From: an uncultured Pseudobdellovibrionaceae bacterium
GTDB lineage: Bacteria; Bdellovibrionota; Bdellovibrionia; Bdellovibrionales; JAGQZY01
DNA length: 64,000 bases
Assembly (NCBI GenBank): GCA_964400355.1
Contig: CAYNTO010000013.1
Span: forward strand, 8,041 to 72,040
Direction of reading: 5' to 3'
Position 1 is the first letter of the stretch, and every line of letters starts with the position of its first letter. The position numbers and the translations under genes are program-made. Below, in pieces: positions 1 to 64,000 of this stretch. The notes under the pieces are model-generated. The model saw only the letters and a program-made list of their open reading frames with translations, made no database searches and was not told where the DNA came from.

Positions 1-459
1 CACGCGCTCTTCGAAACGGGCCTCTGTCATTCCTTGCATACGCACCAGCTCTTTGTAGCGCAGCAGAGAAAACTGCCCCTTGTCCTGAAACTGCGGGATT
101 TGCATTAAGAAATCCTTCATTTCTTCGGTGGGAATAGTGATCTTTTGGCTTTTTGCCTCTTGAATAACCAGGGAACGATCCACCAGATCATTTACAGCGC
201 GATCCTGCATCTGACGGCGCTCAGGCTCGGACAATTTGGTTGCGCCACGGCTCTCTTGGAGGCGCTCATAGTACCGGTTGAAATCCATGTAACTGATAGA
301 TTCTCCGTTCACCTCTGCTACAGTGGAGCTGGAGCCCATAAAATCCACTTCTGGAGAATACCCCACGAACATGAAGATCAAACAGACGAGAATGAGCAAC
401 GCCCACCCAGCGATATTGTAAATGGGATTTTTTCTCTTTTTTGTAATGCCTTCGAACAT
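1..459 (-). CDS. PpiD/SurA-N-like periplasmic chaperone, N-terminal part (3' end lies outside the window)
   Basis: Reverse-strand translation from ATG 459-457, preceded by GGAGGA, gives MFEGITKKRKNPIYNIAGWALLILVCLIFMFVG. This is a single N-terminal TM helix. It continues with VAEVNGESISYMDFNRYYE...LVDRSLVIQEAK, typical of the SurA-N/PpiD N-domain. The frame stays open to position 1. The ORF is not in the supplied track because it is partial. Confidence 0.55.
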   Translation of the reverse strand, partial: MFEGITKKRKNPIYNIAGWALLILVCLIFMFVGYSPEVDFMGSSSTVAEVNGESISYMDFNRYYERLQESRGATKLSEPERRQMQDRAVNDLVDRSLVIQEAKSQKITIPTEEMKDFLMQIPQFQDKGQFSLLRYKELVRMQGMTEARFEERV

Positions 460-535
460 GGTTTTCCTCCGACGGCCATTATCGTAATTAATGCGATTTT
501 TTTTCAAGGAGAAATATTGGAAGAGATAAAAGTTT

Positions 536-1372
536 TTGCTACTCTCTATGAATATGCAATTTTTTAAATTCAACATGAGAACCGCCGTCTACACCATCAC
601 GTTTTTTACTGTGTGCTTCTTTATCTACACACTGCAACAGGACGCAGCGAGATCCCATTTCGCCTTAGCGCCCAGCCCCCTGACGATGAAGGTTCATGAA
701 ACCTACCGGTTGTTTGCTCAAAACGTAAGCACTACAGCGAGCCATTATTTGGCTTTACTGGATCTTAAGAACCAAATTAGCGCCCTGGAGCAGGACAATC
801 AAAAACTGAAAGCAGAGCTTCAAGTGCTGGCCGAAATCAAGCTAGAGAACGAGCGATTGACGCAACTCAATGACCTGCGCTCGATATTGCCGGCCTTCAC
901 CAATATTCCCGCTCGAACAACGGGAAAAGATCTTTTCACCGACCATGCCTCGTTATTTTTAGACAAAGGCAGTGATCAGCGTGTACCGAATCTAGCTGGT
1001 GTCATTACCTACGAGGGTGTGGTCGGCTACACCATCGACGTGCAAAAGGACTCCTCACGCATTCTACTTCTCACCGATCGCCTGATGAGTATCGATGCCC
1101 TAGTTCAGCGCACCCGCTCGCGCGGGATCGTGAGTGGGCATGGCAAAAATTTGGCCGCGCTCAAATTTTTAGATCGTCCGCAGGATCTGAGCGTCGGCGA
1201 CGTGGTCGTGACCAGTGCCGACCAAAAACTTTTCCCTCCGGGTTTTCCGATTGGCCAGATTACATCTGTATACATCCACCCCTCGGGCGTGGGACACTAT
1301 GCTATTATTAATCCAATTGTGGATACACGTAAAATTGCCGAAGCACTTATTTTGAGACCTAAGACGAATTAA
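536..1372 (+). CDS. mreC: rod shape-determining protein MreC
   Basis: N-terminal TM, coiled-coil segment (LKAELQVLAEIKLENERLTQLNDL) and a beta-rich C-terminal half. It sits directly upstream of mreD, PBP2 and rodA. The start is uncertain (TTG 536, or ATG at 548, 554 or 575). Confidence 0.8.
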   Translation: MLLSMNMQFFKFNMRTAVYTITFFTVCFFIYTLQQDAARSHFALAPSPLTMKVHETYRLFAQNVSTTASHYLALLDLKNQISALEQDNQKLKAELQVLAEIKLENERLTQLNDLRSILPAFTNIPARTTGKDLFTDHASLFLDKGSDQRVPNLAGVITYEGVVGYTIDVQKDSSRILLLTDRLMSIDALVQRTRSRGIVSGHGKNLAALKFLDRPQDLSVGDVVVTSADQKLFPPGFPIGQITSVYIHPSGVGHYAIINPIVDTRKIAEALILRPKTN

Positions 1373-1380
1373 CAGACCGG

Positions 1381-1911
1381 ATGACCAACAAAACGTTTTA
1401 TCGCAAAATTCTAATTCCCCTGCTGTTTTCAGTTTTGATTCTGTTCGCGATCAATTTCCAAGTCACTTTGTGGTATGGCTTGTTTGGGAGTTTCGTCGCA
1501 CCGGCGCTGTGGCCAACAATATTCGTCTATCTATGCACCAACCGCGAACGTAAAAAACGCGGTGGCTGGATTGCATTTTTCTTTCTGGTGATTTGCGCCT
1601 ACACAGTAGCATTACCACTGTATGTTTTTTTGGCGTTAGTTGTACTGGCGTACCTCATACGTTTTACTCAAAAGCGGTTTTCGGCTATCGATACCACCGA
1701 TCTGATTGCTTTCAGTCTGATTTCCACATTCGTATTTCCGATTCTTTACGCTGTGCTAGCGTCCCTGGAAACCGAGTTCGTCTTTAATTTTTGGCGACAC
1801 GTGTTTTCTTCCCTTCTTGCATTTCCGTTCATTCCCATCATGCTTTACGCGTCCCGAAAAATTGACCGTGTGCTGAATGTGGAAGAGGGCGTACTGTTGG
1901 TGAGAATATGA
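1381..1911 (+). CDS. mreD: rod shape-determining protein MreD (polytopic membrane protein)
   Basis: 176-aa, very hydrophobic multi-TM protein between mreC and PBP2. Its stop overlaps the PBP2 start (ATGA). Confidence 0.65.
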   Translation: MTNKTFYRKILIPLLFSVLILFAINFQVTLWYGLFGSFVAPALWPTIFVYLCTNRERKKRGGWIAFFFLVICAYTVALPLYVFLALVVLAYLIRFTQKRFSAIDTTDLIAFSLISTFVFPILYAVLASLETEFVFNFWRHVFSSLLAFPFIPIMLYASRKIDRVLNVEEGVLLVRI

Positions 1912-3830
1912 AACTCAATATTATACATGAAGATTTTAATCTTAAAGAACTGCGCAAACGCAGCATTGTCCTCTATGGCTTTCTGGTGGTTCTTTTTAGT
2001 ATGGTGATTTTTCGTTTAGTTTGGCTACAAATCATTCAGGGCTCTACGCTCTATGCCTTCTCGGAAAAGAATTTGCTCAAAGAGATCCGCGTCCAACCAC
2101 CGCGTGGTGTGATCTATGATCGACATGGCCGCACACTGGCCGAGAATCTTCCCAACTTCGCTCTCAGTCTCTCTCCGCAATATATGAAAGACACCGCTTC
2201 GATAGCCGAAAAAGTGGGACCCATTATTAAAATCCCGCCGGCCGAAATTTTATCGACAATTAAAAAAAGCATCCGGATGAACGGCAACTACCGACCAGTT
2301 TTGATTAAAAACTTTTTGTCATGGACAGAGATCAATCAACTGGAGCTTTTAAAAATAGATTTTCAAGGCATTGATATCGAGGAACTGATTTTTCGTGAGC
2401 AACCGTACAAAGATCTCTTTGCCCATGCACTCGGGTATATCGGCGAGGTCTCGGCCCGCGAACTTCCGCGTCTCCAAGAACGTGGAGACAACTTGGTTCA
2501 GCAAGGCGACATCATCGGGAAAAGTGGATTGGAAGATCGCTACGATTCCTACACGCGCGGTGTTCCTGGAATCTCTTTTGTGAAGGTGGATGCAAAAGGC
2601 CGCGAAGCTCTCGGCGAATCGCTCAAATTTTTAGGCCATATCGAAGACCTCCCCCCCAAACACGGCGAAAACTTGCACACCACTCTCGATTTGGATCTAC
2701 AAATGGCTGCGGCGGAGGCCTTTAAGAAAACCGAACATACCGGTACCCTGATTGCCATTAACAAAGAGGGCGAAGTTCTGGCTCTCTACAGCCATCCTAC
2801 CTTTGACCCCAACGTTTTTTCCCGCGGCATCGACACCGAAACATGGTCGGCCTTAGTCAACAATCCCAATAAACCGCTACGCAACAAAGCCATACAAGAC
2901 CACTTGTCCCCAGGATCCACATTTAAGCCGTTTGTTGCTTTGGCCAGTTTGCAAAACAAAAAGATCACCGAGAACACTTTGGTCCACGCCCCTGGAGTTT
3001 TACGCTTTGGAAATCGACTTTGGCATGATCATACACGCGAGGGCCAAGGATACATCACGGTTGCGCAAGCCATCGAAGAATCGAGCAACGTGTTTTTTTA
3101 CAAACAAGGCATTGCCAACGGCGTGGACGAAATTGCGAAGTATGCCAAAGCGATGGGTTTGGGCAGCCTTACTGGTATCGATATCAAAAACGAAATTCCT
3201 GGCTTGATTCCCACTACGGAATGGAAAAAAGAAAAGCGCGGTGAAAAATGGCAAGAGGGCGAAAATTTGTCCATTGCCGTGGGTCAGGGGTACGTGAATG
3301 TCACGACCATTCAACTCACCAACGGCTATATGGCCATTGCCAACAACGGTAAAGTGTTTCAGCCCCGTCTAGTGACCAAAGTGACTAACCAGCGCGGCGC
3401 CACATTAGCGGAGTTTCCACCGGTGCTCACAACAGATTTATCCGATCCTGAGAAACCGTATTATATTTCTCCTGAAAACTTTAAAGTCGTGCAAAAAGGA
3501 CTATGGCGGGTTCCCAATGGCGAAAAGGGCACCGCCCGTCGCGCGAAAATCCCTGGATTCGTGCTAGCGGGCAAAACCGGTACCGCTCAGGTGCGTGGCT
3601 TTTCCGCCGACGAGATTCACAAAAGTTGTTATCAACGTCCACGTAAACAGCGCCACAACGGATTGTTTATTGCCTACGGACCATTTGAAAATCCGGAACT
3701 CACTGTTGGTGTATTGACCGAACACTCGTGTTCCTCCAAAGAATCGGTTCCCATAGTGAAAGAATTTTTTGAGGCCTACGTTGCCAAATATCATCCGGAA
3801 TTGGTCAATAAAACAAAGGACATGAAATGA
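1908..3830 (+). CDS. mrdA: penicillin-binding protein 2 (elongasome transpeptidase)
   Basis: SxxK (GSTFKP), SxN (ESSNVF) and KTG (GKTGTAQ) motifs, with an N-terminal TM anchor. The gene is flanked by mreD and rodA. Confidence 0.93.
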   Translation: MKLNIIHEDFNLKELRKRSIVLYGFLVVLFSMVIFRLVWLQIIQGSTLYAFSEKNLLKEIRVQPPRGVIYDRHGRTLAENLPNFALSLSPQYMKDTASIAEKVGPIIKIPPAEILSTIKKSIRMNGNYRPVLIKNFLSWTEINQLELLKIDFQGIDIEELIFREQPYKDLFAHALGYIGEVSARELPRLQERGDNLVQQGDIIGKSGLEDRYDSYTRGVPGISFVKVDAKGREALGESLKFLGHIEDLPPKHGENLHTTLDLDLQMAAAEAFKKTEHTGTLIAINKEGEVLALYSHPTFDPNVFSRGIDTETWSALVNNPNKPLRNKAIQDHLSPGSTFKPFVALASLQNKKITENTLVHAPGVLRFGNRLWHDHTREGQGYITVAQAIEESSNVFFYKQGIANGVDEIAKYAKAMGLGSLTGIDIKNEIPGLIPTTEWKKEKRGEKWQEGENLSIAVGQGYVNVTTIQLTNGYMAIANNGKVFQPRLVTKVTNQRGATLAEFPPVLTTDLSDPEKPYYISPENFKVVQKGLWRVPNGEKGTARRAKIPGFVLAGKTGTAQVRGFSADEIHKSCYQRPRKQRHNGLFIAYGPFENPELTVGVLTEHSCSSKESVPIVKEFFEAYVAKYHPELVNKTKDMK

Positions 3831-4954
3831 AGAATTATCAACTCAGCATTGATACGCCTCAGCGCACGCTGTTCAAGCGCGTGAGCCTGTATCTGATCAT
3901 TTCTCTCCTTTCCCTCAACGTCATTGGATTGATCAATCTCCTGAGTGCTACAACTAACATTGCTCGCCATTTAAAAGGCGTGTTCAACGATCAAATTGTG
4001 TGGATCTCGGTGGGCTGGTGTTTTTTCTTAATTCTCACGCTTGTCAGCTATCGCTTTTTCGTGCGCTTCGCCTACGTGTTTTATGGGGCCAACATTTTAG
4101 CGCTAATTGCCGTAATGGTGATGGGCAAAAGCTCGTACGGTGCCCAACGCTGGATTGATTTGGGTTTTTTTAACTACCAACCTTCAGAAACCATGAAGCT
4201 TGCCATGATTCTGGTTTTGGCGAAGCACTTGTCTAAATACGACCCGCGGCGCGGCTTGGACTTTAAGGATCTCCTGATTCCACTCATTCTCATCGGTATT
4301 CCATTTGCGCTCACTGCCAAGCAACCCGATCTGGGCACCGCATTGTTGATTGCCATGGTGTCGGGCCTCATGTTGCTCACAATGAAAATTCGCATGCGGG
4401 TTCTGGTAACGGGAATTTGCTTAGCTTTAATCGCCGGACCGGTAGCGTGGAAATTCGGATTAAAGACATATCAAAAAAATCGCGTACTCACCTTTTTGTA
4501 TCCCAACCGCGATCCGCGTGGAGCTGGTTACAATAGCATTCAGGCGAAAATAGCGGTGGGAAGCGGGCAGGTTTTTGGCAAAGGCTTTCGCAATGGTTCG
4601 CAAAGTCAGCTGGAATTTTTGCCGGAAAAACAAACCGATTTTATCTTTTGCGTGTTGAGTGAAGAGCATGGATTTCTAGGCTGTATTGCCACTTTGGGTA
4701 TTTACGCCATCTTGCTCCTTTCCATTATTCAGGCAGCAATGGGGGCCAAAGATATGAATGGAGCCCTGCTGTGCGCCGGCGTCTTTGCGCTCATTCTGTG
4801 GCATGTATTTATCAACACCGCAATGGTCACTGGTCTACTGCCTATTGTAGGTGTTCCCCTGCCATTGATTTCCTACGGTGGCACAAGTACGCTCACCATC
4901 ATGATTGGTTTGGGCTGGGTGTCGTCCGTGCACTTTAGGAAAGACATGTTCTAA
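3827..4954 (+). CDS. rodA: SEDS-family peptidoglycan polymerase RodA
   Basis: FtsW/RodA/SpoVE-like ~10-TM protein. ATGA overlap with PBP2. C-terminal PLPLISYGGTS motif. Confidence 0.9.
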   Translation: MKNYQLSIDTPQRTLFKRVSLYLIISLLSLNVIGLINLLSATTNIARHLKGVFNDQIVWISVGWCFFLILTLVSYRFFVRFAYVFYGANILALIAVMVMGKSSYGAQRWIDLGFFNYQPSETMKLAMILVLAKHLSKYDPRRGLDFKDLLIPLILIGIPFALTAKQPDLGTALLIAMVSGLMLLTMKIRMRVLVTGICLALIAGPVAWKFGLKTYQKNRVLTFLYPNRDPRGAGYNSIQAKIAVGSGQVFGKGFRNGSQSQLEFLPEKQTDFIFCVLSEEHGFLGCIATLGIYAILLLSIIQAAMGAKDMNGALLCAGVFALILWHVFINTAMVTGLLPIVGVPLPLISYGGTSTLTIMIGLGWVSSVHFRKDMF

Positions 4955-4963
4955 GAATAAAAA

Positions 4964-4988
4964 AGACTGCGCGAGGCAGCCTTTTTCT
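4964..4988. terminator. putative bidirectional intrinsic terminator between rodA and trxA
   Basis: Imperfect hairpin AGACTGC-gcgag-GCAGCCT, flanked by an A-run on the 5' side and TTTTT on the 3' side. Confidence 0.5.
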
Positions 4989-5009
4989 ATTAACAGTGGC
5001 TCAAAAAAA

Positions 5010-5336
5010 TTAAACGTGCTTCGCGATCATTCCCGCAATGTTTTCTTTGGGATGATTGCCAACCAATTGGTCGACCACTTGACCGTCTTTAAAAAGCAGT
5101 AAGGTAGGCACTCCACGAACACCATACGTCGCTGGGCTTTCCTGGTTGTTGTCGATGTCCACTTTGATCACCTTGATTTTTGCTTGATATTCTGTGGCAA
5201 TTTGCTCGAGTTTGGGAGCCAGTGCTTTGCAAGGTCCACACCACTCTGCCCAAAAGTCTACCAATACGGGAGTGCTCGACTTTAGTACATCTTGCTCGAA
5301 ATTGGCGTCGGTTGAATTTGTAATATTAGCGGCCAT
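5010..5336 (-). CDS. trxA: thioredoxin
   Basis: WCGPC active site (FWAEWCGPCK). The ORF track starts at 5348, but the second ATG (5336) is preceded by GGAGGA. Confidence 0.93.
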   Translation of the reverse strand: MAANITNSTDANFEQDVLKSSTPVLVDFWAEWCGPCKALAPKLEQIATEYQAKIKVIKVDIDNNQESPATYGVRGVPTLLLFKDGQVVDQLVGNHPKENIAGMIAKHV

Positions 5337-5448
5337 AAGATCCTCCATAGATGATAAGAGTATACTTTACCGACTTTGGTAAGTCATCGGCTTTTGTTTT
5401 ACGCTTAAAATACTTAAAAACTTACGTGATTCCGCCGATATAGAGGTA

Positions 5449-7350
5449 ATGGCAAAGAAGTTAAAAATTCTACTTGTTGAAGACGACAAACGTTTCGGCG
5501 AGTCGTTGAGCAAACTGATCGAAGCGTCGGGCTTTGAATGTGTGTATGCGGATAAGCCGCAAGCCGCTCTTTCATTTTGCAAAATACACACATTCGATGT
5601 AGCGATTATCGATTGTATGTTGCCACAAATGAACGGCGTGGATTTAGCTCTTAAAGTAAAAGAAATTTTCGGTAATTCCCTATCGCTATTCATGATGAGC
5701 GGGATTTATAAAGATCGCAATTTTACGATCTCTGCTTTAAAAAAGACCGGCGCAAAATCATTTCTAATTAAGCCATTTGATCTGACCAACTTTGTGGAAC
5801 AGCTCAAGGAATTGGATTCGGGTGGAAATGCAGAACCTGTTCTCTCAGACAATCCCCTGAAGAACCTCATCCTCCAGGAAAACCTCACACAAAACTCAAT
5901 TTACACCGTTTTGGAGAATCTCAAAACAATCAATGGGCAGGAACTGCCATTTATTTTTAATTTTTTAGTGACCTATCGCGGATCGGGAAAACTCAACCTG
6001 CGTTCGGGCGACAACCTATTGGGAGTTGTTTTTGGAGACAACAGCATCTCCATCCCGCTCACTCCATGCTCGGGTCCCAAACTCAAAAGCCTTTTAATCG
6101 CTAAGGAATGCGTGGCTCAGGACGACCTGCAATCGCTAAAACCTGAAGACACTACAGTGGAACGTCTGATCGCTATGAATCTAATGAGTCCTCATTTTGG
6201 TGATATCGTTTTAAAAGAAAACTCAGTGAGTGTTCTCAATTCACTGGCGCGCAATAACCAAGTCGAAATTGATTTTCAACCGGCCAAGATTGCGCACCAA
6301 AGCCTGGTCTTTTCTCAGCGTGAGATCGACGACCTCATTTACAACTGGGTGCTCAATAGTGAAATGGCTTGGCTAAAGACATACTACTTACCGTACAATC
6401 TACATACCGTTCGTAAGATGAGCACTTCGCAAAATAAGACTCAGCTGTTCCCAATAGTTAGCGGGAACAAAAACTTGATCAACATCATGTTGCAGAATAA
6501 ATCTCTTGAGGAAATCCTCGGTCCCGCTAGTGGTCCGGCCGAAGACGTTGCCATGCGCCTGGTTCATTTATTAATGGTCTATAGGGAATTCTTTATCGGT
6601 CAAAAATCGAGTAGCGCCAATTACCACGTGCAAATTGAACGCCTAAAAAAGCTCAATTCATCAATGGAAACTCAAACCGCATTTGAACGACTTGGATTAA
6701 AAGAGACTTCGAGTGATCAGGAAATAAAACGCGCCTACACGGAAATGTCTCAGTCGCTGCATCCAGACAAACTCAAGGATGCTCCGCCCGAGCTGGTGGC
6801 AGTGGCCACTAAAGTTTATGACAAAGTTCAAGATGCCTACAACAACATAAAAACACCGGACAAGCGCACGGATTACCTCGCTCAAATACAAGGACTCAAG
6901 GAAGAAAAACTCACCCGCGCCAACCGCATGATCGACGAAGCCACAAATCATCTTATGCGTGGAGATATGAGTGCGGCCGAAAGCCACATCACTTCAGCAG
7001 TGGAACTGGCGCCCCACGTCGCGCGAGTTCGCCTCACGCAAACTTGGCACCAAGTGAAGACAAAGAAAATACCTCCCGCAGAGGCTATGAGAAATATTAT
7101 GTCTTTACCAAATGACGAAAAAGAGAGCGCCCTTTACAACCATGTGCGTGGGTTGTGCCATATGGGGCAAAACGAATATGACAAAGCCACCACCGCTTTT
7201 CGTAATGCCATCAATAAAGATCCAAACTTCGTGGCATCACGTCGAGAACTCTCCATCGTTTCACAAGACGACAAAAAGCAAAGCGTGAGTATATTAAATG
7301 CCGATCTTCGTGATGTGGTAGGTCTATTCTTTAACAAAAAGAAAAAATAG
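5449..7350 (+). CDS. response-regulator receiver domain fused to a DnaJ J-domain and a TPR-like C-terminus
   Basis: Canonical REC domain: LLVEDD, IIDCMLP, MMSG, IKPF. J-domain with the HPD motif (AFERLGLKETSSDQEIKRAYTEMSQSLHPDKL). Helical, repeat-like C-terminal region. Confidence 0.8.
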   Translation: MAKKLKILLVEDDKRFGESLSKLIEASGFECVYADKPQAALSFCKIHTFDVAIIDCMLPQMNGVDLALKVKEIFGNSLSLFMMSGIYKDRNFTISALKKTGAKSFLIKPFDLTNFVEQLKELDSGGNAEPVLSDNPLKNLILQENLTQNSIYTVLENLKTINGQELPFIFNFLVTYRGSGKLNLRSGDNLLGVVFGDNSISIPLTPCSGPKLKSLLIAKECVAQDDLQSLKPEDTTVERLIAMNLMSPHFGDIVLKENSVSVLNSLARNNQVEIDFQPAKIAHQSLVFSQREIDDLIYNWVLNSEMAWLKTYYLPYNLHTVRKMSTSQNKTQLFPIVSGNKNLINIMLQNKSLEEILGPASGPAEDVAMRLVHLLMVYREFFIGQKSSSANYHVQIERLKKLNSSMETQTAFERLGLKETSSDQEIKRAYTEMSQSLHPDKLKDAPPELVAVATKVYDKVQDAYNNIKTPDKRTDYLAQIQGLKEEKLTRANRMIDEATNHLMRGDMSAAESHITSAVELAPHVARVRLTQTWHQVKTKKIPPAEAMRNIMSLPNDEKESALYNHVRGLCHMGQNEYDKATTAFRNAINKDPNFVASRRELSIVSQDDKKQSVSILNADLRDVVGLFFNKKKK

Positions 7351-7389
7351 AAATTTCACGATCGCAGTGCAATTACCCAGGCAATACAA

Positions 7390-8001
7390 TTACTTTTTAA
7401 AGAGATTTTTAAGAAATTCTTTTTTGCGATTGGTTTGTTGATCGGTATTTTCGACACCCGCAGTGATGTCGTTGTGCCCGGCAACCTCTTTGAGCGAAAA
7501 CGTTTTATCGAGATCCTCAGTTTTTTTCACAAACTCCGCATAGGCAGCAGCGCGGACGGGGTCGTTGATCTTGTTTGGCGCCGCAGGAGTCTGCAGCGTA
7601 TTTGCGGTTAAACCTCTGTATGCGGCGACATGCTTCTCTACGGACAAGCCAAGCAATTCACACACATTCTTGATCAACTGCTCCGGCTGTAGTGGTCGCG
7701 CTAAGGTGGAGTCAATCACCTTCATTTGAACCTCGCTCAGTTTCTTCATCTTGGTGTCGGGTCCGACCCAAATAAATTTAGGAATACCGCGGTTCTCGCG
7801 AATTTTAATGAACTCGGTTAAAATTTGATCCTGATTGCCAACAACGGATGTGATCACCAGATCTGGAAAGTTTTCTTTTAAGCGCGCATGCATGTCGGCG
7901 CCTTTTTTTATCGAAAGGATGTTGAAACCGAGTTTAACCAGAATGGTTCGCGTGAGATCAAACTCCAGCGCATTGTCCAAAATAAGAAGCACGTTTTTCA
8001 T
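7390..8001 (-). CDS. single-domain receiver-like protein with a C-terminal extension
   Basis: MKNVLLILDNALE...FPDLVITSV resembles a REC fold, but the acidic pair is DN and the K position is unclear. The start was moved to ATG 8001, which has a GAGGGA RBS. The upstream part of the track ORF (to 8073) looks non-coding. Confidence 0.6.
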   Translation of the reverse strand: MKNVLLILDNALEFDLTRTILVKLGFNILSIKKGADMHARLKENFPDLVITSVVGNQDQILTEFIKIRENRGIPKFIWVGPDTKMKKLSEVQMKVIDSTLARPLQPEQLIKNVCELLGLSVEKHVAAYRGLTANTLQTPAAPNKINDPVRAAAYAEFVKKTEDLDKTFSLKEVAGHNDITAGVENTDQQTNRKKEFLKNLFKK

Positions 8002-8125
8002 GACAATCCCTCTCGTAATTATTGTCCTTTGCAACTGCGTCCTAAACAATACCATTATCGCTTTGACGCGCAATGATGATCAGTGCTAGTCTCGACCCAT
8101 TAGTTTGGAGCAAGCCCAAAGACTT

Positions 8126-9220
8126 ATGCAAAAAAAGACCATCTTCCTCTATATTCTGGGCCAGATTATTCCGACCTTTTTGCTCGGTGTGATCGTATTT
8201 ATTTTTATTCTATTGCTCTTCCAATTTTTAAAACTCACTGAACTTATCCTCATCCACAACGTGAGTATTCTGAGCGTTATAGCTCTTTTGCTCAATTTGA
8301 GTGTGAGTATGCTCCCCATAATTTTGCCAATGAGCCTACTATTCGCAGTGCTTCTCACCTACTCGCGCCTGAGCGCCGATTCGGAAATGGTAGCCATGCG
8401 CGCTCTAGGGTACTCGCCTTCTACTGTTTCCTTTCCAGCTATATTATTTTCGTTTGTAATATTTTTCGTTTCGATTCAAACGGTCTTGTTTTTAGGGCCC
8501 TCAGCGCGCACCAAGTTTGAAAGCACTCTACAGTCCATCGGCAGCCAAACTGTAATGAACTTTTCAGAGGGTACATTCTCCGAAGAGTTTTTCAACCTTG
8601 TCCTCTACACCAACGAAATCGACAAAAAGACTCAAACTCTTAAGGATCTTTTTGTTTATGATCGCCGTGATCCGAAAAATCCCATTGCGATAGTGGCCCA
8701 CCAAGGTAAAATTTCGAGCAACGTTTTGGATCAAAACCAATTGGCCGAGGTGATTCTCACCGATGGCTATATGTACAAGCTCGAAGAAAAATCGCACACA
8801 AAAATCAAATTTCAGGATTATGTTTTAAAAATTTCTTCGCTCATCGGCACAGCGGTCAAAGAACGCGACGCCGATACTCTGACATTTGCGGAACTCCAGG
8901 AAAATCTGAAAAATCCAGAGTCTACTGAACGAAAAGCTGTTCTAACAGCTGAGTACCACGGACGTCTGGCGATTGCCACTTCCTGCCTGTTGTTTGGATT
9001 TTTAGGATCCGCCCTCGGTAGTCGGGTCAATCGACGTTCGAGTTCCTCATCGGGCTTCATCGTGAGCGTGATTTGTATTATCACGTATTGGCTGCTCTAT
9101 GTTTCCATGAGCAACGTGGGTAAGAAGATGATCATCCCACCGCAGTACGCGCTGTGGATCCCCAATTTCTTGTTTTTGTTGTTCACGGTTTGGATGTGGC
9201 GCAAGCATTCCCAAACTTAA
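8126..9220 (+). CDS. LptF/LptG-family (YjgP/YjgQ) LPS export permease
   Basis: Three TMs, a periplasmic beta-domain, then three TMs. The N-terminus (FLYILGQIIPTFLLGVIVF) is typical of the family. ATG 8126 is preferred over TTG 8105. Confidence 0.8.
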   Translation: MQKKTIFLYILGQIIPTFLLGVIVFIFILLLFQFLKLTELILIHNVSILSVIALLLNLSVSMLPIILPMSLLFAVLLTYSRLSADSEMVAMRALGYSPSTVSFPAILFSFVIFFVSIQTVLFLGPSARTKFESTLQSIGSQTVMNFSEGTFSEEFFNLVLYTNEIDKKTQTLKDLFVYDRRDPKNPIAIVAHQGKISSNVLDQNQLAEVILTDGYMYKLEEKSHTKIKFQDYVLKISSLIGTAVKERDADTLTFAELQENLKNPESTERKAVLTAEYHGRLAIATSCLLFGFLGSALGSRVNRRSSSSSGFIVSVICIITYWLLYVSMSNVGKKMIIPPQYALWIPNFLFLLFTVWMWRKHSQT

Positions 9221-10036
9221 CGCCAAGTCCTCACAGTTAGAAATCATCTGCGCTCCCTGCTTGAGCAAATGTATATTTCCGGAACTTTCCATTGCGCCTG
9301 GAAAACTGGGAACCACAAGAATTTCTCCACCACAATCAAGCGCATACTGAACTGTGGTCATTGTACCGCTGCGCTGAGCACACTGAACGACAAGTATCTT
9401 TTCGGAAATGGCCCCGAGCAACCGATTGCGATGAACAAAATGATAGTTGCGGACAGTTTCCTGAGGAAAGTATTCACTCATGAGGAGCACATTGGGCTGG
9501 CAACTCCAGCGGCGCACATGCTGCGGATAACAGCGCTCCAGCCCACTTGGCAAGATGAGTACCGAAGGTCTTCCGCTAAACAGCGCTAAACGTGTCGCTA
9601 AAGCATCGATCCCGAACGCCCCGCCGCTCACAGTGACTACCTGGTTTTGGCGCAGGAACTGCACATACTGGTCGTTCATCCAATCGGTAAATGGCAGCAA
9701 TGTGCGACGACTTCCGATAACCGTGAGAAGGAGTTCCTGCAGATAACCCAAGTCGCCTCGCGCGCAGAGAAACGTGGGACTATTGGATATGCCGTGAAAT
9801 CGCGCCGGATAGGACGGGTGTAATGGATGGACTATGGTGAATGCCGCCATCTCGGCATGCAGATGACGGGCTCTTAAGAAGAGCTCCTCTTTTTTCTCAC
9901 CAGCCAGCCTCTCCCGCTCAGAGATCCAGTCTTTAATTTGATGCAGCGGTAAACGCAACAACGACTGAAAGGTGTTGGCGTCATATTTAAGAAGGCGACA
10001 AATAATAGATAACCGTTCCAGGCTTTGATCACGCAT
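9047..10036 (-). CDS. dprA: DNA-processing protein DprA (Smf)
   Basis: Rossmann-like DprA core with VSGGAFGIDALATRLAL and QCAQRSGTMTTVQYALDCGGEILVVP. The last ~55 codons run antisense through the 3' end of the lptF/G-like gene. Confidence 0.85.
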   Translation of the reverse strand: MRDQSLERLSIICRLLKYDANTFQSLLRLPLHQIKDWISERERLAGEKKEELFLRARHLHAEMAAFTIVHPLHPSYPARFHGISNSPTFLCARGDLGYLQELLLTVIGSRRTLLPFTDWMNDQYVQFLRQNQVVTVSGGAFGIDALATRLALFSGRPSVLILPSGLERCYPQHVRRWSCQPNVLLMSEYFPQETVRNYHFVHRNRLLGAISEKILVVQCAQRSGTMTTVQYALDCGGEILVVPSFPGAMESSGNIHLLKQGAQMISNCEDLALSLGMLAPHPNREQQKQEIGDPQRVLRWDDHLLTHVAHGNIEQPIRDNTNHAHDEAR

Positions 10037-10087
10037 ACATTCACCGCGTGCAAACTATTGATCAGTGAGGCAAGCCCACAGCGCGGG

Positions 10088-11296
10088 TCACCAGATTTTC
10101 CATCCAGTGTACGTCGGAGCTGAGACCGAATTGCCGCGTATGTGCTCGCGCGATGTGATCACCACACCCGTAGCATAAGGCGGATGGACTGAGACTATTT
10201 TAATAAAGCCATTACTCACATAGAATTCGATATTGTCCGTGAATTTGTTGTTCATCTTGAGCACATCGCCCACATTGACGTTTCCGTCATCCACGACTTT
10301 CAAGAAAATCGGATCCCCGGCGGACCATACTGTCTTTTGATCGCTAATCACCTTCACCGGCACCTCTATGGGTGCTGCGGATCCCACATTGGATGACACA
10401 GTGAGAGCCTCATAAGAAGATACGATGTCATTTTTTTCTATGGATTCAAACTGTTTTAGAACTTTACCCTCATAGAGATCATCATCGATTTTTCTCTGTA
10501 CTGCGACCGTAGCACGCACCATGACGGGATATCCGGAATCAATACGAGAAACATCATCTTTTAAAATGCTGTATGTGGCGCCGATTGCTAGATCCGCAGT
10601 GGCCTTGAGAATGATGATCGATCCTTCGGCCGTGATCACGCGGTATTGCCCCAAAGACTTCACGTAACCCACAGATTCCGCAGGGGTATCGAGGATGTCG
10701 TCAGTGAGGACAAACTCCGAACGATAGGTCATCGGCGGACGAGCAATAAAAGAGATGGGCGCCTCTTCGGTTTTTTCAGTGATTTCCGATTCGGCGAAAA
10801 AGTCGGGAATCAAAACCAAATCCCGGTCGGGCCCGCTGGTCATTTGCGGCGTTATGGACTCTGTCATCGAGGGCTCGTCGGCCTGAATCTGCCCGGGCGC
10901 CCCGCTCTTTTCGATATCAATTCCTGGAGGAGCGCTGAACGAGCCCGTGGTGAAGCGAATCACGTCTCCCACAAAAATCAGATGGGGATTAGTGATGCGT
11001 TTATTCACTGACCAAAGTTTGGACCAGTAATTACCGTCTCCAAAATACACCTTACTGATTCCCCACAGCGTATCGCCGCTCGCTACCGTATGCCGTTGAA
11101 CTTCGATGGTTTCCATAACCGCAAACCATTCGCTGTCCAAAACCGGAGTGCTGTAATGATTTTCGTAAATGTCGTGAAGACGTTTCTCTAGAGTTTTGTT
11201 GGCGTTGTTATCAACTTCCGCGTGGGAAATTGAAAAAGATAAAAGACCAAAAACTACTGAATTTAGAATCATGTTGCAAGATCTATTGAAGAACAT
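10088..11296 (-). CDS. secreted LysM-domain peptidoglycan-binding protein (TsaP-like)
   Basis: Signal peptide (MILNSVVFGLLSFSISHA). One LysM domain (HTVASGDTLWGISKVYFGDGNYWSKLWSVNKRITNPHLIFVGDVIRF). Long beta-rich C-terminal part. The gene lies adjacent to dprA, as reported for the type IV pilus secretin-associated protein TsaP. Confidence 0.7.
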   Translation of the reverse strand: MFFNRSCNMILNSVVFGLLSFSISHAEVDNNANKTLEKRLHDIYENHYSTPVLDSEWFAVMETIEVQRHTVASGDTLWGISKVYFGDGNYWSKLWSVNKRITNPHLIFVGDVIRFTTGSFSAPPGIDIEKSGAPGQIQADEPSMTESITPQMTSGPDRDLVLIPDFFAESEITEKTEEAPISFIARPPMTYRSEFVLTDDILDTPAESVGYVKSLGQYRVITAEGSIIILKATADLAIGATYSILKDDVSRIDSGYPVMVRATVAVQRKIDDDLYEGKVLKQFESIEKNDIVSSYEALTVSSNVGSAAPIEVPVKVISDQKTVWSAGDPIFLKVVDDGNVNVGDVLKMNNKFTDNIEFYVSNGFIKIVSVHPPYATGVVITSREHIRGNSVSAPTYTGWKIW

Positions 11297-11354
11297 TTTT
11301 CATCTCTACTTCTGCATTATTAGGTCGCACTATAAATTCTATGACGAATCCCTT

Positions 11355-11379
11355 TTCTTGCCATTAAAAATGGCAAGAA
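11355..11379. promoter_or_regulatory. 25-bp perfect palindrome upstream of the LysM gene (possible operator)
   Basis: TTCTTGCCATT-AAA-AATGGCAAGAA, about 60 bp upstream of the LysM gene start, inside a 385-bp AT-rich divergent spacer. No U-run follows on either strand. Confidence 0.3.
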
Positions 11380-11681
11380 CCCCTACCTAAAGCGAGAATT
11401 CTGCACTCATTTCAATCAATTATTGGGATATACAACACTTTTCCACACGAAATGTGGAATTGGTTTCAATCAATACCTTTAAAGCCTTGATAATATTGCG
11501 TTTAAGCGATTTGCTTAGTTGTTATTCAAGCGTAAGTATATGAATTAGATAAGCTATTTAGATTTTATGCGATTTTACAACATCACAATTTCATTTCTTA
11601 CATTGGCGCGCGGACAGAATTAAAATTGCTGCGCATAAATTAGAATTGAGCTTGATTCCCAGTTTGCAATGAACGCTGAAA

Positions 11682-12542
11682 ATGATTTGGTGGCTACTGC
11701 TGGTGTGTCTATGGCGAGTGATGGGGGTCGGCGAAACGAGCACTGCGGCAGTTACGAACCCACTCCACGTGTGGTGCCTGAGTTACCGTGAATGGCGAGA
11801 ACTCCCACAACTTTACAATGGACTTATCTGCGGCTCAAAAGATATTGGAACCCCTCTTACCACCCTCTTTCAATCGGTGGGCCTTTACCATGTTATGGTC
11901 GTCTCCGGCAGCCATCTCATTTTTATCGATCGCTATATCAATAGGTTTTTGGCACACGTTCCAGTTGCAAACAAAAATGTTTTTTACAAACTGATCACTC
12001 GCGGCACTGCGCTCTCGCTTTACTCTTACATGTGTTTACTCAACGCGCCCGTGCTTCGCGCCCTATTTGGTCTTTTATGTCAGCATCTATCATCGCGTTG
12101 GACTCTATCGTTGAAAAGCGATCAGCTCATTCTCGCAAGCGGTTTACTCACTCTTATTGTGTTTCCAGATTGGATCCTTTCCTTGTCCCTGCAGTTGTCT
12201 TGGGTCGCAGCACTCTGTATGTCACTCGCTGTATCGGGGCCAGTAAAGGCGTGTCTATGCCTCCTTTATATTGCTCCGTTGCTTGGCGCGCAGAGCCCCC
12301 TTTTTGCCATCAACAACATCCTGTTTTTAGTGGCATTCGACGTGCTCTATTTTCCCCTCACTGCACTCACTTTCCTGATACCGGGCAGTACGTGGATTGC
12401 GAACCTAAGCTGGTCCATCGCACTCGAGGCTCTTCGCCAGTTGCCGGCCACGCCCGTCAACGCCGTGGACTTTGGCGACGTGGCGAGTGGATGGCTGATC
12501 GTGTTCGCACTGCATTTAGTGCATTTTTGGATCCGTCGATGA
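11682..12542 (+). CDS. comEC: ComEC/Rec2 competence channel domain (membrane part only)
   Basis: 286-aa polytopic membrane protein with a ComEC competence-domain look (LFQSVGLYHVMVVSGSHLIF). It ends at a TGA that overlaps the ATG of the following MBL-domain ORF. Confidence 0.75.
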   Translation: MIWWLLLVCLWRVMGVGETSTAAVTNPLHVWCLSYREWRELPQLYNGLICGSKDIGTPLTTLFQSVGLYHVMVVSGSHLIFIDRYINRFLAHVPVANKNVFYKLITRGTALSLYSYMCLLNAPVLRALFGLLCQHLSSRWTLSLKSDQLILASGLLTLIVFPDWILSLSLQLSWVAALCMSLAVSGPVKACLCLLYIAPLLGAQSPLFAINNILFLVAFDVLYFPLTALTFLIPGSTWIANLSWSIALEALRQLPATPVNAVDFGDVASGWLIVFALHLVHFWIRR

Positions 12543-13246
12543 AAACAGTCCTGCTCTTTTTGGGCATCGCACTTTACGCTCATCCAATCTCCAGTGCCCA
12601 GCCTTCGCTACTGATCGTATGGAATGTGGGGCAAGGATCCTGGACAACAGTTGTCGATAAAACGAAATGTTGGCATTTTGACATGGGCGGCGAGTTCTCG
12701 GCACAGCAGCAACAATTGCTTGGCCTGTGTCAACGCAAGGTGAATGTCCTTGCTCTCACACATTTAGATCGCGACCACACAAGTTTTATTCGCAAATACA
12801 CCCATTCTTTGCAGCTGTGCCTGTTTTTCAAAAAAACGTTTTCACTTCCTAAGAAGTGGAAGTCACTGGCTGATTGCCGGGAGCCCACCGAGCCTTTACG
12901 AGTTCTTTATTCGTCTAAATTTAAATTTAAAAATGAATCGCACATGTACCTATGGAAAAAATTGCTTCTCGTCACGGGTGATAGCTACAAAACCGCCGAG
13001 ATCCAGTTGAGCAAAAATCATTTGCTCCAATTTCCTAAGTTTTTCTTGGTGGGTCATCACGGCAGTAAAACCAGCTCCCACCCCTTGTTTATATCTCAAC
13101 TAAAAAGTATCAGCCAGGCTATCGTGAGCGCTCGACGCCACAAGTACGGGCACCCCCATTTTACTACCCGAACTACGTTTCGACGTTATCGTGTACCGCT
13201 TATTGAAACACAAAATTTTGGAACTTTGATTTACGAGCTCAACTGA
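12539..13246 (+). CDS. ComEC C-terminal metallo-beta-lactamase domain, encoded as a separate ORF
   Basis: From ATG 12539: MKTVLLFLGIALYAHPISSA (TM or signal), then VWNVGQGSW, LTHLDRDH and VGHHGSKTSS, the ComEC-type MBL motifs. The part of track ORF 12032..13246 upstream of 12539 overlaps comEC out of frame and looks non-coding. Confidence 0.8.
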   Translation: MKTVLLFLGIALYAHPISSAQPSLLIVWNVGQGSWTTVVDKTKCWHFDMGGEFSAQQQQLLGLCQRKVNVLALTHLDRDHTSFIRKYTHSLQLCLFFKKTFSLPKKWKSLADCREPTEPLRVLYSSKFKFKNESHMYLWKKLLLVTGDSYKTAEIQLSKNHLLQFPKFFLVGHHGSKTSSHPLFISQLKSISQAIVSARRHKYGHPHFTTRTTFRRYRVPLIETQNFGTLIYELN

Positions 13247-13255
13247 TCTCAAAAT

Positions 13256-13286
13256 AAAAGGGCCAACTCCTGTTGGCCCTTTATTT
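13256..13286. terminator. bidirectional intrinsic terminator (comEC-MBL / ald)
   Basis: AAAA-GGGCCAAC-tcct-GTTGGCCC-TTTATTT, lying between convergent genes. Confidence 0.75.
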
Positions 13287-13309
13287 ATAAACTGTTAACT
13301 CTGACTCCA

Positions 13310-14419
13310 CTATTTAATTTTGAGTGGCTTGTACGGGAGATTGAGATCCGTTGCAACCGGTTCATAAACCACGTCACCGCCGTACACGTTTACACCTTTG
13401 TACAATGGAGCACTTTTCGCAATCGCATCTTCGAGGCCCATTTGCGCAATCATGGACGCATACTTAAATGTGGCATTGTTGAGAGCATACGTCGATGTGC
13501 GCGCTACAACGCCAGGCATGTTTGGAACGCAGTAGTGAATCACGCCATCTACCTCGTATGTTGGGTTGACGTGGCTGGTAGGCTTGCATGTTTCGATACA
13601 ACCACCTTGATCCACAGCTACGTCCACGATCACGCTTCCCGGTTGCATGCGCCCTACCATTTCACGAGTTACAAGACGAGGGGCCTTACGGCCGGGAATA
13701 AGAACTGCACCCACAACGAGATCAGACCTCACCACAGCATCTTCGATATTTTGAAGATTGGAGTACATTGTAGTCACGCGACCCTGGAAAATATCATCCA
13801 AATAAGCCAAGCGCGCGTGGTTCACATCGAGGATGGTCACTTCTGCGCCGAGGCCCACAGCCATTTTTGCGGAGTTGATACCGACCACACCGCCACCAAT
13901 CACCGTCACTTTACCGCGTGCCACGCCCGTAACACCACCGAGGAGAATGCCTTTACCGCCTTTGTCTTTTTGCAGGTAATAAGCGCCCACCTGAGTGGCC
14001 ATGCGTCCAGCGACTTCACTCATCGGGGTGAGCAATGGGAGCTGACCGGATTCATCCTGAATGGTTTCGTAGGCCACAGACTTCACTTCGCGCTCGGCGA
14101 GAACTTTGGTGAGTTCGGGCTCTGCGGCCAAATGCAAATACGTGTACAGTATTTGGTCTTTCTTCATCAATTTGTATTCCGGTGGAAGTGGCTCTTTCAC
14201 CTTAATGATCATTTCAGCGGTATCGTAGATTTCTTCCGCCGTATCGAGAAGTTGAGCGCCGGCGCGGATGTAATCTTCGTTTTTGATCATCGAACCGATA
14301 CCGGCATCCTTTTGCACAAATAGTTTATGGCCTTCTGCCACCAATTGTTTAACATTGGCTTCGGTTAGACCCACACGGTTTTCGCTAATTTTGATTTCTT
14401 TGGGTACCCCAATAATCAT
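13310..14419 (-). CDS. ald: alanine dehydrogenase
   Basis: [20 protein letters not shown]-terminus and NAD-binding [17 protein letters not shown] 14419, with a GAGAGG RBS, is preferred over the track start at 14500. Confidence 0.93.
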
Positions 14420-14711
14420 ATCAACCTCTCTCGAATGCGAGCCGCAAAGGCCCTGGAATATGTTTGACGCAGAATTACGATAGGAAGGGGATTTGGTCAA
14501 TAAAAGAGTCGTTCCTCGTCGTGAAGGAGTCTATGACTCACCCCTGCCCGATGTCTGTAGTAATTGTACTGTGACATCGACGCGGGCACTGAATTCTTTA
14601 TCAGCATGGCGGAGGAGATGAGCGGCTCATCTCCCTTAGATTAGCCCTGTTTTTAGACATACATCCCTACGGTCCATTGACACCCTAAAGACACAACCAG
14701 TAAAAAAGGGA

Positions 14712-15137
14712 ATGATTAGATCGCGACTCCTACTCGTAATTTTCGTAATTTGCAGCACGTCGACAGTATTTTCCGGCTGTGCCACCGAGGCCAAGTATAA
14801 AGCGAATCTCGATGCCTGGAACGGGCAAAGTGCACAAAACCTGATTCGGGTGTTTGGAAAGCCGGATGATACGAAAGACACGCCTGATGGAAGCTCACAG
14901 CTCATATACACGCGTGATGCCTTTCAGGAATCTATGAGAACTACTGATTATCAGAACCTCATGGAACAGCATGAGCAGATGCGGGCAAGCGATAACAACG
15001 TACCTATCAGCACACTGGGGACGGCTGTTCCTACAAGGCAGTCCGCCCATTTCTTTTGCAAAACAACATTCGACGTGGATAAAAGCGGAAACATCATTCG
15101 CTCTACGTTTTACGGCAACAACTGCACATCACGCTAA
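14712..15137 (+). CDS. small lipoprotein, unknown function
   Basis: Signal peptide with a lipobox (VICSTSTVFSGC). Confidence 0.55.
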   Translation: MIRSRLLLVIFVICSTSTVFSGCATEAKYKANLDAWNGQSAQNLIRVFGKPDDTKDTPDGSSQLIYTRDAFQESMRTTDYQNLMEQHEQMRASDNNVPISTLGTAVPTRQSAHFFCKTTFDVDKSGNIIRSTFYGNNCTSR

Positions 15138-15174
15138 TCTCACACTTTCAATTTGTGAGGCAGAATGCCTCTTC

Positions 15175-16074
15175 TTAAGCAAAAGGAATTTGAAATTGAG
15201 GCACTTGTGGGAACTCTTTCCCTAGATCGACGAGTTTGGTTTTTTCTGGTGAGGACAGAATGGCTTTATTGAGCTGATTCATTAAATCATGGCCGGCTTT
15301 AAACAGCACAACGTGACCCAACAGCGGCCGCCCCAGTGTGACCAAATCGCCAATAGCGTCGAGCACCTTGTGACGGACGAACTCATCTGGAAATCGCAAG
15401 CCACTCGGATTCATCACCGTGTCGTCGTCGAGCACGATGGCGTTGTCGAGGGTTCCGCCGCGGGCCAAACCACGGCTGCGCAAAGCTTCCACATCGCGCA
15501 AAAAACCGAAGGTGCGGGCGGGAGCTATGTCTTTCTCGAAATTGGCGACGTTCACGTCGATATCATATTTTTGCTGGCCTATACTGGGATGGGGAAAATC
15601 GATGGTGCAGGTGACGCGCAGGCCATTGTAGGGCACCACGTACGCATGCTTCTCAGAGTTACCAACAAATATAGGTTGGTTCACAAAAATGTATTTGCGA
15701 GGCATGTCCTGCTCGACCACGCCTGCTTTTAATAGCTCTTTTAAAAAGGTCAGCGCGCTGCCGTCGGCGATGGGTATCTCAGGGCCGCTCAATTCAATGT
15801 ACAAGTTATCGATGCGCAATGCAGTGATCGACGACAAACAGTGTTCCACTGTCGACACTGCAAAATGTTCGTTGCCGAGGGTGGTTGCGTAGGAGGTGGC
15901 ACTTACAAAATTGGCGAGCACCGACAACGACGGACACCCTGGTAAATCTCGACGCACAAAATACACGCCAGTATCTGGTGGCGCTGGACAAAAGGAAATG
16001 CTCGCTTCTGCACCCGTGTGGAGACCCACGCCGGTGATTGTGACTTTCTTACGGATAGTTTGCTGTAAAAACAT
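15175..16074 (-). CDS. lpxC: UDP-3-O-acyl-N-acetylglucosamine deacetylase
   Basis: QQTIRKKVTITGVGLHTGAEASISF N-terminus and HKVLDAIGDL motif. Confidence 0.95.
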   Translation of the reverse strand: MFLQQTIRKKVTITGVGLHTGAEASISFCPAPPDTGVYFVRRDLPGCPSLSVLANFVSATSYATTLGNEHFAVSTVEHCLSSITALRIDNLYIELSGPEIPIADGSALTFLKELLKAGVVEQDMPRKYIFVNQPIFVGNSEKHAYVVPYNGLRVTCTIDFPHPSIGQQKYDIDVNVANFEKDIAPARTFGFLRDVEALRSRGLARGGTLDNAIVLDDDTVMNPSGLRFPDEFVRHKVLDAIGDLVTLGRPLLGHVVLFKAGHDLMNQLNKAILSSPEKTKLVDLGKEFPQVPQFQIPFA

Positions 16075-16080
16075 TTTTAC

Positions 16081-17091
16081 TCAACCGTTCATTTCTACGC
16101 TGGTAAAATGCTGTTTGGCCAATTCGGTCGCCATACGCCCGCGCGGCGTTTTTAAAAGTAAACCTTCTTGAATCAAAAAGGGTTCGTACACTTCCTCGAT
16201 GGTGCCTTTGTCCTCGGACAAAGCGGCCGAAAGAGTTTCCAGACCCACCGGATTGTTCTGAAACTTGTTAATCAGCACATCGAGGATCTTGCGATCCATT
16301 TCGTCGAGGCCCATGTTGTCCACTTCCATTTTGTTCAACGCTTTTGCGGCCAGCTCCACATCAATCAGACCATTGTTCATGATCTGCGCGAAATCGCGAA
16401 CACGCCGCAAAAGCCTGTTCGCGATACGTGGCGTGCCTCGACTGCGCTTGGCGATCTCCATAGCGCCCTGAGGCGCCAACTCGACGCCGAGAACCTCCGC
16501 CGAGCGCGTGAGAATTTTAACAAGTTGTTCGCGATCATAAAAATTCAATCGCTCGACAATTCCAAACCGATCGCGAAACGGCGCATTCAGTAAACCGGCG
16601 CGCGTCGTGGCTCCAATCAACGTGAAGGGTGCAAGTTTAAATTTCATGGTGCGCGCACCAAGCCCATCGCCGGTAATAATGTCCACGTAGTAATCTTCCA
16701 TGGCACTGTACAAGTACTCCTCGATCGTTCTGTGCAAGCGATGAATCTCGTCGATAAAGAGAACCGAATTGGGTTGAAGACTCGTAAGGATCGCCGCTAA
16801 ATCGCCTTTTTTATCGAGAGCAGGACCACTGGTGGATTTGAGGTCCACGCCCAGTTCGGTGGCGATCAGATGAGCCAACGTGGTTTTACCTAAACCAGGA
16901 GGACCACTAAACAGAGCGTGGTCCATGGGCTCAGAGCGATTCTTAGCAGCCTGAATGTATATTTTTAATTTTTCGACAATATTTTTTTGACCAGGAAACT
17001 CCGAAAATGAACTCGGCCGTAAACGATTTTCCCAAAAATTATCACCATCGCTGACTTCGCCAGATAGGATTTCTCTTTCGTTGCCTATCAT
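16081..17091 (-). CDS. ruvB: Holliday junction helicase RuvB
   Basis: Walker A GPPGLGKTTLA. RuvB-specific LRPSSFSEFPGQ and TTRAGLL motifs. Confidence 0.97.
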   Translation of the reverse strand: MIGNEREILSGEVSDGDNFWENRLRPSSFSEFPGQKNIVEKLKIYIQAAKNRSEPMDHALFSGPPGLGKTTLAHLIATELGVDLKSTSGPALDKKGDLAAILTSLQPNSVLFIDEIHRLHRTIEEYLYSAMEDYYVDIITGDGLGARTMKFKLAPFTLIGATTRAGLLNAPFRDRFGIVERLNFYDREQLVKILTRSAEVLGVELAPQGAMEIAKRSRGTPRIANRLLRRVRDFAQIMNNGLIDVELAAKALNKMEVDNMGLDEMDRKILDVLINKFQNNPVGLETLSAALSEDKGTIEEVYEPFLIQEGLLLKTPRGRMATELAKQHFTSVEMNG

Positions 17092-17654
17092 TAGCGACCT
17101 CCCAGAAGTGATAAAGCGTGGCGCAACTGATCCTCAAACGGAAGTTCCTGTTCCACCGTGTTGAGAACTTTATCGATGTCCGCAGGTTTAAATCCCAAAT
17201 GCGTGAGCGCCGATTGTAGTTCAGTTTTTGTGGATGTGGCAGCCGATGGCGCGTCGAGGACGAGCTTTCCGCGCAATGACAATATCATTTGCTCCGCGGT
17301 TTTCTTGCCGACTTTTGGAAGCTGGCACAAACCTTTGATGTCTTCACTCTCGATAAGGTTGATGATTTGATCGAGGGTCGCACCGGAAAGAATTTGAATG
17401 GCGAGCTTGGGACCGATTCCATTGACTTTAATTAAACTTTCGAACAAATGCTTTTCCACTTTTGAGGAAAAACCAAACAAACTAAAAGCATCCTCGCGCA
17501 CATGGGTGTGAACCCAGACCGCGGAGTCGGCTCCGATGTTCATGTCCTCTAGAGTATTTTTAGAAGCGGTCACATCGTAGCCCACACCCTGAACATCTAA
17601 AATCAGCGCGTTGTCTTGAATTTCAAAAACCTTGCCTCTTAAATAGGCTATCAT
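17091..17654 (-). CDS. ruvA: Holliday junction DNA-binding protein RuvA
   Basis: MIAYLRGKV...VGYDV and HhH motif region (VNGIGPKLA). Lies between ruvC and ruvB. Confidence 0.93.
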   Translation of the reverse strand: MIAYLRGKVFEIQDNALILDVQGVGYDVTASKNTLEDMNIGADSAVWVHTHVREDAFSLFGFSSKVEKHLFESLIKVNGIGPKLAIQILSGATLDQIINLIESEDIKGLCQLPKVGKKTAEQMILSLRGKLVLDAPSAATSTKTELQSALTHLGFKPADIDKVLNTVEQELPFEDQLRHALSLLGGR

Positions 17655-18166
17655 AAATCGATCCCCGTTCCTTGAAAACGCCGCACAAGATCCATACGCA
17701 TACTATGATAAAACGCCAATGCCAATGCATCCGATGCGTCCATGTCCTTGGTGCCTACTTTTGCAGCGCTAATACCCAGCTGCGAATATAACAACATTTG
17801 AACTTGCTCTTTACTGGCAGCACCAGAACCAGTAATACCCTGCTTTACTGTGCGCGGCGTGTATTCATGAACCTCAGCGCCCACGCTCACGGCCTCGTTC
17901 ATACAAATACCTCGGATGTGCCCGAGCTTAAAGGCGCTATCCACATTTTTGCCAAGAAAGATTTTTTCGATCACACAGGCGTGCGGCTTCCACTGCCGAA
18001 TGAGTGGTGCTACCTGTTCGGCCATGGAAAAGAGCCGCTTGGAAAATGTATCGTGCTTACCACAGCGGAGAACTCCACCAGCCAAAAAACGCACCCCTTT
18101 GGCGTTTTTCTCTAAAACGCCGTAACCGAGAACTTGGGTGCCAGGATCGATGCCGATGATGACCAT
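17651..18166 (-). CDS. ruvC: Holliday junction resolvase RuvC
   Basis: MVIIGIDPG catalytic N-terminus. ATG 18166, with a GGAGGA RBS, is preferred over 18226. Confidence 0.93.
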   Translation of the reverse strand: MVIIGIDPGTQVLGYGVLEKNAKGVRFLAGGVLRCGKHDTFSKRLFSMAEQVAPLIRQWKPHACVIEKIFLGKNVDSAFKLGHIRGICMNEAVSVGAEVHEYTPRTVKQGITGSGAASKEQVQMLLYSQLGISAAKVGTKDMDASDALALAFYHSMRMDLVRRFQGTGIDL

Positions 18167-18323
18167 TTGAGTGAATTCCTCCAAAAGATGCGGCCACAGG
18201 CCGTTTGCGTTCACTTTTGAACACAAATTAGATTATCAAAGTTGAGATTGGCTTTACAAGAAAAAGCATGTCTTCGCTGACAAATAGGTTTTGCGAATTC
18301 AGAATGTCATGTAATCTGTAGTC

Positions 18324-19046
18324 ATGTACTCCGATAAAACCATCGAAGAATACCAGCTGCTACTGATGCGCACCCCCTCGTCGCGCGTCTTTGCGCCACT
18401 TGCGGAATCGTATCGGAAAATGGGATTGCTGCAGCAAGCTCTCGAAATTTGTGAAAAAGGAGTCAAATTTAATCCCGACTACCCGGCAGGCCTTGTGGCT
18501 TACGGGAAAGTGTTGTTCGAGGTGAATCGTTTTGACGAAGCCGCACAAATTTTTGGCAGAGCCGCGCATTTGCAGAGCGACAGCATCCTCGCTCACAAAT
18601 TAAAAGCGCTCAGTTTAGCCAAACTTGGAAAACATCGCGAGGCATTGCAGTCCTACAAGCATGTGCTTTTCTTAAGCCCCACCGATGCTCAAGCTAAAAA
18701 ATATGTCGAAAACTGGGAGTACCTGGAGTCCACCGATTACCAAGCGAGCACTTTCGAGGTGGATGGCCAGGAAAAAGATCTCATCTCCGATTCCGATCCC
18801 ATTCACGTCTCTCATTTTGTCGATGCGCTGATTGTCCGCAATGAAATAGCACGGGCCAAATCAATTGTGGAAACGGCTTTGTGTATCTGGAACAATGACC
18901 CATTTTTGGAAAAACAATTGGCCGTGATCAATGAATTTGCCAACGATGAACGCCGCGAGAAAAACAGCAAAGCGCTTCGCCAAGTGACAGTCAAAAAAGA
19001 CCTTTTGATGAACTTGCTTCAACGCATTGAATCCTTGCGTTCCTAA
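18324..19046 (+). CDS. TPR-repeat protein
   Basis: Repeated TPR-like helices (LAESYRKMGLLQQALEICEKGVKFNPDYPAG...). Confidence 0.65.
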   Translation: MYSDKTIEEYQLLLMRTPSSRVFAPLAESYRKMGLLQQALEICEKGVKFNPDYPAGLVAYGKVLFEVNRFDEAAQIFGRAAHLQSDSILAHKLKALSLAKLGKHREALQSYKHVLFLSPTDAQAKKYVENWEYLESTDYQASTFEVDGQEKDLISDSDPIHVSHFVDALIVRNEIARAKSIVETALCIWNNDPFLEKQLAVINEFANDERREKNSKALRQVTVKKDLLMNLLQRIESLRS

Positions 19047-19150
19047 TTCTGGCGCCACTTTCCAGACACAGCCTTTTTTTAATGAATTTCCCTTGACCAA
19101 ATAACCCCAGACTCTTTTAATGGCCTGAAATTCTTCGAAAAAGGTGAACT

Positions 19151-19714
19151 ATGTACAGCACAGCTGATTTTAAAAAAGGTTTAAAAATATTAATCGATGG
19201 CCAGCCGTTTTCGGTTGTAGATTTCCAGCACGTCAAACCAGGTAAAGGGAATCAGTTCACCCGCACCAAACTCAAAAACATGATCACTGGCACAAATCTG
19301 GAAAAGACCTACAAGTCTGGGGAAAAGTTCGAAGTTCCCGATGTGATGACACGCGATTGCACCTATCTTTACAAAGACGATACTGGCTACACATTCATGG
19401 ATAAAGAAAACTATGAACAGTACATTATGACTGCCGATGAAGCTGGCGATGCTGTTAATTATCTCACCGAGAATCTTGAAGTGACCATTTTGTTTTTCAA
19501 TTCCCGCGCCATCGGTGTGGATGTTCCAACTTCGGTCTATCTCCATGTGACACAAACCGACCCGGGCCACAAAGGCAACACGGTCACCGGCGGATCAAAG
19601 CCGGCAACCTTGGAAACAGGTCTCACGGTGAACGTCCCGCTGCATGTTGTAGAAGGCGATCGCCTAAAGATCGACTCGCGCACGGGAGAATACGTCGAAC
19701 GCGCCAACAAATAA
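19151..19714 (+). CDS. efp: elongation factor P
   Basis: Full-length EF-P with the KPGKGNQFTRTKLKN loop. Confidence 0.96.
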   Translation: MYSTADFKKGLKILIDGQPFSVVDFQHVKPGKGNQFTRTKLKNMITGTNLEKTYKSGEKFEVPDVMTRDCTYLYKDDTGYTFMDKENYEQYIMTADEAGDAVNYLTENLEVTILFFNSRAIGVDVPTSVYLHVTQTDPGHKGNTVTGGSKPATLETGLTVNVPLHVVEGDRLKIDSRTGEYVERANK

Positions 19715-20016
19715 GGTCGGACATCGGCAAAGTCTCGCATCCTTCGTTGCTTGGTCGGGCTGCTTGTGCGGCGTACTTGCGTACGCCTCCGCGCAACCCT
19801 CGGTCGCGCCTCGGCTTCGAGCCTTTTCCGAGTGTCCTCAAATCTGAGTGATAACATCAACTCGACTATCGTCTGCGTCGCGCCTACGCGGAACATTCTT
19901 CCTTCTCCGGAGGTCTGTCTTAGGTAAGGCTTTTTGATTTTCTGCTCCACACGCTCACGTGTTGGCCTGATACTATCTATATATATACATCACATTGGAC
20001 TTAGATCTAGGACATC

Positions 20017-21021
20017 ATGGTATCGGCGAATCTCATCATCATCCAACTTCTCCATGCGCAAACCAACCAAGCGGATTTTTTACGGCTGTGTTGGGAAAAA
20101 CTCACTAAAAATCAAAAACGAGAAATTTTCCACTTTTTGTATCTTTCCAATCAGCACAAAACATTCTTGAGTGCACTGCGCATGGAAATCAATGTTGAAG
20201 ATCCAGTAATACCATGGACTCACTTGTTCGCAGTTCTCAACGCCGCCAACAAACTCAATCCGGATGTGGTGAAAACATTTGTCAACTCCAGCACCTCCGG
20301 TAGCGAGATCGGTCGTTTCCGCATCAATCAACCGGATCTGATTGAACTGTGGAACAAACGAAAGCAGGAAGCCTCGGCACGCTACGAATCGCGCAAACGC
20401 GATCTCATAAAAGAATTGGACTTTGCGCGACGACAAGGTTTTAAAGATCAACGCCAACGAATTCTGGATGAACTGGAGAGTTTGTATCCTGGTGATGCGG
20501 AAGTGGAAGCAGCGTTTCAATCTGAGCGCGAACTTCATGCGCGAAGCACTATTCACAAAGTGTTTCAAAAAAAATTGGCGCAAAACGACTGGTTCCCCAC
20601 ATCTAACGACATTGATCCGGCTGTTGCAAAAGAGCTTCTGCAGTTTTCAAAAAAATATTTGAAAAAGCACCCATCACTCACAATCGATATTGCCATTTTG
20701 TTTTACCAAATGGACATGTATGAAGAAGCACTACTTATTCTCGATAGCAGCAAAGAGAAAACATCCCATATCCTTTGGTACGCCCTTCAGATTTCAATCG
20801 ATGGCAAGCAATACGCTCGAGCGCTATCCGTAATTGAACAATTACGCCATCGACAACTCAATAACGACAACTCCTTTTCACTACTCTACCATCAAGCGCT
20901 CGCGCTCTTTGGGCTCGGCCAAAAATCTGAGGCCAAGCAGATCATCGCCAACATCGTAAAAATTCGACCAGATTATCGATCCGCAGACTCGTTGCTCATA
21001 GAGTGGGACAACGAAAAATGA
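20017..21021 (+). CDS. hypothetical helical/TPR-like protein, first gene of the TamB-like/Omp85 operon
   Basis: 334-aa ORF with TPR-like C-terminal helices. Its TGA overlaps the ATG of the TamB-like gene. Confidence 0.5.
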   Translation: MVSANLIIIQLLHAQTNQADFLRLCWEKLTKNQKREIFHFLYLSNQHKTFLSALRMEINVEDPVIPWTHLFAVLNAANKLNPDVVKTFVNSSTSGSEIGRFRINQPDLIELWNKRKQEASARYESRKRDLIKELDFARRQGFKDQRQRILDELESLYPGDAEVEAAFQSERELHARSTIHKVFQKKLAQNDWFPTSNDIDPAVAKELLQFSKKYLKKHPSLTIDIAILFYQMDMYEEALLILDSSKEKTSHILWYALQISIDGKQYARALSVIEQLRHRQLNNDNSFSLLYHQALALFGLGQKSEAKQIIANIVKIRPDYRSADSLLIEWDNEK

Positions 21022-24000
21022 AGAGACGCATTCTTGTTGCCGTCTTTTCGGTTCTTTTACTGGGATTGTTGTTTGCTATGTCCATGTCGTGGAATATTGC
21101 GAAGATCGACAACATCGTCCACTCCGAGTTGAAAAACCTCGAAAAGCACGGAATACCGGTCGCAGCAACGGCCGGGAAGTCTTACTTTCGCATCTTACCT
21201 CTCGAACTCACTGTCGCCGATGTAAAAATCGATCCCCAAGGAGAATTGGCCTCGCAAGTGAAGCCTGTCGAAGTATCATCGATTACGGTAAGGCCTAGCA
21301 TTTGGCACCTGGCGGTAGGTAAAATTCACATCTCAAAATTGATTGTTCGTCACGCCCAAGTCCATGTAACGATCAAAGAGCAAAAGAGCTCTGCGCCCCT
21401 GGATCTTGATATTTTTAAAATTCTCAAAACCATTCCAATTAGCAAGATCGAATTGGAAAATATTTCTGTAATGGCCAATACCCGTGTTGAATCTCAATCG
21501 GTTGTTGCGGAGCTCAAAGGTATCGATTCGACAATAATCAACGAGAGAGATTTTTTAAACCTGAGCCTGCGCGTTCACGAAGTCTCCGCCACACTTGATA
21601 AAATTATTGTTTTGCAAAAGGGATTTTTTGAGACCAAGTTTATTGTTACCAAGAACAATCTGGTGATCTCCGATTTCAAACTCAAAGAGCAATCCTCTTT
21701 TCTCGTGGCCGCGGGCACGTCTCAAATCAACTTAAAGAAAAAAACGTTCGGTAAAGGCAATATAAACATTCGCGCCGAAACAAGTAGCGAGAAGATCCGC
21801 TTTATTTACAAGCTCATCACCAAAAAAGAAAAAACGCCGCTCGATAGTATCCATACGCTGTTTCGTGGTGATGTCCGTCTCGGACTCAATTCGAAACTCG
21901 AAAACACCGAGGCGCAGATCGAAGCTGCTCTGTTTAACTTCCAGTATGATAAATTCCGGGTCGGGAACCTGTTAGCCAAAGCGAGCTACAATGGTAGCGA
22001 AAAGAAAATTAATATTCAGGAAGCGCGCCTCACCAACAATGGCGTAACTGCTCACACCAAGAGCACTGTTTTTCGCATCGATACGCTGAGCTTCGATCCC
22101 GTGGACGTCAACATTAAGATGTTTCGCCTAAAGGATTACATGCTCTACGCTCTTAACAATAAACTCACCTCAGATGTACATGCTTCTGGTGACTTTAATT
22201 GCGAAGGCGCTCTGGAAAACTTAAGAATCGTTTGCAAAGGGCAACTGGATGCAGACTCTATTGCAGTTAACTCTGCAAGTAACCAACCCATTATTCATCT
22301 TCCCAGTGCGCACGGTAGCGGAGCACTCACTGTTACAGCCAAAGATGTTTCCTATACGGCCGAAATCGAAGCATTGAGCTCGATCGGCTCATCATCCGGG
22401 ACAATCAGTTACGACAATGGATTCGATATTCAATTTGCATCTCCTAAACTCAATGCCACAGAAATTAAACACCTGAGCAAATTAGAGATTGGTGGTTCAG
22501 CAAAAGTGAAGGGAAGCACAAAAGGAAATAGCAAGACGGCAACGTTCGAGTTGACAATGGATGCCGAAAATTTTGAACTCAACCGATTCAAACTCGGCAA
22601 TCTTTCCAGCCAATTGCGTTACAAGAGCGGCTCTCTCTACTTCTCAAAAATTCAAGGAGCTCTCGTCAGCTCCCGCTATCTGGGCGATTTAGACATCAAT
22701 CTCTCCTCGGACACGATGAGCGGCAAGTTGCAATTCCCGTTTATCGACTTATCGGTGGTACAGGATTCGATTAAAAGTCACCTGGACATTCCAGTGCCAC
22801 TCTCGGGCTCGGGTTCGGCAATTGTGAGCCTCAATAGCCCGCTCGATATCAAGAAGCTAGCTCTTCAAGCCAAAGCCCGCCTCTATAACTGCAAGGTGGC
22901 AGACCAGCATATCGACAACATCGATTTGGATGTGATTTCCGAAAATGGCAAACTGCAACTGCGCTCCGCCACTCTCGAAGAAAAGAGCACAAGTCTTCGC
23001 GTAGGTGGCGACATCAACATACGATCAGAGGAATTTGATCTCAATTTTTCCAGTAAGAGGGCCCACACCGAAGACATCGTTTACACCTCATCTGTGCTCA
23101 AAAAAATCAAAGGGACGGTAAAAGTTGAAGGGACAATTACTAAAACATTTAAGGCTCCGGCCATTGCCATGGATTTTACATCCGACGAATTCTTCTATGC
23201 CAAGCAATCTCTTGCTCCGTTATCAGGCAAGCTCTTTTTCTCCCGGGACAACATTTCGGCCGCCGTTAAAGGTGGAGAAAAGTTTCAGGTGTTGTTTGTC
23301 AATCACAGTAACTCGCCGACCTACCAGCTCGAAGGTTTCACCAATGCCTTTGATCTCTCACCGATAATTGCCACCACATTGGACTCCGATGCAGTCGATA
23401 GCTTTTACCTAACCAGCTCTACGAAGTTCAATTTGAAAATTCCTAAAACCAATGTGGAAACAGCCAGTGGATATGCGCAGATCTCTGAACTCAACATATC
23501 CTCCAATAAAAACAACGTAGCCATTGAAACCCCGGTTTCCTTGTTTTTAACAAACGGCAAACTCAACTTCTCTACTTTTGCCCTTAAGGGAAGCGGCGGC
23601 CAACTCACCTTTTCTTCGACGCCAAATAGCACGGTTCCCGTGGACATTCGCGTCTCCGGGGTGTTTAGCCTTTCGTTGCTCCATATTTTCGCACCATTTT
23701 TAGAAACCATTGAAGGTCAAACCACAATCAACCTCAAACTCAAATATGGTCGTGGCACCACAGAGATGGTCGGTTCCGCTTATGTCGATGACGGCTATAT
23801 AAAGCTCGAACAAATCCAACACGCTGTAGAAAACATGAAAGCCGATGTGCTATTCAATCAAGATCGCATTGTCCTTAACGCAATCAACGCAAAGTTTGCA
23901 TCCGGAACCTTAGTCGGCGATGGCGCACTCGCTTTTAAAGGCCCTAAGAATATTCCGTTAAACTTGAACTTCTTTCTCGACAACGTCAACTTGAACATGC

Positions 24001-25019
24001 CCGCTCAAGTAAACACACAAGGAAACGCCTCTTTAAAGCTATCGGGCAGTTGGCTTCCATTTACACTTTCTGGTGAGTACCAGGTGTTCGATGGTGAGGT
24101 CACAAAAGAGCTGGGCGGCGGATCCGAATCATCTCTCGATAGTCCTTACCATATTTTCTTACCGCAGACGCTACGGCAAAAAACCGCATCCCCACTGGCA
24201 TTGGATTTGAACGTTGTTTTAAAAAATCCATTAAAAATTAAGAACAGTTTGATCGATGGAAAACTGGATGGTGCGCTTCACGTGGCAGGCTTTCCGGAAA
24301 CGCCCTCATTAAAAGGGAAAATAGCTCTGAGCCGCAACTCGCTTCTCAACTTTAAAGACGTGCAGTTTCGTGTTCGGGACTCGAGTATAGTATTTAACGG
24401 CGATGCACCTCCAAACCCTGACATCTACGTGACCGCCAACACCGACTACAAGGGGTACTACATCGATATGCAGGTTTATGGCGCCGCTAGCAAACCCAAA
24501 TTCAAACTCACCAGCCAGCCCAACCTGTCGGAGCAAGAGATAATTTCGTTACTGACTCTCGGCTACACCAATGATGTCAATTTACAGGCACAATCAGCGA
24601 CACAGTCACCGACGCAAAACAACTTTGCCAGTTTTGCGAATTTTAATAACAGCTCTACGCAATCAAACATCGAAGTCGGGACTGGACTCTTCTCGCAGAA
24701 TCCTCTTGGAAAAGAATTCAAGGACCGCTTTGGTTTTGATGTGCAATTTTCTTCGAGTTTCGACACCGCAAACAGTGTCGCCACCCCAAAAGTATCCGTC
24801 GGTAAAAAACTCTCCGACAAAATGACAATCACAGGGAGCGCGCTCACTGGCAAAGATCGTCGTTACGATGCAAAACTCCGTTACGAACTCAATCGCGATC
24901 TGTACGGCACGGCGAGTATTACGACCCGGACACAAGACGACGCTGCCATTCAAAACTTAGGAAACCAGAGGCCCGAGGTGATCGGCGTGGATCTGGAATA
25001 CCGAAAGGAATTTAAGTGA
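21018..25019 (+). CDS. tamB: TamB-like translocation and assembly module protein (AsmA-like, DUF490-type C-terminus)
   Basis: N-terminal TM anchor (MKRRILVAVFSVLLLGLLFA), more than 1300 aa of beta-rich sequence, and a C-terminal LTSQPNLSEQEIISLLTLG region. Followed by an Omp85 gene. Confidence 0.75.
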   Translation: MKRRILVAVFSVLLLGLLFAMSMSWNIAKIDNIVHSELKNLEKHGIPVAATAGKSYFRILPLELTVADVKIDPQGELASQVKPVEVSSITVRPSIWHLAVGKIHISKLIVRHAQVHVTIKEQKSSAPLDLDIFKILKTIPISKIELENISVMANTRVESQSVVAELKGIDSTIINERDFLNLSLRVHEVSATLDKIIVLQKGFFETKFIVTKNNLVISDFKLKEQSSFLVAAGTSQINLKKKTFGKGNINIRAETSSEKIRFIYKLITKKEKTPLDSIHTLFRGDVRLGLNSKLENTEAQIEAALFNFQYDKFRVGNLLAKASYNGSEKKINIQEARLTNNGVTAHTKSTVFRIDTLSFDPVDVNIKMFRLKDYMLYALNNKLTSDVHASGDFNCEGALENLRIVCKGQLDADSIAVNSASNQPIIHLPSAHGSGALTVTAKDVSYTAEIEALSSIGSSSGTISYDNGFDIQFASPKLNATEIKHLSKLEIGGSAKVKGSTKGNSKTATFELTMDAENFELNRFKLGNLSSQLRYKSGSLYFSKIQGALVSSRYLGDLDINLSSDTMSGKLQFPFIDLSVVQDSIKSHLDIPVPLSGSGSAIVSLNSPLDIKKLALQAKARLYNCKVADQHIDNIDLDVISENGKLQLRSATLEEKSTSLRVGGDINIRSEEFDLNFSSKRAHTEDIVYTSSVLKKIKGTVKVEGTITKTFKAPAIAMDFTSDEFFYAKQSLAPLSGKLFFSRDNISAAVKGGEKFQVLFVNHSNSPTYQLEGFTNAFDLSPIIATTLDSDAVDSFYLTSSTKFNLKIPKTNVETASGYAQISELNISSNKNNVAIETPVSLFLTNGKLNFSTFALKGSGGQLTFSSTPNSTVPVDIRVSGVFSLSLLHIFAPFLETIEGQTTINLKLKYGRGTTEMVGSAYVDDGYIKLEQIQHAVENMKADVLFNQDRIVLNAINAKFASGTLVGDGALAFKGPKNIPLNLNFFLDNVNLNMPAQVNTQGNASLKLSGSWLPFTLSGEYQVFDGEVTKELGGGSESSLDSPYHIFLPQTLRQKTASPLALDLNVVLKNPLKIKNSLIDGKLDGALHVAGFPETPSLKGKIALSRNSLLNFKDVQFRVRDSSIVFNGDAPPNPDIYVTANTDYKGYYIDMQVYGAASKPKFKLTSQPNLSEQEIISLLTLGYTNDVNLQAQSATQSPTQNNFASFANFNNSSTQSNIEVGTGLFSQNPLGKEFKDRFGFDVQFSSSFDTANSVATPKVSVGKKLSDKMTITGSALTGKDRRYDAKLRYELNRDLYGTASITTRTQDDAAIQNLGNQRPEVIGVDLEYRKEFK

Positions 25020-27826
25020 TATTTGCTTCACTTATTATGTTCCTTTTAAATGCGCCGTCGTCTTGGGCTCAAGACCGCTACGCCGTTCACCCATCGAGCA
25101 GCGCTGTGGTAAAAAAAATTCTGGGTTCGTCCGCGGGCTCACTGAGCCAAGCGCAAGTGCATGAAGTGCTCAAGGGCCTGAGCGCCACCGACAAGATCCA
25201 GTCCGCCCGGGTGGAACTCAGCGGGGGAAAAATTCTTTTTGTAGTCGAAGAGCTTAAAAAACAGCAAAAATTGATTATTAGCGGTAACCAGGCTCTCACC
25301 GAATCGGAAATTGTCGCGGTCATAGGCGCTGACAAAACGCCACAACTCACCTTGGATCTTGTGCAAAGCGCGCTACCCAGGCTGAAAGAACGTTACCAGG
25401 CGATTGGTTTACGCAATGTAGATATCCAATTGCGCGAAAACTCCGATAGCGAAGTCACCGAGTACTACATCGATGTGAACGAGGGACGATCCGCAACGCT
25501 TGAAGATGTAGTGGTCCTGTCCCAAGATCAGTCTTTAAATGCCAATATCCGTTATGCACTGTCTGGATATCGTGGGCGGCCCATTGATAAAACTGTAATG
25601 AAGGAAATCGAAAAAACAATTTCGGATCTCCTCATCTCAGACCGCATGTTGGGGGCAAAAATTTCGAAAATCGCACCCATCTACAATCAAGATCGCAGTT
25701 CCGCAAAAATCACGGTGACCATAGAAGCCGCCCTCTCTTACGAATTTATATTCGATGGAAACACATACTTTTCGGCAGGCAACATAATCAGCCATTTCGA
25801 TTTAGAAAAAAACTATCTGAATTACATAAAAAACTCCAATCTTTTGATAAAAGACGTCGAAAGCATGTACCGCGACCACGGATTTGCCAATGCGAAAGTA
25901 GAAACAGAGAGTATCGTTTACGAGAAACAAAAAAAGACGGTGATTTTATTCCGCATCCAAGAGGGAAAACAGCTTAAAATTAGAAATATTGTTGTCAGTG
26001 GAAAAATCACGCGTGCTCCCTCTCACTATGAACAAATGATCTACAATAATCTCGGGGAGATGAATAATTCGTCACTTTTCGTTAAACACAATATGGATCG
26101 CGCCATCGAGAAAGTTGCAGTTACTCTCAAGGACGAGGGTTATCTCAAAGCCGAGGCCATGCCCATTAACTATAAAATTAACGATGATGCAACAGTCGAC
26201 ATTCTAGTTCAGATCAACGAAAATATGCTCACGCAAATCCGCAACATTCAGTTTGTAGGAATAAAACAGTTCACCTCCAACCAACTCCACGACGTGATCG
26301 ATCTCAAACCCAACTCCACACTGAACCTGGTTAAAGTTTACGAGAGCTTTTCCAAGCTCCGCACTTTCTATCAGAAGAACGGATTCCTTGAATTCAAGAT
26401 CACCACCTCACCAGAAAGCCTGATTCGCTATTTAGACAACTTTGAGTTTGCTGACCTCAAATACGAAATCGTTGAAGGCCCGCAAATTGTGATCAAAGAT
26501 ATACAAGTGCGCGGTAATACCTTTACAAAAGGTAAGGTTATCTTACGCGAGATCGATCTAAAACCCGGTATGGTACTCACCTCGGATGTTATCAACGATT
26601 CGATAATTTTTTTAGAGCGCACACAGCTCTTTGCACGTGCGCAGATTCAAACCAGCGATGCAGATACCGATGTTAGCGAACGAACGATTTTTGTGGATAT
26701 CGTTGAAAAGAATCCTGGTTTGTTTTCGAGCGGTATCGGGATCTCGAACGATCGCGACATCACCTTGCGCGGGAACGTGGGCGTGAGCTACAACAATATC
26801 CGCGGAAGTGGCCGTGGAGCCAGCGCGCGTGGAGATCTGCGCTACTCGCTGAATAATGATGTGCAGTATCCAGAGAACCGCGTTGTGCTTGGCTACTACG
26901 AACCTTTTCTATTTTTTAACAGGTTACGAGCGCGTATTAACTTGGTTCGCGAACAACTGATTATTTTCGCCGATCCTGATTCTTCAGATCTCACCGTGCA
27001 AACCAATAACGAATTCAGCTGGTACTTGGAAAAGCAATGGACCCGGCGTCTCAAGCTGCTATGGAATACCTATAGCTTGTCGAGCATCCGAACCTTCAAT
27101 AAGAGCGACGGCGCCACGCGCGAGAGCATCGAGGTGGCAACCATAGGACCCGGCTTCGAATGGGATCGCCGCGATGATACATTTGTGCCAGCTGATGGAA
27201 CGTTCACCACCGCGCTAGCGGAATACTCCAACCCAGCCATGGGAAGCTCGGATGATGCCACTCGATATATCGACTTTGTTCGCTTAACCGCAGGCCATAC
27301 GATCTACACACCTCTAACCGAGAACAAGCGTTGGGTGTTTGTGAACGATTTTCGCTGGGGATTCCTAGACAACCTTAGTAATAAGGCCAATTCCGGAGTT
27401 CCCTTTAACAAATTGTTCTACATCGGTGGACGCTCTACTCTTCGTGGTTTTGATCTGCGCCGTGACGAGCGTGTGCCTTCTCTCACTGAAATTTGCGCCA
27501 AGACCGGCACTGCCTGTGAAGGTATCGATGACTTCTTTGTAAAAACGTCTTCCAACTACTATTTGGTGAAAACAGAACTACGCTTTCCTCTCCGCAAAGA
27601 ATTGGGTGGATTGTTGTTTTATGATGGCGGCGCCGTATTTATTAAAGGAATCGACATCAAAGATCGCTATCGCGATACTGCTGGCTTTGGGATTCGCTAT
27701 GTAACTCCTATTGGAGCGCTTTCTGCGGAGCTCGGCTTTAAATTAGACCGTAAAACCGCAACTCCGGGAGTCTATTCCACTGACGAACGCCCGTTCGTCT
27801 TCCATATTTCAATTGGTTCGTATTAA
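25016..27826 (+). CDS. Omp85-family outer-membrane protein (BamA/TamA-like) with multiple POTRA domains
   Basis: Signal peptide, repeated POTRA-like units (e.g. IRNIQFVGIKQFTSNQL, IKDIQVRGNTFTKGKVILREI) and a C-terminal beta-barrel with YIGGRSTLRGF. GTGA overlap with the TamB-like gene. Confidence 0.85.
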   Translation: MIFASLIMFLLNAPSSWAQDRYAVHPSSSAVVKKILGSSAGSLSQAQVHEVLKGLSATDKIQSARVELSGGKILFVVEELKKQQKLIISGNQALTESEIVAVIGADKTPQLTLDLVQSALPRLKERYQAIGLRNVDIQLRENSDSEVTEYYIDVNEGRSATLEDVVVLSQDQSLNANIRYALSGYRGRPIDKTVMKEIEKTISDLLISDRMLGAKISKIAPIYNQDRSSAKITVTIEAALSYEFIFDGNTYFSAGNIISHFDLEKNYLNYIKNSNLLIKDVESMYRDHGFANAKVETESIVYEKQKKTVILFRIQEGKQLKIRNIVVSGKITRAPSHYEQMIYNNLGEMNNSSLFVKHNMDRAIEKVAVTLKDEGYLKAEAMPINYKINDDATVDILVQINENMLTQIRNIQFVGIKQFTSNQLHDVIDLKPNSTLNLVKVYESFSKLRTFYQKNGFLEFKITTSPESLIRYLDNFEFADLKYEIVEGPQIVIKDIQVRGNTFTKGKVILREIDLKPGMVLTSDVINDSIIFLERTQLFARAQIQTSDADTDVSERTIFVDIVEKNPGLFSSGIGISNDRDITLRGNVGVSYNNIRGSGRGASARGDLRYSLNNDVQYPENRVVLGYYEPFLFFNRLRARINLVREQLIIFADPDSSDLTVQTNNEFSWYLEKQWTRRLKLLWNTYSLSSIRTFNKSDGATRESIEVATIGPGFEWDRRDDTFVPADGTFTTALAEYSNPAMGSSDDATRYIDFVRLTAGHTIYTPLTENKRWVFVNDFRWGFLDNLSNKANSGVPFNKLFYIGGRSTLRGFDLRRDERVPSLTEICAKTGTACEGIDDFFVKTSSNYYLVKTELRFPLRKELGGLLFYDGGAVFIKGIDIKDRYRDTAGFGIRYVTPIGALSAELGFKLDRKTATPGVYSTDERPFVFHISIGSY

Positions 27827-27835
27827 AAAGATCAG

Positions 27836-28678
27836 TTAGAACATATTTGGGTCAAATTTAAGTCCCATCCTAGTGCAAATGACCCGCACGATTTCCGTGG
27901 CCGTTTCTTCCAAGGCCCGCTCAGTGACATTGAACACAGGCCAACGTTTATTTTGCCCGAAGATCTCTTTGGCGTAATCGATCTCATCATAAATTTTATC
28001 TAGCCTTGCATAATCACCACCAGGATCCTGGCCAAATTTCTCGAGGCGGTTGCGGCGAATGCGCTGCAAGGAATCCGGTTCGATGATAAGACCAACTATT
28101 TTACGCTGGTCCACCTTGAATAACTCCTCTGGCAAAGGCACGCCAATGACCATGGGAATATTCACAACTTTCCAGCCCTTGTGACTTAGAAACAAACTCA
28201 AAGGCGTTTTGCTCGTGCGGCTTATGCCCACCAATATGATATCCGCTTTGTCTATATCGTTGAGCAGTTTGCCGTCGTCATGGCGAACCGTAAACTCGAT
28301 CGCTTCCACACGGCGGTAGTACTTTTCGTCCACGGCATGCAATAGACCCATTTGTTTTTCTGCCGGATTGTCGACGTGAAAAAAATCATCCAACTCGGTG
28401 AGTAGCGGACCCAATAGGTCCACCTGCTTTAAACCAAGACCGGTGGCCTTGTCGCGAACGACTTGGCGCAGCTGGGGAGTAACGAATGTATGAATGATAA
28501 AGGCTTTCTTCTCGTAGGCGTCTTCGATTGTGGATTCTAGCTGCTGCACGGTTCTCAGATTCTTACCGCGCACGATATTGAAGTCATGGCCAGTATAGTG
28601 AACTAAGGCCGCTTTGGTCATGGTCATGGCCGTTTCGCCCGTCCCATCTGAGAGCACATAGATAAAAATCTTTTCCAT
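27836..28678 (-). CDS. ppsR: PEP synthetase / PPDK regulatory kinase-phosphorylase (DUF299)
   Basis: MEKIFIYVLSDGTGETA N-terminus and P-loop-like LVGISRTSKTPLS. The start is set at ATG 28678. The 95 upstream codons of the track ORF look non-coding. Confidence 0.85.
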   Translation of the reverse strand: MEKIFIYVLSDGTGETAMTMTKAALVHYTGHDFNIVRGKNLRTVQQLESTIEDAYEKKAFIIHTFVTPQLRQVVRDKATGLGLKQVDLLGPLLTELDDFFHVDNPAEKQMGLLHAVDEKYYRRVEAIEFTVRHDDGKLLNDIDKADIILVGISRTSKTPLSLFLSHKGWKVVNIPMVIGVPLPEELFKVDQRKIVGLIIEPDSLQRIRRNRLEKFGQDPGGDYARLDKIYDEIDYAKEIFGQNKRWPVFNVTERALEETATEIVRVICTRMGLKFDPNMF

Positions 28679-28686
28679 GGTCGTCC

Positions 28687-29022
28687 TTACTGTAAAAGTC
28701 GAAATTTTTCGCGGTCGATGCTCGCAATGTCTGAAAAGATGCGATTGGTGCTCGGGAATACTAACGTTGTGGGCTTGCCGAGGTCTTCCCACTTGGTGCG
28801 AATGGTTTGAGCCGAGACGTCTTTCGTACCATCTACAAACAAAACGTGGCGCGCTGGAAAGTCGTTCACGCTCATGTGTAAAACGATCGATGGCGAAGCT
28901 TTGAGATCCTGGAAGTATTTTGTAATCTGAAAACGAGACAAGTAGTTGAGATAGTGAAACCAACTATTTTTGGTGTCGGCATCCACAATCCACAGTTGAT
29001 ACTCGGAGCTCACCGGTTCCAC
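28687..29022 (-). CDS. hypothetical protein (111 aa)
   Basis: Protein-like composition. GTG start 3 nt after the nusB stop, filling the nusB-ppsR gap. No motif recognised. Confidence 0.45.
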   Translation of the reverse strand: MEPVSSEYQLWIVDADTKNSWFHYLNYLSRFQITKYFQDLKASPSIVLHMSVNDFPARHVLFVDGTKDVSAQTIRTKWEDLGKPTTLVFPSTNRIFSDIASIDREKFRLLQ

Positions 29023-29025
29023 AAA

Positions 29026-29448
29026 TTAGCTCTCCCGCCGAACTTCAGTGGTGTATACTTTATCCAAGATTCCATTAATAAAACCTGGCGCATCGAGCGA
29101 GCTGTATTTTTTCGCAAGCTCTATCGCTTCATCGATCGCTACGACAGGCGGAGTGGGTGTTCGCAAAAAAAGCATTTCCGCGATACCCATGCGCAAGATG
29201 TTGAGATCTACCAGCGACAATCGACTCACACTCCAATTATTCGCATATTTTTCAATCAGAGCGTCGAGCGCCGAAAGATTTGTAGCGACTGTGACAATCA
29301 ATTCTTTAGAATGAATCACATCCTGGTTATCAATGGACAAATATTTTTGATACAAATCAAAAAGCTCATCGAGGCTTTTTGTTTTTAGAAACTCTTTTTG
29401 GAAGAGGACTTGTAGAGCCAGTTCCCGAGATTGCCGCTTGTTCATCAT
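29026..29448 (-). CDS. nusB: transcription antitermination factor NusB
   Basis: SRELALQVLFQ N-terminus and AVAIDEAIELAKKY motif. Confidence 0.9.
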   Translation of the reverse strand: MMNKRQSRELALQVLFQKEFLKTKSLDELFDLYQKYLSIDNQDVIHSKELIVTVATNLSALDALIEKYANNWSVSRLSLVDLNILRMGIAEMLFLRTPTPPVVAIDEAIELAKKYSSLDAPGFINGILDKVYTTEVRRES

Positions 29449-29891
29449 TCGATATTTCCTAACTGGCTCACAAAATCATTTAAATCATTAAAACTTTGAT
29501 GCACGCTCGCAAATCGCACAGACGCTACTTGATCCACTTCCATAAGTCCTGAGAGCACGCGTAAACCGATATCGCGCGATGAAACCTCATCGGCAAACGA
29601 TTTTTCAGCCCAATCCACGACAGATCTAACAATCTCTGAAAGTTGCTCTTTTGTCACGGGACGCTTTACACAGGAGGCCTGAACACCCTTGAGAATTTTA
29701 GTCTTGGAAAACACCTCTCGGCGACCGTTTTTTTTGACCACCTTCGGCAGCGTCAAAATCAGCGATTCCTGGGTCGAAAAACGAAATTCACACTTCTCAC
29801 ACTCGCGGCGGCGGCGGGTGGTGAGGTTGTCATTCGAACTTCGCGTCTCGATGACTCTCAATTGCTGGGAACTGCATTTGGGGCATTTCAT
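29445..29891 (-). CDS. nrdR: transcriptional repressor NrdR
   Basis: MKCPKCSSQQLRVIETR...RRRRECEKCEFRFST zinc ribbon plus an ATP-cone. ATG 29891 is preferred over 29939. Confidence 0.95.
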   Translation of the reverse strand: MKCPKCSSQQLRVIETRSSNDNLTTRRRRECEKCEFRFSTQESLILTLPKVVKKNGRREVFSKTKILKGVQASCVKRPVTKEQLSEIVRSVVDWAEKSFADEVSSRDIGLRVLSGLMEVDQVASVRFASVHQSFNDLNDFVSQLGNIE

Positions 29892-29985
29892 TTCGGGAGA
29901 AAAAATCTCATTAGAACAGCCTAAGGTCAAGGGTTTCAAACCCCGTTTTCTTGAACGTTTTTAAGTCCTTAATTACAATAGAGAG

Positions 29986-30624
29986 ATGACCAAGGGGTTT
30001 GTGCTCACATTGATTTTAGGCCTGTTTTTAAGCTGGGACGCCCGTGGTTCTGAGATCCGTTATACCGAGGAAGCGCCGCCACCTGCGACTGGGTGGGAGT
30101 CGGCTCTCAAGTTCTTTTCCAGGACACCCTCCTCGAATTCCGTTTCGACAGGCTATGGCGGATCTGCAGAGGTGGGCGATAGCGCCTTTTTCCTCGATCA
30201 AAGCTTTTACGTGAGCAACAAATACCTCAGTGACGGGGTACCCAGCCCGCGCTTTGGATTTAATGCCGGCTATGAGTGGGATGGCGATACATTTGGTAAT
30301 GGCATCTACCTCAATTACGTCACTTTCGAGAAAAACAACCTCCAAGCTGAAAAGTTTTCAGTTTCCGGTGGCTTTTACTTTCCACGCATCGAAACTGGAT
30401 TTCCTCTTTATGCCCGCGCCAATGTGGGATTGGGCTATTTCACCAATGATATCGACAACCGAGGCATGACCTTCGATTACAATGCGGGCGTTGGCATTCG
30501 TTTTTTCTCCTCGTCAGCATGGGTATTTAACTTGGAAATCGGATCCCGCAATCACACACGCCTATTGAAATCCGAGTCGGCACAAAGTATTATCGTCGGC
30601 TCAGGATTGGCGTTTACATTTTGA
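29986..30624 (+). CDS. small outer-membrane beta-barrel protein
   Basis: Signal peptide, alternating aromatic/Gly beta-strand pattern, and C-terminal GSGLAFTF. Confidence 0.65.
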   Translation: MTKGFVLTLILGLFLSWDARGSEIRYTEEAPPPATGWESALKFFSRTPSSNSVSTGYGGSAEVGDSAFFLDQSFYVSNKYLSDGVPSPRFGFNAGYEWDGDTFGNGIYLNYVTFEKNNLQAEKFSVSGGFYFPRIETGFPLYARANVGLGYFTNDIDNRGMTFDYNAGVGIRFFSSSAWVFNLEIGSRNHTRLLKSESAQSIIVGSGLAFTF

Positions 30625-31811
30625 AATATCACAGACATCTATTCGAGAAAACAGCTTCAACTCTGGTGCAGATCTTTAACGAAGAGGCACCTGCTGACAA
30701 AGTTTTGGAAAAATTATTCAAAGAAAACAAAAAATGGGGCAAACGCGATCGTCAGTTTGTTGCAGAAACCGTATATGAGTGCGTGCGCTGGCGAGGATTG
30801 TACGAGTTTTTTCTCGCGCACGTCGCTGATGCGGCAACACTCATTGACGTGCACCTTCTGTGGAGCGAGCAGCCTCTTCCTGAATGGTCGCGCACGCGCA
30901 TTTCTACAGCGGACCTCCGTGCGTTGGCCGAACGTGCGCCTGCGCATGTGCGTGCGTCCTATCCTGAGTGGCTCTTTGCCCGTGCCGAACAAGAAATGGG
31001 CGCCACTATCTGGAATGCGTGCGCGATAGCGTTGAATGAACCCGCTCAAGTGGTTTTGCGGGCCAACACACTTAAGAAAACTCCTTCCGAGGTTGCCCAA
31101 CTGTTGGTGAGCGAAGGTATAGATACCGAAGTGGTTCGCGGCGTGCCTGAAGCGCTGGTCCTGAAAAAGCGCGCCAATGTTTTTCGCACCGACGCCTTTC
31201 AGAATGGGTTTTTCGAAGTGCAAGATGCCAACAGCCAACGGGTTGGTTTACTATTAAATCCACAACCGGGCGAGCGCGTGATCGATGCGTGTGCAGGAGC
31301 CGGCGGAAAATCACTTCATTTGGCCGCACTGATGAAGAACAAGGGCAAGATCATCTCTATGGATATTTACGAATCAAAGCTCGAAGAACTGCGCCGTCGC
31401 TCGCGCCGCGCGGGCGTGGATATCATCGAAACAAGAGTGATCGAGAGTACAAAAGCGATAAAACGTTTAGAGGAAAGCGCCGATGCGTTGCTGCTCGACG
31501 TGCCGTGCTCGGGCCTTGGAGTGCTCAAGCGCAATCCCGATAGCAAATGGAAAATGAACCCCGAAAAAATCGCAGGCCTACAGCAAACCCAGGCGCAAAT
31601 TTTGAGTTCCTACTCAAGGATGGTCAAACCGGGCGGCCGCATGGTCTATTCAACATGCAGCATCCTCCCCTCCGAAAACCAACGCCAGATCGATGCATTT
31701 TTAAAAAACAATTCGTGGTGGGAAAAAGTGAGTGATCAAACCTTGTACCCACATGAAACCGGATTTGACGGCTTTTATCTGTGTTTGCTAAAACGCGCGC
31801 AGGCTCTATAG
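30621..31811 (+). CDS. rsmB: 16S rRNA m5C methyltransferase (RsmB / NOL1-NOP2-Sun family)
   Basis: SAM motif DACAGAGGKS. Catalytic PCSGLGVLKRNPD and YSTCSILPSEN. Confidence 0.85.
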   Translation: MKYHRHLFEKTASTLVQIFNEEAPADKVLEKLFKENKKWGKRDRQFVAETVYECVRWRGLYEFFLAHVADAATLIDVHLLWSEQPLPEWSRTRISTADLRALAERAPAHVRASYPEWLFARAEQEMGATIWNACAIALNEPAQVVLRANTLKKTPSEVAQLLVSEGIDTEVVRGVPEALVLKKRANVFRTDAFQNGFFEVQDANSQRVGLLLNPQPGERVIDACAGAGGKSLHLAALMKNKGKIISMDIYESKLEELRRRSRRAGVDIIETRVIESTKAIKRLEESADALLLDVPCSGLGVLKRNPDSKWKMNPEKIAGLQQTQAQILSSYSRMVKPGGRMVYSTCSILPSENQRQIDAFLKNNSWWEKVSDQTLYPHETGFDGFYLCLLKRAQAL

Positions 31812-31855
31812 CATTGGTCGACCACTTGACGCCCATACTATATACCATTTCATAA

Positions 31856-32587
31856 TTACTGTAGGCGCATCATCTCCAGCAGTAAGATTCGATCCAGCTC
31901 TTCCAGCCACGGTGGAGAATCGACTAATTTTTCGCGCCGCTGTTCGCGAAGGTCGGTGGGCACAAATACAAACCGATACTCTTTGGTCACTCCGTTGGCG
32001 GCCAATACAAACAGCTCCTCGATGGCGCTGTTACCGATGGCGAGACCTCGTGTCGTCGTGCTCGTGCCATGGATAACAATATCTGTTGGCAGAATTTTTA
32101 TTTTTTCGCGTTCGGCAATAGCTTGGTCAAATTCATTGGGGTAATCGATACGAAGGGATATGTATTTTGGATCTCTGGCGACGCTTGCATCTTTTAAAGG
32201 ATATATGCCTTCGGGAAACTGATTGTCATTGGCAGTCCGTTTTGGCAAGCCCGATCCAATGGAAGCAAGCACCTCGTACTGTTGGACAAAGCGCGTGTCG
32301 GAGGCACTGTCACCCGCATAAACATAAACTTTCTTCTGGTCTTTAATATACAAAACGGTCACATGATACGGGGGATAACTCAGGTTTTTTTGAACAAACG
32401 CTTTTTTTAGGCGTTTTTCGACCCTTGGAATGAGACTCTTCACTCGTTTATCTAATAATTTTTCTGATGTGGGGGTTTTGGAAGTGTGGCTGGTTAAGGA
32501 CCAAACACCAAAAGCGATCCCAAAAATTAGGATCGCATAACCTCGCAAATTTCTAAGTAGAGTGGTTTTAAGGCCCGCGAATTTCAT
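31856..32587 (-). CDS. YafK-like L,D-transpeptidase-fold protein (the catalytic Cys appears to be absent)
   Basis: FPEGIYPL, LRIDYPNEFD and DIVIHGTSTTTRGLAIGNSAIEELF resemble the YkuD/YafK family. The usual GC of the active-site motif reads GL here. Confidence 0.55.
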   Translation of the reverse strand: MKFAGLKTTLLRNLRGYAILIFGIAFGVWSLTSHTSKTPTSEKLLDKRVKSLIPRVEKRLKKAFVQKNLSYPPYHVTVLYIKDQKKVYVYAGDSASDTRFVQQYEVLASIGSGLPKRTANDNQFPEGIYPLKDASVARDPKYISLRIDYPNEFDQAIAEREKIKILPTDIVIHGTSTTTRGLAIGNSAIEELFVLAANGVTKEYRFVFVPTDLREQRREKLVDSPPWLEELDRILLLEMMRLQ

Positions 32588-32957
32588 CCATCAACTTCAG
32601 CAAATCAATTTTTGTGTCGTCCATACGAATGCGGTCTACAAACGCGGTCATAGAGTTGTCGCACATGGCGACATCCTCGGACTTTACACATATAACGAAC
32701 ACGCTCGATGCGGTTCCCAGCTCCACCTGTTCAAAGGATGAACGAATAAATGTGGCGAGATCTTTGTTTTGTTTGTCCATGTCTGCGAGATAGTCTTCTT
32801 TGGTGTACTTAGGAAAGTAAAAACCCTGACGCTTCCTTAGCGTTTCATGCAGACGACGATTCTCCATGCCCCACACCTGGCGGAAATCGGCGAGAGTTTT
32901 ATCGCGATGAGCACAACCCGCACTCAATAAAAATACTGCCAATAAAAGCCGCTGCAT
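32568..32957 (-). CDS. lipoprotein, unknown function
   Basis: Lipobox LLSAGC. Overlaps its neighbours in an operon-like arrangement. Confidence 0.5.
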   Translation of the reverse strand: MQRLLLAVFLLSAGCAHRDKTLADFRQVWGMENRRLHETLRKRQGFYFPKYTKEDYLADMDKQNKDLATFIRSSFEQVELGTASSVFVICVKSEDVAMCDNSMTAFVDRIRMDDTKIDLLKLMDEIRGP

Positions 32958-33886
32958 TAGGACTTGGCTCCAGGCGTTCCCTTAACTTGCTGAGAAAGCG
33001 CGCGGTAGAAAACCTCGTGCATGCGTTTGTGATTTTCGTCACCCGCACTTTTTTTGAAATAATAATACACGTTCATCGTATAGGAAAAATCCGACACCGG
33101 CACTGTAGAGAGTCGCCCAGAGCGCACATGCTTACGAATACTGTGTGCAGGCAAAAATCCCCATCCCAATCCCGATTCGAGAACACGCTTTAGTGTTCCC
33201 ACATTCACGGTTTCAAAAACGGGCTCCAACTTTACACCTTTTGATTTCAAAGCAGAATTGAGCTCTTTTTCAAAGTTGGGATAACGCTCCATAATGTTCA
33301 CAAACGGTTTCAATGCTAAATCTTGCACTTCGATGTCCTCAGGAAGATGAGAATCCTTTGTAGAACCTACAAGCCACATCTCATCCTGCATGAGTAATTT
33401 TTTCTCCGCGCCCTTCGGCTCCATTCCATATTCCACCACTGCATCCGGTAAAATCATGATGTCCAGTTCACCTTTATCAAAGGCGCGAATCAAAGATTCA
33501 CCATCGTCATAGCTCAAGTGCACAACCATCTTTGTATTATGTTTCAAAAACAATCCGATGATAGGACTCACAATATAGAGTCCCAAAGAGTTTAAAGTCC
33601 CAATGCGAAAAGTGCCTTCGACTTCAACATTCATCGTCTGTATTGCAATCTGTGCTTGCTGAGAGAGTGCAAGGATGCGTTTAGCGTAGTCGAAAAGTAT
33701 TTGCCCTTGTGCGGTTGCTTTGGCTTGGCGCGAGCCTCTTTGTAAAAGTTCTACGGCCAACTCATCTTCCAAGTTACGAATTTGCTGACTCACGGCGGGC
33801 TGCGTGAGAAATAATTTCTCAGCGGCGGCCGTCATACTTCCCTCGCTGATCACAGTGCAAAATGTGGTGAGATGCTGAAAATTCAT
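32957..33886 (-). CDS. LysR-family transcriptional regulator
   Basis: N-terminal wHTH (LTTFCTVISEGSMTAAAEKLFLTQPAVSQQIRNLE) plus a substrate-binding domain. Confidence 0.9.
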   Translation of the reverse strand: MNFQHLTTFCTVISEGSMTAAAEKLFLTQPAVSQQIRNLEDELAVELLQRGSRQAKATAQGQILFDYAKRILALSQQAQIAIQTMNVEVEGTFRIGTLNSLGLYIVSPIIGLFLKHNTKMVVHLSYDDGESLIRAFDKGELDIMILPDAVVEYGMEPKGAEKKLLMQDEMWLVGSTKDSHLPEDIEVQDLALKPFVNIMERYPNFEKELNSALKSKGVKLEPVFETVNVGTLKRVLESGLGWGFLPAHSIRKHVRSGRLSTVPVSDFSYTMNVYYYFKKSAGDENHKRMHEVFYRALSQQVKGTPGAKS

Positions 33887-33913
33887 AAAATCCCCTTCCG
33901 ATATTTTTCCATT

Positions 33914-33928
33914 ATAAGATTTTCTTAT
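33914..33928. promoter_or_regulatory. putative LysR box (T-N11-A palindrome)
   Basis: ATAAGA-TTT-TCTTAT, 28 bp upstream of the LysR start, in the divergent spacer shared with the S8 protease gene. Confidence 0.4.
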
Positions 33929-34006
33929 AGTAAGTGTAACTTTATTTTTATTGCTCGACCTTAGTGGCCTGTTTTAGTTTGCACTCACTCAGAAGTACTG
34001 GGGCAT

Positions 34007-35878
34007 TTGATTTTGGGGGGATTGATGGGGAGACTGCTAAACGTTACAGCGATTCTAGTTATAGCAACGAGCACTTTGCACTGCGCTAAGAATAGAAGTT
34101 ATGGAGCCAAGGCAGCTCCCTCATCAACTAATGAGTTGGGGCTCATCGTACAAACCACGCCCGCTCAATTAGATTCTCTCGTCGACAACAATCCACAAGT
34201 CACAGTCCGTGCGCTCAGTGCCAATCGCGGCATTTTTGAATTGAGCAATATTTCCGTATCTGCAGCTCAAAGCATCTCGAGCACTCCGGTTGTTAAGAAT
34301 GAATTCTTTCAGGGAATTAAAAAGAGCAAAGCGCAAAAACTTTCCCTATCTCATCTTGCCAAGAATACCAGTCCAGATGCGGTGGCTGCCCTTCAGACGT
34401 GCTTTCCATCGCCCACAGCTCCATCCATGCAAGTGGACATTAGCTACAATCCCACCACTCTTACTATCGAATTGGGCGAAGAGGTTACTATCTCCGCAAT
34501 CGGCGCATCGAACTTAGGCGCACCTACCACCCCTGAAGCGACACCGGAAGTGACTCCACAGACACCTGCGCCGGCAGCTCCTGTGGCGCCAGAAGGTGAT
34601 CTCGACAAGTTGCAATTTGCAGGCAAAGAGAGAGACGACACCGCCGCTCCTGCCGCAGACGCAACTGCTGATAAAAAAGAAGATGTGAGAATTCTTTGGG
34701 ATATTCGCCCTCCAGGATTTTCTGAGCAAGCCTTTGCGACCGGTATCGGCGCCTCACAAAAATTCACTCCCGACAGTGTTGGACTGTACCAAATTGCCGT
34801 TGTCGCTCAGGACAAAGATTTAAGCTGCTCGGTAACCGTAGTACCATTGCTCGTAACTTCAAATCCGGAGCTCACAACAACCGTACCAGCGCTCACACAT
34901 CCAGAGGATCTCTCTTTATTCACTCATTTAGGATACGTTCATGCCAAAGAGGCCTGGGAAAAAGCCACTGGTAAAGATATCGTTATCGCTGTTCTCGATT
35001 CCGGCGTTAATTATAACCACATGGGTATTCGCCAGAACATTGCGACTAAAACAAATGAAGCAATTGACGGCAACGACGACGATGGAAATGGTCTTGCCGA
35101 TGACAATGTGGGCTGGGACTTTATTAGTAACGATCGCTTTCCGTTCGATGATGACGGGCATGGTAGTCACGTGGCAGGCTTAGTGGCCTCTCCAGTTTTG
35201 GGTGTTGCGCCAGAGGCAAAAATTCTCCCCGTGAAAGTTTTGAATGCGGCAGGATCTTCCGACATGGGTACAGTGATCGCTGGTATTTACTATGCGGTGG
35301 ATAGCGGTGCACGCATCATCAATGCGTCTTTGGGTTTTGACAATGCCTCCGCCGTTCCAGCACCATTGCTTGAGGCTGTGGAATATGCCCGCAGCAAAAA
35401 TGTGATCTTTTTGGCAGCAGCCGGAAATGGTGACGATACGGGGCTGGGTTTCGACATCAAAACCCGTCCTACCTACCCCGCCTCCTTCGGTTTGGACAAT
35501 ATGATCGCGGTCGGAGCAACAGCGCTTAATGAAATCACGAGCTACTCTAATTTTAACAACGAGCTTGTACACGTTGCAGCTCCCGGTGGTAACGAAAAGG
35601 AGTTTGTGGTTTCACTATCAACGACGAACCCGGCCAACTCGCCCCTCGCGGGACAAGCGGGTACATCTATGGCCTGCCCAGTGACGGCAGGAGTTGTTGC
35701 TCTCATGTTGAGTGCTGACAAAACGAACATGCCGCCCAAGCAAATTCGCCAAATATTAATGGATACCGGCGATGAGTTGCCGTCTCTCCTTGGCAAAACG
35801 GTGTCTGGCCGCCAGGTGAATGCTCAAAGTGCACTCAAGGCTGTCCTCGACCTTCAGCCAGCCGCCATTCAATTGTAA
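34007..35878 (+). CDS. secreted subtilisin-like (S8) serine protease
   Basis: Asp (VIAVLDSGV), His (DDDGHGSHVAG) and Ser (GTSMACPVTAG) triad. Signal peptide and a Pro/Ala/Thr-rich linker. The start is TTG 34007 or ATG 34025. Confidence 0.9.
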   Translation: MILGGLMGRLLNVTAILVIATSTLHCAKNRSYGAKAAPSSTNELGLIVQTTPAQLDSLVDNNPQVTVRALSANRGIFELSNISVSAAQSISSTPVVKNEFFQGIKKSKAQKLSLSHLAKNTSPDAVAALQTCFPSPTAPSMQVDISYNPTTLTIELGEEVTISAIGASNLGAPTTPEATPEVTPQTPAPAAPVAPEGDLDKLQFAGKERDDTAAPAADATADKKEDVRILWDIRPPGFSEQAFATGIGASQKFTPDSVGLYQIAVVAQDKDLSCSVTVVPLLVTSNPELTTTVPALTHPEDLSLFTHLGYVHAKEAWEKATGKDIVIAVLDSGVNYNHMGIRQNIATKTNEAIDGNDDDGNGLADDNVGWDFISNDRFPFDDDGHGSHVAGLVASPVLGVAPEAKILPVKVLNAAGSSDMGTVIAGIYYAVDSGARIINASLGFDNASAVPAPLLEAVEYARSKNVIFLAAAGNGDDTGLGFDIKTRPTYPASFGLDNMIAVGATALNEITSYSNFNNELVHVAAPGGNEKEFVVSLSTTNPANSPLAGQAGTSMACPVTAGVVALMLSADKTNMPPKQIRQILMDTGDELPSLLGKTVSGRQVNAQSALKAVLDLQPAAIQL

Positions 35879-35913
35879 TTACACAGATTTATCTCGTCAT
35901 GTAGACTGTCTGC

Positions 35914-36636
35914 ATGACGAAATTATCTGTTTTTACACTGATCGCGCTTTTCACGACATTGGCACATGGAAAGCAATTCTCCAACTCTTACGTAAGCTTT
36001 AACTTACCCCCCAACTGGAACTGTAAAGTTGCAGGCACCGAGTGGGTGTGCCGAAGCTCAAACAACGATCAAGCCAAGCAGGCCATCATTGTTCTTACCG
36101 CGAAAGAAGTTGGTCCCAATGATAACTTCGCCTACTACAACCAATACTTAAAAGTGCCAAAGACGCCCAAACATCGTGACGGCACTGTGGCTACTACATC
36201 AAAGGTACAGCATTTAAAAACAGTGCAGATTTCCAATCACCCTTGGGTCGACGGACTTCACCTCGGTAGCTTACTCCCCAACTTTTATTCGCGCTATTTA
36301 GTGACGATCAAAGAAAAGATCGCGGTACTTGTCACGTTCAGCGCCAAAAAAGAATTTTACACGCTTTACAGCAAACATTTCTTCGAAGCCATCAATAGCT
36401 TACGCGTGACCGCAACGGCCGGGAAAAAATACGGCCAAGGAACACTCAAAGGTCCAACGGAAGCCCTCGGCGGTTTGGATATGCCACAAGATATGGATAC
36501 AGGTGAAGGTGGCGAGATGATCGGCGAAGACGGCAGCGGAGGAAAAGGCAAAAACTCCAACATGCTCCTCTATGGCGCGGCCCTGCTGTTGATCGGTGGA
36601 GCGTCGTTCTTCCTCATCAAAAAACGTCGTAAATAA
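35914..36636 (+). CDS. secreted protein with a C-terminal Gly-rich / TM / KKRRK anchor
   Basis: Signal peptide (LIALFTTLAHG). The C-terminus reads GEDGSGGKGKNSNMLLYGAALLLIGGASFFLIKKRRK. Confidence 0.55.
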   Translation: MTKLSVFTLIALFTTLAHGKQFSNSYVSFNLPPNWNCKVAGTEWVCRSSNNDQAKQAIIVLTAKEVGPNDNFAYYNQYLKVPKTPKHRDGTVATTSKVQHLKTVQISNHPWVDGLHLGSLLPNFYSRYLVTIKEKIAVLVTFSAKKEFYTLYSKHFFEAINSLRVTATAGKKYGQGTLKGPTEALGGLDMPQDMDTGEGGEMIGEDGSGGKGKNSNMLLYGAALLLIGGASFFLIKKRRK

Positions 36637-36638
36637 AA

Positions 36639-36664
36639 AGAGTGCCCATCAGGGCGGCTCTTTT
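36639..36664 (+). terminator. intrinsic terminator of the 240-aa gene
   Basis: AGAG(T)GCCC-atca-GGGC(GG)CTCT followed by TTTT, immediately after the stop codon. Confidence 0.65.
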
Positions 36665-36673
36665 GAGCGGACC

Positions 36674-36817
36674 GGCTGTGAATTGGATTTGGGATTTTGA
36701 TAGATTCCATTTCGAAGACACAGCTCCTGCTTCGCTGCAACCCCTGCGGGGACGCTTCCGCTTTGCAGAGGTCTCCGAAATGGAATCTATCAAAAATCCC
36801 AAATTCAATTCACAGCC
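36674..36817. repeat. hairpin element, copy 1 (~41-bp variable stem plus conserved 61-nt GC-rich core)
   Basis: Arms 36674-36714 and 36776-36817 are complementary, with one G-T apposition and one 1-nt bulge. Core 36715-36775 is the reverse complement of the copy 2 core apart from 4 nt. Confidence 0.85.
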
Positions 36818-37001
36818 TCCACGAACTAAGAATATCGCTAGCGGACATTTTCATTTCCCCATGGAGTAGCTACAAACTACCATCAACAACCTCCCACTTT
36901 TACCGCCTCAACCTCTCATCAAAGAGCGCAGCGACTTTTATTCTCCTCCCCCACCCCAAAGAGCAAGGTTACCTTTCCTTCTCCGAAATACCTCCGCGGA
37001 T

Positions 37002-37142
37002 GCGGATGTGTTTTGGCTTTTTTCGTGCGTATTGCATTTCGGAGACCTCTGCTGAGCGGAAGCGTCCCCGCAGGGGCAGCAGCGAAGCAGGAGCTGTGTC
37101 TTCGAAATGCAATACGCACGAAAAAAGCCAAAACATATCCGC
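37002..37142. repeat. hairpin element, copy 2 (40-bp variable stem plus conserved core, opposite orientation)
   Basis: Arms 37002-37041 and 37103-37142 are complementary, 40/40 with one G-T apposition. Core is 37042-37102. Confidence 0.85.
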
Positions 37143-37182
37143 ACCCGCACGGCGAATAGAATAAGAAAAGTGTAATGAGCGA

Positions 37183-37653
37183 TTACTGCATGAAGAAGCT
37201 AGTAAAGTAGACGCCTTTAATAAGGCCTTTGCTCAGCTGTTCGTTCACAGCCATTGAAATATCATCTTTAAGATAGAGCTTGCCCTGCACCGAGTGCAGA
37301 TCCGCATATTTCTTTTTAGCGAGAATTCCAACGATAGCATCGCGCACGACTGCGGTTTTGGTGACCACTTCTTCGTAGCTTTTTTCGTCGGCCATTTCTA
37401 AATTGATTTCCAACTGGAGAACGTGATCTTCTTCCACATCGATAAGATTCACCGTTAAGGTTTCGAAACTGTAGATAATAGGTTTATCGCTAAAGATTTG
37501 CATGTGATGAAGGTATTCAGACACGGACATGTCTTTGGCGTCCTTTGTCGGCGGCTCCACCAGAGGTGCGCTCAATGACATAAAGACAAGGACCACACCA
37601 CCAATGACACCGATAAGATTGATACCCGCTAGGGCCATTAAACCTTTACTCAT
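37183..37653 (-). CDS. fliL: flagellar basal-body-associated protein FliL
   Basis: N-terminal TM followed by a FliL-like domain (YSFETLTVNLID...LQLEINLEMADEKSYEEV...RDAIVGILAKKKYADL). Confidence 0.8.
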   Translation of the reverse strand: MSKGLMALAGINLIGVIGGVVLVFMSLSAPLVEPPTKDAKDMSVSEYLHHMQIFSDKPIIYSFETLTVNLIDVEEDHVLQLEINLEMADEKSYEEVVTKTAVVRDAIVGILAKKKYADLHSVQGKLYLKDDISMAVNEQLSKGLIKGVYFTSFFMQ

Positions 37654-37798
37654 ACTAGACCTATCGGCGGACAGGGCCCCGACTAAAGGGGGATCCAGGG
37701 AAATAGACCTAGGTCCTGATAAAACTGCCTCACTCAGAGACAGTTTCTAGAAACTGTAAAGAAAACCAACATTTTGCTGGGGGATTCAATAAGGACTG

Positions 37799-38002
37799 CT
37801 AGTTCATGTCGTCGTCGGCAACATCGTCGAGGTCGTCGGTCTGCTCACCTTCCACACTCAGTTTTTTCGATTTGCTCGAGAGATCTTCTAAAGATTGCAA
37901 ATAGCTGGCGTGGGATTTTGGATCGATTTCACCCATCTTAACGTTCAAGGTGTGTAAGCGTTTGTCGGTCTTCAAATTTTTAATGCTTTTTGAAAGGCTC
38001 AT
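37799..38002 (-). CDS. small acidic protein (67 aa), unknown function
   Basis: ATG 38002 with an AGGAGA RBS. MSLSKSIKNLKTDKRL...EGEQTDDLDDVADDDMN. Confidence 0.45.
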   Translation of the reverse strand: MSLSKSIKNLKTDKRLHTLNVKMGEIDPKSHASYLQSLEDLSSKSKKLSVEGEQTDDLDDVADDDMN

Positions 38003-38120
38003 AATCTCTCCTGGAAGGCCTGATTTATCTCTCAGCTGAGGCGGCCAGTCAAGCCGGTTGGCCCCCATTTGCCCCTAAATCGGGCGAGGGGCCGAATGCT
38101 ACCCCACTTTGTGGGTGGAA

Positions 38121-38873
38121 TCAGTTCCAGTATTTAGGGCCGCCCTTTTCGTCCTTATCGCGATTGACCACGAGCTTAAGGTTGCGGCGGGTCTCACCGG
38201 TTTTGCGCCAGCGGAACTGGTTTAAACGCGTCCACACCATTAAATAAATAAAGCCCGAGGCAATCCCACCCAAATGGGCCAAATTGGCAACGGAATTACT
38301 CAGCCCCGCTCCCATCAACGAGAGAGCCTCAACGCCGCCAATAATGGCCACCATGTATTTGGCCTGCATAGGAAACACTCCAAAAAAGTAAATTTGGCGG
38401 TCCCCAAAAAGCACACCGTAAGCGAGCAGCAGCGCAAAGATCGAACCCGAGGAGCCCACCACTTGAACCGTATACACCGATGACGGACTTCCTTTAATGA
38501 TGCTGTAGATGAGAACTCCGAGAACGTAAAAGATGGCGGCTCCCACTCCAGTGAGCAAGTAGTACGAAAGAAACTGGCGTGAACCCCAGCGCAATTCCAA
38601 CTCCGATCCAAAGAACCACAAATTCAACATATTGAACAATATATGAAACGGCGTCGTCGCATGCAAAAACATATAGGTCACCAGCTGCCACAGCGCTAGG
38701 CTTTCCACCACCGTGGCCGGAGTGAGTGCGAGCCATGGTCCCACGTAGTCTGTAGAGAGAATCATTCCCTGAATTATAATTTGCACCACCAGCCAAAATG
38801 CCACGGTGACAATGGCTATTTTTTTTACCATGGGTCCGGGAATCATCAGATTGAATTGCACGTGTCGTTGCAT
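38121..38873 (-). CDS. rhomboid-family intramembrane serine protease
   Basis: WQLVTYMFLH, HILFNMLNLWFFG, catalytic GSSGSIFALL and AHLGGIASG. Confidence 0.88.
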   Translation of the reverse strand: MQRHVQFNLMIPGPMVKKIAIVTVAFWLVVQIIIQGMILSTDYVGPWLALTPATVVESLALWQLVTYMFLHATTPFHILFNMLNLWFFGSELELRWGSRQFLSYYLLTGVGAAIFYVLGVLIYSIIKGSPSSVYTVQVVGSSGSIFALLLAYGVLFGDRQIYFFGVFPMQAKYMVAIIGGVEALSLMGAGLSNSVANLAHLGGIASGFIYLMVWTRLNQFRWRKTGETRRNLKLVVNRDKDEKGGPKYWN

Positions 38874-38874
38874 A

Positions 38875-39354
38875 TTAGGCCTTCTTTTCGCTCAGCTCGA
38901 TGAGCACGCCGCCCGTCGCTTTGGGATGAACAAACACCACTCGGCAGTTGTGCGCGCCCTCTTTGGGTACGTCGTTGATCAATTGAACATTTTTACTTTT
39001 TAGCTGTGCCACCAGTTCATCGAGATGTTTCACCCGCAAACATATATGATGAATGCCAGGGCCACGCTTATCGACAAACTTGCGAATTGTTCCATCGGGA
39101 TCCGTGCCCTCAAGCAATTCCAAATTCACACGATTTCCAAGGCCGTAAAAAGCTGTGTTCACTTTTTCACTGGGAACAAATTCGCGGTGGTCCTCGCTAA
39201 GGCCGAGCGCGCGATAAAAATCCCCGCCTTGGTCGAGAGCCGGCACCGCGATGCCGATGTGGTCTAATTCAAACTGAAATCGAGAGCTGTTTGTATCTTT
39301 CACGTTATTTCCAATTTTTACTTTTCGAAGTTTTAGATCTGAGTGCTTTGCCAC
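38875..39354 (-). CDS. methylmalonyl-CoA epimerase-like VOC (glyoxalase-fold) protein
   Basis: LDHIGIAVPAL and GPGIHHICLRV...GGVLIELSE. The annotated start overlaps the 3' end of the HIT gene by 50 nt, so the true start may lie further downstream. Confidence 0.7.
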   Translation of the reverse strand: MAKHSDLKLRKVKIGNNVKDTNSSRFQFELDHIGIAVPALDQGGDFYRALGLSEDHREFVPSEKVNTAFYGLGNRVNLELLEGTDPDGTIRKFVDKRGPGIHHICLRVKHLDELVAQLKSKNVQLINDVPKEGAHNCRVVFVHPKATGGVLIELSEKKA

Positions 39355-40000
39355 TTGCCGCGGCCGAGCGCTTCGATTTTTCTGTAGTTACAGATTGAAC
39401 CAATTTTTTAACTTGCGTCGACGAACGCGTCGACTTGCCTGGCCCCGCACTTTTAAGAGTACGGTACTCATCGACCAGCCTTGAAAACGTCGTCTCCACC
39501 GACTCCACAACGAGCTTGGTTTCCGCAATCAATGGAAAAAAGTTCGTGTCACCATGCCAGCGAGGAATCACATGATAATGAAGATGATCCGGAATGCCTG
39601 CGCCCGCCGCCGCGCCCAAATTGAGCCCCACATTGAGTCCCTTACAAGCATAAACTTTTTTAAGAATGCGCACCGACGCTTTTACAAGCTGGGAGATCTC
39701 CATGTCTTCGGAGGGCGTCAATTCCTCGAGGGCGCCTTCATGGCGCGTTGGCATCACCAAAACATGGCCGCTGTTGTATGGATATTTATTGAGAAGCACC
39801 ATGGCCTCATTGCCCTTATAGACAACGAGTTTTTCCTCGAGGTTTTTGGTCTTGGCGGCTTCGCAAAAAACGCAAACCTCGGGAACAACTATACGGCGCA
39901 CGTACTTGAGGCGCTCGGGGCGCACCACAACATCGCGTTCCTGCGGCCAAATATCCCTGAGATAAATGTCTTTGGTGGTGGGCGATTTAACGTGTTTCAT
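39305..40000 (-). CDS. HIT-family nucleotide hydrolase/phosphorylase with a Lys/Ser-rich basic tail
   Basis: Histidine triad HLHYHVIPR. GalT-like N-terminal CVFCE. The C-terminal ~50 aa are rich in K, S, T and R. Confidence 0.85.
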   Translation of the reverse strand: MKHVKSPTTKDIYLRDIWPQERDVVVRPERLKYVRRIVVPEVCVFCEAAKTKNLEEKLVVYKGNEAMVLLNKYPYNSGHVLVMPTRHEGALEELTPSEDMEISQLVKASVRILKKVYACKGLNVGLNLGAAAGAGIPDHLHYHVIPRWHGDTNFFPLIAETKLVVESVETTFSRLVDEYRTLKSAGPGKSTRSSTQVKKLVQSVTTEKSKRSAAASGKALRSKTSKSKNWK

Positions 40001-40214
40001 ATGCCAATTAGGATACTTGGCGGCCTCCCAGATGTCTATGACACAACTTCCCCCCGGGCTCTCAGACGCTCTGGAGGGCCGTTCAACCGTGACTAATTAT
40101 TCGACACGCGTTGAGCGCAATTTGTTCCCGATGCCAAGGTCAGGTGGCTAACCCCATTTATTCGCTTCTGGCGGGTTCTCTTGTTGCTCTATATGGGGGT
40201 AACGGGAGAATCTT

Positions 40215-41156
40215 ATGAAAACGATGCTTGTGGTTTTATTAATGGCGGGATCAGTTGTGGCTAATGCCGCGCAAGAAGTTGCTTTTGATTCAAAGGACAC
40301 ACGTCCACTGGATCAACGGCACTCTCAAACATCCGGAGTGTTTTCTAAAGTACTAACGCACGAAGGACAGCTGTATACTGTTATGTACGAAGCGCGCCAA
40401 CAGAACAGAGACATCGCCACCCGCGTGATTGCCGTCTGTTCCATTTTTAGTAAAGACTCCATTAGTAAATGCACGCAAGAGCCTCGCACACCCACCACGA
40501 TGGCTGTTTACAACAAGGCCATCGCTGAGCGCAAAAAAGGTGACTGTGCAGAAATCGCATTGATTCACGCCGACAATATGAAAGTGCGTGCGGCCATCTC
40601 TGACTTTAACGAGAAGAAGGCCACACGTGATAGCGCCACCAACCAACGTGAAATGGCAATCATAATGAACGGCTTGGGAAATCAAGTTGAGGCCCTCAGT
40701 GTAAAAACCAACAATCAGGCCTACGCCTCCAACGTTTCTGCATCTCGCGAACTTATGAATCTTGTCGCCAACCGCCAAGTGCCAGAAGCTGATGCCATCC
40801 AGCACATGGTCACCAACATTAATATATTAAATGACAACTACGCTGATCTTTTATCGAAGACCCAATGTACAAATGAACAACTTCAGGTATGCGCCATCAA
40901 CAAACAAAACGGCCAAATCGTGACTCCGGGCACCCATCCCGAGGCCCAACTTGTTTACAATGAGCTTCTGCGCCGCAAAGTCATCGAAATCAAAGCGTGT
41001 AGCCTTGCACCTCAACAACCTACGGGATCCAACTCTGGAGTGATTGCACCGGCACCACCTGCCAATCCGCCAGCAGTTATTCAACCAAAGCCAGTAGATC
41101 CAAATCCTGTAGCTGTAGATCCCAACGAAGCACTCGTAGAGCCAGTCATTCAATAA
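40215..41156 (+). CDS. secreted hypothetical protein, paralogue A
   Basis: Signal peptide (LVVLLMAGSVVANA), a conserved Cys pattern near the C-terminus and a Pro-rich tail. Confidence 0.6.
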   Translation: MKTMLVVLLMAGSVVANAAQEVAFDSKDTRPLDQRHSQTSGVFSKVLTHEGQLYTVMYEARQQNRDIATRVIAVCSIFSKDSISKCTQEPRTPTTMAVYNKAIAERKKGDCAEIALIHADNMKVRAAISDFNEKKATRDSATNQREMAIIMNGLGNQVEALSVKTNNQAYASNVSASRELMNLVANRQVPEADAIQHMVTNINILNDNYADLLSKTQCTNEQLQVCAINKQNGQIVTPGTHPEAQLVYNELLRRKVIEIKACSLAPQQPTGSNSGVIAPAPPANPPAVIQPKPVDPNPVAVDPNEALVEPVIQ

Positions 41157-41198
41157 AAAATCTGAGCCGCGACTGCGGCTCTTTAAAACGGGGAAAAT

Positions 41199-41909
41199 AT
41201 GTTTAAAATTTTAATAGTCACGCTACTGAGCTCTGCATCGATCGCCTCAGCCAACTCGGCGGAGGCAATCCCAGTGGATCCCAACGCCGCAGAAGAAGTC
41301 ACCCTCGATGTTCAACCACAAGCAGAGATAGATTGCGCTAAAGTGTCCGCCATCAATAGTAAATACATTCTTCTAAAATACGACCTTGAGTATTTTAAAA
41401 ACAATCGCTCACAAAACACATTGGATAAAAATAAATCCTTACTAGCAAATATTCTCGCAAAACTCCACAATATCACCCAGGAAATGGCCACGAACCTCAG
41501 TACCGAGGAAAAGAAGCAAAACCTGCAAAGTGTTCGCACTCTTTTGGCTTCGGTTCGCGACGGCACCGCCGATACTCGCGATGCTGTAAACAAACAACTT
41601 CCAACGCATATCAATCAAACAAGTGCCGATTACAAAGCGCTTCTTGGGCAGAGCAAGTGCGCGGCGGATTCTTTAGTGCTGTGCCCCTACAACAAACTTG
41701 GTAATAAAATTCCCGCCGATATGACCAACATGACGAGCCGTCGCCACTACGAAATCCAAGCGCGCTTAGGCCACATCGATCTCAAACCGTGTAACTACGT
41801 CAACACGGCTGCGCCGATCGAGGACAAAGTGGATGCCATAGAACCTGAATTAGAACAAGCAGTTCCCGCAGCTCCTGGGGCTAATGAAGAAACGGTTATC
41901 GCCCAATAA
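41199..41909 (+). CDS. secreted hypothetical protein, paralogue B
   Basis: Signal peptide (LLSSASIASA). ADYKALLGQSKCAADSLVLCPYNKLGNKIP...LKPCNY aligns with DNYADLLSKTQCTNEQLQVCAINKQNGQIV...IKACSL of the upstream gene. Confidence 0.6.
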   Translation: MFKILIVTLLSSASIASANSAEAIPVDPNAAEEVTLDVQPQAEIDCAKVSAINSKYILLKYDLEYFKNNRSQNTLDKNKSLLANILAKLHNITQEMATNLSTEEKKQNLQSVRTLLASVRDGTADTRDAVNKQLPTHINQTSADYKALLGQSKCAADSLVLCPYNKLGNKIPADMTNMTSRRHYEIQARLGHIDLKPCNYVNTAAPIEDKVDAIEPELEQAVPAAPGANEETVIAQ

Positions 41910-41954
41910 CGAAATCGCGAGGCGTCCAAACTCGCTCCCATTTTAAATAAAAAA

Positions 41955-41985
41955 AGCCTGATGTTTCCATCAGGCTTTTGTTTTT
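41955..41985. terminator. bidirectional intrinsic terminator (paralogue B / rpsA)
   Basis: AAAAAA-AGCCTGATG-tttc-CATCAGGCT-TTTGTTTTT. Confidence 0.8.
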
Positions 41986-42079
41986 AAGGACACGTGAATA
42001 TCCTTTTACTTTCGTCTCTTCGCAAGTCCGAGCTGCCTATAGCAGGCCGCTCTAATTGCTGCGCCTTTCGGCGCACCAA

Positions 42080-43849
42080 TTATTCTTTTCCGTCGCGGAA
42101 GCCTTTAAGCTGATCGCCAAAGACATCGCCCAAGCTCGAGTTCGCAGATTGCGAACGACGAGTGTACTCTTGAACATCGCCTTTTTCGTCGCGAAGTTTA
42201 GTAAGACGCGCGCTCAAACCGACTTTACGAGCATCTTGATCGATGCTGATAACTTCTGCTTTTACACTGTCGCCCACTTGCACGACTTCGTTCGGGTGAC
42301 CGATACGGGCCGTAGAGAGTTCAGAGATGTGGATGAGACCTTCAGTTTCCGGGCTCAACTCAACGAATGCACCGAAGTCCGCAATGCGAACAACTTTAAC
42401 ATCGTGAGTAGTACCGATCATGAACTTCTTCTCAACATCTTGCCAAGGATCGGCTTCGAGTTGTTTAAGACCGAGCGAGAATCTCTCGTTCTCAACATCC
42501 ACTCCGAGAACAACGGCGCGCACTTTCGCACCTTTCTCGAACATTTCCGACGGATGATTCACGCGCTTCGTCCAGGAGAAATCAGAGATGTGCACGAGGC
42601 CATCGATACCATCTTCAACACCAACGAAGATACCGAAATCCGTAATCGATTTGATTTCGCCTTCGATGATCGTTCCAGGTTGGTACGTTTCTTTGATTTC
42701 GATCCAAGGGTTTGCTTGAAGCTGTTTGAGACCGAGGCTAATGCGGCGGTTCTCTTGATCAATATCAAGCACCATGGCGCGCACTTCGTCGCCGATGTTC
42801 AAAATTTGTGATGGATGTTTTACTTTTTTAGTCCAGCTCATCTCAGAAACGTGGATCAAGCCTTCTACACCTTCGCCGATTTCTACGAATGCACCGTAGT
42901 CTACGAGGCTAGTGACCTTACCAGTAACTTGTGAACCTTTAGAGTACTTCTCAGCTGTATCGAGCCAAGGATCTCTTTGCAGTTGTTTAAGACCTAAAGA
43001 CACGCGCTCTTTTTCAGAGTCGTACTTGAGAACCATAACTTCGATCTCGTCGCCCACGTTCACAACTTCGCTTGGGTGCTTGATGCGGCCCCAGCTCATG
43101 TCGGTAATGTGGAGGAGGCCATCGATGCCGCCAAGATCCAAGAATGCGCCGTACTCAGTGATGTTTTTCACCATACCGCGAACTTTCGATCCCTCTTTCA
43201 TCATGTCCATAGTTTGCGACTTCATTGTCTCGCGCTCTTGCTCAAGAAGAGCACGGCGGGAAAGAACGATGTTGCCACGTTTTTTGTTGAATTTGATAAC
43301 TTTGAATTTGTACTTCTTGCCGATGTACACGTCCATGTTGCGAACCGGGCGTAGATCGATTTGTGATCCTGGTAAGAATGCTTTTACGCCAATATCAACG
43401 CTCAAGCCGCCTTTAACTTTCGCAATAACAGTACCTTCGATGAGTTCTTGGTTTTCTGCTGCACGAGTGATGTCGTTCCATGCTTTGTACATGTCGGCTT
43501 TGTCTTTAGACAATACGATCATGCCGTTTTCGTTTTCGATTTTATCGATGAAAACTTCAACCTGGTCACCGGGTTGTACAGAGGGTTTGCCTTCAACCAT
43601 ACGGAATTCGTTGATCGGAATAAGACCTTCTGATTTGTAGTTGATGTCGACAAGTACGTAGTCGCTTTGAACTTCTACAACTTTACCGGCAACAATGTCG
43701 CCCACTTTGTAATCTTGATCAGTGAGTGATTCTTGAAACATAGCGCCGAATTCTGTGGATTCGATTTTTTTTGCGCTCATTTCCTGGAAAAGAGAATCGA
43801 TCTTTTGTTTTTCCAGCTGTTTCTTTGTCAAATTTTTTGTATCTTGCAT
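42080..43849 (-). CDS. rpsA: 30S ribosomal protein S1
   Basis: Six S1 (OB) repeats, e.g. GDIVAGKVVEV, GTVIAKVKGG, VRGMVKNITEYGAFLDL, VTGKVTSLVDYGAFVEI, IEGEIKSITDFGIFV, HDVKVVRIADFGAFVEL. ATG 43849 is preferred over 43957. Confidence 0.97.
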   Translation of the reverse strand: MQDTKNLTKKQLEKQKIDSLFQEMSAKKIESTEFGAMFQESLTDQDYKVGDIVAGKVVEVQSDYVLVDINYKSEGLIPINEFRMVEGKPSVQPGDQVEVFIDKIENENGMIVLSKDKADMYKAWNDITRAAENQELIEGTVIAKVKGGLSVDIGVKAFLPGSQIDLRPVRNMDVYIGKKYKFKVIKFNKKRGNIVLSRRALLEQERETMKSQTMDMMKEGSKVRGMVKNITEYGAFLDLGGIDGLLHITDMSWGRIKHPSEVVNVGDEIEVMVLKYDSEKERVSLGLKQLQRDPWLDTAEKYSKGSQVTGKVTSLVDYGAFVEIGEGVEGLIHVSEMSWTKKVKHPSQILNIGDEVRAMVLDIDQENRRISLGLKQLQANPWIEIKETYQPGTIIEGEIKSITDFGIFVGVEDGIDGLVHISDFSWTKRVNHPSEMFEKGAKVRAVVLGVDVENERFSLGLKQLEADPWQDVEKKFMIGTTHDVKVVRIADFGAFVELSPETEGLIHISELSTARIGHPNEVVQVGDSVKAEVISIDQDARKVGLSARLTKLRDEKGDVQEYTRRSQSANSSLGDVFGDQLKGFRDGKE

Positions 43850-44303
43850 GTACGTCCTTAGTTCCTCGGTTTTTCGTAGCCGTTTGGAATGGGCTCGATC
43901 GAACAACCGGTCTCCGAAAGAATGGCATAGTCGCAGCTTGATTGCTCCGGTGTCCACGATGTTTAAGAGAACCGTCAGTTATAGGCGGTAGGCCTGTAAA
44001 GTCAACTCTTTAGCACCGTTTGCAGTCCATTTGGGAAGGCGTTTTTCCCGCACAACAAGGCGGGGCGATTATCACCCCATAAAATTAAAAATTCTATGAA
44101 AAATCAATAGTTTACAATCGCAAAAATAGGGATCCAGTGAGCCACCTGGAGCGCAACGACGAGTGTGCATCTGGTTCCGAGGTGGCAGCCACGCGTTCGC
44201 GCCCACAGAATTCACTGTGAGATCCCGTGAAAATGTCCCTTCCTTAGTCGAGACGTGGACTCGCATCTCTTGGCAGCGGCGGGAACGGTGATAGCGTAAA
44301 GAT

Positions 44304-45053
44304 ATGAGGCTCATTCACTACGCCTACATTTTGGTTTTTGCACTTTTCGCCGCCCACTATTTTCGCGGCGAACGCGAAAGCTCAGACTTCACCGTTATAA
44401 TGGCCCCTCCGTTAATATCTGCACCGCTTGCGCGAACTGCGAACCCCCCCGCCCCCCAAACGCCTTCGACCCTTCCCGCCTTCACGCGAACACTCGCAAG
44501 CGCCGAGGATTTGCGCGGACGCAGCGCTATCGAAAAGTTTCTCGAAAACCAGGCGCATATTAAAACTCTTGTAGCGCGCGATCTCAAACAGCTTGTTGAT
44601 ACTGCTACCACCGTGGAAATTCCCAATGGTAAAATCGTTCGTCAAAAAGGCAGCGCGGACGACGAACACTCCTACCGTGAAATGAAAACGGACTGGGGTG
44701 CAGAAATAAAAAAAATTTCGAACAAAGAGCGCATGATCTCCGAGTCTTTTCGCAGCGCAAATGGCGATCAGGTGCTACGCCGAGAGTTCAACAGCGACGG
44801 CCGGGTACAACGAGTGGCCATGCGCTGGAACCGCTCGGAAGGATTCACGGTTGATCTCTACAAAGACGGGCAAATATCCAACCTGAGTGAATCCATCAAC
44901 GGCGAAACCACCACACAAAAGTGGGATCTCGAAGGTAAGCTCATCGCCCACACCTCCGTGCGCGTAGTGAATGGTCAGTTTGAAAAACTGGATCATTTGC
45001 GCAGTACCGTCACACATCCCATGGAGGAAGTGGACGACGCCGACGGGGATTAA
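44304..45053 (+). CDS. hypothetical membrane-anchored protein
   Basis: N-terminal TM (YAYILVFALFAAHYF) and a Pro-rich linker. The repeat-like C-terminal half is reminiscent of MORN/YwqK-type repeats. It is the only long ORF in this interval. Confidence 0.5.
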   Translation: MRLIHYAYILVFALFAAHYFRGERESSDFTVIMAPPLISAPLARTANPPAPQTPSTLPAFTRTLASAEDLRGRSAIEKFLENQAHIKTLVARDLKQLVDTATTVEIPNGKIVRQKGSADDEHSYREMKTDWGAEIKKISNKERMISESFRSANGDQVLRREFNSDGRVQRVAMRWNRSEGFTVDLYKDGQISNLSESINGETTTQKWDLEGKLIAHTSVRVVNGQFEKLDHLRSTVTHPMEEVDDADGD

Positions 45054-45751
45054 ACGCCCTGGCTTTTGACCAAATGTTGGAGCTTTCGTTTTTGAAATTC
45101 TTTGAGAATGTGCTCTTGTGCTTTTGCAACAACCGCCTCGCGATCCATGGAACTAGAGTCGATGACAAAAGCCCCTTCGGGAATTTGTAAGGGTGCATGG
45201 ACACGTCCCTGATCGGACTTGTCGCGCTCTTCTTGCAGGGAGCGCACAATCTCTATGGTACCGGTGTTCTCGATCGCACGTCGCTCGGCGCGACTATCTG
45301 AACTGGCTGTAAGATATATTTTAATTAACGCCGCAGGAAACACCACCGTCCCGCAATCGCGCCCCTCGGCGATCAACACATGGCCTGGGGCCGCGCAGGC
45401 GCGCTGAAGCGGCAACAAGGCCTGGCGCACCTGGGGGTATTGGCTGATTTTGCTAGCATACATTCCGGTTTCGTCCAGGTTGATATTGGGATTGATGCGA
45501 ACTCCAGCATGAAGCACGGTGGTCTCCATACGATTCATCTCCACCGACCAAATGGGCGATTTGGCCAATCGTGCGAGCGCGCCTTCGTCATCGAAATCGA
45601 TTTTTTCCTTAAGGGCCACTACAGCCAGTCCGCGATAAAACGCGCCAGTGGACACCCATTTCCAACCCATATTGTTGGCCACATCACGACTCACTGAGGT
45701 TTTGCCAGATGCTGAAGGGCCATCGACGGTGATGACAAATTCAGTAGCCAT
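45050..45751 (-). CDS. cmk: cytidylate kinase
   Basis: ITVDGPSASGKTSV P-loop. ATG 45751-45749 overlaps the ilvA stop by 1 nt. Confidence 0.92.
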   Translation of the reverse strand: MATEFVITVDGPSASGKTSVSRDVANNMGWKWVSTGAFYRGLAVVALKEKIDFDDEGALARLAKSPIWSVEMNRMETTVLHAGVRINPNINLDETGMYASKISQYPQVRQALLPLQRACAAPGHVLIAEGRDCGTVVFPAALIKIYLTASSDSRAERRAIENTGTIEIVRSLQEERDKSDQGRVHAPLQIPEGAFVIDSSSMDREAVVAKAQEHILKEFQKRKLQHLVKSQGV

Positions 45752-46965
45752 TAATGCTCTCCTTCGATGATGCGCACACCATCTTTCTTGAGGTTTTGAA
45801 TGAGCTCCGCCGCATGATCGGGGCCCGATGTTTCCAGCCAAAAATCAATTCGTGTTTCACGAACCGACAGTTCCGAAGACACGCGGTCGTGGTGCACATC
45901 GAGCACGTTGGATTTGTAGCGCGCGAAGGTAGCTGTGAGCTTGGCGAGCGAACCGGGAAGATCGTTCACAATCACCGATATGTGCACGCGGCGACCCTTT
46001 CGTCGCAAACCGGTCTCCACCACGGCATTTAAAGTGTTCATATCGATATTTCCACCACACAAAAGCACAACGGCATTGGGTTTTAATTCTATTTTCCCCG
46101 TGAGCACCGCCGCCATCCCGGCCGCGCCCGACCCTTCGGTCACCACTTTGTCTTTTTCCATGATAGTCACAATGGCTTCGGCAATCTCGTTGTCGGAGAC
46201 AGAAACAATTTTATCAACGTACTTTGCAATATACGCATGAAACATCTCTGGGCTCGGCGATTTAACGGCGATACCATCAGCAATAGTATTGACCTGCGAA
46301 GTGGTGTTGGGCGCTTGACTATTTTTTAAATTCATCATTCCCGGAGTTTGATCACTCACCACGCCGATCACTTCAATTTTTGGATTGAGAGTTTTTGCGA
46401 CAAACGCAATGCCACCAATCAATCCACCACCGCCGATGGGGACGATGATTTGCGAAACATCTTTGAGATCTTCAAAAATTTCTAGGGCAATTGTTCCCTG
46501 ACCTGCAATAATTTTAGCGTCTTGATACGGATGAACAAAAATCAAACCTTCTTTTTCGGCCAACTCGCGCGCTGCTTTGTAGGCATGATCGTAGTAATCT
46601 CCATTCAAAACAACTTTAGCGCCAAAACTTTTAGTCGCATTGATTTTTACAATCGGCGCCGTCTCAGGCATTACGATCGTGGCCTCAACACCGTAAATGC
46701 TTGCACCCAACGCCACGCCTTGGGCGTGGTTTCCGGCCGAGGCTGCAATCACACCCTTCTTTTTTTCCGCATCGGTCAAAAAACGAATGCGATTGAGCGC
46801 ACCGCGAATTTTAAAACTGCCGGTGCGTTGCAAGTTTTCACACTTAATATATAGGCTCGCTCCCTTGAGAACACGGCTAGGGCGCAGTGGAGTGCGATCC
46901 ACATGTTTACTGAGAAACTCTTTAGCGTCTTTCACATCGTCGAGGGAGATCGTTAAGTTTTGCAT
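45751..46965 (-). CDS. ilvA: threonine ammonia-lyase (threonine dehydratase) with a C-terminal ACT-like domain
   Basis: PLP-lysine motif TGSFKIRGA, a GGGGLIGG loop, and a regulatory C-terminal domain. Confidence 0.9.
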   Translation of the reverse strand: MQNLTISLDDVKDAKEFLSKHVDRTPLRPSRVLKGASLYIKCENLQRTGSFKIRGALNRIRFLTDAEKKKGVIAASAGNHAQGVALGASIYGVEATIVMPETAPIVKINATKSFGAKVVLNGDYYDHAYKAARELAEKEGLIFVHPYQDAKIIAGQGTIALEIFEDLKDVSQIIVPIGGGGLIGGIAFVAKTLNPKIEVIGVVSDQTPGMMNLKNSQAPNTTSQVNTIADGIAVKSPSPEMFHAYIAKYVDKIVSVSDNEIAEAIVTIMEKDKVVTEGSGAAGMAAVLTGKIELKPNAVVLLCGGNIDMNTLNAVVETGLRRKGRRVHISVIVNDLPGSLAKLTATFARYKSNVLDVHHDRVSSELSVRETRIDFWLETSGPDHAAELIQNLKKDGVRIIEGEH

Positions 46966-46969
46966 ACAC

Positions 46970-47701
46970 TTATCCGTAGATCGCTAATAGCGAATCCGGT
47001 TGAAGACTGGCACCGCCAATCAGAAAGCCGTTCACATTGGGCACAGCCTCAAGCTCTTTTGAATTTTTGGCGCTCACGCTTCCCCCGTAAAGAATCGGAA
47101 GTGCTTCGGAAAACCGCTGTTCCGTCCACAGGCGAATGTGAGCGTGCACCACCTGCACGTCTTGAGCCGTTGCCACTTTGCCAGTGCCAATCGCCCACAC
47201 GGGTTCGTAGGCCAACACAATTGATTTTCCTTTTTCATGCAGCGAAAGCCCAACCTGGAGCTGCTCACTTATCACATCCAGAGTTTTATTTTCTGCGCGC
47301 TGCTGCTCTGTTTCGCCGATGCACAGTACGGGAGTCATGGACAAACCTTCTAACGCTTGGACCTTTTTCGCAGTCATCTCATTTGTTTCTCCAAACAATG
47401 TACGGCGCTCACTGTGGCCAACCAGGCAATGAGTTGCGCCCATTGCCTGAAGCATGGAGCACGAGACCTCGCCCGTGTAGGCACCCGATGGTTCAAAATG
47501 GCAGTTCTGGCCGCCGTAAGCGACAGGTGTGCCTTCGAATTCCTGCTTGAACATTGTAATGCTGAGGTACGATGGAAAAAATAGAACGTCGCGACCATCG
47601 CGCGGCTTAAAAGACGATTTAAAAGTTTTAATAAACTCGAAAGTCTCCTTTGGAGTTTTGTTCATCTTCCAATTTCCCGCTACGATAAATTTCGCCATCA
47701 C
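46970..47701 (-). CDS. tpiA: triosephosphate isomerase
   Basis: AGNWKMN, VGHSERR and AYEPVWAIGTG. Confidence 0.95.
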   Translation of the reverse strand: MMAKFIVAGNWKMNKTPKETFEFIKTFKSSFKPRDGRDVLFFPSYLSITMFKQEFEGTPVAYGGQNCHFEPSGAYTGEVSCSMLQAMGATHCLVGHSERRTLFGETNEMTAKKVQALEGLSMTPVLCIGETEQQRAENKTLDVISEQLQVGLSLHEKGKSIVLAYEPVWAIGTGKVATAQDVQVVHAHIRLWTEQRFSEALPILYGGSVSAKNSKELEAVPNVNGFLIGGASLQPDSLLAIYG

Positions 47702-48903
47702 TGCTCCAACGCCGTAATTCCGGGAAGGTCTTTGCCCTCCATATACTCGAGGCTGGCACCGCCACCCGTGGAGATGTGCGTGAACTTGGCGGCATAGCCC
47801 GACTCCACGGCAGCGGCTGCGGAATCACCACCGCCAATCACGGTAAAAGCATCGGTCTCAGCAATTGTTTTGGCAATGGCGAACGACCCTTCGTTGAACG
47901 GAGGAATTTCGTAAACACCCATAGGGCCATTCCAGAAAATCGTCTTGCACTTAGAAAGTTCTTTCTGAAAAAGTTCGCGGGTTTTAGGACCGATGTCCAC
48001 GGCCATCCAGCCCGGCTCAATGTCCGCCTCCTTGGTGGTTTGCCGTCCTGCGGGAGCGTCGAGCGATTTCACGATCACGTGATCGACTGGCAATAGAACT
48101 TTTTTGTCGCGCGCGTCGAGTCGTTTGAGCAGCTCTTTGGCATAATCCACTTTGCCCTCTTCGACGCGGGACGAACCGACCAACGTGCCTTGAGCACGCA
48201 TAAACGTGTAGGCCATCGCTCCGCCGATAACGAGCAGATCTATTTTGTTGATCATGTTTTCGATCACGCCAATTTTGTCGCTCACTTTACTTCCACCCAA
48301 AACCAATGCAAACGGTACCGGCGCAGAATCGCGAACCTTTTTGAGGACTTCAATTTCTTTTTCCACCAAGAAACCGGGCGCCTTGATCTTCATAATGCGC
48401 GGGAGTGCATCGATGCTGGCATGAGCACGATGGCAAGATCCGTAAGCGTCGTTGACATACACGTCCACAAACTTCGCCCACTTTTGCGCCAGAGCATTGT
48501 CGTTGGTCTCTTCACCCTTTGCGAAACGGAGATTTTCGAGCAAAAGCACTTTATCGAATTTGCCTTCCGCTAATAGACCGCGAGGCGCATCCGAATCAGG
48601 ACCGTCGATAAGCACCACTTCTTTTTTTAATTTTTCGACGAGCGCTGTCGCCACTGGCTCCAGAGAAAAATTCTTTTTGTCTTCTGCAGTGTTGCCTTTG
48701 GGCCGCCCTAAGTGGGAACCAATCATCACGCGGCATCCTTGATCCAACAGATATTGAATGGTGGGTAGCGCTTCGCGAATGCGGGTATCATCAATAATTT
48801 TGCCGTCCTTCATGGGCACGTTGAGATCCAGGCGCAAAAACACTTTTTTGTCCTTGAGATTCTCCAGTTCCTTGAGCGGCTTGATGACCTTACTAGTTGC
48901 CAC
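47698..48903 (-). CDS. pgk: phosphoglycerate kinase
   Basis: RLDLNVP, and GGGDSAAA near the C-terminus. Confidence 0.97.
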   Translation of the reverse strand: MATSKVIKPLKELENLKDKKVFLRLDLNVPMKDGKIIDDTRIREALPTIQYLLDQGCRVMIGSHLGRPKGNTAEDKKNFSLEPVATALVEKLKKEVVLIDGPDSDAPRGLLAEGKFDKVLLLENLRFAKGEETNDNALAQKWAKFVDVYVNDAYGSCHRAHASIDALPRIMKIKAPGFLVEKEIEVLKKVRDSAPVPFALVLGGSKVSDKIGVIENMINKIDLLVIGGAMAYTFMRAQGTLVGSSRVEEGKVDYAKELLKRLDARDKKVLLPVDHVIVKSLDAPAGRQTTKEADIEPGWMAVDIGPKTRELFQKELSKCKTIFWNGPMGVYEIPPFNEGSFAIAKTIAETDAFTVIGGGDSAAAAVESGYAAKFTHISTGGGASLEYMEGKDLPGITALEQ

Positions 48904-49909
48904 TGATGGCCTCCACCGAGTTCATGTAAAGCGCCAGATCCACCATACGGCAGGAAAAACCGTACTCGTTGTCGTACCAGGAGAGAACTTTGATAAAACG
49001 TTTATCGAGAGCTACGGTGCTCGGAATGTCGACGATCGAGCTTGCTGGATTTCCATTAAAGTCGATGCTCACCAGTTCATTGGTTTCGCACGCGAGTACA
49101 CCTTTAAGCTCTCCAGCGGCAGCGTCTTGAAACGCTTGGTTCACTTCGTCAATGGTCACATCTTTGAGCAGCTGTACATTGAGATCTACAAGACTCACGT
49201 TTTGCGTGGGAACACGCACGGAGATGCCGTGGATTTTACCTTTAAGAGCGGGCATCACCTCACCCACCGCTTTTGCCGCGCCGGTTGTCGTTGGAATCAT
49301 CGACGCCGAGGCCGTGCGCGCACGGCGGTAGTCATTGTGATGGCTATCGAGAATGCGTTGATCGTTGGTGAAGGCGTGAATGGTGGTGACCAATCCTTTT
49401 TCGATCCCAAATGTGTCATTAAGAACTTTTGCGACCGGTGCTAAACAATTTGTAGTGCAGGAGGCATTGGACACCACCGTGTGCTTTTTGGGATCATAGG
49501 CTTTGTGGTTCACTCCGTAAACGATGGTTTGATCCACTTTCGCGGGTGCGGATACAATTACTTTTTTTGCGCCCGCACGAATGTGCGCCATGTTCTCTTC
49601 GGTATTTTTAAAAGCGCCGGTGCACTCGAACACGACATCAACACCCAGATCTTTCCAAGGCAGCTTGCTCGCATCGCGATCGCAAGTGACGAGAATTTTT
49701 TTGCCATCGATGATGACGTGTTTTTCATCGGAACTCACACTTTTTGCAAACGTACCGTGTGTGCTGTCGTACTTGAGCATGTGAGCGTGATCCACAGGAG
49801 TTCCGTTGGAGTTGTTAATGGCGACGATCTCCACTTTGTCGAAAGCCGCTCTCGTGAGAACTCGTCCGATTCGTCCAAAACCATTGATCGCCACACGCAA
49901 CTTAGCCAT
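48893..49909 (-). CDS. gap: glyceraldehyde-3-phosphate dehydrogenase
   Basis: INGFGRIGR and the SNASCTTNCLAP active site. Confidence 0.97.
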   Translation of the reverse strand: MAKLRVAINGFGRIGRVLTRAAFDKVEIVAINNSNGTPVDHAHMLKYDSTHGTFAKSVSSDEKHVIIDGKKILVTCDRDASKLPWKDLGVDVVFECTGAFKNTEENMAHIRAGAKKVIVSAPAKVDQTIVYGVNHKAYDPKKHTVVSNASCTTNCLAPVAKVLNDTFGIEKGLVTTIHAFTNDQRILDSHHNDYRRARTASASMIPTTTGAAKAVGEVMPALKGKIHGISVRVPTQNVSLVDLNVQLLKDVTIDEVNQAFQDAAAGELKGVLACETNELVSIDFNGNPASSIVDIPSTVALDKRFIKVLSWYDNEYGFSCRMVDLALYMNSVEAISGN

Positions 49910-50204
49910 TTTAACTCCTTGAAAATAATAACGATTCCACGGTTGTAAAGGACGGCGCCCGAGGTGTCAAACACCTCAGGACCAGTATTGAAGACAAATT
50001 TTTTTTCGCCTCTGATAAAACTGCGTTTTGAGAGGGCAATTTGAAAATATGTGAAGGAGTGTTTTGGTTTTTTACGGTTCGATCAACCAAGCGGCATATA
50101 TTCGATCCTACAGGCGATTTTCGGGGCCCGTAAATTGCTCTTTAAAAAACCAAAGACTGAGTTTTACCCACGCGCCCAATGGTCGCCCCACTCAAGGAGT
50201 TCAC

Positions 50205-50450
50205 ATGATCAATTCCACCGCCGTTTTCGCAATAATGCTGGCCAGCATCATCATGATTGGAGCCCAGATTCGCCGCCTACAACAACGCGTAAAAGACTTA
50301 GAAGGCGATCAGGACAAGATACGTGACTTTGTAGGCATGAACGATGACACGATGGACTCCGTGGTTCAGCTGCTCAAAGCAGATCAGTTGGACGAAGCGG
50401 TTCAGCTCATTAAGCTCCACCAAAATAAGCGACCGCACCTGATATTCTGA
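50205..50450 (+). CDS. small membrane protein (81 aa)
   Basis: ATG 50205 is preceded by AAGGAG. One TM (AVFAIMLASIIMIGA) followed by a helical tail. The upstream part of the track ORF looks non-coding. Confidence 0.5.
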   Translation: MINSTAVFAIMLASIIMIGAQIRRLQQRVKDLEGDQDKIRDFVGMNDDTMDSVVQLLKADQLDEAVQLIKLHQNKRPHLIF

Positions 50451-50489
50451 TCGATCGTGATTAACATCTCTGCAGGCTCAACACTTCCG

Positions 50490-51314
50490 CTACGGAAGTC
50501 GCGGTAGCTTTGCAAACATGGCGTCTGCATTGGCATTGGTGGCGCGTGAGAGTTCTTCGAGCGAAACGTTCTTTAACTGCGCGACCACATCGGCCGTGAA
50601 CGGCACCAAATGCGGCGAATTTTTATCGCCGCGAAACGGCGTCGGCGCCAAGTAGGGAGCGTCGGTTTCGACGTGCAGACGATCGAGAGGCACAGCCTTC
50701 ACCGTTTCCTTAAGATCTTCCGCTTTTTTAAAGGTAACAATCCCGCTAATAGAAATATTAAATCCTAAATCCAAAGCCGCCATGGCCAAATTTTTAGTGC
50801 CCGTAAAACAGTGGAGCACTCCCTTCACCTTTCCGTGGAATTCTTTAAGAATAAGCTGGGTGTCTTCCTCCGCATCGCGCGTGTGGATCTCGACTGGAAG
50901 TCCTAAATCCTGAGCCATCTTCAGTTGACGGCGAAACACATCGCGCTGAACAGACGGCTCCGAATGCGAGTAAAAATAATCCAAACCGATCTCGCCAATG
51001 GCGACCACCTCTTTACGGATGGCATTTTTACGAATGAATGCCTCGATCTCGTCAGTGAATTTTTCGGCCTCGTGCGGGTGTATGCCCAAAGTGCAAACCA
51101 CATGGGGATAATGCTTTTCAGCCAAGTCGAGAACTGTTTGTAAATCGCCAGGCTCAGTGCCAATGGTGATGAGGCGGCGCACGTTGGCCTCTTTGCAGAG
51201 CTTGAGTGTCTCCTCAGGGGTACGTTCGAGAAAATTGAGATGAGTGTGAATATCTGTCCACGGGTGTTTTACCAACTCGGGAGTTTTTAAAATTTCTTGT
51301 TCAAACGAAGCCAT
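50490..51314 (-). CDS. tatD: TatD-family metal-dependent hydrolase
   Basis: DIHTHLNF, GEIGLDY, HCFTG and ETDAPYL. The ATG 51314 start has an AAGGAAG RBS. Confidence 0.88.
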   Translation of the reverse strand: MASFEQEILKTPELVKHPWTDIHTHLNFLERTPEETLKLCKEANVRRLITIGTEPGDLQTVLDLAEKHYPHVVCTLGIHPHEAEKFTDEIEAFIRKNAIRKEVVAIGEIGLDYFYSHSEPSVQRDVFRRQLKMAQDLGLPVEIHTRDAEEDTQLILKEFHGKVKGVLHCFTGTKNLAMAALDLGFNISISGIVTFKKAEDLKETVKAVPLDRLHVETDAPYLAPTPFRGDKNSPHLVPFTADVVAQLKNVSLEELSRATNANADAMFAKLPRLP

Positions 51315-51416
51315 ATTTACTTCCTTATGCACCGCTGGCGCAATTTATCGACCACACATTTTCGGCGGCTCATTTTTGAATTCAACCCATCAGTAAACTT
51401 CGGCCGGGCCGAAAGC

Positions 51417-52346
51417 CTACACACTCAATGTGATGGCCAAATTCTCGAGAATCAGGTTTTTATCCACGTTTCCGCTGTAATCACTGCGCGCCGAAAAGAG
51501 CGCGTCTATGCCATCTCTAATTTTACGATTTTCTGCGAATTTTCGCACGAAGTTTTCGATGTCTTTGTTGTAAAAGGGAATGTTCGCATCTTCTTGCACG
51601 GCGAGAGCGTCGCGCAGGTAGGTCATCCAGGTGTGAAAAATGTATTCCACTTTTTGGCCGTCAGTAAACTCCTTGTGAAGCGCATCGTAGACCTGTTTGT
51701 CATTGGGTTTGTGCAAAAAATTAATGGAAACCTGGCGAAGTTTTTGCCAGTCCTCTTCGACAATTTTTTGCGCCAGGGACACCCTTCCAAAACTCCACAG
51801 AACTTGCCATGTGTTGAGCTCCGGCACAATTTTCTGCAGCTCTTCCTGATTCAGTCCGGAAAAGCTAATCACCTGACAGCGCGAACGAATAGTAGGAAGC
51901 AGCACGGACAAATTGGAAGTGATCAAAATAAAATGCATGCCCTCGGGCGGCTCTTCAATCGATTTTAAAAGTGCATTGGCAGCCTGGGGAGTGAGCTTTT
52001 CGGCCTGGTCGATAATGACGAACCTATGGCGCAATTGGGAGCGCAGGGACAGATAATCGAGCACATCGCGGACTTGTTCAATTTTAATGCGCTCACCATC
52101 GGGTTCCATCAAATGATACCCCTCGTTCGGCACAACTGTGAAACGCACGCATTGAGAGCAAACTCCACAGGCGGGAGTGTTTTCGCAGTTGGCCTCTTGT
52201 GCGAGTCCCAATGCTATTTTCTTTTTACCCACGCCTTCGGGCCCGGAAAAAATCGCACTGCCAAACAGTGTTCCGCTGTGCAAGCTATCCAATAAGGAAT
52301 TGATCTTTTGGTGATGACCGATAACGGCGTCTAATTGCCGAGCCAT
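51417..52346 (-). CDS. holB: DNA polymerase III delta-prime subunit
   Basis: SGPEGVGKKK P-loop-like, zinc-module-like CGVCSQC, and TIRSRCQ (SRC motif). Confidence 0.85.
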   Translation of the reverse strand: MARQLDAVIGHHQKINSLLDSLHSGTLFGSAIFSGPEGVGKKKIALGLAQEANCENTPACGVCSQCVRFTVVPNEGYHLMEPDGERIKIEQVRDVLDYLSLRSQLRHRFVIIDQAEKLTPQAANALLKSIEEPPEGMHFILITSNLSVLLPTIRSRCQVISFSGLNQEELQKIVPELNTWQVLWSFGRVSLAQKIVEEDWQKLRQVSINFLHKPNDKQVYDALHKEFTDGQKVEYIFHTWMTYLRDALAVQEDANIPFYNKDIENFVRKFAENRKIRDGIDALFSARSDYSGNVDKNLILENLAITLSV

Positions 52347-52969
52347 CCGAGCCTTTCAAAATGTTTTGCGGTCTGTGCAAACAGGTCATCGGGTGTTTTC
52401 ATACCATCGAGTACAAGCCACCCCTTTGGATTCTCTTTCGCTTGTAGCAAATAACCCTGGCGCACCCGCTCGTGAAAATCGAATGCCTCTTGCTCCATGC
52501 GATCGGCTTTGGAACCGTCGGTGGACTGGCGGCGGTTCAGCCGCTTTTGACTCTCCTCAACCGTGATATCAATAAACACAACGAGATCGGGCACTAATCC
52601 ATCGCAGGCATAGTTGTTGAGCCAGTCGATATCGCCGCGGCCGAGATTGCGCGCCACCGCCTGAAAGGCCACGGTCGAAGAATAAAAGCGATCACTCAAT
52701 ACCCACGTCTGCGACTTTAAAGCGGGCGCAATCACCTCGTCCACAAGCTGTGCGCGCGCGGCCTCATAGAGTAAAACCTCGGCGCGGGCGCACACTTTTT
52801 CCGAAGCATCGAGCAAAATTCCACGCACGCGCTCACTCACCGGAGTCGACCCTGGATCCCTCACAAAACAGATTTTGTGGTTCCCGTTTTGAACAAGATG
52901 TGCCTGGACTTTAGATATAAGCGTGGATTTTCCAGCGCCGTCCAAACCTTCAAAAACAATGAACTTCAT
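52331..52969 (-). CDS. tmk: thymidylate kinase
   Basis: MKFIVFEGLDGAGKST and a DRF/Y motif (LSDRFYSST). ATG 52969 is preferred over 53095. Confidence 0.95.
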   Translation of the reverse strand: MKFIVFEGLDGAGKSTLISKVQAHLVQNGNHKICFVRDPGSTPVSERVRGILLDASEKVCARAEVLLYEAARAQLVDEVIAPALKSQTWVLSDRFYSSTVAFQAVARNLGRGDIDWLNNYACDGLVPDLVVFIDITVEESQKRLNRRQSTDGSKADRMEQEAFDFHERVRQGYLLQAKENPKGWLVLDGMKTPDDLFAQTAKHFERLGWLGN

Positions 52970-53056
52970 AGGGGATTCCCTCACCTTGGTCGAGTTGATC
53001 CTCAAAATAGCATAAGGGGTTTTATTATCAAAAGAAATCTGCCGATAAATACTGTG

Positions 53057-53986
53057 ATGGCCAATCAAACCGTAAAAATTCTTATCGCGGATCACAACGT
53101 GACCACGTCAAAGAAATTAGCTACTTATCTTCAGGATAGTGGTTTTTCCGTAGTGTGTTTGCACGATGGTTTGCACGTGCCACAAAAAATCTTGGAATTT
53201 CGCCCCAATTTCATTCTCATCGACATGGTGTTGCCGGCCTTCTCGGGTTTTGAGTGCCTTACGTTTCTTAAGGCGCAGAACATATTGGAAAGTGCCTGCA
53301 AAGTGATCGTGATGTCGCAACACAACGCAAAACAAAATGTGGAAGCGTGCCTGTCTGCTGGTGCGAGCGATTACGTTGTAAAACCTGTGAACCCGATGGA
53401 TGTGCTCACGCGGGTGGCTCTTCACTTGCAAGCGCGCAAGAGACTGGCGCAAGTTGAAGAGATCGCAAACGATGACATTCGCCAGACCAATTACTACTTG
53501 CACCTCACTGAACTTCTCATCAAAGCGACAAGTGTAAAGGCCGACGACCATCAGGTGAAATTCCAATTGATCCGCATGCTGTCTTTGGCCATCAACGCTG
53601 TACGCATTTCGATGATCACGCTGGAGCCCACACCCACTGTGATTGCCTCCAGTGACAACGAAAAGTTCACCTCGTTTCAACTGCAGATCGAGAAATATCC
53701 TGAAGTGGATTACGTACAACGTACGGCAAAACCGCTGTTTATTGAAAGCCTCAAAGACGACGCCATGCTCGGTTTTATTAAAGACCAAATGAAGTCCGTG
53801 CACTTCAATTCGATGATCGTTCTGCCTATTTTTGAGAACCAAAAGCTCAAGGGCATCTTGTCCTCGCGACTCAAAGAATCCTCCAAGATTGCCGACGCCG
53901 AAATCCGCCTGTGCCAGATCGTTGCACAGTTGATCGGTAGCTATTGGTACCAAACTTCCCTCCGCAACACCAATAAGGCCGCCTAA
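53057..53986 (+). CDS. response regulator with a C-terminal sensory-like (possibly GAF-like) domain
   Basis: REC domain: KILIADHN, LIDMVLP, VMSQ, VKPV. About 180 aa of C-terminal domain with no recognised DNA-binding motif. ATG 53057 is preferred over 52877. Confidence 0.78.
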   Translation: MANQTVKILIADHNVTTSKKLATYLQDSGFSVVCLHDGLHVPQKILEFRPNFILIDMVLPAFSGFECLTFLKAQNILESACKVIVMSQHNAKQNVEACLSAGASDYVVKPVNPMDVLTRVALHLQARKRLAQVEEIANDDIRQTNYYLHLTELLIKATSVKADDHQVKFQLIRMLSLAINAVRISMITLEPTPTVIASSDNEKFTSFQLQIEKYPEVDYVQRTAKPLFIESLKDDAMLGFIKDQMKSVHFNSMIVLPIFENQKLKGILSSRLKESSKIADAEIRLCQIVAQLIGSYWYQTSLRNTNKAA

Positions 53987-53995
53987 GGCCCTTTT

Positions 53996-54017
53996 AGACG
54001 CTGCGTTACCAGCGTCT
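53996..54017 (+). terminator. possible terminator hairpin after the response regulator gene
   Basis: AGACGCTG-cgttac-CAGCGTCT. Only a weak T-rich tract follows. Confidence 0.35.
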
Positions 54018-54091
54018 TCACTACTATTTGCCACTACTATTATTTGATTGCTACACCCACTCCAGCTATATTCACAGTCTTTGGAGGAACC

Positions 54092-54523
54092 ATGATCGTA
54101 ACTGTGCTCGCCGTTTTACATATTCTTATCTGCGTTTTCTTAATTCTTTTGATCATGATTCAAGATCCAAAAGGTGGCTCCAACAGCCTCTTTGGCGCTG
54201 GCGGCTCCAACACAATTCTCGGCACTTCTGGCGGCGCAGATTTTATGACCAAGGTGACACGCTACACGGCGATCATCTTTGTCGGCATTTGTATTGCTCT
54301 CACGATTGCCACGCGTCCTTCTGGCAGCGGTGTGTTTTCGAAAAGCGCACTGACCACCGAAGCCGCGACTCCCGTAGAACCACTACCGGCTGATGCCTCT
54401 GCGCCAAAATCTGTAGAAGCACAAAGCGCCGAAACGGCAGCCAAGACTGTCGCTCCGGCACCTCCGCCAACGACAACGGCACCAGCAACTTCAGAAGCCC
54501 CTCCTAAAACAGAAAATAAGTAG
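54092..54523 (+). CDS. secG: preprotein translocase subunit SecG with an Ala/Pro-rich C-terminal extension
   Basis: LLIMIQDPKGGSNSLFGAGGSNTILG signature and a second TM. ATG 54092 is preceded by GGAGGA. Confidence 0.88.
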   Translation: MIVTVLAVLHILICVFLILLIMIQDPKGGSNSLFGAGGSNTILGTSGGADFMTKVTRYTAIIFVGICIALTIATRPSGSGVFSKSALTTEAATPVEPLPADASAPKSVEAQSAETAAKTVAPAPPPTTTAPATSEAPPKTENK

Positions 54524-54525
54524 TC

Positions 54526-55350
54526 GTGTCGAAAAAAACAGGAATCGTCTTTTTGATCCTTATTCTGGTGGCGAGCACCCTGTTTTTTCTGCCGAGCTCG
54601 ATTTTTGATTCCGTATTTAGTGGCGGCCCCGCACAAAGCCAAGGCGGAGTTCAAGCCGTTCAAGATGTCTATGGACGGGCCGAAAAGAAAAACGAAAAAT
54701 CATCGCAACTCGTAGCCGTATCTACCTCTTCGGATGTGGCCTCTGGTGATACGTTTTATACACATTCCGACAGCAAGGTGCTTTTTGCGTTTAATACTTC
54801 GTTTTGGCTCATGCCTCACTCAAAGATGGAGTTCGTAAAACAAAATGGCTCGTGGACGGCGAATCTTGTTTACGGTGATATCAAAAAAGTTTCCGAATCT
54901 GTGAATGACACAACTCGCCCCACTGTGGACATTGTGTTTTCCTCGCAAACCATCGAGACCGACACGTTTTCATCGTATGAGTTTGACCCCATCGAAATCG
55001 ACGTGAAAACTGGGGAGTTTAAAGACTTCTCTCCCGATGGCGCTATTCCGCAAAACATACTGGAAAAACAAATCTATCAGACGCTCGGCTTAAGTAAAAA
55101 ATATTTCGAAGGGTGTCTGATTCGTTACTATAAAAAAGCCAATGGCAATTTTGGAAACAGCGAAACGGTTTTCGAATTGACCATCGACATCACCGGGAAC
55201 ATCTCGAGCACGCGCATCGTGCGCTCCGATATTGCCGATGAGGATTACAAAAAATGCCTGCGCACTGTTCTTGAGCGCGTGCGCTTTCGCAATCTGCCCC
55301 TCAAAGAGCCGATGATCGCGCTCTTCCCGCTCTCCATCGAGATGCCTTAA
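54526..55350 (+). CDS. membrane-anchored hypothetical protein with an AgmX/TonB-C-like C-terminal domain
   Basis: N-terminal TM. The C-terminus (VFELTIDITGNISSTRIVRSDIADEDYKKCLRTVLERVRFRNLP) resembles TonB-C/AgmX-type domains. This is recalled from memory, not searched. Confidence 0.45.
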   Translation: MSKKTGIVFLILILVASTLFFLPSSIFDSVFSGGPAQSQGGVQAVQDVYGRAEKKNEKSSQLVAVSTSSDVASGDTFYTHSDSKVLFAFNTSFWLMPHSKMEFVKQNGSWTANLVYGDIKKVSESVNDTTRPTVDIVFSSQTIETDTFSSYEFDPIEIDVKTGEFKDFSPDGAIPQNILEKQIYQTLGLSKKYFEGCLIRYYKKANGNFGNSETVFELTIDITGNISSTRIVRSDIADEDYKKCLRTVLERVRFRNLPLKEPMIALFPLSIEMP

Positions 55351-55356
55351 TGCGCT

Positions 55357-56469
55357 TTATCTGTAGTCGTGAAGGTAGTCGATCCGCTCAGGCACCCAAG
55401 GCTCGTGTATACCCGACACCTCAAAGTTGCCGTCGCCATTGTCGGTGATGAGCTTCACAGGAGCAATGGAGGGCGTGTAGTCGGAATGGAGTAACCCTGC
55501 ACTCACCAAAGTGGGTTTGAGTGTCAGATAGGTCTGTTCGCCGATAATCTGCCGGCGAATGAGTTCGTCGAGTGAGCGCTGAAGCTCATCGACCGAGTAC
55601 GAATAGTTGATCAACAGATCTTTTCCCACCTGAAGCACGTGTTCTAAACCCAAGCGATTGTCCTGGTACAGATCGAGCGCGATCTGTAAGGCATTGTAAG
55701 ATGGAATCATACGCCGCCCGAATTTGAGGTAGTACTCCGGGTCCGTGTCTACTGCTAAATTGATATAAATTTTCTCGACCGGGTCTGCCACAGGAATTTG
55801 CGCGAGAGCACTATCAATGCGCACCAACTGCTCGTGAGTCACCTGGAAATTCTTAAGTACCCGTTCGCTCTCATCACCCGCTAGGCGGCGTGAGGCAAGA
55901 TCAGAATAAAGAGAGTAAATAATGGCGTCCGTTTCGCTATCATCACCCCACAACACCTGGGTGACATCGGCCTTTAGAAGCGTGCGCATATAGAGGAGTG
56001 CGCTCACTTTGTAGCCCACGTGTTGGCTCAGTTTCCAGAAACGCCCCGGCCAAAGATTTTTTAAGTTGTCTTTAAAGAAAATGCCTTGCGGGAGAATGTT
56101 GTCGCTTTCAAGCTTTTCGCGGATCTTTTTTTCCATCTGCGGAGGAGAGGCGGTAATAAAAAAAATGGGAAATGGCCCCTCACCTCTTTTTTGCTTCCAC
56201 GACTGCTTGAGCGCTCCCACGAGCGTGCCTGTACCGGGAACATTGTTGCGATGAAAATTGTCGGTGAATGAGACTCGGAAAATATCTTTGAGCGACTGCC
56301 AGTGCGTGTCCAGATAGGTTTTATCTAAATCCCAAACATATACTTCCTCAAACGAGGAAAATTCAGTGATGGGCGCATAACTAAAAAAGATGGCGTCCCC
56401 GATAATTTGCACTTGGCGTCGATTCTTACTCACATCTTGAATATAACTAATCTGAGCTCGAGAGTCCAC
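55357..56469 (-). CDS. HAD-like hydrolase-fold protein (App1/DUF2183-like?)
   Basis: DxDxT-like VWDLDKTYLD, FFITASPPQM and WGDDSETD motifs. Confidence 0.45.
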   Translation of the reverse strand: MDSRAQISYIQDVSKNRRQVQIIGDAIFFSYAPITEFSSFEEVYVWDLDKTYLDTHWQSLKDIFRVSFTDNFHRNNVPGTGTLVGALKQSWKQKRGEGPFPIFFITASPPQMEKKIREKLESDNILPQGIFFKDNLKNLWPGRFWKLSQHVGYKVSALLYMRTLLKADVTQVLWGDDSETDAIIYSLYSDLASRRLAGDESERVLKNFQVTHEQLVRIDSALAQIPVADPVEKIYINLAVDTDPEYYLKFGRRMIPSYNALQIALDLYQDNRLGLEHVLQVGKDLLINYSYSVDELQRSLDELIRRQIIGEQTYLTLKPTLVSAGLLHSDYTPSIAPVKLITDNGDGNFEVSGIHEPWVPERIDYLHDYR

Positions 56470-56553
56470 GAGGCGTCGGGGATACTCTCAAAATACCCGC
56501 CTTCTTGGCCTAAGGAGGTTGTCGACCCCACCGACCCGTGGTACCAACGAGGA

Positions 56554-57309
56554 ATGGCACGCCTAGACTTTCAACCGCAAACTGTACCACCGCAAGCGCT
56601 TCCGCAATGCGTGTGGAACACTCACATTTTGTGGGCGGGCTCCACTTCAAACTTGGCATCTCAGGATTTGAGCGGGCTCGCTTTTTCCACGGCAGTTGCG
56701 AGCATCTACACCGGGCTCAACTTTGGCGAAGTGGCCACTATCAGTGAATGGGCCACCGCCGCTGAGATCCAATACGATCGCGAAGCATTATTTGCGGCCT
56801 ACCAATTCCGCTACGATGCCAAAATGGAGAAGACCTTAAAATTGTGGTCCACTCTGCCATCAGCATTTCGCACCTGGGCTATCCAGCATGGCATTTCGAG
56901 CGGTGATCTCTATCCCCTGTGTGCCTTGAGAGAGGCCTCATCACTACATCCCGCCCTCCTCAAAATTGCAGGCCTCCAGGCTTCACGCTCTCAAGGCGTA
57001 CAACTGCTCGAACGTCTCACCGAATGCGCCCTACTCAATACCGATAGTGCTCTGTGGACGAAAAACTCGAGCTCCGTCTCCGATTGGATTCAGAATCTAA
57101 ATTCGATTCGCTTTCCGCAAACTCTTCACCGCGATTCCACTCGTCAAAATAAACTTTTAGTGGGCTGGCCCAAATCATTTTCAACGCGCTGGTTGCGCCA
57201 GGGCGATCGCTCCGGTGTGGAAGTGAAGTTCTTTGTGAGCTCTAAGCGGGAACTGGCGGAAAAGATCTCCACCCTCAATCGCGTGCACGAAGGTTTAAGC
57301 GATGAGTAG
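56554..57309 (+). CDS. hypothetical protein translationally coupled to the SPL-type radical SAM gene
   Basis: ORF ends 8 nt inside the next gene. Start is uncertain (track 56407 overlaps the convergent... divergent neighbour; ATG 56554 chosen). No motif recognised. Confidence 0.4.
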   Translation: MARLDFQPQTVPPQALPQCVWNTHILWAGSTSNLASQDLSGLAFSTAVASIYTGLNFGEVATISEWATAAEIQYDREALFAAYQFRYDAKMEKTLKLWSTLPSAFRTWAIQHGISSGDLYPLCALREASSLHPALLKIAGLQASRSQGVQLLERLTECALLNTDSALWTKNSSSVSDWIQNLNSIRFPQTLHRDSTRQNKLLVGWPKSFSTRWLRQGDRSGVEVKFFVSSKRELAEKISTLNRVHEGLSDE

Positions 57310-58426
57310 CCTCGATAAAATCACGCGGCACTTTGAGCACGTCTACATCGACAAAAAAAGCGTGGCCTCGCAAGTGGCCGCGCGTGCGCTCGATGCGTTT
57401 CCAGCAAATAAGGTTTCCATCATCGACGGCAAGCCCGATATAAAATCGTCTGGCGATTTTACCGGCGAAGAGTATGCGCGCAGTAAAAAATTACTCTACA
57501 TCACCGAGCATCCAGGCTTTTTCTTTAAACGCTGCCCGGGAGCGAAAAAAGGTTTGGCCTGCTGCAATTATTTTGTTTTAAACCTGGGCCTCCAATGCGA
57601 CATGGATTGCTCCTACTGTTACCTCCAGTCGTTCATAAATACGCCCTACACGCTTATTTACTCGAACATTGATCAAGCTCTGCTAGAGCTCGATGGCATC
57701 TACAAAGACCTCGGCAATTCCCCCGTGCGCATCGGTACGGGTGAGGTGATCGATAGCTTAAGCCTTGATCCGCTCACACTCTATTCGCGAACGCTGATGG
57801 ATTTTTTTAAAGACAAACCGCAATGGCGATTAGAATTTAAAACCAAATCCGATCACGTGGATCAATTTATCGATGAATCCCACGCCGGCAACGTGATTGT
57901 GAGTTGGTCCATCAATCCTCAATACATTGTTAGTAAAGAAGAACACCGTACCGCGCCTTTGGCCAATCGCCTCGACGCCGCCAAACGCTGCCTCGATCGC
58001 GGGTTCCAAATCGCCTTCCATGTGGATCCGGTGATTTGGCACGAGCAGTGGAAGCACAATTACACGCTCCTCATCGACGAGATCACAACCCGCTTTAAAC
58101 CCACCGATATGCCGTATATTTCGCTGGGAAGTTTACGCTTTAAATCAGAACAAAAAGATATTATGCGCGAGCGCTTCGGCATGGACAGCCTGGTCACCAA
58201 GGCCGAGATGTTCTCCGGTGCCGCAGGCAAAATGCGCTACGATCAAGCGCTGCGCGAAGAAATGTTCCAATTTATCATTAGCGAATTCAAACGCCGCGAT
58301 CCCCAGTGGAAGATTTTTCTTTGCATGGAAACGCCCGAGACGTGGATCAATGCCACCGGTGAGCTCCCTGTTAAAAAAGACGAATTGCGTTCGCTGTTTA
58401 AGCCGATCGCCACCACGGGCGCTTAA
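57302..58426 (+). CDS. spore-photoproduct-lyase-family radical SAM protein
   Basis: CDMDCSYCYLQ (CxxxCxxC) cluster. SplB-like length and layout. Confidence 0.82.
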   Translation: MSSLDKITRHFEHVYIDKKSVASQVAARALDAFPANKVSIIDGKPDIKSSGDFTGEEYARSKKLLYITEHPGFFFKRCPGAKKGLACCNYFVLNLGLQCDMDCSYCYLQSFINTPYTLIYSNIDQALLELDGIYKDLGNSPVRIGTGEVIDSLSLDPLTLYSRTLMDFFKDKPQWRLEFKTKSDHVDQFIDESHAGNVIVSWSINPQYIVSKEEHRTAPLANRLDAAKRCLDRGFQIAFHVDPVIWHEQWKHNYTLLIDEITTRFKPTDMPYISLGSLRFKSEQKDIMRERFGMDSLVTKAEMFSGAAGKMRYDQALREEMFQFIISEFKRRDPQWKIFLCMETPETWINATGELPVKKDELRSLFKPIATTGA

Positions 58427-58446
58427 AATTTTTAAACCAGTTTGGA

Positions 58447-61400
58447 TTATTCCCACACCATGAGCGTGCGCGGAGCAGATCCCCATGAGGCCGTTAAGGT
58501 TCCACTATTTGTAGCCCACTGCACTTTGATAGTGTGTGATCCGGCAGACAATGTTTCCATGTACTGAAGGTGCGCATTCTTAACGTCATTGCTTCCCGTA
58601 TACTGCAGCGTTTGATCAAGTTTTGCCACGCCGTCGATCACAATCCTAAACGTAGCTATGGCCGATGCCGTATTGTTGTATGTCGGAATGACCGCGCTGA
58701 TCATCACCGGCAAGTTCCCTGTCGTTACCGTAACGCTCATTCCACTTATGTCTGCCCACGTTCCTGAAGTGGTCGTTGTCACCGCTCCCACACTGGCGAA
58801 CGACCGAGCGTTCGTACTCTTGATCTTACCGTTGACTTCGAGCTTCTCCGTGGGCGCGTCAACGCCGATACCCACATTGCCGCCCATGGGATTCAGCAAC
58901 ATGTTATAAGCAACAGCGGGACTGCCGCCCATGAAGCTTGATTGTAACCATGTCGCATAGTTCGCGGTAATCCCGTAGACACCAACACTTAAACCATTGT
59001 TCCCTTCAGTTTGAATTCTGAAAAGAGAGTTGGACGGGTTATTGGTATTTAAAGTCGATAGGGTCGGCACACCAGAAGGCCCATGAACATTTAATCTAGA
59101 AAGCGGAATTGCTGTCCCGACACCCACATTTCCGGACTCGGTCATGGACATCGCGAGGACCTGAGCTGAAGAGGTGTTTTGCGTGTAAAAGCGGAAGCCC
59201 TGGGCACCTCCAGATCCTCCGTCATAGGCAACTATAGATGCACCGACGGTGGTCGTCTCACCGAAAGTGATACCGGAACTCGTGGAACCATTGGGACCAA
59301 CCCCCTGGATTCGAAGCCCGTAAAGCGAGGCATCTGTCGGTGTGTCCATCAAGGAGCTTGGATTTAGAATATGGAGTTTGTTCGCTGGAGTTGACGTACC
59401 GATACCCACACTGCCCACATTGCGGTAGGCATTTCCACCGGCCTCGAGCCATTGTGCTGCTGGGCCTTTTGCAAAGTTGAAACCCCGTCCATCCGAAACT
59501 ATTGTTGAAATGGCGCGATCACAACCAGCGATCGCATCATTGGTCACGCCACCTCCAGCATTGTAAGTGCCCAGAGGATAGTTGTATTGGTGGTAGCGAT
59601 CTCCGCCTGGTCCTGAGAATGGATCACGATAGATCACCAGCCCAAAGTGAGGACCCCAGTTTAAGTACAAAATAAGTTCGGTGCCATCAGCTTGCTTACA
59701 CTTAATAGCATCTGGCCAACCGCTGAGCATTGAATTGTTAGAACCACTCGTGGCAGATGTGGTTTGAACCGTGCCATCTGGGAATTTAATGCCGCCAGAC
59801 AAAGACTCAATAGTTCCATTCACCGTGAGCAACTGTCCCGCTGTCGCAGTGCCGATGCCCACATTGCCATTGTTATCGATGCGAATGCCCTCCGCGCCGC
59901 CGTCGTTCGAAATCCAGTGATTGGTGAGCGAAATATTTGTCGTGGCGATGTGATTTCCCATGTCGTCGGCAGATCCACCGCCACCGCTTCCACCCGTTCC
60001 ACCCGAGATCAAGAACGCTTCGAAGTGAGTGTAACCGCCACCATTGTATGTATTGTATGCGGTTCCGCTGGCCTGATAAGTGAATAGTTCTAAATAGTCT
60101 GTGGTTCCATTCATGTAGACCGTGGTGGATACGTTCGCTGAGCCGTACTCACCGTGGTTACCACCGATAAGGTTGTACTGGTAACCCGAGCCGTTTTTGT
60201 AAATGACGATGTAAGGGTTGTTCCAACCGGCATTAGGAGTATAGAGCACGCTGCCCGTAACGTGGTAATAACCCGCCTTGAGGGGAGTGAACCGATCACT
60301 TGTGAGATTAAAATAGCTATGCGTATCAAAATTTTCCGCGGAAAAATCAAGTTTGGTAAAAACCGCATGAGGAATGGATTGGGCAGAACTTGCCGTCGCA
60401 CGGAAGCCCACCTCTGTCACATCGGCCATTTTTGCCCAGGCGGAATCGCGATAAACGAAAAGGAATTTTTCGGTGGTGTCGAAAACGATCAAACCCTCAG
60501 CCGGAGAGGCGATGGCCGCGCGTTCCGCAGTGGTCATTCGCGGCGGTAAAAATCCTTTAGATGTGGAGTTTACTTGTAGTGCTGCCGAAGCCAGCGGTGC
60601 GGTTGTACCTATACCCACGCTTCCGCCCGTGGGCTGGAGAAGGACATATCCTTTAGTGGAATCGGATGTGGATTCTAGAGTGAGATTTGCACTGGCGGTA
60701 GTGCCACCGCGCAAGTTTTGACCTGAGCCGCGACCGGCAAGCAGTGCATATTGAGTGTGGTCATCATCGCCGAGACCAGTCAGGGCTCCGTGATCAGTAG
60801 CACCCACCAGATCACTGGAACATTCCCAGCGATCACTTGACGTCCACTTGAGCACAAAGCCGTCGGTACACTCCGTGCCCGCCGGCATGTATGTAAAGTA
60901 CTCTGCCGGTGCATTTGAGATTTTTCCAATGCTAATCGCATCCACATCGGCGCTCACAATCGTGCCATCAGTGATTTTGGCGCTCGTGATTCCGCCGTCT
61001 TTGACCTGCACCGTGTTCGTCGCAATTTCGATGGTAGAGTTATCGACGTTCATCGCAATACTGCGATCCGCAGAAAGGTCGCCGCCGCCAGTAAGCCCCG
61101 AGCCGGTGTTGGTGTTGATCGCGCGAGTGGACGACACATTGCCGGTATTCCAACCTGTGGAGATATCTTTACAATTTAATCCCGCCTCATCGCAAATCTG
61201 TTCGGCGCGAATGATACCGGCTATATCCAAAAGTGCGTTGGGAGTGGCTGATCCTATACCGACATTTCCGTTGGAGTCCACACGAATACCTTCTGCCCCA
61301 CCATCACCAGAAATCCAATTGTTTCCGAGAGAGATATTTTGTGCCGCTGTGTGATTGCCCAGGTTGTCACTTCCACCACCAGATGTGCCGGGCGCCACCA

Positions 61401-64000
61401 TCTCTGTAACTACAAAATGGGTATTGTAAAACGGAGTGGCCGTTCCCGTGCCAATATTGTCATCGGAAATGCGAACCCAAATTGTTTCATCGGCGGAAGG
61501 AGTATAGAACTCGAGGAGTTGAGATTTAAATCCGTAGATGGCGCTGGTGCCGCTGGTCGAAGTGTAGGCGTTCTGACCAATGCCACTTGTGCCATTCCAT
61601 AAATGGTAACCCAAATATGCGGCTCCAGTGGCGTTCAATGTGTTGACCGTAGCTTCGATACGGTAGGTTACCCCCGCCTTGAGATTGACGCCGTTAGAAG
61701 TGGTCGTAAAACCACTGTTGGAATAGATGGTGTCAAAAGCTACGATAGACGCTGAATTCACAGATTGTGGCGTGGACATACCAAGCTTGATGTATTTAAC
61801 TTCGCCCTTCAGCCCCAACCACTTACTGCCATTGTGGTAGTCCACATTACCGGTGTCGGTGTTATAAACCATCATCCCGGCTGCCGTAGGGCTTATCGCA
61901 TCACGTTGGGCTTGCGTCATTCGTGGCGGCAAGAAACCTTTCGTAGTGGAATTCACTTGCAACGCCGCAGATGCCAATGGAGACGTGGTCCCGATACCCA
62001 CCCCGCCACCGTTAGGCTGTATAAGCACGTGACCTTTTGTGGCATCGGATGTGGATTCCAAGGTAAGGTTTCCACTGGCCGCAGTTCCACCGCGTAGCAA
62101 TTGTCCCGAACCACGGCCAGCGAGCATCGCGTATTGGGTGTGGTCATCATCGCTAAGCCCCGTTAGCGCTCCATGATCTGTGACACTATTGTCTGCAGCG
62201 CATTCCCATCTGTCATTGGAAGTCCATTTGAGCACAAACCCGTCGGTGCACTCAGTACCAGCTGGCATGTAGGTGAAATACTCGGCTGGTGCGTTTGATA
62301 TTTTTCCAATGCTAATAGTGTCCACATCGGCACTCACAATCGTTCCATCAGTAATTTTTGCACTGCTCACTCCGCCGTCTTTTAATCGGAGTGCATTGGA
62401 GTTGATTTCAATTCCGGTGTTATCCACGTTCACTGCAATATTGCGATCCGCAGAAAGATCACCGCCGCCAGTGAGAGCCGAACCCGTATTTGTATTGATC
62501 GCGCGAGTGGACGCCACATTGCCGGTGTTCCAACCTGTGGAGATATCTTTACAATTTAATCCAGCCTCATCGCAGATCTGTTCGGCGCGAATGATACCTG
62601 CCACATCAAGTAGTGAATTGGGAGACGGGGTACCAATCCCCACGTTGCCAGTCGCACCGATGGCTATACCTTCAGGATCGCCATCACCGGTGAGCCAGTT
62701 GCTGCCTAAAATCAAATTTTGAGTGGCCGTGTGATTGCCGAGATGATCCGCCGCTACGGATCCTGATATGCTTGCAGATATAGAATGTATTGAAAGAGCC
62801 GCCGTTACTGTCGACTCCCCATCCAATGTGTTTGACCCCCAACTAGAGGCGGTACCATTGCCAGTAGCGTACTCCACATCAACCACATCGTTAGCTGCCA
62901 CAGTGAAAATACCCGATAAGCGGCCGTCCTGCTGACCAGCAGCTCCGTGTACCGAGGAGAATACGGTGCTTTGGATCAACGTCGCTGCTGTACCGTTCGT
63001 TTTACGCAGTCGGAACCCAAGATAACGTTCGTTGCCCCAGCCATTGGCCTTAAAATCGACGTAGTACAACCCGCCTCTTGTAAAAGTAAGTGTGGAATTC
63101 GTACGTGCTATATCTTTAGATCTTCTAGTGGTGAGCGTTATCACATTGTGAACGTCGGTCCAAGTCGTTGCAGTCCACGACATACCGCTGGTCGAGTCGG
63201 CGTAAATATATGCTAGATTATCCGTGCTTTGTAAAGATGCCCACGTGCTGTTCGCATACATAAACAATGATTTCTCATCGGTATCAAAAACTACGAGGCC
63301 GTTGGCCGGAGAACTGATCGCAACTCTCTGCGCCGACGTCATGCGCGGTGGAAGAAAACCCTTCGTGGTGGAATCCACCTGCAATGCAGCTGTCGCGACG
63401 GGTCCCGTGGTCCCGATACCCACACCGCCACCGTTAGGCTGTATGAGCACGTGACCTTTTGTAGTATCGGATGTGGATTCTAAAGTCAGGTTGCCACTGG
63501 CTGCCGTACCGCCGCGCAGGTTTTGACCTGCACCACGGCCAGCAAGTAATGCGTATTGCGTGTGATCATCGTCGCCGAGCCCAGTAAGTGCTCCGTGGTC
63601 CGTCGCACCGACGAGATCGGCCGCGCATTCCCATCTGTCGTTGGAAGTCCACTTGAGCACAAAGCCGTCGGTGCACTCAGTACCTGCTGGCATGTACGTG
63701 AAATACTCCGCCGGTGCGTTTGATATCTTTCCGATGCTGATCGCGTCCACATCGGCACTCACAATGGTGCCATCAGCAATTTTCGCACTGGTCACTCCGC
63801 CGTCTTTTAAGCGGAGTGCATTGGAATTGATTTCAATTCCGCTATTGTCGACATTCACTGCAATATTGCGATCCGCAGAAAGATCACCGCCGCCTGTGAG
63901 AGCCGAGCCGGTGTTGGTATTTATCGCGCGAGCGCTCATAACATCGCCACTACCTCCCCACCCTGTGGAGATGTCTCGGCAGTTGGATCCGGTCTCATCG
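58447..64000 (-). CDS. giant modular tail-fibre-like adhesin (5' end outside the window)
   Basis: The frame is open to position 64000. Codons upstream of the track's Met (DETGSNCRDISTGWGGSGDV) align with the internal linker DEAGLNCKDISTGWNTGNV. Recurrent fibre motifs include GNVGIGT..P, DHGALTGLGDDDHTQY, GFLPPRMT.AQR.AI and IKFPDGTVQTTS. Confidence 0.85.
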   Translation of the reverse strand, partial: DETGSNCRDISTGWGGSGDVMSARAINTNTGSALTGGGDLSADRNIAVNVDNSGIEINSNALRLKDGGVTSAKIADGTIVSADVDAISIGKISNAPAEYFTYMPAGTECTDGFVLKWTSNDRWECAADLVGATDHGALTGLGDDDHTQYALLAGRGAGQNLRGGTAASGNLTLESTSDTTKGHVLIQPNGGGVGIGTTGPVATAALQVDSTTKGFLPPRMTSAQRVAISSPANGLVVFDTDEKSLFMYANSTWASLQSTDNLAYIYADSTSGMSWTATTWTDVHNVITLTTRRSKDIARTNSTLTFTRGGLYYVDFKANGWGNERYLGFRLRKTNGTAATLIQSTVFSSVHGAAGQQDGRLSGIFTVAANDVVDVEYATGNGTASSWGSNTLDGESTVTAALSIHSISASISGSVAADHLGNHTATQNLILGSNWLTGDGDPEGIAIGATGNVGIGTPSPNSLLDVAGIIRAEQICDEAGLNCKDISTGWNTGNVASTRAINTNTGSALTGGGDLSADRNIAVNVDNTGIEINSNALRLKDGGVSSAKITDGTIVSADVDTISIGKISNAPAEYFTYMPAGTECTDGFVLKWTSNDRWECAADNSVTDHGALTGLSDDDHTQYAMLAGRGSGQLLRGGTAASGNLTLESTSDATKGHVLIQPNGGGVGIGTTSPLASAALQVNSTTKGFLPPRMTQAQRDAISPTAAGMMVYNTDTGNVDYHNGSKWLGLKGEVKYIKLGMSTPQSVNSASIVAFDTIYSNSGFTTTSNGVNLKAGVTYRIEATVNTLNATGAAYLGYHLWNGTSGIGQNAYTSTSGTSAIYGFKSQLLEFYTPSADETIWVRISDDNIGTGTATPFYNTHFVVTEMVAPGTSGGGSDNLGNHTAAQNISLGNNWISGDGGAEGIRVDSNGNVGIGSATPNALLDIAGIIRAEQICDEAGLNCKDISTGWNTGNVSSTRAINTNTGSGLTGGGDLSADRSIAMNVDNSTIEIATNTVQVKDGGITSAKITDGTIVSADVDAISIGKISNAPAEYFTYMPAGTECTDGFVLKWTSSDRWECSSDLVGATDHGALTGLGDDDHTQYALLAGRGSGQNLRGGTTASANLTLESTSDSTKGYVLLQPTGGSVGIGTTAPLASAALQVNSTSKGFLPPRMTTAERAAIASPAEGLIVFDTTEKFLFVYRDSAWAKMADVTEVGFRATASSAQSIPHAVFTKLDFSAENFDTHSYFNLTSDRFTPLKAGYYHVTGSVLYTPNAGWNNPYIVIYKNGSGYQYNLIGGNHGEYGSANVSTTVYMNGTTDYLELFTYQASGTAYNTYNGGGYTHFEAFLISGGTGGSGGGGSADDMGNHIATTNISLTNHWISNDGGAEGIRIDNNGNVGIGTATAGQLLTVNGTIESLSGGIKFPDGTVQTTSATSGSNNSMLSGWPDAIKCKQADGTELILYLNWGPHFGLVIYRDPFSGPGGDRYHQYNYPLGTYNAGGGVTNDAIAGCDRAISTIVSDGRGFNFAKGPAAQWLEAGGNAYRNVGSVGIGTSTPANKLHILNPSSLMDTPTDASLYGLRIQGVGPNGSTSSGITFGETTTVGASIVAYDGGSGGAQGFRFYTQNTSSAQVLAMSMTESGNVGVGTAIPLSRLNVHGPSGVPTLSTLNTNNPSNSLFRIQTEGNNGLSVGVYGITANYATWLQSSFMGGSPAVAYNMLLNPMGGNVGIGVDAPTEKLEVNGKIKSTNARSFASVGAVTTTTSGTWADISGMSVTVTTGNLPVMISAVIPTYNNTASAIATFRIVIDGVAKLDQTLQYTGSNDVKNAHLQYMETLSAGSHTIKVQWATNSGTLTASWGSAPRTLMVWE
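59800..61134 (-). repeat. fibre module 3 (conserved stalk, variable head 60001-60471, diverging linker)
   Basis: The stalk is about 85-90% identical at protein level to modules 1 and 2. The linker diverges after GNVGIGTATAGQLL and leads into a unique ~450-aa C-terminal region with a fourth head (58450-58806). Confidence 0.8.
61135..62514 (-). repeat. fibre module 2 (460 codons; variable head 61375-61851)
   Basis: Same stalk and linker as modules 1 and 3, e.g. a 41-nt identical run TTCACTGCAATATTGCGATCCGCAGAAAGATCACCGCCGCC in 62428-62470 and 63854-63894. Confidence 0.85.
62515..63939 (-). repeat. fibre module 1 (475 codons: conserved stalk, variable head 62752-63273, conserved linker)
   Basis: Counted from the translation. 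The stalk and linker are near-identical to module 2, while the head is unrelated in sequence. Confidence 0.85.

Follow-up and report, generated by a model that had tools for sequence, protein, structure and literature searches.

A small intergenic insertion in a Bdellovibrionales genome carries twin hairpins with a common centre and unrelated stems

The spacer between two convergent genes of a Bdellovibrionales MAG, which belongs to a predatory-bacterium lineage, contains twin hairpins that share a 75-nt GC-rich unit at their centres. We show that the two units are arranged as 95%-identical, 75-bp terminal inverted repeats of an inserted block of ~475 bp. A conserved centre enclosed by unrelated perfect stems is an unusual form, and the block resembles selfish palindromic DNA that has been moulded by errors of copy-back replication, rather than a demonstrated RNA gene. 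That the stems arose by fold-back, when this happened and that the unit is mobile are our inferences.

A 475-bp block between convergent genes

The window, by which we mean the whole 64-kb stretch of DNA analysed, has a GC content of ~48%. Homologues of the 240-aa protein encoded next to the hairpins, and of its neighbours, bear the source names Bdellovibrionaceae or Bdellovibrionales. The spacer comprises 546 nt (36637–37182), with the 240-aa gene on the plus strand at one side and fliL on the minus strand at the other; the ORF list and Pfam agree on this point with an earlier interpretation made from the sequence alone (the sequence-only reading), which had placed both elements between these two genes. 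The gene order S8 subtilase, 240-aa gene, fliL, rhomboid, glyoxalase, HIT, rpsA is kept in relatives. The 240-aa protein has no Pfam match, and its homologues are labelled 'LPXTG cell wall anchor domain-containing protein [Bdellovibrionaceae bacterium]' by the sources. The terminator of this gene (Table 1) is located outside the block, ahead of copy 1, and a similar short terminator is found 3' of the orthologous gene in L010 and L016 (L numbers denote the contigs and loci compared with the window).

The ORFs of the spacer have no Pfam match and are absent as called genes from public collections (exact look-up, both as translated and with Met as the first residue); the sole match of the 155-aa spacer ORF among 1.84 billion representatives is spurious, a repeat protein with E = 3.5e-4. 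The possibility that the spacer is a decayed copy of the tandem paralogue gene of L017 was rejected, as the tblastn signal was absent, and the middle segment 36818–36995 contains no remnant of the neighbouring paralogue gene. A Pfam scan of the neighbouring genes detected no transposase, integrase or reverse-transcriptase domains within ~9 kb on either side, in accord with the earlier statement that mobile-element genes are absent nearby.

Table 1. Features of the spacer and of the convergent genes that bound it (window coordinates)
Feature	Position	Strand	Basis or remark
Upstream convergent gene, 240-aa secreted or anchored protein	35914–36636	+	ORF list; after S8 subtilase gene
Intrinsic-terminator-like hairpin with T-tract, the upstream gene's own	36643–36664	+	Terminator scan
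Copy 1 hairpin	36674–36817		
Copy 1 outer arm A	36674–36707	.	Reverse complement of 36783–36817
Shared unit, copy 1, 75 nt	36708–36782	-	Repeat finder and alignment; GC 0.59
Copy 1 clamps	36708–36719, 36771–36782		
Inner arm A' of copy 1; forms the left end of the 252-bp inner segment	36783–36817	.	Repeat finder and alignment
Middle of the inner segment, 178 nt	36818–36995	.	No BLAST or Pfam match
Copy 2 hairpin	36996–37148		
Inner arm B of copy 2; forms the right end of the inner segment	36996–37034	.	Repeat finder and alignment
Shared unit, copy 2, 75 nt	37035–37109	+	Repeat finder and alignment; GC 0.61
Copy 2 clamps	37035–37046, 37098–37109		
Copy 2 outer arm B'	37110–37148	.	Reverse complement of 36996–37034
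Downstream convergent gene fliL	37183–37653	-	Pfam PF03748, E = 6e-21

The block (36674–37148, ~475 bp) reads A, reversed unit, A', middle, B, forward unit, B', where the forward orientation of the unit is defined as 5'-CATTTCGGAGACC...GTCTTCGAAATG-3', so that copy 1 runs in reverse and copy 2 in the forward direction. The units are thus inverted relative to each other, with the GGAGAC end pointing inward in both, and one unit abuts each end of an inner segment of 252 bp (36783–37034). The outer arms are reverse complements of the 34–39 bp located just inside each unit. The sequences flanking each unit are inverted rather than direct (GATTC / GAATC). The flanks of the whole block share at most a 3-nt ACC, the placement of which depends on the chosen end of the copy 2 arm, and apart from this ambiguous trinucleotide no target-site duplication is evident.

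The same spacer is much shorter in most relatives. It measures 34 bp in L016 (81% protein identity to the window), where it holds a short bidirectional terminator alone, 18 bp in L011 (77%), 42 bp in L013 and L014 (70%) and 31 bp in L015 (65%), whereas in L012 (74%) a spacer of 220 bp contains a different palindrome. The contig of the closest relative, L010 (86% protein identity), stops 27 nt past the gene. Because the orthologous spacers are only 18–42 bp long in four related lineages (five loci), we regard the block as a lineage-specific insertion. Since the unit is present exactly twice, 252 bp apart, and in none of the other sequences searched, a single insertion bounded by terminal repeats is a more parsimonious explanation than two separate landings.

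Two hairpins around one conserved unit

The unit consists of a clamp, i.e. a 12-bp imperfect inverted pair CATTTCGGAGAC / GTCTTCGAAATG, around a 51-bp quasi-palindromic centre. The sequence-only reading had correctly described a conserved GC-rich centre and had given the clamp as 7 bp instead of 12. The clamp 12-mer is confined to four places in the 64-kb window, and a partial match of 10 nt, TCTCCGAAAT, occurs at 36980 in the middle segment. The single clamp mismatch is common to both copies, and it is therefore a feature of the unit rather than of the arms; it is older than the copies and was left uncorrected. Type IIS sites (GAAGAC, GGTCTC) are present at the unit ends; a synthetic construct as their source was rejected, given that the sites do not have the orientation of a cloning cassette and that the context is that of a natural MAG.

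The two units differ by four substitutions in 75 nt, namely AA>TG at 36739–40 / 37053–54 and TT>CA at 36763–64 / 37077–78, and are thus identical at 71 of 75 positions (95%). The two dinucleotide changes are mutually complementary and fall in the sole internal Watson-Crick helix of at least 6 bp that is found in both copies, which bears out the earlier view that the four core differences amount to two compensatory swaps in one 6-bp helix. The mirrored dinucleotide swap is too specific for chance, which would yield it roughly once in 1000 cases. In minimum-energy predictions, however, the two units adopt different folds, and the 6-bp helix is not part of both. Compared with shuffled sequences, the unit alone has z = -2.7 to -2.9 on the forward strand and -1.6 on the reverse strand.

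Each hairpin spans ~145 bases and has a predicted fold energy of -84 to -97 kcal/mol (z = -11.6 to -13.3), either strand alike. An inverted-repeat finder recovers both of them and further reports an 83-nt reverse-complement match of 93% between 36704–36786 and 37031–37113. The arms of copy 1 are AT-rich (GC 0.34–0.38 vs 0.59 for the unit) and, being 34 and 35 nt long, differ from each other in an explicit alignment by one transition and one 1-nt homopolymer indel, while those of copy 2 differ by two transitions in 39 nt. Self-pairing had been recognised for both stems in the sequence-only reading; it stands for copy 1 with these differences, and for copy 2 with a palindrome that is 6 nt longer on each side (36996–37148). 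The arms of copy 1 are unrelated to those of copy 2, local alignment being no better than between shuffled sequences (p = 0.25); this again agrees with the earlier observation and leads to the rejection of diverged homology between the two pairs of arms. Copying of the arms from another place in the window was likewise rejected, since BLAST returned nothing. The inner arm of copy 1 resembles the ancestral terminator stem of L016 at 11 of 12 positions, although inverted inside-out and with marginal significance; this match was not used.

Any transition in a DNA palindrome produces a G.T apposition on one strand and an A.C apposition on the other. Accordingly, on the plus strand the non-pairs of copy 1 are a G.T in the stem and an A.C in the clamp, with the reverse on the minus strand, and those of copy 2 are two G.T and an A.C at 37000. 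The statement that G-T appositions are the only ones in the stems thus fails, each strand of each copy also carrying A.C, and the argument from wobble pairs for an RNA is invalid because neither strand has wobbles alone.

The arms differ at 2 of 34 positions in copy 1 and at 2 of 39 in copy 2, and the units at 4 of 75, all of which correspond to a divergence of ~5–6%. Resting as it does on 2, 2 and 4 differences, this agreement suggests that the arms were made at about the time when the two units last shared an ancestor. The near-equal divergences, small as the numbers are, argue against a continuous symmetrisation of ancient palindromes.

The elements are also represented in reads. Independent Logan short-read assemblies (SRR15237804/06) enter both elements from the flanking genes, and their contigs stop where the copies turn identical or diverge, branching exactly at the variable dinucleotide; for example, contig L002 runs from fliL through arm B' and ends at the clamp. 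Contigs that enter both elements and break at the points of identity and divergence indicate that the elements and both of their variants are present in the reads.

Palindromes in relatives and searches for further units

Among the Bdellovibrionales relatives, we found elements that share the build of the window hairpins, with AT-rich unique arms around a GC-rich core bounded by GAGAC...GTCTC. One of them, L012:7745-7932, has 53-nt AT-rich arms and an 82-nt core of ~70% GC with the bounds AGAGAC...GTCTCT; the core starts with GAGACCTCT, as does the unit in the window. The arms of this element are not conserved in the orthologous rpsA-HIT spacers, where only the rpsA terminator is. A second relative with a window-like build is L013:7018-7176. 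A consensus of copy 1, copy 2 and the L012:7745 core keeps the clamp helix and a central hairpin. The different palindrome that occupies the orthologous spacer of L012 (L012:4771-4899) is near-perfect, 123–129 nt long, with 57–60-nt arms and a 9-nt loop, and is devoid of a GC-rich core.

The palindrome of L005 is perfect, extends over 102 bp and fills the whole spacer between two convergent genes, including both TAG stops. It is found again, identically, in L022 from an ENA assembly. The centre of this palindrome is a canonical bidirectional intrinsic terminator, and an identical 12-bp clamp lies in the middle of its stem, whereas the centre and the outer arms differ from those in the window. 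An outer module, AGGTACCTGRTTCC, is common to L005/L022 and L012:4771-4899; the L005 version, AGGTACCTGGTTCC, matches the L012:4771 outer arm at 13 of 14 positions. We accepted L005 as a relative because its TrxB homologues belong to the Bdellovibrionales, its similarity to copy 1 continues as far as TTCC(C)ATTTCGGAGAC and the outer module is shared with L012. Finally, L021:6587-6781 is a palindrome with 91-nt arms for which two head-to-head paralogue genes supply their 5' ends, indicating that local inverted homogenisation occurs in Bdellovibrionales genomes.

A convergent-gene location is observed for five out of six such elements (window, L012:4771, L013:7018, L005/L022). Judging from these sequences, the lineage appears to carry a loose, modular family of long palindromes. 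The unclassified family proposed in the sequence-only reading is in this way partly upheld: no further copies of the unit were found, and elements of the same build do exist in relatives (L012:7745-7932, L013:7018-7176 and, by its clamp, L005/L022).

The searches for further copies of the unit covered several collections. There is no third copy in the 64-kb window. A 21-mer from the core, compared with 185,579 species genomes (one each), gave a single match, in coding sequence from an unrelated high-GC Firmicute MAG, which we judged to be due to chance. No unit copy was detected in IMG/VR with the 21-mer, the clamp pattern or a 22-mer from the middle segment, nor in plasmids by blastn, and the concatenated six-frame translations of the unit matched nothing among 5.8 billion proteins. 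When both window copies and L012:7745 were combined in a covariance model, a check for more copies that the sequence-only reading had called for, the model recovered zero new members from 180 kb of Bdellovibrionales loci. A metagenome scan with the clamp pattern yielded five loci, and a few chance matches to it are expected because a palindromic pattern in a palindromic target holds only ~12 nt of information. Two sets of candidate relatives were left unproven, namely L006 (coding, high GC) and L007–L009 (ORF-poor, 39–45% GC, probably not bacterial). Within the collections scanned, the unit of the window is known from two copies alone.

Origin of the block and comparison with known systems

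The most economical reading is that the block is palindromic intergenic DNA shaped by template switching and not a new RNA class. Specifically, we tentatively prefer a scenario of one small insertion with hairpin-prone 75-bp terminal inverted repeats, in which fold-back or template-switch synthesis made both the arms and the swap. The unit would fold on itself in single-stranded DNA, and a nascent 3' end could snap back at the clamp during insertion, end repair or later replication; the snapped-back end would then copy the adjacent inner sequence, by fold-back priming or intrastrand template switching, and thereby give each end its own stem. The same mutational process could mirror one dinucleotide change across the internal 6-bp helix (CTGC/GCAG repeat). 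The block might persist since it lies downstream of terminators between convergent genes and would be harmless there; on read-through transcripts, if any, it could serve solely as a 3' hairpin barrier.

Template switching can produce perfect stems in a single event, as well as multibase compensatory changes without selection (PMC8794818), and it homogenises repeat arms and inverts their spacers (PMC8604942), while fold-back priming at short inverted repeats leads to inverted duplications (PMC10622511). The mirrored swap alone is no sign of selection on an RNA because a template switch yields the same pattern. As fold-back synthesis predicts, the outer arms are reverse complements of the adjacent inner sequence across units bounded by the 12-bp clamp. 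The likeness to template-switch and fold-back products thus extends to near-perfect reverse-complement copies of adjacent sequence around a short inverted repeat (PMC8794818, PMC8604942, PMC10622511) and, as in quasipalindromes, to multinucleotide changes mirrored across a helix and a labile spacer orientation. However, these are mutational processes and not element families, and fold-back would in this case need to have affected either end of a single insertion, over 34–39 nt. In the relatives the whole block is missing, the donor inner segment included; no ancestor has the inner segment with no fold-back arms, and we thus infer the direction of copying rather than show it. The sequence-only reading had offered a core that inserts into or generates palindromes as one of two alternatives, and it is the one favoured by the absence of the block in relatives, the inverted-repeat layout, the reverse-complement arms and the similar divergences of arms and units (~5–6%). 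It should be noted that only two copies of the unit are known, that the searches revealed no transposase and that a clear target-site duplication is lacking, all of which count against fold-back.

A nested insertion, in which a 75-bp mobile unit with terminal inverted repeats landed twice, each time at the exact centre of an older unrelated palindrome, is the next reading to consider and seems unlikely. Long palindromes without a core do exist in relatives, one of them in the same spacer (L012:4771-4899), and layering is apparent from the outer module common to L005 and L012:4771, whose inner parts differ, and from the clamp common to L005 and the window, which differ both inside and outside of it. 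This sharing of clamp and outer module by L005/L022 is better explained by modular or nested palindromes than by purely local arms. Palindromic repeats are documented targets of insertion sequences (PMC1525189), and IS1397 and ISPpu9, which reside in REPs, would likewise place a mobile sequence at the centre of an unrelated palindrome; these, however, are full insertion sequences with a transposase, and their targets are abundant short REPs (PMC1525189, PMC12288879), whereas the insert here is 75 bp and the would-be targets are unique palindromes of 70–80 bp. The scenario further requires two palindromes and two insertions within 500 bp, in a spacer that measures 18–42 bp in relatives, leaves the symmetric orientation of the units and the equal divergences of arms and units unexplained, and has no candidate enzyme among the genes found.

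We consider it quite improbable that the hairpins are transcribed as a structured non-coding RNA whose core fold is functional, e.g., as a substrate of RNase III or in the form of a small RNA, with stems free to vary as long as they are paired. The extreme fold stability, the retention of the 6-bp helix by the mirrored dinucleotide change and the diverged L012 core, which has the same start as the unit and contributes to a three-sequence consensus with the clamp helix and central hairpin, are consistent with such a role. Nevertheless, the Rfam search proposed in the sequence-only reading gave zero matches over the whole window at the gathering threshold, and at E ≤ 10 the region 36500–37300 had only generic hairpin matches to miRNA precursors, namely MIR2950 (40.6 bits, gathering 76) and mir-194 (13 bits). 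No promoter-like site was detected in 36400–37400. Both strands fold equally well, as a DNA palindrome predicts, A.C mismatches stand beside G.T on each strand, the two units do not adopt the same best fold, and by itself the unit exceeds shuffled sequences in stability only modestly on one strand and less so on the other. Moreover, the block is missing at this locus in four related lineages, searches of large collections yielded no homologue and the two known copies are near-identical, and a near-perfect 40-bp stem is unlike the drifting stems of RNAs. The other alternative of the sequence-only reading, a structured RNA selected for its fold, is therefore unsupported by the Rfam, promoter and folding results.

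A further scenario, to which we also assign a low probability, is that the block represents an integrated and partly unfolded hairpin-capped (dumbbell-like) DNA element or, more generally, that the 75-bp unit acts as a "palindrome seed" that builds stems from adjoining DNA. The order arm, unit, segment, inverted unit, arm corresponds exactly to S - U - rc(S) - rc(U) opened within rc(S). Hairpin-ended replicons include parvoviral ITRs with flip/flop forms and poxvirus or N15-type telomeres, as well as their concatemer junctions. We take the window hairpins to resemble these in their length of ~145 nt, their ~41-bp stem and the asymmetric region that it encloses, which contains small internal hairpins; this region is oppositely oriented at the two ends, and the block matches a permuted, partly deleted duplex of the dumbbell S - U - rc(S) - rc(U). 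Unlike such replicons, the block is chromosomal, intergenic and 475 bp long, the stems of its two ends differ, no Rep, protelomerase or replication gene is found within 9 kb, and there is no similarity to known telomere-resolution sites.

Selection of the hairpins as bidirectional terminators or exonuclease barriers between convergent genes is very unlikely. This role would agree with the convergent-gene position, observed in five of the six elements, and with the L005/L022 palindrome, which fills its whole spacer around a textbook bidirectional intrinsic terminator. The window hairpins, in contrast, are 3–4 times longer than intrinsic bidirectional terminators, and neither the terminator scan nor reading of the sequence reveals a T-run (U-tract) after either of them on either strand. 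They are also extra to the existing terminator at 36643–36664, which already serves the upstream gene; a single terminator of ~35 bp suffices in relatives, and ordinary terminators in the window are short (e.g., 41946–41985). An assembly or amplification artefact, such as chimeric inverted joins, is hardly credible. It could be suspected from the MAG source of the window, from the breaks of short-read contigs within the elements and from the fact that the inner halves and middle segment are known from the window assembly alone. Against it, the outer arms and the start of the unit recur in the Logan assemblies from two runs, which branch at the variable dinucleotide, a shared 75-nt unit is not typical of artefacts, and the comparable L005/L022 palindrome is identical from the JGI and ENA pipelines.

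With MITEs, REP/REPIN, ERIC and Correia repeats the block shares its small size, its non-coding, gene-free and hairpin-forming nature, a 3' intergenic location between convergent genes and presence or absence among relatives. At the level of the block the arrangement of unit, 252 bp and inverted unit, with units identical at 71 of 75 positions, is MITE-like, whereas a comparison of the two hairpins shows no conservation of their outer arms. Unlike in REP, REPIN and MITE hairpins, the centre is conserved and the stem is variable (PMC3116915). The earlier description of the elements as the reverse of MITE or REP architecture applies to the hairpin; the block as a whole has MITE-like terminal inverted repeats. 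Also in contrast to MITEs and REPs, the unit is known from just two copies, a clear target-site duplication is missing, and no cognate transposase or RAYT was found. We observed no conserved GTAG-type head motif of REP/REPIN and, in the regions of the window scanned, no Y1/HUH gene. The hairpin ends GGCTGTG...CACAGCC and GCGGATG...CATATCCGC do not conform to the RYYYAAC ... GTTRRRY of integron attC sites, the conserved box is located in the middle of the stem rather than at its outer ends, and no integrase gene is nearby. A retron msr/msd is not indicated, as the neighbouring genes have no reverse-transcriptase domain, and of Rho-independent terminators only the short one at 36643–36664 was found, the long hairpins having no following U-tract.

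What the block means depends on which of these scenarios is true. Under the dumbbell scenario, it would be a bacterial mobile or replicating element that moves via hairpin-ended intermediates with flip/flop loops and, as with the seed variant, would represent a previously undescribed class in the Bdellovibrionales, kin to the GAGAC-bounded GC-rich cores of relatives. Should more copies of the unit with stems of their own exist, they would constitute a mobile element conserved at the hairpin centre, the inverse of the MITE/REP/REPIN logic, for which a new mechanism of transposition or replication would be needed. If the fold-back scenario is true, the block would be a clean natural case of a short hairpin-prone repeat building perfect 40-bp stems and "compensatory" changes without selection on an RNA, and would carry a practical caution for covariation-based discovery of non-coding RNAs; it would also mean that the modular palindromes of this predatory lineage repeatedly colonise the same convergent-gene spacers.

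Palindromes and the clamp of the window unit

The 12-bp clamp CATTTCGGAGAC, which bounds the 75-nt window unit, is common to this unit and to a perfect palindrome found in two assemblies of another Bdellovibrionales lineage (L005 and L022; see table). There, the palindrome occupies exactly the interval that separates a response-regulator gene from a convergent ABC-ATPase gene, both TAG stop codons fall inside it, and its centre (AAAAAAGGCGGGG..CCCCGCCTTTTTT) is a textbook bidirectional terminator. Its outer arm matches at 13 of 14 positions the outer arm AGGTACCTGATTCC of a near-perfect palindrome, devoid of a GC-rich core, that is located in the spacer between the 240-aa-protein gene and fliL in a relative with 74% identity (L012).

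Among metagenome contigs retrieved by the clamp-pattern scan, L007, L008 and L009 share conserved outer arms (GTTTAACGTCCCAC..ACAGTATAGGTCATTTCGGAGAC) that end in the same 12-mer as the window clamp, and their centres, located between GAGACG and CGTCTC, are hypervariable and perfectly palindromic. This family may be kin to the window unit or may reflect a chance match. In the window, the middle segment between the two hairpins also contains, just upstream of copy 2, 10 nt (TCTCCGAAAT) that match the clamp in direct orientation; these may be left over from a third unit end or may be a chance occurrence.

Coordinates of the palindromes, motifs and variable genes
Feature	Location	Description
Perfect 102-bp palindrome	L005:459-560 = L022:3393-3494	Another Bdellovibrionales lineage
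Near-perfect palindrome	L012:4771-4899 (= L021:10771-10899)	Arms 57-60 nt, loop 9 nt
Palindrome family	L007:177-261; L008:176-263; L009:1959-2078	ORF-poor metagenome contigs, 39-45% GC
10-nt clamp match	window 36980-36989	
Hairpin elements	L012:7745-7932; L013:7018-7176	GC-rich cores, long AT-rich unique arms
Type IIS restriction sites	window 36714-36719; 36770-36775; 37041-37046; 37098-37103	Unit ends
Two head-to-head 23S_rRNA_IVP (PF05635) paralogues	L021:6385-7034	65% identical overall
237-aa tandem paralogue	L017:6734-7447; L018:5057-5770	
Two genes, 313 aa and 236 aa	window 40215-41909	HIT-rpsA interval; without Pfam matches

GC-rich cores and motifs at their boundaries

The L012 hairpin element, located downstream of the rpsA terminator, has a core that starts with GAGACCTCT, as does the window unit, and is bounded by AGAGAC...GTCTCT; its arms have no counterpart in the orthologous spacers of relatives. 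The ends of the window unit carry GAAGAC (BbsI) and GGTCTC (BsaI) sites, and GAGAC also marks the arm/core junction in this L012 element, in the L005 palindrome and in L013:15643-15691. These motifs may serve for recognition or cleavage, or may be coincidental.

Variable spacers and their representation in assemblies

In some relatives (L017 and L018), the 240-aa anchored protein has a tandem paralogue of 237 aa, encoded between the 240-aa gene and the expected fliL site; no remnant of it was found in the window. In L021, the first ~15 codons and the upstream regions of two 23S_rRNA_IVP genes form a palindrome with 91-nt arms (92%), and GTACTGA tandem repeats lie on either side of the gene pair; at this insertion site, L013 has a palindromic element instead.

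Assemblies of these genomes probably under-represent long palindromes or repeats, because Logan short-read contigs from the window lineage and its relatives (L002, L003, L004, L010, L017 and L018) stop time and again at these spacers or just short of them. L010, the closest relative, ends 27 nt past the 240-aa-protein gene, and L017 and L018, from two samples, stop at the identical base position.

The HIT-rpsA interval, which holds two genes in the window and either a short spacer or the L012:7745 hairpin element in relatives, looks like another variable spot amid otherwise conserved synteny.

What the first reader, a model, noticed from the sequence alone, without database searches (positions are those of the whole stretch)
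58447..64000. Fibre protein of more than 1850 aa with beads-on-a-string architecture: near-identical stalk modules each carrying a different jelly-roll-like head
The translation shows three complete tandem modules (475, 460 and about 445 aa), the tail of a fourth at the window edge, and a unique ~450-aa C-terminal region.

Each module contains:
- a ~220-aa stalk that is about 85-95% identical between modules (RAINTNTGS.LTGGGDLSADR..., TECTDGFVLKWTS.DRWEC, DHGALTGLGDDDHTQY, GFLPPRMT.AQR.AI)
- a ~160-175-aa segment with essentially no sequence identity between modules
- a conserved ~80-aa linker (LGNHTA.QNI.LG.NW..GDG..EGI...GNVGIGT..P..LLD.AGIIRAEQICDEAGLNCKDISTGW)

The variable segments lie at 62752-63273, 61375-61851 and 60001-60471, with a fourth at the C-terminus (58450-58806). 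They share a common beta-strand pattern that looks C1q/TNF-like, for example FTPLKAGYYHVTGSVLY...IVIYKNGSG...DYLELFTYQ.

Established knowledge: phage receptor-binding fibres and bacterial fibre adhesins normally place one variable tip at the C-terminus of a trimeric stalk. Mosaic trimeric fibre adhesins have been reported in predatory Bdellovibrio.

Inference: a single chain carrying four or more different candidate receptor-binding heads separated by identical stalks would be a multivalent, multi-specificity adhesin. The gene is cut by the window edge, so the N-terminal anchor and the total number of modules are unknown.
Basis: partly seen in the sequence, partly recalled or inferred. Interest (0 to 1): 0.75.

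Follow-up and report, generated by a model that had tools for sequence, protein, structure and literature searches.

The report
Multi-headed surface fibre of a Bdellovibrio relative
A chromosomal gene of an uncultured Bdellovibrio-like bacterium encodes a very long fibre protein that, besides the usual variable tip, carries three different globular heads along its shaft, at least two of them C1q/TNF-like; this layout recurs in sequence databases but I found no published description or study of it.

Summary
An ORF on the minus strand (stop at 58447-58449) runs off the window at 64000 and gives 1850 codons. It holds three tandem modules of 475, 460 and about 445 aa.

- **Repeats.** The stalks are 81-89% identical in protein but only 73-81% in DNA. 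Synonymous sites are near saturation and the longest exact repeat is 41 nt. These are old duplicates under purifying selection, not an assembly artefact.
- **Heads.** The three heads share about 20-24% identity.
  - Head 3 belongs to a bona fide C1q family.
  - Head 2 models confidently as a C1q/TNF jelly roll.
  - Head 1 is nearly an orphan and its fold is unresolved, as is that of the C-terminal tip.
- **Family and setting.** The C-terminal part matches the Bdellovibrio fibre Bd2133 (PDB 8OND). Full-length homologues carry the signal peptide and N-terminal domain typical of mosaic adhesive trimer (MAT) fibres. The neighbouring genes are housekeeping genes of a Bdellovibrionaceae bacterium, with no phage genes.
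- **Novelty.** Internal heads are not unique. Relatives carry 2-7 of them, and many proteins in the libraries have several C1q domains.

Verdict: a MAT-type fibre in a multi-head variant that the MAT paper does not describe. Multi-specific adhesion is plausible but untested. Interest is moderate.

The parts
58447..64000 (-). Fibre gene. It is 3'-complete (stop at 58447-58449) and 5'-truncated by the window edge. 1850 codons are visible.
63958..63999 (-). End of the linker of an earlier, fourth module (DETGSNCRDISTGW). It shows that at least one more module lies upstream.
   Evidence: 76% nt identity to the two other linker ends
63295..63957 (-). Stalk 1 (aa 15-235). Motifs: RAINTNTGS..LTGGGDLSADR, a Cys pair in TECTDGFVLKWTSNDRWEC, DHGALTGLGDDDHTQY, GVGIGTT, GFLPPRMT.
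62743..63294 (-). Neck hairpin plus head 1 (aa 236-419; core about aa 260-408). The head is all-beta and close to an orphan; its fold is unresolved, possibly TNF-like.
62530..62742 (-). Linker 1 (aa 420-490): LGNHTATQN..GNVGIGT..LLDVAGIIRAEQICDEAGLNCKDISTGW, with a Cys pair.
61873..62529 (-). Stalk 2 (aa 491-709).
61363..61872 (-). Neck hairpin plus head 2 (aa 710-879; core aa 733-869). C1q/TNF-type jelly roll by structure prediction. About 56% identical to internal heads of P0001 and P0018 in other Bdellovibrionales fibres.
61150..61362 (-). Linker 2 (aa 880-950).
60490..61149 (-). Stalk 3 (aa 951-1170). It is 87% identical to the stalk of P0003 from another genome.
59962..60489 (-). Neck hairpin plus head 3 (aa 1171-1346; core aa 1195-1332). 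It belongs to a C1q-domain family and is followed by a Gly-rich linker.
59764..59961 (-). Linker 3, which diverges into a Bd2133-like segment (GNVGIGTATAGQLLTVNGTIESLSGGIKFPDGTVQTT).
   Evidence: 8OND, E 3.8e-08
59440..59763 (-). Small domain with one Cys pair (aa 1413-1520). It recurs in 9 homologues.
58834..59439 (-). Beta-helix-type fibre region with GxVG(I/V)G capping-loop-like motifs (aa 1521-1722).
58450..58833 (-). C-terminal beta-rich tip (aa 1723-1850). It has no S74 domain and its fold is unresolved. The one homologue found (P0083, 48% identity) has this domain at an internal position.

Best explanation
The gene encodes a secreted, disulfide-stabilised, homotrimeric surface fibre of the mosaic adhesive trimer (MAT) kind, in an uncultured Bdellovibrionaceae bacterium.

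**Shown**
- The visible part is built from repeated cassettes in the order stalk, neck hairpin, globular head, Gly-rich hinge, linker.
- A Bd2133-like beta-helix region and a non-S74 beta-rich tip follow the third cassette.
- Heads 2 and 3 are C1q/TNF-type jelly rolls.
- The stalk cassettes are old duplicates held nearly constant by purifying selection.
- Each head belongs to a different sequence family that also occurs in fibres of other genomes.

**Inferred**
- The heads, together with their neck hairpin, were slotted in by recombination at the conserved junction motifs GFLPPRMT..QR.AI and LGNHTA.
- Each head forms a homotrimer, as C1q/TNF domains do.
- The fibre therefore displays several chemically different binding knobs along its length in addition to the tip. 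One fibre could then bind several prey-surface ligands, or bind them in turn as predator and prey draw closer.
- By homology with gC1q, the chain enters and leaves each head at its base. Each head is therefore probably a pendant knob at a flexible hinge rather than a collinear bead.
For: - **Architecture and repeats:**
- **Head 3 is C1q:**
- **Head 2 has a C1q/TNF fold:**. The neck plus head unit also matches many phage proteins structurally.
- **MAT kinship:**
  - PDB 8OND (Bd2133) is the only significant solved relative.
  - The best homologues are Bdellovibrionales 'tail fiber domain-containing' proteins.
  - 16 other full-length homologues, including a B. bacteriovorus protein, share with P0001 a signal peptide plus an N-terminal domain of about 150 aa. 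This matches the family definition in PMC10769870.
- **Organism and context:**
  - Ribosomal protein S1 is 92% identical to that of a Bdellovibrionaceae MAG.
  - The flanking genes are housekeeping genes.
  - There are no PHROG hits.
- **Old duplicates under purifying selection:** dS 0.85 to >2, dN about 0.1.
- **Cassette exchange:**
  - Head 2 is 56% identical to heads in other genomes but about 20% identical to its sister heads.
  - Stalk 3 is 87% identical to the stalk of P0003.
  - The neck hairpin co-varies with head type.
  - The tip-type domain is internal in P0083.
- **Extracytoplasmic location:** the 12 cysteines that can be checked lie in six conserved pairs, and the 13th sits in a conserved linker motif cut by the window edge.
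- **TNF-like MAT tips bind prey glycans:** the Bd2439-GlcNAc complex is described in PMC10769870.
Against: - The N-terminus lies outside the window, so the signal peptide and the MAT N-terminal domain are unverified for this protein.
- No trimer could be modelled, so head trimerisation and fibre geometry are inferred.
- Head 1 and the tip have no resolved fold.
- Nothing here tests ligand binding. The heads might be structural.
- A C1q head has both termini at its base, which makes an in-line fibre awkward. The real quaternary structure is unknown.
- The organism is assumed to be predatory only from its family-level placement.
Confidence: 0.55

Rival explanations
1. The internal heads are mainly assembly devices. 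C1q/TNF domains are self-specific trimerisation nuclei, so distinct heads placed between near-identical stalks would act as registry keys. They would force the three very long chains to align module-for-module instead of slipping by one repeat. Ligand binding would be left to the C-terminal tip.
For: - The stalks are 81-89% identical, so out-of-register pairing is a real risk, whereas the heads share only about 20% identity.
- The protein has no S74 chaperone domain.
- It is established that C-terminal C1q (NC1) domains nucleate trimerisation of collagens VIII and X, C1q and adiponectin. These are the same structures that heads 2 and 3 match.
- P0210 shows the same pairing of near-identical stalks (77-91%) with divergent heads (32-45%).
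Against: - Most multi-head relatives have dissimilar stalks (12-61% identity) and still carry several heads. Registry therefore cannot be the general reason for internal heads.
- The same head families occur as single heads in other fibres.
- TNF-like domains in MAT proteins are shown glycan binders (PMC10769870).
- The two roles are not mutually exclusive.
Confidence: 0.25
2. The gene is the tail fibre of a prophage, tailocin or extracellular contractile injection system rather than a cell-surface adhesin.
For: - The neck plus jelly-roll head unit resembles many phage proteins structurally.
- There are weak Pfam hints to DUF2793 and Mtd_N.
- C1q domains occur in eCIS fibres (PMC12923769).
- The DNA beyond position 64000 is unknown.
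Against: - There are no PHROG hits.
- The 58 kb on the visible side hold housekeeping genes only.
- Full-length homologues start with a Sec-type signal peptide and the MAT N-terminal domain, not a baseplate-attachment domain.
Confidence: 0.05
3. The tandem modules are an assembly artefact, that is, a mis-joined or artificially expanded repeat.
For: The gene is repetitive and is cut by the window edge.
Against: - The repeats differ at 19-27% of nucleotides and their synonymous sites are near saturation.
- The longest exact repeat is 41 nt.
- The reading frame is intact over 5.5 kb.
- Each head has its own homologues elsewhere.
- Comparable multi-head proteins exist in independent assemblies.
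Confidence: 0.02
4. The internal heads are a store of cassettes for recombinational switching. Deletions or conversions between the stalk repeats would change which heads the fibre displays.
For: Repeated stalks flank different heads. The junction motifs are conserved across head types and across genomes.
Against: - DNA identity between stalks is low (73-81%) and exact runs are at most 41 nt. This is a poor substrate for frequent homologous recombination.
- The saturated dS argues against ongoing gene conversion.
- Deletions would never bring an internal head to the C-terminal tip.
- No recombinase or DGR reverse transcriptase gene was seen among the ORFs scanned next to the fibre gene.
Confidence: 0.05

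Closest known systems
MAT (mosaic adhesive trimer) fibres of Bdellovibrio bacteriovorus HD100, such as Bd2133, Bd2439 and Bd2734 (Caulton et al. 2024, PMC10769870)
   Same: - Found in the same bacterial family.
- Beta-helix fibre segments with GNVGIG-type capping-loop motifs, and direct sequence similarity to Bd2133 (8OND).
- A non-S74 beta-rich C-terminal tip.
- Use of TNF/C1q-type jelly rolls as adhesive domains.
- Mosaic, cassette-like evolution.
- Full-length homologues have the signal peptide and conserved N-terminal domain.
   Different: - Published MATs are about 600-1150 aa with one variable domain at the C-terminus.
- This protein exceeds 1850 aa and carries at least three additional heads inside the shaft, separated by near-identical 220-aa stalks.
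- Its heads are nearer to C1q proper than to the Bd2439 and Bd2734 tips. Neither tip appeared in the PDB sequence hits or among the 50 best Foldseek matches listed.
- The N-terminus was not seen.
Database proteins with several internal C1q heads. Examples: 'C1q-like domain-containing protein' of Bradyrhizobium liaoningense (P0024, 2080 aa, 7 C1q cores plus S74), Bdellovibrio sp. MAG protein P0008 (4 heads of 2 types), and P0210 (5 heads, stalks 77-91% identical).
   Same: - Heads sit between the same neck and LGNH-type junctions within a long fibre.
- Several heads occur per chain.
- P0210 shares the pattern of conserved stalks with divergent heads.
   Different: - I found no published description or study of them (papers library).
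- Most have dissimilar stalks.
- Many end in an S74 chaperone, which this protein lacks.
- The window protein combines three unrelated head sequence families.
Collagen-like or fibrous proteins with a C-terminal C1q/TNF head: C1q, adiponectin, collagens VIII and X, and Bacillus BclA/BxpB
   Same: A trimeric jelly-roll head attached to a trimeric fibrous stalk. The head nucleates trimerisation and binds ligands.
   Different: In those proteins the head is always terminal and single. Here the chain continues after the head through a Gly-rich hinge into another stalk.
Phage receptor-binding proteins with shoulder-neck-head organisation, and phage or pyocin fibres with in-line knob domains
   Same: A neck hairpin (probably a beta-prism) precedes a jelly-roll head, and there are globular domains along a trimeric fibre. 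Structural matches were found to many phage proteins.
   Different: - There is no sequence-family match to phage proteins (PHROGs).
- The gene is chromosomal.
- From my own knowledge, the known in-line knobs use folds whose termini lie at opposite ends, unlike C1q.

Membership tests
MAT superfamily (Caulton et al. 2024) | Signal peptide followed by a conserved beta-rich N-terminal domain of about 130 aa | not testable with these tools
   The N-terminus lies beyond position 64000. The genome was not found in any collection. P0001 and 16 other full-length homologues, including B. bacteriovorus P0031, do have this domain.
MAT superfamily (Caulton et al. 2024) | Beta-helix fibre segments with capping-loop motifs, homologous to solved MAT fibres | tested here: met
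   8OND (Bd2133) matches aa 1367-1420 with a whole-sequence E-value of 3.8e-08, plus weaker stretches. There are seven GxVG(I/V)G motifs.
MAT superfamily (Caulton et al. 2024) | Variable C-terminal tip domain (S74 or non-S74) | tested here: met
   The protein ends in a 128-aa beta-rich domain. It has no Peptidase_S74 hit, so it falls in the NS74 class. The fold is unresolved.
MAT superfamily (Caulton et al. 2024) | Encoded by a Bdellovibrio-like organism | tested here: met
   rpsA is 92% identical to that of a Bdellovibrionaceae MAG. The best fibre homologues come from Bdellovibrionales.
MAT superfamily (Caulton et al. 2024) | Homotrimer displayed on the predator surface | not testable with these tools
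   No multimer prediction or experiment was possible. Conserved Cys pairs are consistent with an extracytoplasmic location.
C1q domain (Pfam PF00386; gC1q/TNF superfamily) | Head 3: sequence membership of the C1q family | tested here: met
   The profile of head 3 plus 26 homologous heads hits C1q, cerebellin and adiponectin in the PDB at E 2e-22 to 1e-11. 21 of 27 members pass Pfam C1q at E <= 0.01. The window copy alone gives no Pfam hit but is up to 42% identical to other members of the alignment.
C1q domain (Pfam PF00386; gC1q/TNF superfamily) | Head 2: jelly-roll fold of the C1q/TNF type | tested here: met
   The AF2 core has pLDDT about 90. The top 50 Foldseek PDB matches are almost all TNF or C1q family members, with target TM 0.7-0.79. 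There is no Pfam C1q sequence hit.
C1q domain (Pfam PF00386; gC1q/TNF superfamily) | Head 1: sequence or fold of the C1q/TNF type | tested here: inconclusive
   hhalign gives 93% with the neck flank but 4% on the core alone. AF2 mean pLDDT is 49.8. Foldseek hits are consistently TNF family but with TM about 0.4. There is no PDB sequence hit, and only one homologue was found among 5.8 billion proteins.
C1q domain (Pfam PF00386; gC1q/TNF superfamily) | C-terminal tip: sequence of the C1q/TNF type | tested here: not met
   hhalign probability is 0.2%. There is no PDB sequence hit below E 0.8. The only Pfam hint is a weak CBM_35_2 match (E 0.007, below the cut-off). The fold was not modelled.
Phage tail fibre families (PHROGs) | Sequence match to a phage protein family and a phage gene neighbourhood | tested here: not met
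   There are no PHROG families at E <= 0.001. The neighbours are housekeeping genes.
S74 (endosialidase chaperone) fibres | C-terminal Peptidase_S74 intramolecular chaperone | tested here: not met
   The window protein has no PF13884 hit. Homologues P0004 and P0024 do have one.

The most novel reading that the evidence does not exclude
Each internal C1q/TNF-like head is an independently exposed, homotrimeric binding site with its own ligand. Because the chain enters and leaves a C1q head at its base, the fibre would be a hinged chain of stalks with pendant knobs. That would be a new architectural principle for bacterial adhesins, giving one predator fibre four or more specificities. It would also act as a step-wise grip on prey as the hinges fold.
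Probability: 0.3. Interest if true: 0.75.

Novelty: new variant of a known kind. Interest (0 to 1): 0.55.

Why it matters
Published MAT fibres explain Bdellovibrio's broad prey range through many genes that each carry one variable tip.

- **Prey recognition.** A fibre with several different heads on one chain would add a second, combinatorial layer to prey recognition.
- **Structural question.** It is unclear how a trimeric fibre continues after a C1q/TNF head whose two termini both lie at the base.
- **Wider reach.** The same layout occurs in many uncharacterised proteins of Bdellovibrionota, and the neck motif alone also occurs in Bacteroidota, Acidobacteriota and Proteobacteria. Solving one example would annotate a large class.
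- **Engineering.** The conserved junction motifs GFLPPRMT..QR.AI and LGNHTA also suggest natural splice points for building fibres with chosen heads.

Tried and rejected
- **Recovering the full gene failed.**
  - The genome-contig scan with head 1 returned only the widespread neck motif and no near-identical locus.
  - Exact-protein look-ups for the SPL neighbour, P0001 and P0003 found nothing.
  - The nearest relative contig (Logan SRR28640823, L081) is only about 80% identical in DNA, and its fetched part ends before the fibre position.
  - SPL-syntenic JGI loci (L083-L085) have no fibre gene beside SPL.
- **Head 1 as C1q by sequence was rejected.** The 93% hhalign score came from the shared neck.
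- **Apparent head 1 homologues were false leads.** L015 carries a C1q-type head and L021 is unrelated.
- **The head 1 structure prediction had low confidence**, so its fold matches are only a hint.
- **The tip stayed unresolved.** It gave no C1q profile match and no PDB sequence match.
- **A phage origin was rejected**.
- **An assembly artefact was rejected**.
- **No other fibre gene** was found in the window.
Full report
**1. Observation**

The minus-strand frame window:58447-63999 is open for 1850 codons. It ends at the stop 58447-58449 and has no stop towards the window edge. Its first residues, DETGSNCRDISTGW, match the end of the conserved linker, so at least one more module lies upstream.

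The anchor motifs recur at fixed spacing:
- RAINTNTGS at aa 24, 499 and 959
- GFLPPRMT at aa 214, 688 and 1149
- GNH(T/I)A at aa 421, 881 and 1348

This gives modules of 475, 460 and about 445 aa. An alignment of the three modules and pairwise identities show:
- stalks 81-89% identical
- linkers 75% identical between modules 1 and 2, and 41-52% against module 3
- heads 21-24% identical, which is the background level for forced global alignments

**2. Not an artefact and not recent**

Codon-aligned stalk repeats are 73-81% identical in DNA. They have dS 0.85 (repeats 1 v 2) to >2 (against repeat 3) and dN about 0.09-0.12. The longest exact repeat in the gene is 41 nt.

The repeats are therefore old duplicates whose protein sequence is held constant by purifying selection. 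They have not been homogenised by recent gene conversion, and an assembler would not confuse them. Stalk 3 is as close to the stalk of P0003 from another genome (87%) as to its sister stalks. The stalk is therefore a conserved cassette of the family.

**3. What the heads are**

*Head 3.* It has 34 homologous domains in 21 of the 120 best homologues. A profile of 27 of them (A1) hits C1q, cerebellin-1, adiponectin, C1q-like proteins and collagen X NC1 in the PDB at E 2e-22 to 1e-11. 21 of the 27 members individually hit Pfam C1q. Head 3 is therefore a C1q domain, although the window copy alone stays below Pfam's threshold.

*Head 2.* It has six homologues at 42-59% identity over the neck-to-linker segment. 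An AF2 model built on them has a core pLDDT of about 90. Its best PDB matches are EDA-A1 (a TNF family member), collagen VIII/X NC1, Caprin-2 C1q, C1QL and cerebellin, with target TM 0.7-0.79. It is a C1q/TNF jelly roll. The neck plus head unit also matches many uncharacterised phage proteins.

*Head 1.* It is nearly an orphan. A dedicated search of 5.8 billion proteins found one 190-aa fragment, P0121, at 51% identity. An apparent hhalign match to the C1q profile (93%) fell to 4% once the shared neck was removed. AF2 gave a mean pLDDT of 49.8. The model's Foldseek hits are almost all TNF or C1q proteins, but at TM about 0.4. The fold is all-beta and possibly TNF-like, and remains unresolved.

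*C-terminal tip (aa 1723-1850).* It shows no relation to C1q and no PDB sequence match. There is only a sub-threshold CBM_35_2 hint. Its one homologue, P0083 (48% identity), carries the domain at an internal position between Gly-rich linkers.

**4. Family and organism**

The only significant solved relative of the whole protein is Bd2133 (8OND) of B. bacteriovorus. It matches the segment GNVGIG...GGIKFPDGTVQTT that follows head 3. The best homologues are 'tail fiber domain-containing' or hypothetical proteins of Bdellovibrionales and Bdellovibrio MAGs. No identical protein is on record; the best is P0001 at 64% identity over 32% of the query.

P0001 and 16 other full-length homologues, including a B. 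bacteriovorus protein, share a signal peptide plus an N-terminal domain of about 150 aa. This fits the MAT definition of Caulton et al. 2024: a signal peptide, a conserved beta-rich N-terminal domain of about 130 aa, a trimeric fibre, and a variable C-terminal tip that may be S74, a novel beta-sandwich, TNF-like or a C-type lectin.

The window otherwise encodes housekeeping genes:
- PBP2 and a TamB/TamA-like pair
- ribosomal protein S1, PGK and GAPDH
- TatD, the DNA polymerase III delta' subunit (holB) and thymidylate kinase
- a spore-photoproduct-lyase-like radical SAM enzyme, convergent with the fibre gene

The fibre has no PHROG hit. Ribosomal protein S1 is 98% identical to that of an unnamed Logan contig and 92% identical to that of a Bdellovibrionaceae MAG. 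The 12 cysteines that can be checked fall in six conserved pairs, and the 13th lies in a conserved linker motif cut by the window edge. This is consistent with an extracytoplasmic protein.

**5. How unusual is the architecture?**

Internal heads between the same junction motifs (GFLPPRMT upstream, LGNH downstream) occur in 18 of the 120 best homologues. HMMs of the head cores find several heads per chain in relatives:
- P0024, Bradyrhizobium liaoningense, annotated 'C1q-like domain-containing protein': 7 C1q cores plus a C-terminal S74
- P0008, Bdellovibrio sp. MAG: 4 heads of two types
- P0110: 4 heads
- P0090: 3 heads
- P0033: 2 heads of different types

A full HMMER search of 1.84 billion representatives with the C1q-head profile found 64,273 proteins at E <= 0.001 and 676 at E <= 1e-30. 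All 142 newly retrieved proteins among the best 150 have 2-10 C1q cores. Many of these are tight tandems with 13-40 aa spacers and no fibre motifs. A smaller set has long stalks between heads.

Among fibres with long stalks, stalk-to-stalk identity is usually 12-61%. Only P0210 (stalks 77-91%, heads 32-45%) resembles the window's contrast of conserved stalks and divergent heads.

The neck motif alone is widespread. Of 592 pattern-matched stretches, 498 encode a relative of the query, across Bacteroidota, Bdellovibrionota, Acidobacteriota and Proteobacteria.

I found no description of internal or multiple heads in the MAT paper or its supplement, or elsewhere in the searched library. C1q domains in eCIS tail fibres have been noted (PMC12923769).

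**6. Mechanism**

*Shown.* The protein has a modular layout: stalk, neck hairpin, head, Gly-rich hinge, linker. Two heads are C1q/TNF-like. The protein is related to MAT fibres. The stalks are under purifying selection. Each head belongs to a sequence family shared with other genomes: head 2 is 56% identical to the heads of P0001 and P0018, against about 20% to its sister heads. The neck hairpin co-varies with the head type.

*Inferred.*
- Heads plus necks are exchanged as cassettes at the conserved junctions. This is the mosaic principle of MAT fibres extended to internal positions.
- Each head trimerises like other C1q/TNF domains and offers its own binding surface. This would give a multi-site adhesin for prey surfaces, by analogy with the GlcNAc-binding TNF-like tip of Bd2439.
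- By homology to gC1q, the first and last strands both lie at the base of the head (alignment; established C1q structure). A 12-15-residue Gly/Ser-rich hinge follows each head. The heads are therefore more likely pendant knobs at flexible joints than collinear beads.

This geometry could not be tested, because only monomers could be modelled.

**7. Rivals**

- *Registry keys.* The heads may chiefly act as self-specific trimerisation or registry keys that keep near-identical stalks in register. This is attractive for this protein and for P0210. It is not general, because most multi-head relatives have dissimilar stalks.
- *Phage, tailocin or eCIS fibre.* Unlikely, given the context, the absence of PHROG hits and the N-termini of homologues.
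- *Assembly artefact.* Excluded by sequence divergence.
- *Cassette store for recombinational switching.* Disfavoured by low DNA identity and saturated dS.

**8. Verdict**

The protein is best filed as a MAT-type fibre in a multi-head variant that is common in databases and that neither the MAT paper nor the other papers I searched describes. The N-terminus, the total module number, the quaternary geometry and the ligands remain unknown. Interest is moderate. The most interesting open point is how a trimeric fibre continues after a C1q head.

Noticed in passing
Proteins P0126, P0127, P0135 and P0137 from the representative library: These proteins have 7-10 C1q cores separated by only 13-40 aa and lack fibre motifs. 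From my own knowledge, the spacing resembles the short linkers of engineered single-chain TNF/C1q trimers, so the domains may fold as intrachain pseudo-trimers. This is a different architecture from the window's fibre.
   Followed up: partly
P0083 aa 721-837, compared with window 58450-58800: The window's C-terminal tip-type domain occurs at an internal position in P0083 (48% identity), flanked by Gly-rich linkers. The same head cassette can therefore be terminal or internal.
   Followed up: partly
P0210 (3821 aa): This is the only other protein found that combines near-identical stalks (77-91%) with divergent C1q heads (32-45%).
   Followed up: partly
window 5449-7350 (+): A 633-aa protein fuses a response-regulator receiver domain, a DnaJ (J) domain and TPR repeats. 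This is an unusual domain combination.
   Followed up: no
window 21003-27826 (+): A TamB-like gene (1338 aa) is directly followed by an Omp85/POTRA TamA-like gene (936 aa).
   Followed up: no
window 57302-58426 (+) and 58447 (-): A spore-photoproduct-lyase-like radical SAM gene is convergent with the fibre gene, with only 20 bp between the two stop codons. In SPL-syntenic metagenome loci (L083-L085) there is no fibre gene at this position, so the fibre's location appears specific to this lineage.
   Followed up: yes
L081 13697-21745 (Logan SRR28640823 contig): The nearest relative contig has about 80% DNA identity, with synteny from rpsA to tmk. Near rpsA it encodes a 2682-aa protein with faint Big_13/TEN_NHL hits. 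The ORF list for the corresponding part of the window shows no ORF of comparable size.
   Followed up: no
window 42080-43957 (-): The mechanical rpsA ORF is 625 aa, whereas its close homologues are 584-602 aa. The true start is probably about 36 codons downstream of the first candidate start.
   Followed up: no
Genome-contig loci L001-L080: The neck motif KGFLPPRMT..QR.AI..P..G..V.NT is found in hundreds of loci from Bacteroidota, Holophagaceae, Geobacteraceae and Alphaproteobacteria, and in bins labelled Methanosarcinales. It seems to be a portable junction element that precedes head domains.
   Followed up: partly
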